From positions 3,906,001 to 3,970,000 of the forward strand of contig OZ210884.1 in assembly GCA_964658305.1 (NCBI GenBank): a DNA stretch of 64,000 nucleotides, given 5' to 3'. This stretch comes from Leptogorgia sarmentosa. Taxonomy: Eukaryota. Of this stretch, positions 1-64,000 are shown piece by piece. A program made the position numbers and the translations under genes. Position 1 is the first letter of the stretch, and each line of letters begins with the position of its first letter. A model generated the notes under the pieces. The model was not told the origin of the DNA. It ran no database searches and saw nothing but the letters and a program-made list of their open reading frames with translations.

Positions 1-3000
1 CTTTTGGTTTGAACTTTTGGTTTCATTCGAACCGCAAATGCAATATAAGTTGATACCATTGACGTATAGTACCCATAGCAGAACAGAAAAATTTTGAACT
101 ACCGGTGATGGTAGTTTTTAACCTATTCAGATTGTTCGAATCCGTGCATGATTTCAAAATGAATATAATAAAGAGAATATCATACCATAGTGTTCGTGTA
201 CTTCGCCTGTACTTAGGGCTTGGTCTGTACGATAAATACCTCGATTCGTTATTTCTCTGTATATAGGCAGAGCTAGCGAGGTTAATAAAAACTTCATTAT
301 AAATTATTATGGCAACAGGCATTTTAGTTTGAACTTGTTTTCTTGTTCTTAATGTCATAATAATAGTGCTTAATATACAATACGGAGAAATTCTGAAGCG
401 CGCTAAAATATGATACAATTTTTTAAAAGGGGATATCCTTTCCCGCGCGCAATACAATAAAGTATACAAAAATTGCCAAATTTGCTTAGGCCATATTTTC
501 CTCAATTTACAATTATTCGAACAAAACTTTCAATTGTAATTTTACTAAAATTTAGCATGATCTTTCAAGCCGTTTATGAAAAAATTCCTTTAAAATTTTA
601 GTTATAACTTACAACGTTAAAGTTCAATTCATATTGTTCTGTATTGTTTCAACAATGAGGAAATGATTGCAAAAATAATATTTTTGAAATTATACATATT
701 ATCTGTTTTTAACCTGGTTTTTATACGTAAATTTGGTGCAAACAAATGAAATATTCACATCAAACATAGAGTCGTTTGTAGCCTTGGAGCAATAACCTTA
801 ACTTCTAGATTTGAATCCTTAGTGTACGCCCTTAATAGGGCCTATTTTAGTGTGCAGTATTGTACTCTTTGTGCAGTATTGAATAATAAGTATGCAGTAT
901 TGAATGCAAAAGAGCGCAGTATTGAAATTTGAGATTAAAAGTTTCAACTTTAGCTATATCAGATGTCCTGTGAGAACAATTAATGCACACGAAAAATTAA
1001 GTTCTGATATCTAAAATGACTTTGCAAAAAATTTATTTGGTAAAGTCACATGAAAGTTTGGCGAAATATTAGCCAGAGCAAGTTTCCAGTAAATCCAATA
1101 TTAAACCTCCAGAAGATCGCAGTGCTTTGTGCAAATCGCGCCTTTATAAATTTACATTTATATAACTTAAACGTTAAAACATGCTATCACAAGATATCAT
1201 CGCTATTGATATTTGGTCGGAAGTGTGCAGTATAGAAATTTCCTTATAGAATAGGCCCTTGCATGGTTCGTCTTTGTTTTCGCCTTTTCGAAAGTCTTTA
1301 GTGCTCGCCCTCATTACAGCCTGCCATATTTTTGAGATCGTGATGACCACCATTAACCATACACTTGAGCCAAGAAGGCGGCGAAATAACGCTACGCTTT
1401 GCTTTTCTTCACCTGCATGAATGGTGCAAATAGCCGTGCGGAATTAGTACCGCTCGCACCTTGGCTCGGGAAAGATATGTTATTTCCATTCACAACTTCA
1501 ACAGCAGAAAATCACACATCTACATTTTTACAATTTGCCTAAATAGCAATAGACCCACTTGAGTCGTCTACGATGATTTTGTAACATGGAAATGTTTTTA
1601 CACAAACACAAACTTTTCATTTCTAATTTGTAGCATCGGACGAAATGACGATGTTGATGTCCAACACATTTCCATTGAAAAACCAGATCCATGTTGTGGA
1701 GCTGGATTCTTGCGTCTCTGGGCATGGTTACAGAAGATATTTTTTCTTTTGCTGGAGAAAATTTTTGAAAAATCTGCCATGTTCATTTCAAGGCGCCCAT
1801 TTCTTGTGATATTCTTTTGCCTATTCCTTGTGATTACTCTGACGTGTGGTTTTTCCAAATTGAAGGTCGAAAGTAATGTAAAATACTTGTTTTTGCCCGA
1901 AGACAGCCAAGCATCACAGGATTTACAAAAGGCAAGACGTCTTGGCTTTGAATTTGAATTTCGACAAGAAGAGGTCATCTTTTTGGCTAAACATAATGCG
2001 TCTCTATTGTCGAAAGAATGCTTGTCTGAAATTGTTGACTTGCACAAAATTATTACTGAGATAAAATATTACAACCAGCAGTGCTTTAGGGCAAACCCAA
2101 ATAGCACGTGTGCATCGACAAATTTGTTAGAAATCTTCGATTATCAAAAGAAAAATTTGTTCGATATTTCACGGCAAATTCAAACTGCACTCTTGAACGA
2201 CACATTTTTGATGTCAAATGGAAGACGATTTCAAGATAATTTCAATCAAATATTTGGGAAAGGCTCTTCGAATGGTTCACTTGATTCTTCAACGGCTCTA
2301 AGAATTGTCTACTTCATGAAAGAATATTCAAGAGGAGACGAGAAAAGAGATGGCATACTAGAATGGGAAAATATTTTTCTTGATGAAGTATCGTCTTTTG
2401 CAAAAAACACGACATGTGTAAATATATTTTACTCCGCAGAAAGGAGCCTAGATGATTCAGTGAGTGAAAGTACTACCTCTGACATAAAGTTCTTTGCAAT
2501 GACCTTTGTAATAATGGGAATTTTTAGTGGAGTTATAAACAGTAGATGCGGCGATGGTCGCTTTGGACACCAACTTTTAGGGTTCACTTCCTTGTTAGCC
2601 ATTTATTTCGGTATCACAGCCGCGCTCGGTTTCTTAATGTTCATCGGTGTTCCCTTTGTCAGTCTGGTTGGTGTTCTTCCATTTTTGGTGGTCAGTATTG
2701 GTATAGATGATGTGTTCATTATTCTACACGAGCTGAATGATATGGTCCGACAAAATATCCCAGCAATGTATATGCTCAGTGGTACAATGGCAAGAAGTGG
2801 TCCAACTATAACCATGACGACTCTCACTGACCTCGTAGCATTTGCCGTTAGCTGTCGTTCCATCTTTCCAGCAATTCGCTTCTTCTGCACGTACGCTGCA
2901 GTAACAATTTGTTCTGCCTTCTTAATGCTGGTGACATTTTTTGTTGGTTGCATGTGGTTCGATATCAAACGAGTAAATGCTCAACGCAGAGATTTGTTGC

Positions 3001-6000
3001 CTTGTTTAATGAGTCCAGAACAAACCAGCTGCTGTTTGAATATTCGGAAAAACGGATTTGACAATGCAATGAAAGCTTGGGGGAAGTTAATAACTTCTCT
3101 TCCCGGGAAAGTTGTGGTCTGTTTGTGCTCCTTACTTCTCTTGTCTGGTGGGATTTATGGCGCTCTCAATATAGACGAAAGTTTTAACAGGCAATTGTTA
3201 ACATCCGAAGATTCATACTACCGGCAATTCCTGCAGATTTATGAAGGAAACTTTTTTCTCAATATCGAAGTCAGCATAATTTTTCCTGGACAATTCGATC
3301 ACTCGAGTAAAGACATTCAGGAAATGTACTCGGATGTGGTAAAAGTTTCGGAAAGTAGTGAATATTTCATTCCGAGAAGAAGTTCATGGCTGTCTGAATA
3401 CCAGTCCTGGGCCAAGGAAGAAAACATTGACATAAACGATACCAGCATCTTCTACAAAAACTTGCGTCATTTCATTTCATTGCCAAAATTCAAACGATTT
3501 TCTCAAGATCTGATGTTTTCTGAAAATAAAGAACATTTGTTGGCTTCGAGACTCCTAATATATTCCAAAGATAGCTCCGATTCAATCTTTCAGAGAGATA
3601 TGATGATAAGCATTAGGGAAGATTTATCTCGTCTGACGGAACACAATGCTTTTGCCGTTGCCCCATCTTTCATATACTTTGAACAGTATGCTCATGTTCT
3701 TAGCGAAACAATCAGGAACATAATTGTGGCTGGAATATCAATACTCCTCATATCGTCAATGTTTTTGAATCATTTTGCAATAATAATTTGCTTGCTGTGT
3801 GGATTTATTGCTCTGATTATCGAACTTTTAGGACTAATGTACATATGGGACGTTTCTATAAACTCAATTTCTATGATAAATCTTGTTATGGCCCTTGGGT
3901 TTTCCGTGGATTACAATGCACATGTGGCATTTCATTTTGTTTCCTCCAAGGCAGACTCCAACGAGCTTCGGGTAATTGATGCCCTCGGTAAAATTGGCGG
4001 TAGTGTTTTCCTTGGAGGATTAAGCACGTTTCTTGGAATGATGCCTACAGGATTTGCTTCCTCTACAGTATTTCAAATTTTCTTCAAAATGTTTGTTGGC
4101 ATAGTCTTTCTTGGTCTGTTGCATGGTTTAGCTATGTACTGCCCGTGTACTTAACATTACTAGGAAATTTTTGTGACTTCCGTGAAATGAATATTGATGC
4201 ATTTATTTCCAAAACGTTTAATCATCCAATCAAACACAAGCCTGGCGAAATTACCGAATCGAGTATCAACTCATCTAACTATCTTGCGAATGATGAAAGA
4301 CCCAGTCCCGTTGGTGTCGTTGGAATGGCTTGTCGTTTTCCTGGTGGAGTAAACTCAAAAAATGATTTTTGGGATCTATTGGTGGAAGGTCGATGCGTTA
4401 TTGGGTATTATCCCACAAACAGACCCGACTCTAGAGCCTTTACCGACTGCTTCAGTTCTGGAAAAAATACACCTGGGAAACATCACGTTCTTACTGGTGG
4501 CTTTCTCGAACACATTACTGGGTTTGACGGCCAATTTTTCGGGATTTCTCCATCAGAATGTCGATCAATGGATCCCCAACAGCGCATACTTCTTCAAGTT
4601 GTATACGAAGCAATAGAAGATGCTGGGATCCGCCTCGAAGATTTGCAGCAATGTCGAACTGGTGTTTATGTTGGATTAATGAACTCAGACTTTAACTTAC
4701 TTGTTATGCAACAATCAAATATTCGAAATGTTGATCAATTTTATTCTACTGGATGTGCTCCATCAATTGTCGCCAATCGCATTTCTTTCGCATTCAACTT
4801 AACCGGTCCAAGCTTGACGTTAGACACAGCGTGTTCGTCCTCCCTAGTAGCCTTGGATATTGCTTTCAGACATTTACAAACTGGTGAATGTGACGTAGCA
4901 ATCGTGTGTGCTCCGAATATTCTTCTAACGGGTTACCAGTATCACATTGCATGCTGCAGGAGCGGGTTGTTAGCTGACGACGGTCGATGCAAAAGTTTCG
5001 ATATAAAAGGAGATGGATATGGCCGGGGTGAAGGTGTAGCTGCAGTAGTAATCAAACCAGCTAAAACAGCCCAAGAAGATAATGATGATATTTATGCAGA
5101 AGTCGTTGCTTGCGGAGTAAATAATGATGGGCAAACAGCAATTCCCATGACAGCACCCAGTGAAGTGACCCAAGCTGCGTTATTTCAAAGAGTTCTTCAG
5201 GAATCTGGTCTTTCCAAAGATGAGATACAATACGTCGAAGTACACGGCACTGGAACAGCCATTGGTGATGTCGTTGAAATGGGATCAGTAGCATCGGTTT
5301 ATGGAAATAGCAGCAATAGAACACTTCGTCTAGGATCGGTGAAGTCGAACATAAACCACACAGAGTCAACTGCCGGTTTAGCTGGGTTAATCAAAACATG
5401 CTTGATGATAAAACATGCTCGATTTGTCCCTACCATTAACGTACATGAGATCAAACCGCAGCTCAAGATATCCGACAGAAAAATGATGGTTCAACTTTGC
5501 AATGAATCTTGGGATACGAAAGATGGAGCACCAAGAATGGCTGCAGTTTCATCGTATGGATTTGGCGGTACAAATGCTCATGTAATTGTCAGAGAAGTCA
5601 TCAAAATCCCTGAAACTGTAATATCGAAACGAAGTTCATCTAACAGTGTGATGACGTTATCTGCTGCTTCAAAAAATGCGTTGAGAGAACTGGCCCAGAA
5701 AGTGTCCCTGTCGGTTCAGACAAAATCAGATGACGACCAGATACTTAAAGATAATATTTGCTATTCGTTGAATGAAAGATACACAGTGCATTCTCATCGT
5801 TTAGCGCTAAGCTTTTCTTCTCTTCAACGTGCCTCTAGGGTTTTAAAAATCTTTGCTGATCAAGAAAGTGGATGGGAAAAATTAGTAGCTTACGGCGAAG
5901 TGCATAATCAGCGTGATAAGATTGTCTTCCTGTATGGCGGTCAAGGTGCTCAGTGGTATGGCATGGCAAGAGAAATGTTGATTCATGAGCCGAAATTTAA

Positions 6001-9000
6001 AGAGAGCATTGAAAAAATTGATTCATTACTTAAACGTTATGGTGCTTCTTGGTCCCTAATTTGCGAGCTCAACAAGTCTGAAGAAAATTCCCATCTTCAT
6101 GTAAATCCCATTGGACAAACTGCCTTGTTTGCTATTCATTTTGCGCTAACTGAATTACTGGAATCTTGGGGTGTCACACCATCTGCTGTTGTTGGTCATA
6201 GTCTGGGAGAAATATCCGCAGCCTGGGCTTCCGGAGCGTTACGTTTACACAAAGCATTACAACTTGTTTTATTCCGCTCCCAGCTTCATGAGAAATGTTC
6301 ACCTACAGGGTGCATGGCTGCCATTGGTCTTTCAGAAACGGATGCACAAGCTATGCTGCAAGATATTGGATTGGAAAATGAAGTTGATGTTGCAGTCGTC
6401 AACAGCCCAGGGAACGTGGTGCTATCTGGCAGTAGAGATTCAATAGAGATCGTTGAAACTCATGTGACTAACTCACGAAGTGATGTATTCTGGAAGAAAC
6501 TTGCAACTACGCGTGCATACCATAGTCGAGAAATGGAAGAAATAAAGGCATCATACTTCAGGCTCACAAGTAAATTCAACGTACGTCAGACGCACAGTAG
6601 TATCCCGTTTTACTCAACAGTTACGGGTGGTCAATTATCCGGTCAACTTCTGTCACTAGAGCACTGGTGGAAAAACATTCGCCAAGCTGTTTTATTCGAG
6701 CCTGTATTGAAAACCATATTTTCCGATGGTTATCAGTTCTTCATTGAAATCAACGCTACTCCTCAACTCTCATATCATATTCGTCACACGTGGTCCTACC
6801 ATCAAACGGTAAGTTCCCTCAATGCAAATAATGCTGTGGTCATCGAAACTCTTGCAAAACGTTCATCCAATCACCAGCACCTCTCCTTTCTTCAAAATTG
6901 TGCTGCCAATCTTTTTACAAATGGCGTTCAACTTACTTGGAGTAAGTTGCAAAACTCAGGATCTAAGTCATTTCTCAAACGTCCAGTGTATCCATGGCAA
7001 GAAATTGAGTTTTGGTACCGCGATGAAGAACCCCCAGAAACTGTTAGATTCCTTGATGACAAGAAACCTGCAGAAAATAAAGACATCGCCGCCTTTCATC
7101 CTCTCCTTGGAAGATCTGTGCCAACGCAACTGTTCACCGGTTTACAAGCTTGGGAATCCGAAATCAATTTGCACGATGTTTCGTACATTAGCGACCACAA
7201 GTTCACTGAATCTTCTGTCCCAGTGCTGCCAGCTGCTCTTTACGTTGAGATGGTTTTAGCAATAACGCTACATTCATTCCCAAGATCAGCTCCTGATATT
7301 CAAGACATCAGCTTTGATCATTTGCTGACCATCTCCGAAAGTGACTCGCTCAAAATTAGAACACGTCTCCTGCCTGAAGAATATCCTGGTGATAAAAAAC
7401 AATTTCAGATTACAATAGTTGGTGAAAATGAGACTGAGGTGGTTCTCTCCAAAGGCTTCGTGCAGCAAGGCGTCAATGATGGCTACAGAACAGAAGGTAA
7501 GAAAAAAATTTGAAATAAACACTTATAGTTGTTTTGGGGCCGAAATAAAAATATTAGCAATATATGTATGTTCTCACAAGCAATACCGAGAAGGTTGATA
7601 TGGACTAACACCGTAGGCCCTCAGCGAGTACCAACATTCAAGCTTCTCTGCAATTAAGAAAACTATGATACACGTAAGGGCAAAACAGTGATAGTAATTA
7701 TTCTTCAATTGACAAAAGCCGATGACAAAATGAGTGTGGTTTTCAAAAATACATTTCAAATTGCAAATACTATATCTTGAATAAATTAAATGAATAGATA
7801 CCGTTTGATGGCAGATGGACCTTTGTTGGAAAAAGCGGGTATTGGTTAACGTTGATAATTGAATAGTGATCTTTTGTTACAATATGTGACAAAGAAATTC
7901 GTTCATTTCGGAGAAATTGTTGTCAGTACAGTTCGAAAAAACCATAATAATTGGCATGGAGCCACTTGAAATTTGTTGTAATTAAAGTGAATCTTGACTT
8001 GGCATGTAAACACCAGTGTACAACTGCTTTACTACAACCTATGTATATAAATCCATGCGCTGCCCAATTAAAGCAAAATTTTGTTCCAATCTTTATTTGT
8101 ATTACTTATTAATTTAGGAGTGTACCAACAAGAGAATTCCAACGTTATTGAAACTTTTAAATCGACTATGGTTAACCACTTCTCAAACGATTATTGCGAA
8201 AAGAAACGTCAAGAGAAAGGGTTTGCATTCGGGCCTCAATTTGATATAATAAAAGAGGCATGGTCCAGCAACAATGAAGCACTTGCACTCATACGTCCAA
8301 CCGAAGAAATTACAAAAGAAGCATCATCTTATGTTATTCATCCGTCCATCATTGACGCATGTTTCCAAACAATGATTTTGGTTAAAGCTTTCGAAGGTAA
8401 ATTTGTGCCTAGAAAAATAACACGTGTCACGATGGTGCAAAAACCTATATCCATGAAACAGTTTTATGCGCACACGCAGATCTTGGGATCAGAGAAAACG
8501 CCAACTTACAATATCACGCTAATGGATTGCCACGCCAGACCAATCATGATTATTGAGAAATATGCCACAGCAGAAATCTCATCAGATATGTCAAACGTAA
8601 CTTATGAGAATTCATCATTCACCCTCGGTTGGGAAGTGATAAAGCCCGAAACATCTGAATCTGCAAATCACGATTTCATTTGGCTTATTCTTAGCGATCA
8701 AAGCATGTTTGCCAAACGGTTTATACAACATATCCCAGCTAGTGAAAGGATGCTTTTGTTTGATGAAACATCGGACAAATTTTCTAAGGTATTAGAGGAA
8801 GTAGAAAGCAAGATGAAGAGGGATGAAAAGTTGTTGGTGATTAATTTTTGGCCAGTGGATTGTTCAAAATATGAAGGCGATACGGACAGCGTTGGCGCTA
8901 CCCATGAGTTGGCATTTGAAAGTTGTCTTGTCATATCACAGGAAATTCTAAAGAGGGAAGTCTTGTCCAAAAGGGCTCATCTTGTCTTCGTCACTTCAGG

Positions 9001-12000
9001 AGTCGTTATTATTCCTGAACATGATCCTGTTGTTGCTAATCCGGACACTTTTCCGTGGTCTGCTTCTCTTTTTGGATTCAGGAGGACCTTCGCAGAAGAA
9101 ATCAAAGCACCAAGTGCGTCTTTAGTTGATTTGCCTTCCAATCCGGGGGATGAAGATTTCCAAATCTTGGTGGAAGATCTACGGAAGCCTGCTATGGAAG
9201 AAGAAATTGTTTACAGAAATGGGGTGCGTTATGGGAATCGCATTAAAGAATTGTGTCCAAGCGAAGCACGTTATACCAAGCCTACGTCTCCTTTCAACAA
9301 ATGTGGAGAACAAATTCCATTTAAGATGACACGGATGTCCGGGCAGTGGTTTCTTCAAAAAAGATTAAATGACGAAATAAATAAAAGAAGTAAAATTGAA
9401 GTCTACTACGCTTGTCCAGTACTTCAAAAGCGATGGGAAGATCTTACAACCAATGATCGCATGGCATTTGCAGGGAAATTGTTGAATCAAAAGGAAGAAA
9501 ACCGAGTTTCATCTGTGGTTGGTGTTTGCAAAGTTGACGACCTCGGAAGTTACATTGAAGTAGAAAAATGTTCTTTCTCAGCGATTAATTCTCAGTTCTC
9601 CCCTCAGCAAGCTGCGTCACTCAGTTTTCCACTTGCAATATCCTACCATATCCTTGCCAATCTTCTTGGTGTTATCCAGGGACAGAAAGTTCTTATTTAC
9701 AATGAGAACGAGGAAGTATGCTGTATTTTTGCTTGCGTTGCGCTGTCGTTGGATATAAAAGTCATGTGCGTTGTCCAAAATGCTTCAAATAAAGATCAAA
9801 TGAAGAAATTTGAAAACTTGGTGGTTGTTTCCGAAGACGAAATAAAAGCGGCCCAGCTGAATCATATGAGATGTATGGATTTAGATGCTGCTTGCTTTTT
9901 TAGTAAAAGCAGTACATTTGTCACTCAACAAATAATGAAACATCTTAAACCTGGTGCAAGAGTGATTATTGGCAATCAGGAAAAAAATGCAAAGTTTGAC
10001 ACATTCATTTCCGGTAAAAATGTCCAATGTACTGTTATCGCTAATATGGAAGATATGCTTGAGTATTCGTGCGATTTTTCGAAGTTATTGGTTTCATGCT
10101 ATTCAGCTCTTCAATCGAAGAATCTGTTAGAAAGACTTCTGGAAATTCCTCAACTAGTGTCAAGTATATATGACATGATGAATGATGCTTCTAAGAACAC
10201 AGCTAACGAATCGTCGTGGAAAACTGGTTTCCACACAGTATCTTTGAAGCCAACGAATATTCCAGAAAAAGTGGATTTCTACAGCTTACCACTAGACACC
10301 AATGGTTTAAAAGCTGATCGTACATACCTCGTGATTGGCGGCGTTCGCGGTTTTGGGTTCGAATTCGCCAAATGGATGGTGGAAAACGGTGCAAAAACTG
10401 TCTTGTGTACGTCTCGTTCAACAGCGAGTGCGGAAAAGAAGGCATTGGTTCGACAGTTAGAAGAGAATAATGGATCGCGCATTCTTCTACGGCAAGCAGA
10501 TGCTACCTCTTACGAAGACATGAATCAAATTAAGAAAGAATTGGAAAGTTTACCTGCAGTAGCTGGAATTGCTTTCACCGCCATGATATTGGAAGACCAA
10601 ATGCTCACCCTAGCCGACCAGGAAACATGCAAAAAGGTCATGGAGACAAAAGTAAAAGGTAAATTTTTAATGCCGCGGTCACCACCACTCGTTCGCATGC
10701 TTTGTGCATTGTTAATATCGATTACTGTTCTCTCTAATATAAACCTTTCCTCATGTTTCTGTGTAAAATGTTCAAGAGTATTTTTCGGTAACTGAATAAG
10801 TTATTTGGTGGGTAAATTAACTACACGATTTTCCTTAAAAATCACAGTACTTTCGCCACAAACTACATCAACAGACTTACATCCCAAAGAATTCCATGAA
10901 GAAAAGCTCATTGGAGGATGTTCTCTAATTCACGACATAGTGTCTCAATAAAGCCAGTTTTGCCATGCATTTAAACAATATTTTGTCCTTTTGTTCTTAT
11001 TTTTGTTTGTTTGCTTTTTCTTTAAGTTCTGATAGGTCAAATGAATTTGCATTTACATGTATTTCCGCAATTTTGTCTTTATTTCAAAAATCATATCATG
11101 CAAACTGTGAATAAATGAATAATTGTACAACACTCGACCAATCGGCATCCAATAATTTTCTTATGTAATTAATGAAATTCCAATGTACCATGCACAAAGG
11201 TATGTTACCGTAGTTTTGTACTAAAATTATTTTCCCTTTTTACGGTATAATATAGGAAGTGTTATCCTTCACCAACTCAGTTTATCGATGGACTTAGATT
11301 TCTTTATCATGTTTTCTTCATTATCTGGCGCCCTTGGGAATATTGGGCAAGTTTCGTACGCTGCAGCCAACTCATTTATGGATCAGTTGTGTGAATATCG
11401 TCGACAGAAACTTGGCCTGCCCGCTCTGTCTGTTAATTGGGGACCGATCAGTGGAACTGGAGTGCTCGAGAGAAAAAGAAATGTTGCCTCAAATCTGGAG
11501 AAGGGCGGTTTACGTGGTTTACACTACACGACAGGTATTTTTTAGCGTCTTTATAAAATGGAAATAAATCTGATCGTTTTCAGATTATTTAGGGGATATT
11601 TAACCTTGTTTAAGTGATAATATTGAACAAACAAAAAATTTTGACATTGAAGTTTTCGTAACTATATTGTAAGAGTAGTCTCTTTGAGAATTCTACAGTT
11701 GGACAAATATTTTGTTATGCACAATATCTATACGAACGAGATACAGATATTATTATGAATGGCCCATACACATGAGCTATAAATTCCTCAAAGAAACTTT
11801 TGATTTTGCAGAAGAAATGAATTTTCTTTTTTTCCATAGCAATCGAGTTTTTAAAGCGTGTCTTACTTGAAAGCTCTGACCAAACTCAAGTGTGCTTGGC
11901 TGCGGTAAATTGGCAGGTCTATCTGCAAACTCATACTTCTCTCAGGCTACAAATATTTCGAGATAAAATGCAGATAACGAAAGGAGAGGAAAAAGACATG

Positions 12001-12384
12001 ACTCTGGAGGACCTGGGGCTACAACCGTTGGAGTTCAGAATAAATTACGTTCAAGAATATATCAAGCGATTGCTGTCTTCGTGGTCGGGATCTGATGTCG
12101 CCGAAATTGACCTAAATGTTGCACTGGTCAAATATGGAATTGACTCGATTACTGCAACAAATATGAAACTGCAAATACAAAATAGCATTGGCGCTGTCTT
12201 CGAGGTAGGTATCATTAAAGACGCATTATTATTAAATATAGGTGCATGTGTGCACGGCGGAAAATGAACAACTTGTTGCTTGCATTATTTTTAATAACAG
12301 CAATGAAAATTGCCAATATTGTTAATAGCTGTCAACAATATTGTTCATCATTGTTATACCCGAGTGAAACACAACAATATATAT

Positions 12385-13128
12385 ATGTTATTTACCAGCT
12401 GGGAGGTCCGTACTGGAAAATATTTTGTCGAGGTCTCAAAAACAGTCCGAGGCCGAAGGCCGATGGACGTTTTTGAGACCGAGACAAAATATTTTCCTGT
12501 ACGGACCGACCTAAATGGTAAATAACTTATTTATTTTTTTTCTCCTCGATGTTATGATAAAATTCGTCAAAAATTCCAGTGTTGCGAACTAGATTTTGAG
12601 ATCAGTTTGTTTGTTTACTTTGCTACTCTATCGCAAGTATGGCTGCTAAACAGCCAAGACGAAGTGAGAAAAAACCCTTCAATATTGACGCATTTGCTTC
12701 AATATTGACGCTTTCCCACTCAACAATACTACGAAAAAGGTAAACTTATTAAAACTATTTATTTTCCCGTTCGTTTCACGATACAAACATGGTTAAAATA
12801 CGCTTTAGACACCGAAATATTTCGCCAAGAATGTTTTGTTTTGTTCATACTGATGAGACTTTGTTGATATTTATGAGTTTTTGTCGCTGTAAATACCCAC
12901 TAAAAAATCCCTTAGCATAATAAAATGAACTTTCATGTATTCTTTATCGTCTAAATTCGTTTTGAATGTTTTAAAAAGCGGCCATTTAATTTTAAAAACA
13001 AAAACATTGACTATATTTGTATCTACGAGAGTGCGGCCGGTCCGTACCGTAGGATACGGACCGCTCGGCAACCAATCAGAAAGCTCTATTTAGGTTACGG
13101 ACCGGAGTTACGGACCGGAAAAAAATAA
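12385..13128. mobile_element. Hairpin-bearing dispersed repeat in PKS intron 4 (also at about 41240-41983)
   Basis: Imperfect palindrome at 12387-12526 centred on CCGAGGCCGAAGGCCG; the other end has CCAATCAG and AAATAA. Confidence 0.55.
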
Positions 13129-13397
13129 TGTTCGATATCATTGACAACTATGAACAATATTGGCGGCAAAACATTGCTCAAACCTGTAGAACTGCAGGCT
13201 CGAAATTTTTTGCTGTGTAACAGTAGTAGCAGCAGGTCAAAGTCAACCTTATAAATGTTTGACGGATATGCGTCAATTCTAAGGTTTTTTCTTTGTTCCT
13301 ATAGAAATTGTTGTCTGCGCATCTGTATTTCATGAAAAACTGTTGAAGTATATGCAAATATGAACGGTCTCTTTGAAAAAAATACTATAGCTTCTAC

Positions 13398-13934
13398 TAT
13401 ATTAGTTTAGCATAAATTTTCAAGTAACTATAACATTTCCTGCAATCTGATTGGTTAAAATTTGCTGTCTCTGGTGTTATAGTCACTGGGCAGTGACTAT
13501 AAAGATTTTCATAATTAAAATTCAAAATGGCCGCTCGGTTTGCTGAAGTTTCGCAGGAGGAAATTGACAAAATTAAACAAGAAAGCATCCCCAAGAAAGT
13601 TAAACAAGCGACAAAATATGGTTTAAAAATCTTTCAAAGTAAAATATTTTATTTATTGTTATTTTTATGCAACAAAACTGGCTTTTTTCACTAGCAAAGT
13701 GGCGATATGAGCGTGAACTATTTTATGTAAACAAACTATAAGCAAAGTAAACAAAACTTGAATTTCTACTTAACAGACAGTTTGAATCAAATCAGTTTGA
13801 CCTGGGAATTTATACTAAAACAATTAGTCGCCTCAGGCTTCGGTGATTACAAGCTCATAGTCACCTCGGCGCTTCGCGCCTTGGTTACTATGACCTTGTA
13901 ATCACCTCGCCTTCGGCGACTAATTGTTAAATAC
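13398..13934 (+). mobile_element. Non-autonomous Crypton-like element retaining a short first coding exon (also at about 42253-42789)
   Basis: CTGATTGG motif, then ATG at 13527 encoding MAARFAEVSQEEIDKIKQESIPKKVKQATKYGLKIFQ followed by GT. This resembles the N-terminus of Crypton/DUF3504-type tyrosine-recombinase proteins (recognised from memory). A long terminal hairpin lies at 13819-13929. Confidence 0.55.
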
Positions 13935-16900
13935 TAGCATCTTTCACCTTTATAGTCGTCGGAACAGTGGCAGCACCCATCTGGCAAAACGTGAGAAAAA
14001 GTCGGGCTTAATTACTGTAAAACTTGCCAAAAGAAATAACAATTTCCCGGATTCTTATTAAAAACCGCTAAAAAAGCCATCTTCAAAATTTTCTCGCTCG
14101 CCTCGTGAGATTCCGCCTCCTCGCTGCCTGTTCAAATAAATACCATGACCATGCTCTTCAGTCGGGCAAAATACCGTAACAACCCCCCCCCCCCTTTTTT
14201 ATCATGTACTGGTAAATGAGAAATATTTGTTTCGGAAAAAATCTCAATTTGGGCCCCCTCCTGATGAACAGCTGCCACGACGTCACTTCGTGGGAACATT
14301 TCATTGTATCTGCTGATTTATTTGAATAGAGTTTGCAAGCCTTTGCGAGCTTTGTTTCGTCCGGTCCGAAAAATCGTTCGGTTTTTCTTTCGGCCCTCCA
14401 AATTTCGTAATTACTTCTGCCAAAATTGTGAGAATGTAGTACTGAGGATGCTGAGAATGTAGTAATGATGATCTTGAAAGATTTTTTACAATATCAGATT
14501 TATAAAATAACCGGAAGTAAGTGAACAAGACTGCGCGCATGTGATTGGCTAACAGCCGTGTTAATGTGAGATTATGTAAACACAGCTATTTCCCGCTGCT
14601 TCTCGCTATTGCGTTATTCCGCTTTGGTCATCGTGTTATTTTATAAAAGTTTTTCGTTTCGTTAAACACATTTCTCGTTCTCCCAAACTTGCACTCGTGT
14701 TTACATAACTCGATGTAGACATGGAAAATGTTTTCTATTCCTTAAATATCAAACGACAAGAACTTCTAAACAGAATAATTAGTGCTATAATAACAATCTC
14801 GCAGCTGGCAAAACAATAGCATAACTCATTATCCGTTACATTGCCATTTCTCTTTAACATTTAGACTTACTATTTCATTCAACCGAAGACAACTGGCCTT
14901 AGTATCATCAGAAATATCTTGGAACAGATTGAAAACATTAGTTCAGATTGTAATGAAGATGACCCAATCAATGGAAATGGGCAATCCATGTCGTCTGATA
15001 ATATTCAGGGTCCGAAAAAAGGAGTAAATGCAAACCCAAGCAATGGCTTTGAGCTAGTGGAGCTACAAACTGTTGAAACAGATACGCGAAGAGAGAAAGT
15101 TATTCCACTTTATGATCCAGATGACGCTGTTGTTAATGTGTTCCTTATTCACAGCAGCCTGAAATCAGCGCTAGCTTTGGCACCTTTTGCCCAGGGTTTT
15201 CAACAACAGGTAAATTTTAATGGAAAGTGAACATATTAAATGTCATAAAAATTTGTCTGGCCACAATATTGAACGTGCAAACAAGGTTTGGTGAATATAC
15301 CTCTAATTTACCATCCTGAGCTTAATATATAAATTTGCTTTTTTAACAATAGTAGGGCATGTAAAGGACGTATTATGGTAATACTTTTGCATTTTCCTAA
15401 ACCAGTGACATATAAAACCCTCGAAAAAACAGTGAACCAATGTTTAGGAATATTTAAAATTAATGGAACCTTCTAATTTTCATCTAGCAAAAAGCATCAA
15501 CATTTCCGAAAAAAATTTCTGCACTTTTCACAATTTGTGACTTAAACTTCAAACAAATTATATTAACCATATTTGAATCTAATCAGAATTTGTAAGGAAG
15601 TAAAGAGTTTAAACTGGAAATTTTGGCAAATTTGCAAGTATCAATATAACTTTAACTGCATGGATAACATATTCCATTTTATCAATTAAACGAAACATGT
15701 TGTGTAGAGTACGTTATACAGTGCCAATAGCTATTTACTGAATAATGGATAGTAACTATATTTTTCTTGACCTTATGCATGTTCTAAACACAATATGTAT
15801 ATGCCGTTTGCCTGTGCAGTATAGAGTGGCAGCAATATAGGTCGGTACACGAAAATGTTCGTGAATTTCGACAGTACATTCATTGAAATGGCGTGTTTTT
15901 GCAGCATTAACACATGATACGTATTGTAAAATTGCAACATTTTCTTCAAAATTGCGTATCTAAATTTAGACAAGTGTTGCATTGTATGGTATTGGCTTGG
16001 ATGATGCTTCTTTTCAGAGGAGTGATTATGGAACTGTTCTGACTCTCGCACAAAGATATGTGGGCCTTATTAAAGAAATTCAGTCACATGGTCCGTATTA
16101 CCTCGGTAAGAAATTCAGCAAAACTTCGTCGAATGCGATGTGATTATCGGTATAATTCTCACCGGATGAAGTCGAGGTGCATATTCACCATAGCCACTGA
16201 GTCACTATATTACTGCATGGCCACAATTTTCAGCAATTATATTTATACTAATGTGCTCTTATAACCTTGTTGTAGCGGGCTACTCCTTTGGTGGTACCGT
16301 AGCGTATGAAATGGCCAGTGATCTGAAACGAAGTAATGAGACTGTCGCGATGGTATTCATGATAGATACCTACGCGTGGTTTCCTAAAGCTTTGACGAAC
16401 TGCAGTGAATATTTAAGAAAGGGCGCAGTAGAAAATATGAAGTCAGCCGAAACGTTTGTGGTAAATTTACATACACATTACTTATTAATTTCCGTGTAGT
16501 GCATTTCGATTTATCGTCCCACGGAATAGACACTAATATATAACAGACAGATACTAATAGTCTTACTAAGTTATATTCATTCCATTTGGCCTAACAAGTT
16601 TGGTTGGAATACGGGGAGGGAGTAACTGTAAATATACTAAGGTAACAAATAATTATTTCGTTATATTAATTATTTGTTTTAATTTACAGACAAGGCAAGT
16701 AATTGAAAAGGTGGCTTTTGTTGCGCTGGGTATAACACAGAATGAACTGAATGATTTGTACAAGGAGTTTGTCGACGATGAGAAAGTAATAGCGGCTTTG
16801 GAAAGCCATGCTACCGAGAAAAACGTGGATTTTTCGTTGAAAGATAATGTTGAAACTGTGCGTTACGAAATAAAAGCCGCCACTAAGGCTCACAATGAGT

Positions 16901-19814
16901 GGCAACCGTCCAAGGTATCTTTCTATTTGACGTTTTATCGAATTGGATCAAAATCAATAGACCGATTGCATGATGGACAAAATTTAAAGAAGATCAAAAT
17001 AGTAATATGATCAAATTAAAGTACAAACAGCGTTTAAGAGCATCCCAAAGTTGGTAAAATTTGAAAGTTTGGGTTTGAGAAATGTTGTAAAATGTGAAAA
17101 ATACACCCCCGCGAAATTTTCAAATTTTGTTAATTTTATAGTATTATACACGCAAAATTAGCACTTTTTTCACACACAAAACAATGGTCAGATGTTCTGG
17201 AGTATAGATCACTGAAACCGTGTTGTAACTATCACTATATACGCATACGTACATGTTGCGAAGGAGGATAAGGAGAATGACTGTTTCCAGATCCGTTTCG
17301 AAATTATCCGAAGTACAAATGAACAAAATTAAAATATTGTATGTTTCGAAGAATATCAGAATGTCCTCTTTTTGCCAAGTTGCAAATGCGTATAGATACT
17401 TCTTTTTACATCTTACAGATATGTTACAACGAAGCAATAACATTCATATGCTGTGATGAAACCAGCTCGTTTAGAATATGGAACCCTGAAATATGGAAGT
17501 CGTTGGTTAAAAGAATGGATTCTTTTTACGTTTCTGGAGGTCATTTCGAATTATGTGATGAGACTCGTGGCAAAATATGTGGTTCTATAATGATGACAAC
17601 AGCATCAATGAAGCATCGTTCAACGTTTTCAACTTTTAAGTTGCAAGTGGTCAGATCCAGACCCCAAGAGCGCCTCGTGCAGTCACTGAAGCAAGGCATG
17701 GACATTTGGATGTTGCCGAATCCAGGTATGATACGGAAACGTGACTGTCCAGGAAAACGACAACAGCGTTTCTGGCATCTTAATGTACAAGCGTTAGAAA
17801 AATGTCGCCCCACCCCTTTGCCCCTCCCAAAATTTTGTGTCCCTCAACCTTGGTTTTATTGAATTTTATGATTTTGCTTTTAAGCCTGACTGCTTTGTTT
17901 TTTAATGCAAGCATTTGTCCTGTTGCGGAGCCTGATAAACATGGTTCCTTTATATATTAGAACTGAAAAAACGTGTGCAGATAAGCGCCATATTAACCAT
18001 TGAATTTTATGGTTTCGCTCTAGGATCTTCAAAAGTCGTCAAAGGCATCCTGTTTTTGGATCAAGAAGAAACAGTGTTCAGATTTGAATACGAGTCGCTT
18101 GGACGTCGAAAAACGCGAAAGACTTTCCTAAAAGGTAATTAGTATAGGTAATCGCATGGGGCCGAGTAGCGACGAGGGCAATTTCTGAAACTTTGTGAAA
18201 ACACGCGTGAAATTAATCCTTAATTTTATACGAGGACCCAATGCGATTACATGTTAATCATATTGAAGACAAGATCCATTCAAACATAAATCGCTATAGA
18301 AGTTGATGTCCACTTCAGGTTTTAGATTCGGCACTTCGAGCGGCACTATATAGTTAATAATGTCGCTTAAAAACGTTGGGAAATGAAATAAACGATATAT
18401 ACAAATATATAACGATATATATCGATTTCACATGCGACAAACACTGCGAGGAAGCCATTAGTCCGACATGAAATGAACACGTAGAGAAAGCCCCATTTGA
18501 AACTGTTAAGTCTATTTCGTCAGAAACTAGTGTAACTACAGGGTGTTTCAGTTTTGTCGACACCTAGCTATGTCGCCATTATATCTGGTTGCTTCAACTT
18601 ATTTATATTATATTATTCAGAGCTTACCAACATCCTACCTGGCAGACATATCAACGCAATTAGAAAGAACAATGTCAACAAATCTCGCATAAATTCCCTG
18701 ATATGTATGATCACCAACAAAGGCAAGTTGATGACGTTCCATCCGAGCGATTGGCAACAACTTCAACAACTTACAGACGCGTTGCGAGCTCTCTTTGGGA
18801 TACCGTTTATGCAATAACTGTCGTATTTGTATCGATCTATGTTTAATTAATTATATATCACTTGCTTTTTTAATACAAGACTATATAATACGTTTATATG
18901 CACTAGAGCAAGTTTTCCGAATTCGTTCAAACATCTGAGGTAAAATTCTAAAACGCAAGAACAAAATTAATCTTCTAGTTTTTCATACTGTTACATGCAT
19001 GATCGTCGATGCACGAGAAAGAAAATCGTCATCATGCATTATATATTTTTTGCTGTGCTTTTCGAGCAAATTAATAGAGCAACAAATTTGAACAAAAAAG
19101 TAAACCCGCAAAAAATTCACACGAATTCTTTGTATGGAAGAGGAGTATTTCTCCTATCGCATTAATTCATTTGAACGAAGATTTGTTTTCTTTGGGTTTT
19201 GATGGTATCTAATGTTCGTATCCATGCGAAGTGTGAACAAACACCAAAACTGCTGAGTGAACTACTGAGGAGTTTCGTCATTGGCTGAAGCTTTCCTGAA
19301 TTCTGTATCGTACTCAGTTTGGCAATTTTCTAGGAGTTAAATCAATTTGGTGTGAAAGATAAAGAGAAAAATTGTAACGAAACGGCAAGCTTTGCTCTTA
19401 TGCTCTTTTCATAATATACAGTAGTATAACACTTAAAGTTGGGGATGGTTAATAATTTATGTGGTAAATTTAGATGTAAAAGTATAATATAATTATATAA
19501 GTAAATTACGTTTTCCATAGTTGAAAATTTAGCCAAGATCATCATATAATTGTAATGGGTTTTAATAAAATAAAAATCTTTAAATATGTAAAATGAGAAC
19601 GGAAGAACCTTTTTACATTCGTATTTCTGGGAAGTAGGTAGCACATTCAGGTCAGGATTATATTAATAAAAGTAAGGAGCTTCAGGGATAGTAATATTAA
19701 AAATCACTCGTCTCTATAATATTTGTTTCCAAACAACTTTGATCCAAACTAACTGCATTGGTGCGTTTTTGCATGGAAAAAGAGAGAAATATCACAGAAT
19801 TTTAATATCTAAAA

Positions 19815-20504
19815 TGGGTGGGTGGGTGGGTGGGTGGGTGGGTGGGTGGGTGGGTGGGTGGGTGGGTGGGTGGGTGGGTGGGTGGGTGGGTGGGTGGGTG
19901 GGTGGGTGGGTGGGTGGGTGGGTGGGTGGGTGGGTGGGTGGGTGGGTGGGTGGGTGGGTGGGTGGGTGGGTGGGTGGGTGGGTGGGTGGGTGGGTGGGTG
20001 GGTGGGTGGGTGGGTGGGTGGGTGGGTGGGTGGGTGGGTGGGTGGGTGGGTGGGTGGGTGGGTGGGTGGGTGGGTGGGTGGGTGGGTGGGTGGGTGGGTG
20101 GGTGGGTGGGTGGGTGGGTGGGTGGGTGGGTGGGTGGGTGGGTGGGTGGGTGGGTGGGTGGGTGGGTGGGTGGGTGGGTGGGTGGGTGGGTGGGTGGGTG
20201 GGTGGGTGGGTGGGTGGGTGGGTGGGTGGGTGGGTGGGTGGGTGGGTGGGTGGGTGGGTGGGTGGGTGGGTGGGTGGGTGGGTGGGTGGGTGGGTGGGTG
20301 GGTGGGTGGGTGGGTGGGTGGGTGGGTGGGTGGGTGGGTGGGTGGGTGGGTGGGTGGGTGGGTGGGTGGGTGGGTGGGTGGGTGGGTGGGTGGGTGGGTG
20401 GGTGGGTGGGTGGGTGGGTGGGTGGGTGGGTGGGTGGGTGGGTGGGTGGGTGGGTGGGTGGGTGGGTGGGTGGGTGGGTGGGTGGGTGGGTAGGTAGGTA
20501 GGTA
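19815..20504 (+). repeat. (GGGT)n microsatellite of about 170 units ending in (GGTA)3-4; potential G-quadruplex
   Basis: Directly visible; it ends about 28 bp from the stop codon of the orphan ABCC exon. Confidence 0.97.
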
Positions 20505-20532
20505 CATAGGGGCTACTTTAAATACATAAAAA

Positions 20533-21449
20533 TCAATGGAAGTTTCCTGAAGATAGTTCCAATAGTTGTTTCAGCAAACTACCTTCCTTATCTAACAGAG
20601 ATTCGGGTGTTCCACAGTCAACGACTTTTCCTTGATCCAAGATCATTATTCTGTCACTGTCCAAGATTGTAGTCAAACGATGCGCTATAGTTATGACAGT
20701 GCAATCTTTGAAAACCTCTCGAACAATACATTGTATTTCTTCATCCGTTTCTCCATCCACCTTGCCCGTCGCTTCATCAAAAATTATAATCTTGTTCTTC
20801 TTCAGTAGAACTCGTGTCAAGTGCAAAAGTTGTCGTTCGCCCAAACTAAAGTTTGAATCACTTGAATTAAGTTCATTCTCGAGTTTTCTAGGCAGATTTG
20901 AAATAGCAGGTGTCATTTTAGTCTGAGCAAGTGCCTGCCATAGTTCGCTATCTTTGTGTTCTCCCAAAGGATCAAGATTGACTCTGATTGTACCGTTCAT
21001 CAAGATTGGAGCCTGGGAGATAACGGAAATTACTTGTCGTGAAGATGCCACATTGATCTCTCTTGTATTCAAACCATCCACGAATATATCTCCCTCAGTA
21101 AGGGCGAGTCTCGTCAACGCCGCCACCAATGATGACTTGCCAGCTCCCGTACGTCCCACAATTCCAATTTTTTCTCCTGGTTTCACTTTGAATGAAACAT
21201 TGTGCAGCACTTTAGGGCCATCTGGGTAATACCGCATTGACACACCTTGGAATTCGATTCCGCCGGCGTTTGGCCATTCCTTAGGGAGGTACTCTGGAAG
21301 AGATTGCCCAGGCTCTGGTGGGATATTGGTGTAAGCTAGAGCACGTTCTGCCGACGTCATATAAGTATTAAAATCTGCATTATATCGGATCGCTAAATTT
21401 ATTGATTCTGTGATGCTTACGACGTAAACGATGGTGATTGGAGCAAGTG
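20533..21449 (-). pseudogene. Orphan duplicate of the ABCC terminal exon (last TM segment plus NBD2)
   Basis: Collinear with 49470-50386 and keeps the acceptor site. I found no copies of the upstream ABCC exons between 21.7 and 28.4 kb. There are 9 amino-acid differences from the intact exon. Confidence 0.85.
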
Positions 21450-23538
21450 CTGAAAGGAAAACATAGCAGAAACTGGTAATGCAAGTGTCAACATGCCGTA
21501 TAGTATTATAAAAGAACTTTAATATATGGCCAATGTAGGTAGCATAGAACAATAGGGAGTTTAAGCTTCGCGTATTCCACGAAACTTCAAACACGAGGAT
21601 CCCGTTTATCGTTCATATTTGACGTTTCTGGAACGGTACATTAAGCTTCGGATTTCTCCTTGTTTCCCTTCAGGAATTAAACAACACAATTATACTCGAC
21701 AAAATAACACCTAAATTAGAGTCTTAATATCATTGTAGTCAATTTCCTGGACCTTGATTGGCTAAAAAGCTTCAACAACTGTGCGAATTAAACATTAATT
21801 ACACAGGTGTGTAATTAAGACGAGAATTTTCTGTATGTCACGTATCTCGCGCTCAAAACTTTCGATATACAAACGATATACAAATTTCAAATTTTGAGGT
21901 TTCTCAATCGACAGACTCACTTAAAAAGCTTGATGGATTCATAATTAATGATATAAAACGACAATAGAGAGATTTTGGAGGGTACGCCAAAGAGAAAATT
22001 ACATTTGAAATTTTGCATTTATTGTTGAAATCAAGGCTTCATTTATATTGCGCTGGTTATACAAACATTGATGCTCATAATTTTTATATTTCTTTTAGTT
22101 TCTCAATACCCAGACATACTTTCAAAGATAGTAAACTGATTTGTCGAGACAATAATCATAGAATAATTTGATTTTGAGAGGAACGCCAGAAAGATTTCGG
22201 GTTTTGAACACATTTCGTCGAAAATACGCGACATAGATATAGGATATTACACGGTTGCGAGAAGATATGGATTTTATGTTCTCGTGGCAAGAACAATATC
22301 TCACGAGTGAGCGCACGAACCGTGTAATGTTCTGTTTATTATATGGACTTATTCAGAGTGACACAAATACACAACAACTACTCTTTTAATGAAAACATGC
22401 AGTCTAAAACACGACAATTAATGGCTTTAAAATTAGCCTTTACTAAATATAGATTATAAAATACCGCTTTATTGTAGTTTATTGTAGTAGCTTTATTGTT
22501 CGTCGCAAAACGTACTAATATCGTCTTGGCTTAAATTCACAAACCTTGAAGTAGAAGCCATTTGTAAACAGCGAAAAAGGCGGGAAGGTTATGTCACCCC
22601 TAAGCGTGACATACGAAAAATACGCGCACCGTATCCCGGATGTAGTGGCGTATGAGTTCTACGAGTGTTTTAGTTCCCAATAAAATACCGCTGTCCATAT
22701 AATAAAAAAAATTATATATCCTCTTAATTTTTCAAATACCACACTTCGATACATTATAAAAACAAATAAATAAACGCTTATCAACGCTATGATTCTTGTT
22801 TTTTTTGTCATTTATTGTCAACTTTGCACAAAAAGGTTTAGTGAACGTGTACTACAATGATATTAATACGAAATTACACTTGTTCTCGAAGTATTAATGA
22901 AAAATTGCACTTGTGTTTGGCGAAATACCGCGAGTGCGAACCGTGTAATTTCCTTATACTAATTCAATCTATTAGACTGATTTATTATTCAAACCGTTGA
23001 AGGATTGAAATTTTCAATCTTTTGAATTAAGAGAGTACTGCATATAGATTGGAGACTTTGAATATGTTATATGTATTGAGATATTTTTTTCTCTGCACTC
23101 ATGAGATTAATTAATAACATTGATTAGAATGAGCGCACGTATCGAGGGAGTAAGGAAAGGAAAGGAAGTTATCACTCATCTAAATGTAAGTAATTAGTAT
23201 TCCCTCATTCTCACATATTGAAGCTTGTATTCGTTTCTAGCATGTATATATCGCTTGTACTGCACTCTATACACACAGATAACGGGTATTGAGATAGAGA
23301 TTGTTACGCTGAATCGAATGGTGGTATTTGTTTTCTTATTCGGCAAATAAAACCGGAGATATGACCAAGCATAGTTTCCCGACCTCAAGGTCTGGAAATA
23401 ATATGGGTACGTCGGTAAGTTAAGTAGTTATTATATGTATATAAATAAACCTAAAATAAACTACGCCTTCCGTGGTTTTGTTATAGGAATATATTGAAAA
23501 GCTTCAACAACTGTGCGAATTAAACAATAATTACACAG

Positions 23539-23963
23539 GGGCCGGTTGTACGAAGCCCGTTTAACCTAAACGGCGGATAAGCTGAAAAATAAAAACAAGT
23601 CTATTAATTCATTGAACAACAAAACTGAAAGTTTTCAACATGAACAGAACATCTATGACTGCCACTACGTATTTAGTGCATGAAATTTAAATTCATACGT
23701 TTACAAGAGTTGTGAGAGTGTTATTAAATTTTGGCTTATCCACCGTTTAGCTTAAACGGTGGATAAGCCCAGAATATAAAACAAGTCTATGCATTGCTTG
23801 AACCGTCAAAATAATATTTTTCGATCTAAAAAGAACAGTTATGTATACCACAACATATTCAGTGTTTAAAATTTATTTTCAGTTATTCACAAGACGAATG
23901 GGAGTGTAATTTAAATTTGACTTATCCACCGTTTAAGCTAAACGGGCTACGAACAACCGACCC
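23539..23963. mobile_element. Harbinger-like MITE with CAG (CWG) TSD and an internal dimeric structure
   Basis: TIR GGGCCGGTTGTACGAAGCCCGTTTA / TAAACGGGCTACGAACAACCGACCC with a CAG TSD. An uninterrupted target ttacacaggtgtgtaa is present at about 21799-21814. Confidence 0.82.
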
Positions 23964-24059
23964 CAGGTGTGTAATTAAGACGAGAATTTTCTGTATGTCA
24001 CGTATCTCGGTTATATAAATAAACCTAAAATAAACGTGACGATTAAACCATCTAAAGTA

Positions 24060-24234
24060 AACCATGACGACTCTCACTGACCTCGTAGCATTTGCCGTTA
24101 GCTGTCGTTCCATCTTTCCAGCAATTCGCTTCTTCTGCAGTAACAATTTGTTCTGCTTTCTTAATGCTGGTGACATTTTTTGTTGGTTGCATGTGGTTCG
24201 ATATCAAACGAGTAAATGCTCAACGCAGAGATTT
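24060..24234 (+). pseudogene. Isolated fragment of the Patched-domain coding sequence (sterol-sensing domain)
   Basis: Near-identical to 2810-2995 (TMTTLTDLVAF...NAQRRD), with an 11-nt deletion (cgtacgctgca) at a ctgca microhomology. Confidence 0.9.
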
Positions 24235-25899
24235 TCTAAATAAATTCAAGCGATTGAAAATTCATTCTACTTATCGGTAAAAACAATCTCTTTGAAATTT
24301 TTTTTTACGGACCAAAGTTTTTCTATTGAAAATCAATTCTGTGGGCGATAGTATAAATTAAAATAGTATAAATTGGAAAAAATTGAGAAAATAGTATAAA
24401 TTGGTAAACTATATAGAGTGTATTTAGGCTAATTGAATTCAGCTCAATTTGCTCATAAAATTTTCTCAATCTCGAATTATATATAGTCAAGATATCGATG
24501 GGAAAATTATACGAGGACTACCTAAATATCTTGGTTTCGTCTGTTTCGTTATAATAATTTACGCAGTTTACAGAAGTTAGAAGTTATAGAAGTGAGTAAT
24601 GGTTGTAAACAAAGTGTTCTGAATAAGAAGACGGTATTGGGATGTCACCATGCAAGAATCTAGACCTTATTTTCCTTTTTCTCCAATGTTTATTTACTCT
24701 TGGTACCAAATAATTTTCATATTCTTTTCATTTAGTGTGACCGTTGCTAGGAATGATGAGCGGAATAACGAATGGTAAAAGCAATGGTATTTACAAGATT
24801 AGCAAGCCTAGGTGAGTCATATAGATGAGGTGAATATGGGAGATATCTTCCCTATTATCGTTTACCATTGAAAAACTGCTTTGGAATGTCTCAATTTTGT
24901 TGAACATGCGTTTCTTGTTTGGTATTTTGGGCAATAGTGCATGCAGTTTATGAGTTGGATCTTGGTTGATATAACATGTTCAAATGATTTAAAAGCGCCA
25001 AATCAATGTAATCTCCTGCGTTTAAGTAACATTTTAGTGTTCAGTTGTGTAATGCGAAGTCACCACTTGTTATTTTGACATCCCAAAGAATTCGAGTGTT
25101 CAGAAAGGCGTTTATATTGCGACCGAAATCTGGAAAACCGTATCGCTCGCCGATTTTCAATATAGAAATGTAGGAGGAACAGCATTTGATTCTCGAGTTC
25201 TCGAGTCACTGATAAGTCTATAATTATTAATTTTTATATATCTATATATTAAAATCACTTTTATATTTCATAAATGACAAATTTTCCTATGTGTCAAAAA
25301 TAAAAGCTTCAACCAACAAAAATGTAGGACCCAAACTTATTTTGCAATAAAAATAGGTATTTTTGTTTATCTTAAACTTTTCATTGTAGCTTTAACCGTC
25401 ATTTAAACCATGAATAAATCGACGTATTTCGAATGGTGTTATTTTTAGCTTCTTGCTTTTCGTGGAAAATTGGAGGTCTCCGAATGACCAGTGTTTTTAT
25501 CAATTTTTCGACCTTATAGACTCAGCAATTCCCCGTTGGAGGGGCTAGGTCCCCCGACGAGGGGGCTATCAAATAAAACCTACATGATAAGGCACAGCGG
25601 AACGAAAATTAATATAGGGAGAGGGAGGGAGCTCAGTGGCATAAATTTTGAGAGTCAAATTTTGAGAATTTGAGATCTGTAGATCGTCGCAAATGCCATT
25701 GTCGAGGTCTCATATACATTGGAATATTTTTCTGAAATAACGATTAATCAAATAATTATCCGGCGGCGAATGGTATCCCGCCCCTCCCCTAACGTTTCCG
25801 ATTCAGGCAAACGATTTTCTTTTCAGTTTCTTTGTAAAACAGTGGGGGGACTACAGCACACTAGTCCCCTCTCTCCCGGGCCAGATGATACATTAACTG

Positions 25900-26200
25900 T
25901 TATTAATAGAATCATACTCGTATACTATTGCAAATGCTGCAATTTCATTTGCTACTCTACTCGCTATCTATTCCTTGATAGATAGCGAGTAGCAAAATAC
26001 GTGAATTTTGGTTCAAGAAAATGTCTTCCGAGACGCGGTTTTAAATTATTTTTTGCAATATTTTCATGTTTGATCTCTAATTCTACTAAAACAATTAGAT
26101 TACTCGCTCTCGATTTCTACGAGATCATAGTTGATTCGGGCTTCGCCCTCATCAACTATCACCTCATAGAAATCGAGAGCGAGTAATCTAATTGTTAAAT
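25900..26200. mobile_element. Hairpin-bearing dispersed repeat
   Basis: Terminal palindrome at 26089-26196 (AACAATTAG...CTAATTGTT), with the same ends as 13819-13929 and 54187-54261. Confidence 0.55.
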
Positions 26201-27540
26201 AGTTTATGGTGGTTATATGTGTGTGGGAACCACAGCCCGCGAACGTCATGCACTGCCACTGGGGTTGGCGCTGAGCCTGAGCGAGAAATGTTTAGGAATT
26301 TGGAATCTCTAGATGGTCGGAAATGGCATCTCGGGTGTCTTCCATATACCTCTTTCAGGGAGAATGAACATTGCACCAAGATTATGTTTTCATGATCATA
26401 ATTTCTTGACGAAATTCCCTGGCGGGGGGTGGCTGGGGGGGGGGGGGTAAGCTCCCCTACAGGGGACTGTAGCCCTTCCCTAGCCCCTCCTTGGCGCCAC
26501 CCATGTCTCTGGCGTCTTGATGTCTTTGTTTTATCTCATGCTTTCAATAAGTCTAAAATCTATTGGGACGTCCTTGTTTATAGTCGGGTTTTTTTATTTT
26601 TTCGCTAGCTAATTTTTGATTTGTTTGTTTTGCGAATATTAATTTCCATTATCGTGCGATTTATTTAAATTATTTTAATGATATAACAACCATTTAAAGG
26701 CAAGATTTATCTGATTTAAAATTTGCATAACAATAAAAAAAGGACTGGGTATACTTAACAAAGATTCAAGCACGACTTCAATGCCCCTTGAATGATATCA
26801 TTCCCCGAAAATATCATTCCTGTTATTCTCAGTTGAATGATCGGAAAAATTTACCAATAAAAAATCTAAATAAAGAGATTATACGAGTACGCGCGCTTAC
26901 TAAGTAAGTAAATCCCAAAGAAAGTGATCCCGCAAAAAAATTCTGCAGGCGGAATTAGTTCCTCGGTGCCACCGGAAGGCAACGGGCAAGGAACTGGTTA
27001 GTTAATCCCAAGTATATGGTCAACACTAGTACAAAAATCTGTTGGTGTCATTAGTTCGTAATCCGATGTTAAGTGTACTAAACAAAAATCATAAATGTCA
27101 ATGAGAATTAAACGCGAAATATACCTAGCAGCTGTCTGTACTTGACTATGGTTGAGATAAATTGATCTCTCGCCAGTCTCCCGCCCAATTTATGTATTGT
27201 AGAATCCTGATTCGTGTCCAGGGCGATGTCTGATTTCTGGTGAACCGCAATTTTTCTTAGTCACAGGGGAGGGGGGGGGGGGGGGATGATATAGCAAGTT
27301 TCGTGAAATCGTGTTTGTCGTGCGCTTTTCGTCCGTATGCAAATACATTGTTTATTCGTTTCGTGTATGGTCAAGTGCGGAGGTCATGCAATCAGTTCAT
27401 ACAGAATTTCATATAGTATAACTTATAGTCAATAAGGGAGTAATTCAGATAAAACGAGGGTTAACCGACTTACAATGTGTGACTTTGTCTAATTTTAAGT
27501 TTTTTAACACCCGAAATCATGCCTTTGTTCGAGTCGTTAT

Positions 27541-28070
27541 ATATAGGATATTACACGGTTGCGAGAAGATATGGATTTTATGTTCGAGTGGCAAGAACAA
27601 TATCTCACGAGTGAGCGCAGCGAACGAGTGAGATATTGTTCTTGCCACGAGAACATAAAATCCATATCTTCGAGCGAACCGTGTAATGTTCTGTTTATTA
27701 TATGGACTTATTCAGAGTGACACAAATACACAACAACTACCCTTTTAATGAAAACATGCAGTCTAAAACACGACAATTAATGGCTTTAAAATTAGCCTTT
27801 AGTAAATATAGATTATAAAATACCGCTTTATTGTAGTTTATTGTAGTATTCTAGCTTTATTGTTCGTCGCAAAACGTACTAATATCGTCTTCGCTTAACT
27901 TCACAAACCTTGAAGTAGAAGCCATTTGTAAGCAGCGAAAAAGGCGGGAAGGTTATGTCACCCCTAAGCGTGACATACGGAAAATACGCGCACCGTATCC
28001 CGGATGTAGTGGCGTATGAGTTCTACGAGTGTTTTAGTTCCCAATAAAATACCGCTGTCCATATAATAAA
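27541..28070. mobile_element. Hairpin-bearing dispersed repeat; a second copy at about 22239-22705 lacks most of one hairpin arm
   Basis: The two copies are near-identical over about 400 bp. Palindrome at 27549-27688 centred on GAGCGCAGCGAAC. Confidence 0.7.
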
Positions 28071-28177
28071 GTAGGCTATTACATGAACTCTTATCAACAC
28101 TTACTGCAAGAGATAATATGTATATAAAATGCCTATAAATAATGGCTTAGTTGATCTAGTTCAAGGTGTGAAATACC

Positions 28178-28307
28178 CAGGGGCGGATCAAGCACGCGCG
28201 GGGCCACTGGCACAAACATTGGTTGGGCCCTTGGCTGATAACTCCCAAAACCGCGGGGGCCCCAAACCCTGGCACCTGCCCATAGTGGCCCCCGTGATTC
28301 GCCGCTG
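28178..28307. mobile_element. Small hAT-like MITE
   Basis: CAGGGGCGGATCA ... TGATTCGCCGCTG termini; flanks GAAATACC / GAAATTCC (7/8 match). Confidence 0.7.
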
Positions 28308-29308
28308 GAAATTCCATACATAACTTTGCCTTAGTTTGTTTGTTTGCTGATGTTTCATGTTTTTTATTTGCCTGCGTGGCGGGCGGTCGAGAAACGGGCA
28401 AGGCGGTAAAGTGCCAAGGCCTGAAGTAAGTATGGTATGAGCATGTTTTCTTTTGGTTTGAACTTTTGGTTTCATTCGAACCGCAAATGCAATATAAGTT
28501 GATACCATTGACGTAGTACCCATAGCAGAACAGAAAAATTTTGAACTACCGGTGATGGTAGTTTTTAACCTATTCAGATTGTTCGAATCCGTGCATGATT
28601 TCAAAATGAATATAATAAAGAGAATATCATACCATAGTGTTCGTGTACTTCGCCTGTACTTAGGGCTTGCATGGTCTGTACGATAAATACCTCGATTCGT
28701 TATTTCTCTGTATATATATAGGCAGAGCTAGCGAGGTTAATAAAAACTTCATTATAAATTATTATGGCAACAGGCATTTTAGTTTGAACTTGTTTTCTTG
28801 TTCTTAATGTCATAATAATAGTGCTTAATATACAATACGGAGAAATTCTGAAGGGCGCTAAAATATGATACAATTTTTTAAAAGGGGATATCCTTTCCCG
28901 CGCGCAATACAATAAAGTATACAAAAATTGCCAAATTTGCTTAGGCCATATTTTCCTCAATTTACAATTATTCGAACAAAACTTTCAATGGTAATTTTAC
29001 TAAAATTTAGCATGATCTTTCAAGCCGTTTATGAAAAAATTCCTTTAAAATTTTAGTTATAACTTACAACGTTAAAGGTCAATTCATATTGTTCTGTATT
29101 GTTTCAACAATGAGGAAATGATTGCAAAAATAATATTTTTGAAATTATACATATTATCTGTTTTTAACCTGGTTTTTATACGTAAATTTGGTGCAAACAA
29201 ATGAAATATTCACATCAAACATAGAGTCGTTTATAGCCTTGGAGCAATAACCTTAACTTCTAGATTTGAATCCTTAGTGTTCGCCCTAGCTTAATAGGGC
29301 CTATTTTA

Positions 29309-29684
29309 GGCCCCTATTACACTATACCGGATTACTTTTCGTTCCGAATCAATTTTGACACGGATGAAAAAAATGGCAGCGATTACACTACGCCGCTCCG
29401 CTGTCGAAGACGTCTTCGTATCGTATAATGTTGGATATTTAGGGCATACAAACACGACATTATTTGCAGCACGCTTGCAGCAGTCAATACATACATAAAA
29501 ATATTTTGTAAGGCAATCATTTTGGTACGGCACATACCGGATTACTTTTCGTATCACGAACGAAGCGGAGTGATTTTTGCTCCGCGGCACGTACCGGATT
29601 ACAGTGGCGTAGTGTAATCAACAGCCCAATCCGGTATAAAAATCGCTCCGCTCCGATGCAATCCGGTATAGTGTAATAGGGGCC
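29309..29684. mobile_element. PIF/Harbinger (Tourist-like) MITE
   Basis: 25-bp TIR GGCCCCTATTACACTATACCGGATT / AATCCGGTATAGTGTAATAGGGGCC with a TTA TSD. The empty site is visible in unit A at 847-849. Confidence 0.9.
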
Positions 29685-30443
29685 TTAGTGTGCAGTATTG
29701 TACTCTTTGTGCAGTATTGAATAATAAGTATGCAGTATTGAATGCAAAAGTGCGCAGTATTGAATGCAAAAGTGCGCAGTATTGAAATTTGAGATTAAAA
29801 GTTTCAACTTTAGCTATATCAGATGTCCTGTGAGAACAATTAATGCACACGAAAAATTAAGTTCTGATATCTAAAATGACTTTACAAAAAATTCATTTGG
29901 CAAAGTCACATGAAAGTTTTGGCGAAATATTAGCCAGAGCAAGTTTCCAGTAAATCCAATATTAAACCTCCAGAAGATCGCAGTGCTTTGTGCAAATCGC
30001 GCCTTTATAAATTTACATTTATATAACTTAAACGTTAAAACATGCTATCACAAGATATCATCGCTATTGATATTTGGTCGGAAGTGTGCAGTATAGAAAT
30101 TTCCTTATAGAATAGGCCCTTGCATGGTTCGTCTTTGTTTTCGCCTTTTCGAAAGTCTTTAGTGCTCGCCCTCATTACAGCCTGCCATATTTTTGAGATC
30201 GTGATGACCACCATTAACCATACACTTGAGCCAAGAAGGCGGCGAAATAACGCTACGCTTTGCTTTTCTTCACCTGCATGGGTGCAAATAGCCGTGCGGA
30301 ATTAGTACCGCTCGCACCTTGGCTCGGGAAAGATATGTTATTTCCATTCACAACTTCAACAGCAGAAAATCACACATCTACATTTTCACAATTTGCCTAA
30401 ATAGCAATAGACCCACTTGAGTCGTCTACGATGATTTTGTAAC

Positions 30444-33400
30444 ATGGAAATGTTTTTACACAAACACAAACTTTTCATTTTAATTTGTAGCATCGGACGA
30501 AATGACGATGTTGATGTCCAACACATTTCCAATGAAAAACCAGATCCATGTTGTGGAGCTGGATTCTTGCGTCTCTGGGCATGGTTACAGAAGATATTTT
30601 TTCTTTTGCTGGAGAAAATTTTTGAAAAATCTGCCATGTTCATTTCAAGGCGCCCATTTCTTGTGATATTCTTTTGCCTATTCCTTGTGATTACTCTGAC
30701 GTGTGGTTTTTCCAAATTGAAGGTCGAAAGTAATGTAAAATACTTGTTTTTGCCCGAAGACAGCCAAGCATCACAGGATTTACAAAAGGCAAGACGTCTT
30801 GGCTTTGAATTTGAATTTCGACAAGAAGAGGTCATCTTTTTGGCTAAACATAATGCGTCTCTATTGTCGAAAGAATGCTTGTCTGAAATTGTTGACTTGC
30901 ACAAAATTATTACTGAGATAAAATATTACAACCAGCAGTGCTTTAGGGCAAACCCAAATAGCACGTGTGCATCGACAAATTTGTTAGAAATCTTCGATTA
31001 TCAAAAGAAAAATTTGTTCGATATTTCACGGCAAATTCAAACTGCACTCTTGAACGACACATTTTTGATGTCAAATGGAAGACGATTTCAAGATAATTTC
31101 AATCAAATATTTGGGAAAGGCTCTTCGAATGGTTCACTTGATTCTTCAACGGCTCTAAGAATTGTCTACTTCATGAAAGAATATTCAAGAGGAGACGAGA
31201 AAAGAGATGGCATACTAGAATGGGAAAATATTTTTCTTGATGAAGTATCGTCTTTTGCAAAAAACACGACATGTGTAAATATATTTTACTCCGCAGAAAG
31301 GAGCCTAGATGATTCAGTGAGTGAAAGTACTACCTCTGACATAAAGTTCTTTGCAATGACCTTTGTAATAATGGGAATTTTTAGTGGAGTTATAAACAGT
31401 AGATGCGGCGATGGTCGCTTTGGACACCAACTTTTAGGGTTCACTTCCTTGTTAGCCATTTATTTCGGTATCACAGCCGCGCTCGGTTTCTTAATGTTCA
31501 TCGGTGTTCCCTTTGTCAGTCTGGTTGGTGTTCTTCCATTTTTGGTGGTCAGTATTGGTATAGATGATGTGTTCATTATTCTACACGAGCTGAATGATAT
31601 GGTCCGACAAAATATCCCAGCAATGTATATGCTCAGTGGTACAATGGCAAGAAGTGGTCCAACTATAACCATGACGACTCTCACTGACCTCGTAGCATTT
31701 GCCGTTAGCTGTCGTTCCATCTTTCCAGCAATTCGCTTCTTCTGCACGTACGCTGCAGTAACAATTTGTTCTGCCTTCTTAATGCTGGTGACATTTTTTG
31801 TTGGTTGCATGTGGTTCGATATCAAACGAGTAAATGCTCAACGCAGAGATTTGTTGCCTTGTTTAATGAGTCCAGAACAAACCAGCTGCTGTTTGAATAT
31901 TCGGAAAAACGGATTTGACAATGCAATGAAAGCTTGGGGGAAGTTAATAACTTCTCTTCCCGGGAAAGTTGTGGTCTGTTTGTGCTCCTTACTTCTCTTG
32001 TCTGGTGGGATTTATGGCGCTCTCAATATAGACGAAAGTTTTAACAGGCAATTGTTAACATCCGAAGATTCATACTACCGGCAATTCCTGCAGATTTATG
32101 AAGGAAACTTTTTTCTCAATATCGAAGTCAGCATAATTTTTCCTGGACAATTCGATCACTCGAGTAAAGACATTCAGGAAATGTACTCGGATGTGGTAAA
32201 AGTTTCGGAAAGTAGTGAATATTTCATTCCGAGAAGAAGTTCATGGCTGTCTGAATACCAGTCCTGGGCCAAGGAAGAAAACATTGACATAAACGATACC
32301 AGCATCTTCTACAAAAACTTGCGTCATTTCATTTCATTGCCAAAATTCAAACGATTTTCTCAAGATCTGATGTTTTCTGAAAATAAAGAACATTTGTTGG
32401 CTTCGAGACTCCTAATATATTCCAAAGATAGCTCCGATTCAATCTTTCAGAGAGATATGATGATAAGCATTAGGGAAGATTTATCTCGTCTGACGGAACA
32501 CAATGCTTTTGCCGTTGCCCCATCTTTCATATACTTTGAACAGTATGCTCATGTTCTTAGCGAAACAATCAGGAACATAATTGTGGCTGGAATATCAATA
32601 CTCCTCATATCGTCAATGTTTTTGAATCATTTTGCAATAATAATTTGCTTGCTGTGTGGATTTATTGCTCTGATTATCGAACTTTTAGGACTAATGTACA
32701 TATGGGACGTTTCTATAAACTCAATTTCTATGATAAATCTTGTTATGGCCCTTGGGTTTTCCGTGGATTACAATGCACATGTGGCATTTCATTTTGTTTC
32801 CTCCAAGGCAGACTCCAACGAGCTTCGGGTAATTGATGCCCTCGGTAAAATTGGCGGTAGTGTTTTCCTTGGAGGATTAAGCACGTTTCTTGGAATGATG
32901 CCTACAGGATTTGCTTCCTCTACAGTATTTCAAATTTTCTTCAAAATGTTTGTTGGCATAGTCTTTCTTGGTCTGTTGCATGGTTTAGCTATACTGCCCG
33001 TGTACTTAACATTACTAGGAAATTTTTGTGACTTCCGTGAAATGAATATTGATGCATTTATTTCCAAAACGTTTAATCATCCAATCAAACACAAGCCTGG
33101 CGAAATTACCGAATCGAGTATCAACTCATCTAACTATCTTGCGAATGATGAAAGACCCAGTCCCGTTGGTGTCGTTGGAATGGCTTGTCGTTTTCCTGGT
33201 GGAGTAAACTCAAAAAATGATTTTTGGGATCTATTGGTGGAAGGTCGATGTGGTATTGGGTATTATCCCACAAACAGACCCGACTCTAGAGCCTTTACCG
33301 ACTGCTTCAGTTCTGGAAAAAATACACCTGGGAAACATCACGTTCTTACTGGTGGCTTTCTCGAACACATTACTGGGTTTGACGGCCAATTTTTCGGGAT

Positions 33401-36400
33401 TTCTCCATCAGAATGTCGATCAATGGATCCCCAACAGCGCATACTTCTTCAAGTTGTATACGAAGCAATAGAAGATGCTGGGATCCGCCTCGAAGATTTG
33501 CAGCAATGTCGAACTGGTGTTTATGTTGGATTAATGAACTCAGACTTTAGCTTACTTGTTATGCAACAATCAAATATTCGAAATGTTGATCAATTTTATT
33601 CTACTGGATGTGCTCAATCAATTGTCGCCAATCGCATTTCTTTCGCATTCAACTTAACCGGTCCAAGCTTGACGTTAGACACAGCGTGTTCGTCCTCCCT
33701 AGTAGCCTTGGATATTGCTTTCAGACATTTACAAACTGGTGAATGTGACGTAGCAATCGTGTGTGCTCCGAATATTCTTCTAACGGGTCACCAGTATCAC
33801 ATTGCATGCTGCAGGAGCGGGTTGTTAGCTGACGACGGTCGATGCAAAAGTTTCGATATAAAAGGAGATGGATATGGCCGGGGTGAAGGTGTAGCTGCAG
33901 TAGTAATCAAACCAGCTAAAACAGCCCAAGAAGATAATGATGATATTTATGCAGAAGTCGTTGCTTGCGGAGTAAATAATGATGGGCAAACAGCAATTCC
34001 CATGACAGCACCCAGTGAAGTGACCCAAGCTGCGTTATTTCAAAGAGTTCTTCAGGAATCTGGTCTTTCCAAAGATGAGATACAATACGTCGAAGTACAC
34101 GGCACTGGAACAGCCATTGGTGATGTCGTTGAAATGGGATCAGTAGCATCGGTTTATGGGAATAGCAGCAATAGAACACTTCGTCTAGGATCGGTGAAGT
34201 CGAACATAAACCACACAGAGTCAACTGCCGGTTTAGCTGGGTTAATCAAAACATGCTTGATGATAAAACATGCTCGATTTGTCCCTACCATTAACGTACA
34301 TGAGATCAAACCGCAGCTCAAGATATCCGACAGAAAAATGATGGTTCAACTTTGCAATGAATCTTGGGATACGAAAGATGGAGCACCAAGAATGGCTGCA
34401 GTTTCATCGTATGGATTTGGCGGTACAAATGCTCATGTAATTGTCAGAGAAGTCATCAAAATCCCTGAAACTGTAATATCGAAACGAAGTTCATCTAACA
34501 GAGTGATGACGTTATCTGCTGCTTCAAAAAATGCGTTGAGAGAACTGGCCCAGAAAGTGTCCCTGTCGGTTCAGACAAAATCAGATGACGACCAGATACT
34601 TAAAGATAATATTTGCTATTCGTTGAATGAAAGATACACAGTGCATTCTCATCGTTTAGCGCTAAGCTTTTCTTCTCTTCAACGTGCCTCTAGGGTTTTA
34701 AAAATCTTTGCTGATCAAGAAAGTGGATGGGAAAAATTAGTAGCTTACGGCGAAGTGCATAATCAGCGTGATAAGATTGTCTTCCTGTATGGCGGTCAAG
34801 GTGCTCAGTGGTATGGCATGGCAAGAGAAATGTTGATTCATGAGCCGAAATTTAAAGAGAGCATTGAAAAAATTGATTCATTACTTAAACGTTATGGTGC
34901 TTCTTGGTCCCTAATTTGCGAGCTCAACAAGTCTGAAGAAAATTCCCATCTTCATGTAAATCCCATTGGACAAACTGCCTTGTTTGCTATTCATTTTGCG
35001 CTAACTGAATTACTGGAATCTTGGGGTGTCACACCATCTGCTGTTGTTGGTCATAGTCTGGGAGAAATATCCGCAGCCTGGGCTTCCGGAGCGTTACGTT
35101 TACACAAAGCATTACAACTTGTTTTATTCCGCTCCCAGCTTCATGAGAAATGTTCACCTACAGGGTGCATGGCTGCCATTGGTCTTTCAGAAACGGATGC
35201 ACAAGCTATGCTGCAAGATATTGGATTGGAAAATGAAGTTGATGTTGCAGTCGTCAACAGCCCAGGGAACGTGGTGCTATCTGGCAGTAGAGATTCAATA
35301 GAGATCGTTGAAACTCATGTGACTAACTCACGAAGTGATGTATTCTGGAAGAAACTTGCAACTACGCGTGCATACCATAGTCGAGAAATGGAAGAAATAA
35401 AGGCATCATACTTCAAGCTCACAAGTAAATTCAACGTACGTCAGACGCACAGTAGTATCCCGTTTTACTCAACAGTTACGGGTGGTCAATTACCTGGTCA
35501 GCTTCTGTCACTGGAGCACTGGTGGAAAAACATTCGCCAAGCTGTTTTATTCGAGCCTGTATTGAAAACCATATTTTCCGATGGTTATCAGTTCTTCATT
35601 GAAATCAACGCTACTCCTCAACTCTCATATCATATTCGTCACACGTGGTCCTACCATCAAACGGTAAGTTCCCTCAATGCAAATAATGCTGTGGTCATCG
35701 AAACTCTTGCAAAACGTTCATCCAATCACCAGCACCTCTCCTTTCTTCAAAATTGTGCTGCCAATCTTTTTACAAATGGCGTTCAACTTACTTGGAGTAA
35801 GTTGCAAAACTCAGGATCTAAGTCATTTCTCAAACGTCCAGTGTATCCATGGCAAGAAATTGAGTTTTGGTACCGCGATGAAGAACCCCCAGAAACTGTT
35901 AGATTCCTTGATGACAAGAAACCTGCAGAAAATAAAGACATCGCCGCCTTTCATCCTCTCCTTGGAAGATCTGTGCCAACGCAACTGTTCACCGGTTTAC
36001 AAGCTTGGGAATCCGAAATCAATTTGCACGATGTTTCGTACATTAGCGACCACAAGTTCACTGAATCTTCTGTCCCAGTGCTGCCAGCTGCTCTTTACGT
36101 TGAGATGGTTTTAGCAATAACGCTACATTCATTCCCAAGATCAGCTCCTGATATTCAAGACATCAGCTTTGATCATTTGCTGACCATCTCCGAAAGTGAC
36201 TCGCTCAAAATTAGAACACGTCTCCTGCCTGAAGAATATCCTGGTGATAAAAAACAATTTCAGATTACAATAGTGGGTGAAAATGAGACTGAGGTGGTTC
36301 TCTCCAAAGGCTTCGTGCAGCAAGGCGTCAATGATGGCTACAGAACAGAAGGTAAGAAAAAAATTTGAAATAAACACTTATAGTTGTTTTGGGGCCGAAA

Positions 36401-39400
36401 TAAAAATATTAGCAATATATGTATGTTCTCACAAGCAATACCGAGAAGGTTGATATGGACTAACACCGTAGGCCCTCAGCGAGTACCAACATTCAAGCTT
36501 CTCTGCAATTAAGAAAACTATGATACACGTAACGGCAAAACAGTGATAGTAATTATTCTTCAATTGACAAAAGCCGATGACAAAATGAGTGTGGTTTTCA
36601 AAAATACATTTCAAATTGCAAATACTATATCTTGAATAAATTAAATGAATAGATACCGTTTGATGGCAGATGGACCTTTGTTGGAAAAAGCGGGTATTGG
36701 TTAACGTTGATAATTGAATAGTGATCTTTTGTTACAATATGTGACAAAGAAATTCGTTCATTTCGGAGAAATTGTTGTCAGTACAGTTCGAAAAAACCAT
36801 AATAATTGGCATGGAGCCACTTGAAATTTGTTGTAATTAAAGTGAATCTTGACTTGGCATGTAAACACCAGTGTACAACTGCTTTACTACAACCTATGTA
36901 TATAAATCCATGCGCTGCCCAATTAAAGCAAAATTTTGTTCCAATCTTTATTTGTATTACTTATTAATTTAGGAGTGTACCAACAAGAGAATTCCAACGT
37001 TATTGAAACTTTTAAATCGACTATGGTTAACCACTTCTCAAACGATTATTGCGAAAAGAAACGTCAAGAGAAAGGGTTTGCATTCGGGCCTCAATTTGAT
37101 ATAATAAAAGAGGCATGGTCCAGCAACAATGAAGCACTTGCACTCATACGTCCAACCGAAGAAATTACAAAAGAAGCATCATCTTATGTTATTCATCCGT
37201 CCATCATTGACGCATGTTTCCAAACAATGATTTTGGTTAAAGCTTTCGAAGGTAAATTTGTGCCTAGAAAAATAACACGTGTCACGATGGTGCAAAAACC
37301 TATATCCATGAAACAGTTTTATGCGCACACGCAGATCTTGGGATCAGAGAAAACGCCAACTTACAATATCACGCTAATGGATTGCCACGCCAGACCTATC
37401 ATGATTATTGAGAAATATGCCACAGCAGAAATCTCATCAGATATGTCAAACGTAACTTATGAGAATTCATCATTCACCCTCGGTTGGGAAGTGATAAAGC
37501 CCGAAACATCTGAATCTGCAAATCACGATTTCATTTGGCTTATTCTTAGCGATCAAAGCATGTTTGCCAAACGGTTTATACAACATATCCCAGCTAGTGA
37601 AAGGATGCTTTTGTTTGATGAAACATCGGACAAATTTTGTAAGGTATTAGAGGAAGTAGAAAGCAAGATGAAGAGGGATGAAAAGTTGTTGGTGATTAAT
37701 TTTTGGCCAGTGGATTGTTCAAAATATGAAGGCGATACGGACAGCGTTGGCGCTACCCATGAGTTGGCATTTGAAAGTTGTCTTGTCATATCACAGGAAA
37801 TTCTAAAGAGGGAAATCTTGTCCAAAAGGGCTCATCTTGTCTTCGTCACTTCAGGAGTCGTTATTATTCCTGAACATGATCCTGTTGTTGCTAATCCGGA
37901 CACTTTTCCATGGTCTGCTTCTCTTTTTGGATTCAGGAGGACCTTCGCAGAAGAAATCAAAGCACCAAGTGCGTCTTTAGTTGATTTGCCTTCCAATCCG
38001 GGGGATGAAGATTTCCAAATCTTGGTGGAAGATCTACGGAAGCCTGCTATGGAAGAAGAAATTGTTTACAGAAATGGGGTGCGTTATGGGAATCGCATTA
38101 AAGAATTGTGTCCAAGCGAAGCACGTTATACCAAGCCTACGTCTCCTTTCAACAAATGTGGAGAACAAATTCCATTTAAGATGACACGGATGTCCGGGCA
38201 GTGGTTTCTTCAAAAAAGATTAAATGACGAAATAAATAAAAGAAGTAAAATTGAAGTCTACTACGCTTGTCCAGTACTTCAAAAGCGATGGGAAGATCTT
38301 ACAACCAATGATCGCATGGCATTTGCAGGGAAATTGTTGAATCAAAAGGAAGAAAACCGAGTTTCATCTGTGGTTGGTGTTTGCAAAGTTGACGACCTCG
38401 GAAGTTACATTGAAGTAGAAAAATGTTCTTTCTCAGCGATTAATTCTCAGTTCTCCCCTCAGCAAGCTGCGTCACTCAGTTTTCCACTTGCAATATCCTA
38501 CCATATCCTTGCCAATCTTCTTGGTGTTATCCAGGGACAGAAAGTTCTTATTTACAATGAGAACGAGGAAGTATGCTGTATTTTTGCTTGCGTTGCGCTG
38601 TCGTTGGATATAAAAGTCATGTGCGTTGTCCAAAATGCTTCAAATAAAGATCAAATGAAGAAATTTGAAAACTTGGTGGTTGTTTCCGAAGACGAAATAA
38701 AAGCGGCCCAGCTGAATCATATGAGATGTATGGATTTAGATGCTGCTTGCTTTTTTAGTAAAAGCAGTACATTTGTCACTCAACAAATAATGAAACATCT
38801 TAAACCTGGTGCAAGAGTGATTATTGGCAATCAGGAAAAAAATGCAAAGTTTGACACATTCATTTCCGGTAAAAATGTCCAATGTACTGTTATCGCTAAT
38901 ATGGAAGATATGCTTGAGTATTCGTGCGATTTTTCGAAGTTATTGGTTTCATGCTATTCAGCTCTTCAATCGAAGAATCTGTTAGAAAGACTTCTGGAAA
39001 TTCCTCAACTAGTGTCAAGTATATATGACATGATGAATGATGCTTCTAAGAACACAGCTAACGAATCGTCGTGGAAAACTGGTTTCCACACAGTATCTTT
39101 GAAGCCAACGAATATTCCAGAAAAAGTGGATTTCTACAGCTTACCACTAGACACCAATGGTTTAAAAGCTGATTGTACATACCTCGTGATTGGCGGCGTT
39201 CGCGGTTTTGGGTTCGAATTCGCCAAATGGATGGTGGAAAACGGTGCAAAAACTGTCTTGTGTACGTCTCGTTCAACAGCGAGTGCGGAAAAGAAGGCAT
39301 TGGTTCGACAGTTAGAAGAGAATAATGGATCGCGCATTCTTCTACGGCAAGCAGATGCTACCTCTTACGAAGACATGAATCAAATTAAGAAAGAATTGGA

Positions 39401-42400
39401 AAGTTTACCTGCAGTAGCTGGAATTGCTTTCACCGCCATGATATTGGAAGACCAAATGCTCACCCTAGCCGACCAGGAAACATGCAAAATGGTCATGGAG
39501 ACAAAAGTAAAAGGTAAATTTTTAATGCCGCGGTCACCACCACTCGTTCGCATGCTTTGTGCATTGTTAATATCGATTACTGTTCTCTCTAATATAAACC
39601 TTTCCTCATGTTTCTGTGTAAAATGTTCAAGAGTATTTTCCGGTAACTGAATAAGTTATTTGGTGGGTAAATTAACTACACGATTTTCCTTAAAAATCAC
39701 AGTACTTTCGCCACAAACTACATCAACAGACTTACATCCCAAAGAATTCCATGAAGAAAAGCTCATTGGAGGATGTTCTCTAATTCACGACATAGTGTCT
39801 CAATAAAGCCAGTTTTGCCATGCATTTAAACAATATTTTGTCCTTTTGTTCTTATTTTTGTTTGTTTGCTTTTTCTTTAAGTTCTGATAGGTCAAATGAA
39901 TTTGCATTTACATGTATTTCCGCAATTTTGTTTTTATTTCAAAAATCATATCATGCAAACTGTGAATAAATGAATAATTGTACAACACTCGACCAATCGG
40001 CATCCAGTAATTTTCTTATGTAATTAATGAAATTCCAATGTACCATGCACAAAGGTATGTTACCGTAGTATGTTACTAAAATTATTTTCCCTTTTTACGG
40101 TATAATATAGGAAGTGTTATCCTTCACCAACTCAGTTTATCGATGGACTTAGATTTCTTTATCATGTTTTCTTCATTATCTGGCGCCCTTGGGAATATTG
40201 GGCAAGTTTCGTACGCTGCAGCCAACTCATTTATGGATCAGTTGTGTGAATATCGTCGACAGAAACTTGGCCTGCCCGCTCTGTCTGTTAATTGGGGACC
40301 GATCAGTGGAACTGGAGTGCTCGAGAGAAAAAGAAATGTTGCCTCAAATCTGGAGAAGGGCGGTTTACGTGGTTTACACTACACGACAGGTATTTTTTAG
40401 CGTCTTTATAAAATGGAAATAAATCTGATCGTTTTCAGATTATTTAGGGGATATTTAACCTTGTTTAAGTGATAATATTGAACAAACAAAAAATTTTGAC
40501 ATTGAAGTTTTCGTAACTATATTGTAAGAGTAGTCTCTTTGAGAATTCTACAGTTGGACAAATATTTTGTTATGCACAATATCTATACGAACGAGATACA
40601 GATATTATTATGAATGGCCCATACACATGAGCTATAAATTCCTCAAAGAAACTTTTGATTTTGCAGAAGAAATGAATTTTCTTTTTTTCCATAGCAATCG
40701 AGTTTTTAAAGCGTGTCTTACTTGAAAGCTCTGACCAAACTCAAGTGTGCTTGGCTGCGGTAAATTGGCAGGTCTATCTGCAAACTCATACTTCTCTCAG
40801 GCTACAAATATTTCGAGATAAAATGCAGATAACGAAAGGAGAGGAAAAAGACATGACTCTGGAGGACCTGGGGCTACAACCGTTGGAGTTCAGAATAAAT
40901 TACGTTCAAGAATATATCAAGCGATTGCTGTCTTCGTGGTCGGGATCTGATGTCGCCGAAATTGACCTAAATGTTGCACTGGTCAAATATGGAATTGACT
41001 CGATTACTGCAACAAATATGAAACTGCAAATACAAAATAGCATTGGCGCTGTCTTCGAGGTAGGTATCATTAAAGACGCATTATTATTAAATATAGGTGC
41101 ATGTGTGCACGGCGGAAAATGAACAACTTGTTGCTTGCAATATTTTTAATAACAGCAATGAAAATTGCCAATATTGTTAATAGCTGTCAACAATATTGTT
41201 CATCATTGTTATACCCGAGTGAAACACAACAATATATATATGTTATTTACCAGCTGGGAGGTCCGTACTGGAAAATATTTTGTCGAGGTCTCAAAAACGG
41301 TCCGAGGCCGAAGGCCGATGGACGTTTTTGAGACCGAGACAAAATATTTTCCTGTACGGACCGACCTAAATGGTAAATAACTTATTTATTTTTTTTCTCC
41401 TCGATGTTATGATAAAATTCGTCAAAAATTCCAGTGTTGCGAACTAGATTTTGAGATCAGTTTGTTTGTTTACTTTGCTACTCTATCGCAAGTATGGCTG
41501 CTAAACAGCCAAGACGAAGTGAGAAAAAACCCTTCAATATTGACGCATTTGCTTCAATATTGACGCTTTCCCACTCAACAATACTACGAAAAAGGTAAAC
41601 TTATTAAAACTATTTATTTTCCCGTTCGTTTCACGATACAAACATGGTTAAAATACGCTTTAGACACCGAAATATTTCGCCAAGAATGTTTTGTTTTGTT
41701 CATACTGATGAGACTTTGTTGATATTTATGAGTTTTTGTCGCTGTAAATACCCACTAAAAAATCCCTTAGCATAATAAAATGAACTTTCATGTATTCTTT
41801 ATCGTCTAAATTCGTTTTGAATGTTTTAAAAAGCGGCCATTTAATTTTAAAAACAAAAACATTGACTATATTTGTATCTACGAGAGTGCGGCCGGTCCGT
41901 ACCGTAGGATACGGACCGCTCGGCAACCAATCAGAAAGCTCTATTTAGGTTACGGACCGGAGTTACGGACCGGAAAAAAATAATGTTCGATATCATTGAC
42001 AACTATGAACAATATTGGCGGCAAAACATTGCTCAAACCTGTAGAACTGCAGGCTCGAAATTTTTTGCTGTGTAACAGTAGTAGCAGCAGGTCAAAGTCA
42101 ACCTTATAAATGTTTGACGGATATGCGTCAATTCAAAGGTTTTTTCTTTGTTCCTATAGAAATTGTTGTCTGCGCATCTGTATTTCATGAAAAACTGTTG
42201 AAGTATATGCAAATATGAACGGTCTCTTTGAAAAAAATACTATAGCTTCTACTATATTAGTTTAGCATAAATTTTCAAGTAACTATAACATTTCCTGCAA
42301 TCTGATTGGTTAAAATTTGCTGTCTCTGGTGTTATAGTCACTGGGCAGTGACTATAAAGATTTTCATAATTAAAATTCAAAATGGCCGCTCGGTTTGCTG

Positions 42401-45400
42401 AAGTTTCGCAGGAGGAAATTGACAAAATTAAACAAGAAAGCATCCCAAGAAAGTTAAACAAGCGACAAAATATGGTTTAAAAATCTTTCAAAGTAAAATA
42501 TTTTATTTATTGTTATTTTTATGCAACAAAACTGGCTTTTTTCACTAGCAAAGTGGCGATATGAGCGTGAACTATTTTATGTAAACAAACTATAAGCAAA
42601 GTAAACAAAACTTGAATTTCTACTTAACAGACAGTTTGAATCAAATCAGTTTGACCTGGGAATTTATACTAAAACAATTAGTCGCCTCAGGCTTCGGTGA
42701 TTACAAGCTCATAGTCACCTCGGCGCTTCGCGCCTTGGTTACTATGACCTTGTAATCACCTCGCCTTCGGCGACTAATTGTTAAATACTAGCATCTTTCA
42801 CCTTTATAGTCGTCGGAACAGTGGCAGCACCCATCTGGCAAAACGTGAGAAAAAGTCGGGCTTAATTACTGTAAAACTTGCCAAAAGAAATAACAATTTC
42901 CCGGATTCTTATTAAAAACCGCTAAAAAAGCCATCTTCAAAATTTTCTCGCTCGCCTCGTGAGATTCCGCCTCCTCGCTGCCTGTTCAAATAAATACCAT
43001 GACCATGCTCTTCAGTCGGGCAAAATACCGTAACAACCCCCCCCCCTTTTTTTATCATGTACTGGTAAATGAGAAATATTTGTTTCGGAAAAAATCTCAA
43101 TTTGGGCCCCCTCCTGATGAACAGCTGCCACGACGTCACTTCGTGGGAACATTTCATTGTATCTGCTGATTTATTTGAATAGAGTTTGCAAGCCTTTGCG
43201 AGCTTTGTTTCGTCCAGTCCGAAAAATCGTTCGGTTTTTCTTTCGACCCTCCAAATTTCGTAATTACTTCTGCCAAAATTGTGAGAATGTAGTACTGAGG
43301 ATGCTGAGAATGTAGTAATGATGATCTTGAAAGATTTTTTACAATATCAGATTTATAAAATAACCGGAAGTAAGTGAACAAGACTGCGCGCATGTGATTG
43401 GCTAACAGCCGTGTTAATGTGAGATTATGTAAACACAGCTATTTCCCGCTGCTTCTCGCTATTGCGTTATTCCGCTTTGGTCATCGTGTTATTTTATAAA
43501 AGTTTTTCGTTTCGTTAAACACATTTCTCGTTCTCCCAAACTTGCACTCGTGTTTACATAACTCGATGTAGACATGGAAAATGTTTTCTATTCCTTAAAT
43601 ATCAAACGACAAGAACTTCTAAACAGAATAATTAGTGCTATAATAACAATCTCGCAGCTGGCAAAACAATAGCATAACTCATTATCCGTTACATTGCCAT
43701 TTCTCTTTAACATTTAGACTTACTATTTCATTCAACCGAAGACAACTGGCCTTAGTATCATCAGAAATATCTTGGAACAGATTGAAAACATTAGTTCAGA
43801 TTGTAATGAAGATGACCCAATCAATGGAAATGGGCAATCCATGTCGTCTGATAATATTCAGGGTCCGAAAAAAGGAGTAAATGCAAACCCAAGCAATGGC
43901 TTTGAGCTAGTGGAGCTACAAACTGTTGAAACAGATACGCGAAGAGAGAAAGTTATTCCACTTTATGATCCAGATGACGCTGTTGTTAATGTGTTCCTTA
44001 TTCACAGCAGCCTGAAATCAGCGCTAGCTTTGGCACCTTTTGCCCAGGGTTTTCAACAACAGGTAAATTTTAATGGAAAGTGAACATATTAAATGTCATA
44101 AAAATTTGTCTGGCCACAATATTGAGCGTGCAAACAAGGTTTGGTGAATATACCTCTAATTTACCATCCTGAGCTTAATATATAAATTTGCTTTTTTAAC
44201 AATAGTAGGGCATGTAAAGGACGTATTATGGTAATACTTTTGCATTTTCCTAAACCAGTGACATATAAAACCCTCGAAAAAACAGTGAACCAATGTTTAG
44301 GAATATTTAAAATTAATGGAACCTTCTAATTTTCATCTAGCAAAAAGCATCAACATTTCCGAAAAAAATTTCTGCACTTTTCACAATTTGTGACTTAAAC
44401 TTCAAACAAATTATATTAACCATATTTGAATCTAATCAGAATTCGTAAGGAAGTAAAGAGTTTAAACTGGAAATTTTGGCAAATTTGCAAGTATCAATAT
44501 AACTTTAACTGCATGGATAACATATTCCATTTTATCAATTAAACGAAACATGTTGTGTAGAGTACGTTATACAGTGCCAATAGCTATTTACTGAATAATG
44601 GATAGTAACTATATTTTTCTTGACCTTATGCATGTTCTAAACACAATATGTATATGCCGTTTGCCTGTGCAGTATAGAGTGGCAGCAATATAGGTCGGTA
44701 CACGAAAATGTTCGTGAATTTCGACAGTACATTCATTGAAATGGCGTGTTTTTGCAGCATTAACACATGATACGTATTGTAAAATTGCAACATTTTCTTC
44801 AAAATTGCGTATCTAAATTTAGACAAGTGTTGCATTGTATGGTATTGGCTTGGATGATGCTTCTTTTCAGAGGAGTGATTATGGAACTGTTCTGACTCTC
44901 GCACAAAGATATGTGGGCCTTATTAAAGAAATTCAGTCACATGGTCCGTATTACCTCGGTAAGAAATTCAGCAAAACTTCGTCGAATGCGATGTGATTAT
45001 CGGTATAATTCTCACCGGATGAAGTCGAGGTGCATATTCACCATAGCCACTGAGTCACTATATTACTGCATGGCCACAATTTTCAGCAATTATATTTATA
45101 CTAATGTGCTCTTATAACCTTGTTGTAGCGGGCTACTCCTTTGGTGGTACCGTAGCGTATGAAATGGCCAGTGATCTGAAACGAAGTAATGAGACTGTCG
45201 CGATGGTATTCATGATAGATACCTACGCGTGGTTTCCTAAAGCTTTGACGAACTGCAGTGAATATTTAAGAAAGGGCGCAGTAGAAAATATGAAGTCAGC
45301 CGAAACGTTTGTGGTAAATTTACATACACATTACTTATTAATTTCCGTGTAGTGCATTTCGATTTATCGTCCCACGGAATAGACACTAATATATAACAGA

Positions 45401-47688
45401 CAGATACTAATAGTCTTACTAAGTTATATTCATTCCATTTGGCCTAACAAGTTTGGTTGGAATACGGGGAGGGAGTAACTGTAAATATACTAAGGTAACA
45501 AATAATTATTTCGTTATATTAATTATTTGTTTTAATTTACAGACAAGGCAAGTAATTGAAAAGGTGGCTTTTGTTGCGCTGGGTATAACACAGAATGAAC
45601 TGAATGATTTGTACAAGGAGTTTGTCGACGATGAGAAAGTAATAGCGGCTTTGGAAAGCCATGCTGCCGAGAAAAACGTGGATTTTTCGTTGAAAGATAA
45701 TGTTGAAACTGTGCGTTACGAAATAAAAGCCGCCAGTAAGGCTCACAATGAGTGGCAACCGTCCAAGGTATCTTTCTATTTGACGTTTTATCGAATTGGA
45801 TCAAAATCAATACACCGATTGCATGATGGACAAAATTTAAAGAAGATCAAAATAGTAATATGATCAAATTAAAGTACAAACAGCGTTTAAGAGCATCCCA
45901 AAGTTGGTAAAATTTGAAAGTTTGGGTTTGAGAAATGTTGTAAAATGTGAAAAATACACCCCCGCGAAATTTGCAAATTTTGTTAATTTTATAGTATTAT
46001 ACACGCAAAATTAGCACTTTTTTTCACACACAAAACAATGGTCAGATGTTCTGGAGTATAGATCACTGAAACCGTGTTGTAACTATCACTATATACGCAT
46101 ACGTACATGTTGCGAAGGAGGATAAGGAGAATGACTGTTTCCAGATCCGTTTCGAAATTATCCGAAGTACAAATGAACAAAATTAAAATATTGTATGTTT
46201 CGAAGAATATCAGAATGTCCTCTTTTTGCCAAGTTGCAAATGCGTATAGATACTTCTTTTTACATCTTACAGATATGTTACAACGAAACAATAACATTCA
46301 TATGCTGTGATGAAACCAGCTCGTTTAGAATATGGAACCCAGAAATATGGAAGTCGTTGGTTAAAAGAATGGATTCTTTTTACGTTTCTGGAGGTCATTT
46401 CGAATTATGTGATGAGACTCGTGGCAAAATATGTGGTTCTATAATGATGACAACAGCGTCAATGAAGTATCGTTCAACGTTTTCAACTTTTAAGTTGCAA
46501 GTGGTCAGATCCAGACCCCAAGAGCGCCTCGTGCAGTCACTGAAGCAAGGCATGGACATTTGGATGTTGCCGAATCCAGGTATGATACGGAAACGTGACT
46601 GTCCAGGAAAACGACAACAGCGTTTCTGGCATCTTAATGTACAAGCGTTAGAAAAATGTCGCCCCACCCCTTTGCCCCTCCCAAAATTTTGTGTCCCTCA
46701 ACCTTGGTTTTATTGAATTTTATGAATGATTTTGCTTTTAAGCCTGACTGCTTTGTTTTTTAATGCAAGCATTTGTCCTGTTGCGGAGCCTGATAAACAT
46801 GGTTCCTTTATATATTAGAACTGAAAAAACGTGTGCAGATAAGCGCCATATTAACCATTGAATTTTATGGTTTCGCTCTAGGATCTTCAAAAGTCGTCAA
46901 AGGCATCCTGTTTTTGGATCAAGAAGAAACAGTGTTCAGATTTGAATACGAGTCGCTTGGACGTCGAAAAACGCGAAAGACTTTCCTAAAAGGTAATTAG
47001 TATAGGTAATCGCATGGGGCCGAGTAGCGACGAGGGCAATTTCTGAAACTTTGTGAAAACACGCGTGAAATTAATCCTTAATTTTATACGAGGACCCAAT
47101 GCGATTACATGTTAATCATATTGAAGACAAGATCCATTCAAACATAAATCGCTATAGAAGTTGATGTCCACTTCAGGTTTTAGATTCGGCACTTCGAGCG
47201 GCACTATATAGTTAATAATGTCGCTTAAAAACGTTGGGAAATGAAATAAACGATATATACAAATATATAACGATATATATCAATTTCACATGCGACAAAC
47301 ACTGCGAGGAAGCCATTAGTCCGACATGAAATGAACACGTAGAGAAAGCCCCATTTGAAACTGTTAAGTCAACTTTTGAAACTGTTAAGTTAAACTACAG
47401 GGTGTTTCAGAAAAAAATGTGAAGTTGTCGACACCTAGCTATGTCGCCATTATATCTGGTTGCTTCAACTTATTTATATTATATTATTCAGAGCTTACCA
47501 ACATCCTACCTGGCAGACATATCAACGCAATTAGAAAGAACGATGTCAACAAGTCTCGCATAAATTCTCTGATATGTATGATCACCAACAAAGGCAAGTT
47601 GATGACGTTCCATCCGAGCGATTGGCAACAGCTTCAACAACTTACAGACGCGTTGCGAGCTCTCTTTGGAATACCGTTTATGCAATAA
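30444..47688 (+). CDS. Patched/NPC1-family 12-TM domain fused to a type I polyketide synthase (KS-AT-DH-psiKR-ER0-KR-ACP-TE) with a C-terminal PH-like domain; intact copy, about 3532 aa
   Basis: Exons: 30444-36351, 36973-39513, 40111-40389, 40695-41059, 43718-44062, 44823-44958, 45129-45313, 45543-45767, 46273-46579, 46882-46992, 47492-47688. All introns are GT-AG with compatible phases; total 10599 nt. Motifs: SSD GIDDVF and GFSVDY; KS DTACSSS, HGTGT, KSNINH; AT GHSLG; DH His (DHKF...LP) and DACFQ; KR GGVRGFG and YAAAN; ACP GIDS; TE GYSFGG and GGHF. The 5' end is uncertain because tttgtag at 30484-30490 looks like a splice acceptor. Confidence 0.9.
30650..33015 (+). other. Patched/PTCHD3/NPC1-like RND-type 12-TM domain (N-terminal part of the fusion)
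   Basis: TM1 (PFLVIFFCLFLVITLTCGF), then a luminal loop, then the sterol-sensing domain (PFLVVSIGIDDVFII; GPTITMTTLTDLVAF), TM7, a second loop, and TM8-12 (LGFSVDYNAH; GLLHGLAILPVYL). Confidence 0.92.
33160..35770 (+). other. KS-AT didomain of the fusion protein
   Basis: VGMACRFPGG, MDPQQR, Cys in DTAC (33687), His in HGTGT (34098), second His (34212), SSYGFGGTNAH, GQGAQW, Ser in GHSLG (35055), RAYHS (35367). Confidence 0.95.
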
Positions 47689-49220
47689 CTGTCGTATTTG
47701 TATCGATCTTTGCTTAATTATAATTATATATCACTTGTTTTTTTCTAAGACTATATAATACGTTTATATGCACTAGAGCAAGTTTTCCGAATTCGTTCAA
47801 ACATCTGAGGTAAAATTCTAAAACGCAAAAACAAAATTAATCTTCTAGTTTTTCATACTGATACATGCATGATCGTCGATGCACGAGAAAGAAAATCGTC
47901 ATCATGCATTATATATTTTATGCTGTGCTTTCAAGCAAATTAATAGAGCAACAAATTTGAAAAAAAAAGTAAACCCACACGAATTTTTTGTATGGAAGAA
48001 GAGTATTTCTCCTCAGTATCGCATTAATTCATTGAAGATTTGTTTTCTTTGGGTTTTGATAATATCTATTGTTCGTATCAATGCGAAGTGTGAACAAACA
48101 CCAAAACTACAGAGTGAACTACTGAGGAGTTTCGTCATTGGCTGAAGGTTTCCTGAATTCTGTATCGGACTCAGTTTGGCAATTTTCTAGGAGTTAAATC
48201 AATTTGGTGTGAAAGATAGAGAAAACTTGTAACGAAACGGCAAGCTTTGCTCTTATGCTCTTTTCATAATATAGAGTATAACACTTAAAGTTGGGGATGG
48301 TTAATAATTTATGTGGTAAATTTAGATCTAAAGTTATAATAATATCATTATATAAGTAAATTGCGTTTTCCATAGTTGAAAATTTAGCCAAGATCATCAT
48401 ATAATTGTAATGGGTTTTAATAAAATAAAAATCTTTAAATATGTAAAATGAGAACGGAAGAACGTTTTTACATTGGTATTTCTGGGAAGTAGGTAGCACA
48501 TTCAGGTCAGGATTATATTAATAAAAGTAAGGAACTTCAGGGATAGTAATATTAAAAATCACTCGTCTCTATAATATTTGTATGCAAACAACTTTGATTC
48601 AAACTAACTGCATTGGTGCGTTTTTGCATGGAAAAAGAGAGAAATATCACAGAATTTTAATATCTAATCTCATGGACTAGCTATATACATCCCTCTTTCG
48701 AAATTGTTAAGGTATGTCGAATCGTTATAGACTATGGCCATGGTAGTTTTATGGTATGTGAAATATATAATTCAATCATGAAATATATAATTCAATCATC
48801 GTTCTGACCAAGTCCACTGTCTCCTTAGGGACCTGCGCATTTCTTTAAAATAACCACATTATTTAACCCCAAATATGTGTGATCTATATACACTGAGAGC
48901 GCGCTGAAGATTGGGATATTAAATCAATTCACGAAATCAGATAAACGAAATCCGGGACACCGGTCCAGATACGGAAAATACGGACCACGATCCGGATATG
49001 GGTTTTACGGACCACTTGTCAACCAATCAGAATAGAGAATTTTGAAAAGCCATATAATAAAATGCTTTAAGTTGGGGAATGGTTATATAATTTAATTGGT
49101 AAATTCAGATATAAAAGTTTAAGTAATATCATTATAATAAGTAAATAAATAACGTTTTCCATATAGTTGGAAATTTAGCCTGCATGATTATACAACTGTA
49201 ATGTCTTTTATTGAAATGTA

Positions 49221-49441
49221 AGGTAGGTAGGTAGGTAGGTAGGTAGGTAGGTAGGTAGGTAGGTAGGTAGGTAGGTAGGTAGGTAGGTAGGTAGGTAGGT
49301 AGGTAGGTAGGTAGGTAGGTAGGTAGGTAGGTAGGTAGGTAGGTAGGTAGGTAGGTAGGTAGGTAGGTAGGTAGGTAGGTAGGTAGGTAGGTAGGTAGGT
49401 AGGTAGGTAGGTAGGTAGGTAGGTAGGTAGGTAGGTAGGTA
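49221..49441 (+). repeat. (GGTA)n microsatellite, about 55 units
   Basis: Directly visible; it lies about 28 bp past the ABCC stop codon, at the position equivalent to the (GGGT)n array. Confidence 0.97.
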
Positions 49442-49469
49442 CATAGGGGCAACTTTAAATACATAAAAA

Positions 49470-52400
49470 TCAATGGAAGTTTCCTGAAGATAGTTCCAAT
49501 AGTTGTTTCAGCAAACTACCTTCCTTATCTAACAGAGATTCAGGTGTTCCACAGTCAACGACTTTTCCTTGATCCAAGATCATTATTCTGTCACTGTCCA
49601 AGATTGTAGTCAAACGATGGGCTATAGTTATGACAGTGCAATCTTTGAAAACCTCTCTAACAATACATTGTATTTCTTCATCCGTTTCTCCATCCACCTT
49701 GCCCGTCGCTTCATCAAAAATTATAATCTTGTTCTTCTTCAGTAGAACTCGTGTCAAGTGCAAAAGTTGTCGTTCGCCCAAACTAAAGTTTGAATCACTT
49801 GAATTAAGTTCATTCTCGAGTTTTCTAGGCAGATTTGAAATAGCAGATGTCATTTTAGTCTGAGCGAGTGCCTGCCATATTTCGCTATCTTTGCGTTCTC
49901 CCAAAGGATCAAGATTGACTCTGATTGTACCGTTCATCAAGACTGGAGCCTGGGAGATAACGGAAATTACTTGTCGTGAAGATGCCACATTGATCTCTCT
50001 TATATTCAAACCATCCACGAATATATCTCCCTCAGTAAGGGCGAGTCTCATCAACGCCGCCACCAATGATGACTTGCCAGCTCCCGTACGTCCCACAATT
50101 CCAATTTTTTCTCCTGGTTTCACTTTGAATGAAACATTGCGCAGCACTTTAGGGCCATCTGGGTAATACCGCATTGACACACCTTGGAATTCGATTCCGC
50201 CGGCGTTTGGCCATTCCTTAGGGAGGTACTCTGGAAGAGATTGCCCAGGCTCTGATGGGATATTGGTGTAAGCTAGAGCACGTTCTGCCGACGTCATATA
50301 AGTATTAAAATCTGCACTATATCGGATCGCTAAATTTATTGATTCTGTGATGCTTACGACGTAAACGATGGTGATTGGAGCGAGTGCTGAAACGAAAACA
50401 TAGCAGAAACTGTTAATGCAAGTGTCAACATGCTGTATAGTATTCAGTGGCGTAGCGAAGCCATTCCGATGGGGGGGGGGGGGGGTGTAAAGCAAAATAT
50501 TTTACCGACATAAATAGCTTTGGGCACGACATGGCCTGATTATTTGGTGGGGAGGGCGAGAATTTAGAGCCTCCAGATCGCCGGAAACGGCAATTTCAGA
50601 GTGTTAACCAAAGCCATAACACTCAGAATAGAGTCTAGAGGTCTTAGATGTTGTACAACCACAGCTTGCGAACTAATCACACACGGACATAGACAACAGA
50701 CATATACTTTTACATATTTTACTTTTCTGCTCTCTCTGTGATTTAATTACATAAATTGAAAATTTACCGACCGCTTTGGCTTCAAAACCGACTGCAATTC
50801 ATTTACCGACCATTTTCAAAAAAATTGGGGGGTGTCCCACCCCCCACACCCCCCGCTCGCTACGCCCCTGATAGTATTACAAAAGAACTTCAATATATGG
50901 CCAATGTAGGTAGCGGAGAACAATAGGGAGTTTAAGCTTCGCGTATTCCACAAAACTTTAAACACGAGGATCCCGTTTATCGTTCATGATCATATTTGAC
51001 GTTTCTGGAACGGTGCATTAAGTTCGGATTTCCCCTTGTTTCCCATCAGGAATAAAACAACAAAATTATACTCGACAATATTATACCTCAAATTCAAATT
51101 GTCCAATGAAAAAACAGCATGTGCACCATGTGATAGTGTGATTTTTTACGGTATTTCACTCAAATTCATGATTTTGCAATCCAGCGTGGGATACTATAAT
51201 ATCTCACGGCAGATCCACCGTGGGATATTATAGTATCCCACGCTCACGCGTGAAGCGTGGGCAACACGCACTTAGCATAGCTATGCGAGCGGTAAATTTA
51301 AAAACAAGTAAAACTACAGTAAAATTTTTGTTTCTCGTATAAATTTACGATGGATTTTGATTTGTTTGATATTAAAAGGAAATTACACTTGTTCTCGAAG
51401 TATTAATGAAAAATTGCACTTGTGTTTGGCTTGTATTTCGCCAAACACGCGTGCAATTTTTCATTAATACTTCTCGAACCGTGTAATTTCCTATACAAAC
51501 GTACCATACATTTAATTTTACATCTCCTGCCATAACTATGTCGGTCTGGAGATTATTTTGAGGAAACATATTTAATAATAAAATAAACTACGGAAATTTG
51601 AATTTCGAAGCTTATACTGGCCGGGTCAAACGATACGCAAGCCATCGCAAATTTTAACTTCTGAGGTATGAGAACGAGGGAATGAATGATTTCATAAAGA
51701 AATGTGAATAGCATAATACACAAATACCTCGTGAAAAGCTATGAATATTTTTTGAATTATCCATGCATGCAAACAGTATGATTTACGTGGGATTTTTAAA
51801 CAGTTTGACTCCCGCCATTGCTAACTTATTCGACATTTTTCAAATCATTCATGATGACTTGCATCTCGTGTTACTATGGCTTAAGGGTCTGCTTTTCATA
51901 CACCCCATGCACAAATAGAAAATCGTTTTTTTAAGGACGGAGGTTTGTACTTTCAATACATGAAAAAATTTGAATTTAAAGAACTTTTTATGACAATGCA
52001 CTGGGCGCTCCTTTTTTGGGGGGACTCCCTGTATAAAAACACACTGCTATAGAGTATGGTGGTGAATTGTGATATCCTTTGGAATTATTAATTCTTCGTA
52101 TGATTGAATTTTGTATATATTGAGATTCGTAGTCTCTACTGGGAAAAAAATCAAATACCTGCCGTGTAATTATCGTTTATGGAATAAATGACAACCATTG
52201 TTATGATTACTGTTATCACGGTAGTTGCGGTGCAGCAAATTGTGCCAAAACATCTGATTGAGGTATAAAACGACAGAACTGCCGCACTGTGGTTGTCAAT
52301 ATGCCTGAAATAAATATTAATGAATGGACTGTAACGATGTATTTACTTAGGAGCTGTTTATACCAGCCTCGCAGGGGTGGGTAGGGGGGGGGAGGGGGGT

Positions 52401-55400
52401 GGGGGGAGGGGGGGAAGGGTGTGGTCCTAGTACTTCTATTCTAAAATCTCGCGTATTATTTGAATTTCTTATTAAAAATGTTTACGAGAAGAGCGTCAGC
52501 CCCGCTATGAGAGATCTTTTTCAGCTATTTTTCACTCGTGATTTCTTATATAGTACGTATAGGGTGGTAATTTTCCCATATTGATGCAGTAAATAGTAGG
52601 GTTGCCCCTCGAAAACCGTCGAATCGATTTTGGACTAACTCTTTGAAGCTCTGAAAATATATTCCCAAACAGATATTCAAATGTCTGTCGGCTTTTGTTC
52701 AAAAATTAGGTCGGAAAAGTTTCGACTCCAAAATAGCACTAATGAGTCGCGTAGTCCTACTTCCGAAAGATGTCGTTATAGGGTTAATATTTCGAAGTAA
52801 ACAAGCGGCCAAAAGTAGCCCTAATGCAAACCAAACCCATCGTGTATTCTCATGATCATTTCAAATGTCCGTAATTAGTTATTCATTGAGGTCGTCCCAA
52901 ACTCTTGTGGTAAATTGAGAATATCGGGCGGTTGCATTCAGATTGATTCGTCGTGATTAAAGTACACATTCAATATTTATTATTTATATATGGATTTTCA
53001 AAATTCTCTATTCTAATTGGTCGACAAGCGGTCCGTAAAAACCCATATTCGGACCGTGGTCCGTATTTTCCGTATCTGGGCCGGTGTCCCGGATGTCGTT
53101 CATCTGGCGGGAAATTTCGCTTTGCAAACAGAAAAGATTTTTGCATTTTAATTTTCCAATTTAAGATAAAAATTTCAAACAACCAGATTGTTTTAAATTG
53201 AGCATGTATGTCTACCGTATACTGTTACCCCGTGAAACTAATGATAGCCGATTTAATTCGCGCGAAAAGTATATGCTCAAATTCTCAATTCAGCCATATA
53301 ATAAACAGTTTATTGACCTCGCTTGTTCGGTCTGTACTGTGAAATATCAGACCTCAGTTTTTTGCATTGACCTCGCTCCTTCGTCGCTCGCTCCATACTA
53401 AAAAACCTCGGTCTGATATTTCACAGTACAGACCTCACGCTCGGTCAATAACCCTGTTAATCTATACAATGAAGCCCGCTTATCGGCTGCTATTGGTGAA
53501 GTCATGGCGCAAGCAAAATTCAGCAATCTCTTATATCTGCTGCTAGGTACTGAGAGAGAGAGAGGAAGAAATATACCTGAAAGCTTGGTCTGTATATTCT
53601 TTTCCCATTCCATATATTTTGATAGATTTAAGTCCTTCAATTGTGTTGGAGAAGTGAGAATAGACAGGACCAGCTGCCATTAGCATCAAACGTTTTAGAT
53701 CGGTTCCCGAAGAAAAGTAAACACTTGCAGTGAAGTAAAATAATGGCAACGACAATAAGAATGAAAGAATCAACCAGGGATTTGTTATGCTGGCCAACAG
53801 AATGGTTGCAATAACAGGTGTAGTAAAAACACATACTGCGTAGGCAGTGAAGGGCAATAATTCCTCCAAAGCGGTAATATCTTGAGATAAACGATTGATT
53901 ACTCGACCGACAGGATTTCTTGCATAAAATGATAAAGGTGCTTTCATGAGACACGTGACTATCTTGTTATGAATCTATGGGAAAATTCAAAGGAGATTCT
54001 GATGATAATCTTGGTACAAAATGCAATTTCAAATTTTTCAAAGGGTAAAATTTCCCTGCAGGACGATGACTAAAATAATTATAATCAAAACGCAGATTCT
54101 ATAAAAGTTTCAAAATGTTATTAATATCTGAGGTTTCTGAAGAATTTTCTTGATATAAACAATTCCGGGCATAGAGTGTATACTAAAACAATTAGACAAC
54201 TCGGCCTTGTTGTCTATGAGCGAATAGTCAACTCGGACTTCGTCCTCGTTGTCTAATTGTTAAATAGAAACACGGGTTTTTTGAGCTCTCGACCAATCAA
54301 CGCCCGTGTTTTTAAAAGGCTATTTTATCAAGGCACTTATACCACACACCTTATATGCTGCATTCATGAAAAGCAAGCAGATACACAGGGAACCAAAAAC
54401 AGTTAGTAGCACAACAGCAGCCAGGTACATGGCGTACAAACGAAATTCTTCGTCAAATCTATCATTCCCATATCGAGCTACTTTTTGAAATCTTGAAACA
54501 ATGATGTCTACCAGGACTTTCAAACCTGTAGAGGAAAAACCGAAAAAAAATAAATAGGAAAGTGTTATGACATTTTGACACAATAAAGAACATTCCAAAT
54601 GATCAAATAAAACATTTTCAAAGATATTTGTTCCATTTAATTAGTTTTTACATCTGAATTAGTCGTCATCATATCGTGCGACAATGCTAGGTCTTAGAAT
54701 CCGCCATTTGTGAGTGGCAAAAAAATGAAAGTATAATTTATAATAATTGTTTGATATCTATTTTCTCCATAGTAGGCAAATGTTTGAATTTAGTTATGAA
54801 ATTTTCCTTCCCAAATAATTATGGTATTTCTGATCGCGTATTTGGTTGGTGACATTTCAAAATCTAGTGCGAAACTTCACATATAGCTAACGATGATCAT
54901 TTAATTACTGGAATTCTATAGATTTGCAGGTTCGATTTTTATAAAACAAAATTCGACAGTTTGAATCATTTCAACAGCGAAAAATTGTGGGTTTATCTAG
55001 TGACAGAAAGGTTAATTGAATACTAACCTGCACCAGAAAAATATACCACGAGAAAAAAGACCAGGATCAAAGGGGATGCTCCATGAAGTAAATATTTTAA
55101 GTAAACTTTCAAAGAGACAAGTCCACGTTTTCTATCTTCCTCTTCTTCTTTCATGTTGGCGCATTTCATGGTTTTTTCAGTCCTGCTCCATACTTCGTCA
55201 TGGTCGACTATCTCTCTATCCTTTACGCCGAGTTCAACGGGAGCTGGTTCCGTAAGTGGAAGCTTGGTTTTCAACGTTTCAAAATCTCCTTGAACGGCAA
55301 TCGTTCCTCTATCCAACTGGACAATACGATCAGCCAATGAATAATACTTGGTCGCTTGCGTTGTCAAGAGTACTATACGATCCGATAATAATCCTCGGAT

Positions 55401-58400
55401 ACAATTTCTATGCATTGTAAAATGAAGGAAATTTAGAGTATAATAATTCTTATAAATGTCCCCCTATATAGCTAAAAAAATGTCCCCTTGGGAAACTGCA
55501 ATATTCTCACTATTTATTTATATACAAGTTTCTTCTTTTAAAATAAGTTCACTAATAGAGTTTAACGAGAGCCTCTTCCCCAGAGCTCCCGGCGTCGTAC
55601 ACGGTTGGGCCTCTAGTGGTTACGCCAATGACTATCATGCAGATATGTTTCATTAGGCTCCAAAATATGGGAAATGCGCGTGTCTAATCTGCGACTTGGT
55701 TTATGATGAACAACATAACGTATTCCTTTTCAAGCATTCATAGACTTCTTTCAAAGTTAAATGAGATAAAATTAAATTTGATGGTTTCAAAAACGTTTAA
55801 TACTAACTTTTTAACGATCTATTAAATATCCATGTGTTAACAATGAGTATCAAAATGATTACTAACCTGAAGACATTTTCGGCGACATTGATGTCCAAAG
55901 AGCTTAGAGGATCATCCAATAGATATATATCAGCTTCAGAATATACTGCGCGTGCTAAAGCAATACGTGTACGCTGACCACCACTTATACTCGCACAGTG
56001 TTCTCCAATACGTGTCAAATCATGTTCTGGAAAATTATCGAAATCTTTCTTCAATTGACATGCCTCGATTATCTTGTTGTATTTTCTCTCATTGTATAAT
56101 AAACCGAATATGATGTTATCGCGAATAGTTCCAGGAAAAACCCAAGGTGAGTCTGAGACATAGGCAAATTTACCAAAGTAGTTAACCGAGCCATTTGTTA
56201 CTAGCAACTCTCCTAGAATTGCTTCTAGAAGCGATGACTTCCCACTGCCAACCGCACCGCATATGAGAAGCAATTCTGGAGAAGATACTTCAAGATTAAT
56301 ATTTTTCAGTAGTGGCGAATCCTGCCCAGTTTGTTGTGGGGACTGTGAAGAACGGCACATTTTGGAAGAGAGTTTACATGTTACGTCATGTAAATTAAGA
56401 AAAGGCAAAGGCTTGTGTGAGCATTTTGGCTTGGTTTGCAACTCGACTAAACCACTTTGTTCCAGAGTCAAAGTGATATCTTCTTTATTCACGTGTTGTG
56501 AAGATTCGGCGGCTTTAAGAAATGTTTCGATGCGTTGAAGGCCACCACGAACATCACTGAATAATTGTACGACTGTTGGAATGAGAAAGGTATACGATAA
56601 CGTAATCATTCCAAAGAGGTATATCATGGCAAAAAAATTTACATAACGGAGATCTCTCTTTGTTAAAATCAATGTGCACACTGTAATGAAGGTTGCCAAA
56701 CTTTGACCACAAGTTGCGAAGGAGTAACATATCAATGAAATAATCCAACGTTTGGTTTTAAGTTTCACTTCTTCCCTAGAAAAAAAAGCACGCTATGTGT
56801 TTTCAAATACGTAGTGGTAGTTTGAATTTGTCCGCGTGAATAAAAGGGTTTGGTTTCCTATTTCTTCCTTACAGATTTTACAAAGGGATATTCGAGAGAC
56901 AGCGTGGATTGGCGTGCTGTCGCCATGTTTGAATATTTGTCACGCCAATTTCACGTCCCTATTCTTGTTTTAAAAATGTCCATAGATGTAAAGGACACGG
57001 ATATCTTTAAAAAGTGGTTTTAATTTTTATGCCAAAAATAATGATCAACATTCAGTAATGTGAAGATAAATGTAGGTAAAATCGCATTATTGTTTCACCC
57101 CTCACTAATATATGTAGTATATTTTTTCAATTATATATTCACCATCGTGTTTTCTGTATTTTGTCTTCGAAATTCTTTTCCCAACAGTTAACTTTAACGG
57201 AATGTATCGCAGTGAAAGATTCTCGGATATAACCAAGACGTTCTTCCGACAGTCCGGAAGCTTTCTTACGTAAATCATAGTCAACTTTGTTGAAAAGCGT
57301 CCGTACTGTAACAAGCGATACTAAAAAGAGGAATCCGGGTATGATTTGCCAGCCAATGAAGTAAAGAAGCCAAGATATGATGCTTGCGGAGGATAAACAA
57401 TGACGAACAGCCATGTGAATGAACCATTCTCCACTGGTTACAAATCTCTGAGAATCATTGCATATCAATTCCATCACTTGGCCACTTTCGATGGAAATCT
57501 TGCGGGCTGTGAGCACCTGGAGCGAAGAATGTATGAATTCGCAAGGTTTACAATAAACAATTATTGAATGAGGCCGAGTAGGATATGAGGAATTATTAAG
57601 GCCGAGGTTTGTGTTATTTGTCGAAGCCGAAGGCTGAGGCAAATAACAAAAACCAAGGCCTTAATAATTCAGCATATCCTACGAGAACCGAATCCAATAA
57701 TTGTTTTATTATTTTTTTGTATCTTTATCAGACTTAGGATAAACGCATTGTACACAAGAACCTTCTTTGAGAAAGCCATTTGTATTTTTCAGCTTTTGGC
57801 ATAAGCAGCAAAAATTAGTCGACGTCATAATGCCATATAACTTTCAATATACGACATAATTACGTCATAATGTCGTATATGAGGATTTAATGCACTGCTC
57901 TTAACCAATCAAAACTCTTGAATTATTTGAAATAAATAATAATACAACATTACATCCAGGCATTAGCCTTCATAGGAAACAATCCATTTAAATTTGAGTA
58001 TGTGAAACACAATTTTCAGTAAATTTAGCTAATAGCGTTTAAAAAGTGATAAATACTTTTTCACACTTGATCCTTACACGATTAAGCCAAGCCGGAAGAA
58101 GGTGTAGATTTAACTAAAAATTTTGCGATAAGATATCATTCGGGCAAACACTGAAATTAGTAATGAATTGCGTGCAAAGTTTTGACGTCACGACATAACA
58201 GAAGGTATATTCTATGATCTAAAAGACCCGTACAGACTGAAAATCTCTCCTTGACAAATTTCCAGACAATCAATTTTTATTCTCTCCTGTCTAACACAAA
58301 CAATTTTTTAAATCCATTTTTCCTTCCCCTCTTTTGAGCCTGCATTTCGCCGGCGCTTGTCAGCACTTTATGTATATATATCTCTCGCATATGTTTATCT

Positions 58401-60283
58401 TACCAAGCTATTTATTAAAATTTTCTCGGTTACCTGCACGCATGAATAATTTTCCTGGTTCAAAAGATGATCATATCATGCATGCCAGTTTTTGAACCAG
58501 GCTCCTTGTCAACGAAAACTTGTCAATTTTTGCCATACATATGAATAAACGAAATTAACTTGTGAAGGAAAAATCACCTACCGAAGAAAAATTGCTCATA
58601 TGTGCGGAGCTTTATATAATCGAGAGATAATGGTACTGTCCGACAAGCTGGCGAGCAACAGAAGAGATTGGGGGCAGGGCCGTAGGCAGGAATTTTTTTT
58701 GTAGCGGATTTCCTGCATTTTGAGCGCGGAATTTACGCGTTTATGCATTGAAATAAAATACAACTTTTAGGCCAGGATCAAACGAAAAACAAAGCTGTTT
58801 AAATATTTATAGACTTTAAGTGACATGAAAATTCCAAGTTAATTTTTTCTTGGGGGGAAACTGCCCCTGTTACCCCCCTTATGTCTACGGCCTTGATCGC
58901 GGGGAAATGGTTAGTCGGCGGACATGCCTTTCATCTCTATTTTCGCACGTTGAATGCTCAGGAAATTCTGAGGAAAATTCTCAATGTGATTCGAACCTAG
59001 ACTAACTAGTTATCATGTTTCAAAAAGTAAGATGAGCTTTAACGCTTTTTCTATGTTGACACTCCGATTTCCTCCTGGGGGTGGGGGGGGTGGGGGGAGG
59101 GCGTTAGTTGGGAATGTATGCGACATATTATATTACTAAAATATTTCAGTGCTGGAACTGACCTTCTTATACAACAAACCCAATACTCCCGATTTGGCTT
59201 TGTTCCCCAGTTTTGTACCCTGAAGGTTGTAGGGAGAATTTGTAATTAATTCCATCAAAAATCCTAACATAATTCCATAAACATAAATCATTGCGTCTTC
59301 GTAAAATTCTTTCTTATTCTTCGCTTCGTCAAAATCATTCACCAATTGTAATAGACAAATTAGTGAATATGCGGAAACATTTATCCCAATGAGGATAATC
59401 AGCAGGGTAACGACGTAGATCATATAGTCTTCGAAACTGAAATAACGCAGCATTGCTTTCCATAACTTCGAAGCTCGATTATCTATAAAAAGATGTTCAC
59501 ATTTGTGACCGAAGTTCATCAAATTTTAATGAATATTGATTTATCTGAAGAAAGGAAAACGTTTCAGTTTTGGTAAGATTGTGATCATTGCTATATTGGT
59601 TTACACGAAATGGAAATGTCATTTCTAAAATCACATGCAAAAACTCTTAAATATTTGGCATAGAATATTTTAGGATTTCAGGGACGTAGGAACCGGGAGG
59701 TGGGTTTGAGCTTCGGGAGCCCTGCCCGCCCCCTATTTTAAGCTTCAGGGGCCGGACCCCACAAAAAAATCCTGGATTTCAAAAAAAAACTATTAAAGTC
59801 CTATCTTTGTCAACAATCTTTCATTTGTATACCCGAAGAAGCGAACTAAAAATGTAAAGTTTGGACTCCGAAATGGTCCTTTGCAGCGGTGTAGAGACCC
59901 AAAATGTTCAAACACCCATCCCCCCCCAACGGGGTTCCCCCTCATTTTTAAAACGTTCCTACGTCCCTGGAATATTTGACTTATGGTCACCAAAGCTACA
60001 TTTAACATGCCGAACGGAGTCATAGCTATATACCTCTCTTTGCGGAGTGCACTTCCTGTTCCCATTTCTCTTCCAAACGTTCAGTGAGTTTACAGCTACG
60101 ATCTTTATCTCGCACTGGATGCAGGTCTTCTTGTTGTAGTGGACGTCGCCATCCTTTCCACAACAGTGGAGTTATCCACAGCAACATTACTTTCGACACA
60201 AAATTCGCTTCCTCCTCCGGGTGACGTAGTGTTTTTTTTTTGGATTTCATATCGAATTCCTGTTGTAAGAATGCTTTATCCAT
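49470..60283 (-). CDS. ABCC4: ABC transporter subfamily C, MRP4/ABCC4-like (short type, TMD1-NBD1-TMD2-NBD2), 1289 aa
   Basis: Exons (minus strand): 60283-60034, 59482-59163, 57516-57143, 56775-55867, 55407-55028, 54525-54350, 53974-53577, 52304-52159, 50386-49470. GT-AG introns, consistent phases, 3870 nt. N-terminal L0 motif [27 protein letters not shown]1 [30 protein letters not shown]2 [20 protein letters not shown]. The symbol marks family resemblance, not proven orthology. Confidence 0.9.
50445..50870. mobile_element. hAT-type MITE in the last ABCC intron
   Basis: TIR CAGTGGCGTAGCGA / TCGCTACGCCCCTG with a perfect 8-bp TSD ATAGTATT. The empty site is at 21500-21507. Confidence 0.92.
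52976..53460. mobile_element. Hairpin-bearing dispersed repeat in an ABCC intron; an inverted fragment lies at about 48950-49060
   Basis: ATTGG motif at the left end and a palindrome at about 53303-53459. The segment 48950-49060 is an imperfect reverse complement of 52978-53095. Confidence 0.6.
57553..57943. mobile_element. Hairpin-bearing dispersed repeat abutting the acceptor of ABCC exon 3
   Basis: Palindrome at 57553-57710 centred on CGAAGCCGAAGGCTGAGG; CCAATCA and AATAATAA at the distal end. Confidence 0.55.
58675..58895. mobile_element. Degraded hAT-like MITE in ABCC intron 2
   Basis: CAGGGCCGTAGGCA ... TGTCTACGGCCTTG termini; degenerate 8-bp flanks. Confidence 0.55.
59679..59969. mobile_element. 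hAT-like MITE in ABCC intron 1
   Basis: Perfect 15-bp TIR CAGGGACGTAGGAAC / GTTCCTACGTCCCTG; the TSD is imperfect. Confidence 0.7.
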
Positions 60284-60539
60284 AAACAATTTTCCTCACG
60301 ATGTATGGGCTCGATTTTGTCGAGATTTAAAAGAAAAACGCGTCATTTTCTGGAAATGGTTAAAATTAACGTAAGAGGAGTGCATGATGTCACCAGTGGC
60401 GTCACCAGTGAATCATATATTCATGTTTTGCACAATTAATTTCTTTTTGAATCGATTGTTTTTACGGTCTGTGAACATGAGTACATGAATATATCCCCCT
60501 CACTTATCGACTCTGATGTATGGGAGGGAGAGGGGGAAG

Positions 60540-60965
60540 GGGGCACTGGATGTCACGACCAACAGAAGGTAATGGCAACAAAATTTGACAGTGCTATTTG
60601 AAATTCTATTTTGCAAATGATTTATAAAAGCTTCTTCCAGATTTTTTATATGATGCTTGATTATTGAAATATTTTAACCCAAAGCAATTATCGGGGGGGG
60701 GGGGCACCGGATGTCACGGCCAAAAGAAGGTAATGGCAACAAAATTTGACAGTGCTATTTGAAATTCTATTTTGCAAATGATTTATAAAAGCTTCTTCCA
60801 GATTTTTTATATGATGCTTGATTATTGAAATATTTTAACCCAAAGCAATGATAACAAAATTTGACAGTGCTATTTGAAATTCTATTTTGCAAATGATTTA
60901 TAAAAGCTTCTTCCAGATTTTTTATATGATGCTTGATTATTGAAATATTTTAACCCAAAGCAATG
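60540..60965. repeat. Three-copy tandem repeat (core of about 110 bp) upstream of the ABCC start codon
   Basis: Identical core CAAAATTTGACAGTGC...CCCAAAGCAAT at about 60578, 60740 and 60856. Confidence 0.9.
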
Positions 60966-61691
60966 ATCGTCCGCCATCTTGGATTAGTTCTTAACTTTTT
61001 TAACTGTTGATTTCACTGCGTCACAAGCGCGGGACCAACCTCATAAAAATACTTCAGTGTGAGTGAGTTAAAGTGAGAAACGGTTGTTTGAAATGTTTTC
61101 ATTCATTTCGAAATTTGTGTTTACAACACAAGGGTTTTTACTTCACATTAAATCCATTCCAGGACTTCGTATTGACATGCACATTTTTCAAACCAGAACA
61201 GAAACGAATGTGCATCTATCAACTTTCGAGCGTTTTCGGGGGTAAGCATGACAAAAAATCACCGTTGAATGTTTTATATAACACTTTTTTAATAACAATG
61301 ATGGCGATATTTTGGTCAAAAAGAACGCTGCCATTAAAACCTGTATAAGGTTAGGTTTGAGGACAAGGTTACAAAATATGCATGCAATATGAAATTACAA
61401 ATGTTTAAGTAACTGGAATTGTTTGTCATTATAATGAATAACCTAATTAGCCTTGCAAAGTTCGGATCGTCTGTCGGTTTTAAATAGTTAACATCCACAG
61501 CCGAACGGTAATTATAAGCCTGCCGCACACGAGAGCTATATGTGCTGAGTTGACAGTCACACGTGCTTATTGCCGTAATCAAAATTCCCAAGTGTGCGGC
61601 GAAATATTGAAATATTTTTGGCACGTGTGACGTTTTGCCCCACACGGGAGCATTTCGCTATACGCACGAGTGACTGTCAGTTCAGCACATA

Positions 61692-62008
61692 CAACCTCGT
61701 CCCCAGGGCCTTTCTGGTGCAACGCGTGGTGGGAAGAAGGCCCTGGCAAAGGCTGGTTGTCACATGACCAAATTTTCCAACATATTTGGAAAATTTTTTC
61801 ACTAAATAATCTGGTACTTTATTGGTGGAATAAAAAAATTCTTACAACATACTAAGAGTGCATTTTATAAATTTTCTTCGTAATGCCGATAACTTAGTGC
61901 AAAAATTTTCCAATATTTGTTGGAAAATTTGGTCATGTGACAACCAGCCTTTGCCAGGGCCTTCTTCCCACCACGTGTTGCACCAGAAAGGCCCTGGGGA
62001 CGAGGTTG
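61692..62008. mobile_element. Long-TIR MITE with a 9-bp TSD (Mutator-like)
   Basis: TIRs of about 90 bp beginning CAACCTCGTCCCCAGGGCC; perfect TSD CAGCACATA at 61683-61691 and 62009-62017. Confidence 0.88.
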
Positions 62009-62744
62009 CAGCACATATATAGCTCTCGTGTGCGGCGGGCTGCGGCTTTACTTTTTGCTCAGTTGATAGCTCTCGTGTACAACGTACAGGCTTTTAATTT
62101 ATCACCATATCAACTTCAGCTAATCCTGATCAATGTAGATCTGTATATGTATGAAATTATGAATTATTATAAAGCTTCTACTCAGATGACGATTTGACAG
62201 AAATTATCACATACATCTGACTGACGAAAATTCGTATTTTGTCGTTTCCAGCAATCAACAACCGAGCTTATGTGACTACAATGGACTTTATCGTTCAGTT
62301 AATGAGGCTATTCATACGCTTTCGTTAAGTTGTGCATAAACTAATTACACAATAACATATTTATGTCATACGAATGTCCACAATGCATGATGTAAGTGAG
62401 AATATTTGCTTACCTATGTCAATTCATATCAGATACATGTTATCAATTAGTCTTACCGTCTTTTATTCGCCAATCGATATCCTATTTCATTCGCCAATTT
62501 CAACTTTCTTTATAATAATTATCATTTACGACACACTATATATGTTCTATCTAAATTCACAGATTTTTAATCACGGTCAATTCATGGACGCTCAACGCTC
62601 AATATATTAGACATACCAACGAATCATATAATCACTGTAGAGTAGTCACTGCGAAGACAACCAAACATTTTGAGCATCAAATTCGGTCTCGTTCCAAAGT
62701 AGATTATATAATTGAAGCCTTATTTCTAGTTATATTACAGTGTA

Positions 62745-63800
62745 CTTGCTGCCACTTTAGTTCACGACTGGATTAATGCGTGGAATTTAATATCAAAGAC
62801 AATGCATATATAATTCGCCAAATTGGCTAGATACAAAGAATATCAATTATACCAATTCCTGATTTACATAGTCAAAAAACATTGGACACATGAACTTTGT
62901 CAAGGAAAATTTGGTCGTGCCAAAGGGGCTTAACACAATACAACCTTCCCATATTTGTCTTTGATTTCTTGTGATAATAAATCGCAAGAAATAACGGACA
63001 CGGATGCGCCAAGTATATAAGGATGAGACAAGTATTATATTATAACATGAGTTACATTGGCGAATTAAACCGACAAATTCTTCCCGAAAGTCTGCCGCTT
63101 AAGTAAAAAGTGTTTGTTTTAATCTTTACAGGATCTATCGATGCATAAGGTTTACACATATTAAAAATATTCATGGCTTATACATTACACAACAGTAGGA
63201 ACGAACGATGAGATAGCTCTTTTCTGGCGACATTCCAAGCATAATTTGAGGCATATCTCAGCCATCTTGGAGCTGTTTCAATCGATATTAAGAAGATAAT
63301 GACTTGCTTAGTTGCTTTCACGGCGAAATCATGGTTTTGTTTTTCTTCTTGAACCATATAGTCGTTTTTTAATGTTAAAAATGGGTAAATTCTAGAAAGA
63401 TTCAGCTTTTCAATGGTGATGGACCTATGACAACATGGAGATGATCGTTTTAATTAATTAAACCGAGAAAGCCCAAAGATTTAATTTGAATACATTTTAA
63501 AACAAGCTGAGACAGGAGAGCAAGTACTTAGTCATCTTTCGGTGCAAAATAAAACCTTATTGCAATACATTGCGTGAACGCGGGCCGATATTTTGCTGTC
63601 ACTTGCTGTCACTTTAGTTCACGACTGGATTAATGCGTGGAATTTAATAAAAGACACGTGCATAGATAATTCGCCAAATTGGCTAGATACAAAGAATAGT
63701 AATTATATGAATTCCTGATTGACATAGTCAAATAACATTGGACACATGAACTTTGTCAAGGAAAATGTTGTCGTGTAAAAGGGTCTTCACACAATACAAA
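62745..63800. repeat. Pair of diverged direct repeats of about 200 bp (about 62745-62943 and 63601-63799)
   Basis: Both read ACTTGCTG.CACTTTAGTTCACGACTGGATTAATGCGTGG...CACAATACAA. Confidence 0.8.
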
Positions 63801-64000
63801 TCCCGTATTAATAAAAATAATTCAAGACATTTCAAGTACAAGTTATAAACTAGACCTAGATAGTAAAGACAACATCACATAGGTAGTAAAGACAAATGCT
63901 ATAAATTCTACTCGGGCGGAAAGACAGTAATGTGTATAGCGACCTAACGCTCTATGTCTTGTTTGATATTGTGGCAGTATGTCAACGAACAAATTATGAG

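Follow-up and report, generated by a model that had tools for sequence, protein, structure and literature searches.

A conserved fusion of a Patched/PTCHD3-like RND module and a type I polyketide synthase in Leptogorgia sarmentosa

Results

The locus and its gene model

We analysed a window of 64,000 nucleotides from Leptogorgia sarmentosa (GCA_964658305.1, contig OZ210884.1, positions 3,906,001 to 3,970,000), and all positions given here count from its first letter. A stop-free frame of 1977 codons runs from 30435 to 36368 (1974 codons counted from the ATG at 30444), compared with a longest stop-free run of 205 codons in base shuffles of the same stretch (n=200). An earlier, sequence-only reading had described a single uninterrupted ORF leading from a Patched-family module through a linker of about 45 residues into KS-AT-DH, followed by ten further exons. 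Both statements were confirmed: the parts share one reading frame, and the 11-exon model (30444-47688) encodes 3532 aa with the terminal stop as its only stop. All 10 introns have a GT donor and an AG acceptor, and the model is collinear with the Dendronephthya RefSeq protein P0114 across exons 1-11. The domain order is RND-KS-AT-DH-pseudoER-KR-ACP-TE followed by a tail with a predicted PH fold. The features are:

851..19812, plus strand: tandem copy 1 (99.1% identity), with 2 bp inserted at 4135-4136
30491..36351, plus strand: large coding exon (RND module, linker, KS, AT, first half of DH); probable acceptor 30489-30490, donor GT at 36352
30564..33023, plus strand: Patched/PTCHD3-like RND module, 12 TM helices and two luminal domains (Pfam, AF2/Foldseek, alignment)
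33024..33158, plus strand: linker of about 45 aa, conserved in length and not in sequence
33159..34454, plus strand: ketosynthase, C1082, H1219 and H1257 intact (Pfam KS 907-1161 and 1169-1285)
34779..35783, plus strand: acyltransferase, GHSLG (S1538) and RAYH motif (Pfam AT 1446-1780)
35952..36266, plus strand: N-terminal half of the dehydratase with H1870, whose partner D2049 lies in exon 2 (Pfam DH-N 1837-1941)
36973..39513, plus strand: exon 2, DH C-terminal half, structural KR subdomain, pseudo-ER, first half of KR (GGVRGFG)
about 38172-39134, plus strand: pseudo-ER within exon 2, NADPH motif lost
40111..40389, plus strand: exon 3, second half of KR (Y2851)
40695..41059, plus strand: exon 4, ACP (GIDS, S3012)
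43718..44062, plus strand: exon 5, ACP end, linker, TE start
44823..44958, plus strand: exon 6, TE
45129..45313, plus strand: exon 7, TE nucleophile GYSFG (S3195) and D3222
45543..45767, plus strand: exon 8, TE lid region
46273..46579, plus strand: exon 9, TE H3370 and start of the PH-like domain
46882..46992, plus strand: exon 10, PH-like domain
47492..47688, plus strand: exon 11, last part of the PH-like domain and the stop codon; the fold prediction was made on homologues only

The placement of the gene start at ATG 30444 did not hold. This ATG is probably intronic, because a pyrimidine-rich AG acceptor ends downstream of it at 30490, copy 1 carries a 1-bp indel between the equivalent ATG and the acceptor, and contig X5#23 aligns no further upstream than 30488, although 73 of its letters remain at that end. 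The true first exon would lie outside the 11-exon model, which opens at the probably intronic ATG. A frameshift reported near 4136 proved real in upstream copy 1, where the insertion shifts the frame within TM12 and the frame stops after codon 4151, and is absent from the copy at 30444-47688. An ABCC transporter gene lies tail to tail with the fusion gene, 1.8 kb downstream.

Contig sets X4 and X5 were treated as RNA-derived solely because one contig joins exons; no sequencing run is listed as RNA. Taken in this way, spliced contigs back expression of the PKS part, and contig X5#25 covers 32993-33433 with one mismatch. No single contig of these sets spans the whole fusion transcript. The in-frame RND-KS junction is common to 35/35 homologues, and the span from P853 to G909 measures 51-55 residues in every one of them. 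P0001, from a JGI/IMG contig of 9477 nt, matches residues 560-1260 at 100% identity.

The RND module retains both acidic motifs

Pfam searches of the ORF found a Patched SSD at residues 317-456 (E 9e-26) and a Sterol-sensing match at 330-474, and simple hydropathy detected 10 of the 12 TM segments. The AF2 model of the module (mean pLDDT 81.9) matched NPC1L1 and NPC1 best in Foldseek, with TMq of about 0.8 (NPC1L1: E 2.7e-38, TMq 0.79; PTCH1: TMq about 0.76). The original description as Patched/NPC1-type thus stands for the Patched-family RND fold and needs amending otherwise: the module is best filed as PTCHD3-like, since its nearest named relatives bear that name, and the N-terminal luminal domain with which NPC1 binds sterol is unmatched, the alignment to human NPC1 beginning at NPC1 residue 334. 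The TIGR00917 score of the module (274) lies below the cut-off of 1016, and the full Sanderia model also starts just before TM1.

RND proteins are marked by acidic motifs, GxxxDD in TM4 and GxxxD in TM10. Both are intact in L. sarmentosa, as SIGIDD at 370-375 (D374, D375) and GFSVD at 771-775 (D775). Among the fused homologues, 29 of 35 retain the TM4 G[IV]DD and 32 of 35 the TM10 Asp. In close relatives the TM regions are conserved as much as the KS, at 78-91% over the SSD and 77-86% over the KS for P0002-P0029.

The synthase has a pseudo-ER and a PH-like tail

The synthase had been called a complete type I PKS. This is accurate for KS-AT-DH-KR-ACP-TE, which form a single-module type I PKS in one chain with the catalytic residues listed above, and inaccurate for the ER, which is degenerate, and for an MT, which was not found. 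Pfam and PDB searches gave no ER match in the fusion protein, which thus lacks the active ER of animal FAS and fully reducing PKSs; the family profile matched bacterial ER segments weakly (best iE 0.003), and the HAGAGGVG-type NADPH motif of bacterial ERs is replaced. We read the acyltransferase as probably malonyl-type from its motifs (RAYH here versus xAFH in P0030 and Sanderia). The KS scores higher with bacterial CurL (332 bits) than with mammalian FAS (254).

The tail of the protein is predicted to adopt a PH fold (seven-strand sandwich plus C-terminal helix), with which several results on homologues are consistent, each of them weak. ESM Atlas returned ISP3 (0.90) and PH_14 (0.89); a tail model with a pLDDT of 52.7 gave mostly PH chains in Foldseek, none at E<=0.001, and a VIA comparison with PLC-gamma1 gave Z 9.0 and an rmsd of 3.8 over 113 aligned residues.

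The fusion is conserved in octocorals and jellyfish

The same fusion recurs in other genomes: all 34 long relatives of the RND part (1452-4145 aa) also have a KS. Named fused relatives are octocorals and two jellyfish, the closest being octocorals with 68-74% identity over exon 1. Full-length P0158 of Sanderia malayensis (3629 aa) shows the same domain order including the tail, and the RND and PKS parts are also joined in Rhopilema P0379/P0380 and Dendronephthya P0129. The gene is carried by jellyfish and Palythoa, apart from at least one Palythoa species.

A long-branch fused clade (P0340, P0402, P0347, L001, L002) has lost both acidic motifs and retains the KS fusion and all hydrophobic segments, with the KS triad intact in L001 and L002, where it was examined. 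The TM4 motif is also altered in fused P0031, P0011, P0020 and P0029. Ion-coupled transport is therefore not required everywhere in the fused family.

In a tree of 20 fused and 12 bacterial KS, the fused KS form one clade (support 1.0). Deep supports of 0.09-0.84 in the RND tree do not separate one fusion from several. When the RND part was compared with its best 150 representatives at the 50% level, P0031, P0095, P0340 and P0347 were identified as fused, and the two named bilaterian matches have stand-alone lengths of 849 and 873 aa. These representatives faintly suggest that the fusion may be restricted to cnidarians. Some seemingly 'solo' RND sequences (P0206-P0209) break off within TM11, where an intron apparently begins. 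A metagenome scan covering 4/64 parts returned mostly unfused KS matches, with an RND match in 2 of 79 loci, and an ESM Atlas search with the 1974-aa ORF returned generic PKS clusters only (scores <=0.83).

Discussion

Relation to known systems

The earlier reading named no characterised protein with this architecture. The architecture is already stated in a 2026 preprint (bioRxiv 10.64898/2026.04.08.717340), where a single sentence assigns a patched domain to most PKSs of cnidarians. The cnidarian clade described there combines patched with KS, AT, DH, KR and TE, all of which the L. sarmentosa gene has; the available part of that preprint contains no analysis of motifs, product or function and no mention of a pseudo-ER or PH-like tail. 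The present analysis adds that the acidic motifs are intact, describes a pseudo-ER and a predicted PH-like tail, and connects the fusion with the bilaterian PKS-PTCHD3 neighbourhood. Our literature search found no functional study of a PKS-Patched fusion, and the word 'patched' does not occur in the main text of Lin et al. 2024 (PMC10764717). Acropora PKSs are listed as 'other-KS-AT-DH-KR-(ACP)-TE' (PMC4604110), and the 'other' region may be the RND module.

In bilaterians the same two gene types are linked as separate genes rather than fused (medaka OlPKS, budgerigar MuPKS, clam MpES, lizard Pks/Ptchd3). PTCHD3 adjoins almost all animal homologues of a clam PKS (PMC9894158), wall lizards have multiple tandem copies of both Pks and Ptchd3 (PMC10990284), and coloured nacre tissue of mussels shows joint upregulation of pks15 and a patched3-like gene (PMC12652611). 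These PKSs are, as here, single-module and iterative; medaka OlPKS localizes apically at the membrane, and the product it makes is lipophilic and secreted (PMC4604110). The domain order listed for most vertebrate PKSs is KS-AT-DH-KR-ACP with no TE, whereas the cnidarian fusion has one. In the literature searched, PTCHD3 was not found tied to export.

With PTCHD3/Patched-related proteins, PTCH1, NPC1/NPC1L1 and Dispatched, the module shares the 12-TM fold, two luminal domains and the TM4 and TM10 acidic motifs; it differs in having no NPC1 N-terminal domain and in being followed, at the C-terminus, by some 2600 aa of enzyme. In mycobacteria, MmpL7 binds PpsE, coupling PDIM synthesis and export (PMC1238737), so that an RND transporter is physically linked to a type I PKS, as here. 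That link is non-covalent, bacterial and on a distant RND branch (MmpL structures reach TMq of about 0.6 to the RND model).

Proposed function and alternatives

We favour as probable the reading that this conserved cnidarian gene encodes an iterative synthase bound to a membrane, which exports the unsaturated lipid it makes. The synthase-transporter idea, first raised from the sequence, gains support from cnidarian conservation, the predicted RND fold, the acidic motifs and the published PKS-PTCHD3 neighbourhood. PTCH1 and NPC1 have a cytosolic C-terminus. By the same topology, the RND module would sit in the membrane and hold a KS dimer on the cytosolic side about 50 residues from the bilayer. 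The iterative PKS would condense malonyl units and then reduce and dehydrate them, the chain being left unsaturated because the ER is dead; we give roughly even chances to a conjugated or partly reduced fatty chain as the product. The TE would release it, perhaps brought to the membrane by the PH-like tail, and the RND module may move it to the outer leaflet or extracellular matrix through ion coupling at D374/D375/D775. Pigment, mineral-nucleating and surface-lipid roles are candidates; a skeleton-only role as the general explanation was rejected because jellyfish and Palythoa carry the gene.

Several observations count against export. The motif-less clade is still joined to a KS, OlPKS gave an active product in a fungus with no Patched partner supplied (PMC4604110), at least one Palythoa species lacks the gene, about 2200 residues separate the TE from the RND module, and the neighbouring ABCC transporter is an alternative exporter. 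The module might instead be mainly a membrane anchor or passive conduit placing the PKS at a secretory membrane, with export by diffusion, vesicles or the ABCC neighbour, as the hydrophobic segments kept by the motif-less clade and the position of the ABCC gene would allow. We consider this rather unlikely: one helix would suffice as an anchor, compared with 820 residues and two luminal domains, and both motifs are intact in L. sarmentosa and in most homologues from octocoral to jellyfish.

Still less likely, in our view, the module senses sterol or another lipid to regulate PKS activity or stability, following SCAP/HMG-CoA-reductase logic, or supplies the KS with an imported starter lipid. 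In favour, sterol is moved inward by NPC1-type proteins, the SSD match has an E of 4e-29 and the KS is attached directly to the module. Against this, the SCAP match is confined to residues 293-425 (E about 5e-5), those of NPC1 and PTCH1 extend over both repeats, and the NPC1 sterol-binding domain is unmatched. The analogy with HMG-CoA reductase drawn at the outset finds little support because the entire 12-helix transporter and both luminal domains are kept, not the SSD alone. That the fusion arose by misassembly or read-through, or that its two parts come apart after translation, we judge very improbable: the frameshift of copy 1 at the RND module end and database models beginning within the module or at the KS (P0114, P0027, P0133) favour it, against the junction and spacing shared by all 35 homologues, the identity of P0001 and the coverage by X5#25.

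Significance

The gene is a host-encoded candidate for octocoral conjugated polyenes. The proposed link between PKSs and biominerals is strained by the presence of the gene in jellyfish and zoanthids. In the literature searched we found no answer to how animal polyketides (the medaka otolith-nucleating lipid, pigment polyenes) are exported or what cargo PTCHD3 carries. We tentatively propose, at somewhat less than even chances, that PTCHD3-type RND proteins are dedicated exporters of animal PKS polyene lipids, fused in cnidarians and encoded by a neighbour gene in bilaterians, as an animal-wide unit for making and exporting these lipids. If so, the cnidarian gene would encode a eukaryotic PKS-RND machine in one chain, its thioesterase docked through the PH-like tail, and would be a candidate source of octocoral polyene pigments, and PKS loss in placental mammals would explain the dispensability of human PTCHD3. 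The fusion points to a likely job for this orphan transporter, a neighbour of polyketide genes in many other animals, and turns a gene-neighbour correlation into one testable protein.

Gene model and reading frame

The open + strand frame at 30435-36368 comprises 1977 codons without a stop, compared with a longest stop-free run of 205 codons in 200 shuffles, and Pfam places Patched/SSD (sterol-sensing domain), KS, AT and DH-N in this single frame. The fusion is real, and the uninterrupted Patched-to-KS-AT-DH ORF proposed by the sequence-only reading is confirmed. An 11-exon model (30444-47688) built on GT-AG splice sites encodes 3532 aa with a single terminal stop. It is collinear with Dendronephthya protein P0114 (tblastn matches on exons 1-11) and with the complete 3629-aa Sanderia malayensis protein P0158, supporting the ten further exons previously proposed. 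The start at 30444 needs revision: the ORF itself stands, but its first 15 codons are probably intronic because an acceptor AG lies at 30489-30490, downstream of ATG 30444, the upstream gene copy (copy 1) carries an indel before the equivalent position, and the alignment of contig X5#23 begins only at 30488, with 73 letters unplaced.

Contig X4#21 (2205 nt) links 38422-39511, 40693-41057 and 43716-44060, and the unlisted stretch between its first two pieces is exactly 279 nt, the length of exon 3; X4#21 is therefore spliced. None of the sequencing runs is recorded as RNA, and the spliced state is read from these exon joins. Contig X5#25 spans 32993-33433 from the TM12 end into KS; since this interval sits inside one exon, X5#25 alone does not prove a single transcript. 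P0001, a protein from a JGI/IMG contig, is identical to the fusion protein across the RND-KS junction.

Upstream copy and neighbouring features

Copy 1 (851-19812) is 99.1% identical; a 2-bp insertion at 4135-4136 ends its frame and truncates TM12. Its downstream PKS exons are free of indels, with substitutions rarer than in introns. Inter-copy substitutions (31/10599 exon bases versus 73/8361 other bases; 13 synonymous and 17 non-synonymous codons) point to purifying selection on the copies until recently. The two copies may reflect a duplication or a haplotype mis-join.

Other features of the window
24060-24234: stray 175-bp piece of the RND exon between the two copies, 93.5% to 31667-31852; a rearrangement relic
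19815-20503 and 49221-49441: four-base microsatellites (TGGG x172, AGGT x55) at the matching relative place in both copies
41100-43600 (intron 4) and 47000-47400 (intron 10): high-copy repeats, contig depth up to ~1000-fold over exons in runs X1 and X2; probably non-autonomous transposons
49473-60295 (-): gene of several exons for an ABC transporter of the ABCC/MRP type, arranged tail to tail with the PKS and separated from the PKS stop by 1.8 kb

The microsatellites give rise to spurious ORFs. The last ABCC exon is repeated behind copy 1 (20285-21717) at 94% identity, versus 99% for the PKS copies, and the transporter is possibly a second exporter. Difference clusters at 32753-32819 and 34838-34925 in contigs of runs X1, X2 and X5 suggest that this organism carries additional, diverged paralogues.

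Domain composition

An AF2 model of the RND module (38 sequences, pLDDT 81.9, pTM 0.78) matches NPC1L1/NPC1 (TMq ~0.8), PTCH1 (~0.76), MmpL (~0.6) and Dispatched (~0.57). Close relatives are named PTCHD3-like and the NPC1 N-terminal domain has no match in the module, so, of the original Patched/NPC1-type label, PTCHD3-like is the best fit.

Every catalytic residue of KS, AT, DH, KR, ACP and TE is present, bearing out the KR, ACP and TE placed beyond the ORF. The synthase had been called complete, which holds for these domains but not for ER: the segment at ~2370-2690 is ER-derived, with the NADPH motif missing, no Pfam or PDB match and only weak profile matches to bacterial ERs (iE no better than 0.003). 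For the KS, bacterial modular KS give higher scores than mammalian FAS does. The final ~120 residues are conserved as far as Sanderia and are predicted to adopt a PH-fold, based on three weak, mutually concordant results on homologues; excerpts of the PKS literature examined contained no mention of such a tail.

Distribution of the family

A query with the RND part only against proteins of 1452-4145 aa (4345 candidates) gave 34 matches, with KS in 34/34 and a Patched SSD in 33/34. Named relatives are Dendronephthya, Paramuricea, Sanderia and Rhopilema; the nearest are octocorals, at 68-74% across exon 1, so an octocoral origin of the window is most likely. In 35 fused homologues, TM12 and KS lie 51-55 residues apart, with linker identity of only 5-42%. 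In a tree with 12 bacterial KS as the only outgroup, 20 KS domains from fusions group as a single clade; in the RND tree, fused and stand-alone cnidarian sequences are intermixed and deep support is weak. The architecture, initially considered potentially novel, belongs to a family already in print; no characterisation was found in the literature searched. Acropora PKSs are given as 'other-KS-AT-DH-KR-(ACP)-TE' in the excerpted text of PMC4604110.

A possible synthesis and export system

PKS logic predicts enoyl or polyene chains from KR and DH without ER. The budgerigar PKS product consists of polyenes (PMC10764717, excerpt), and octocoral polyenes appear as a reference title in PMC4930200. 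The most likely reading, which we consider reasonably probable, is that the fusion is a membrane-bound iterative PKS, which would make an unsaturated lipid and pass it on to the attached RND module, the exporter in this reading.

RND acidic motifs serve ion coupling. These are intact here (D374, D375, D775), and D374/D375 and D775 are retained in 29/35 and 32/35 homologues, respectively. A long-branch fused clade (proteins P0340, P0402 and P0347; nucleotide loci L001 and L002) lacks both motifs with KS still attached; it argues against a universal transport role and is possibly a pseudo-transporter subfamily. The two loci lie at L001:546-6164 and L002:628-5265. We regard a role of the RND module as an anchor only as unlikely, and one as a sensor or importer as quite improbable.

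For export from the fusion, excerpts of published work provide context. Coupled synthesis and export has bacterial precedent (PMC1238737). The medaka OlPKS is apical and its lipophilic product secreted, and a PKS-mineralisation link has been proposed (PMC4604110). Almost all animal homologues of a clam PKS adjoin PTCHD3 (PMC9894158), the seastar has PTCHD3 and PKS1 within one 56-kb window (PMC12330192, table row), Pks and Ptchd3 are both duplicated in lizards (PMC10990284), and a PKS and a PTCHD3-type gene are co-upregulated (PMC12652611). Placental mammals reportedly lack a PKS (PMC10764717), and human PTCHD3 nulls are reported to show no overt phenotype (PMC3072306); the excerpt of PMC11739604 offered nothing further on PTCHD3. 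With the fusion, the PKS-PTCHD3 export hypothesis becomes testable within one protein.
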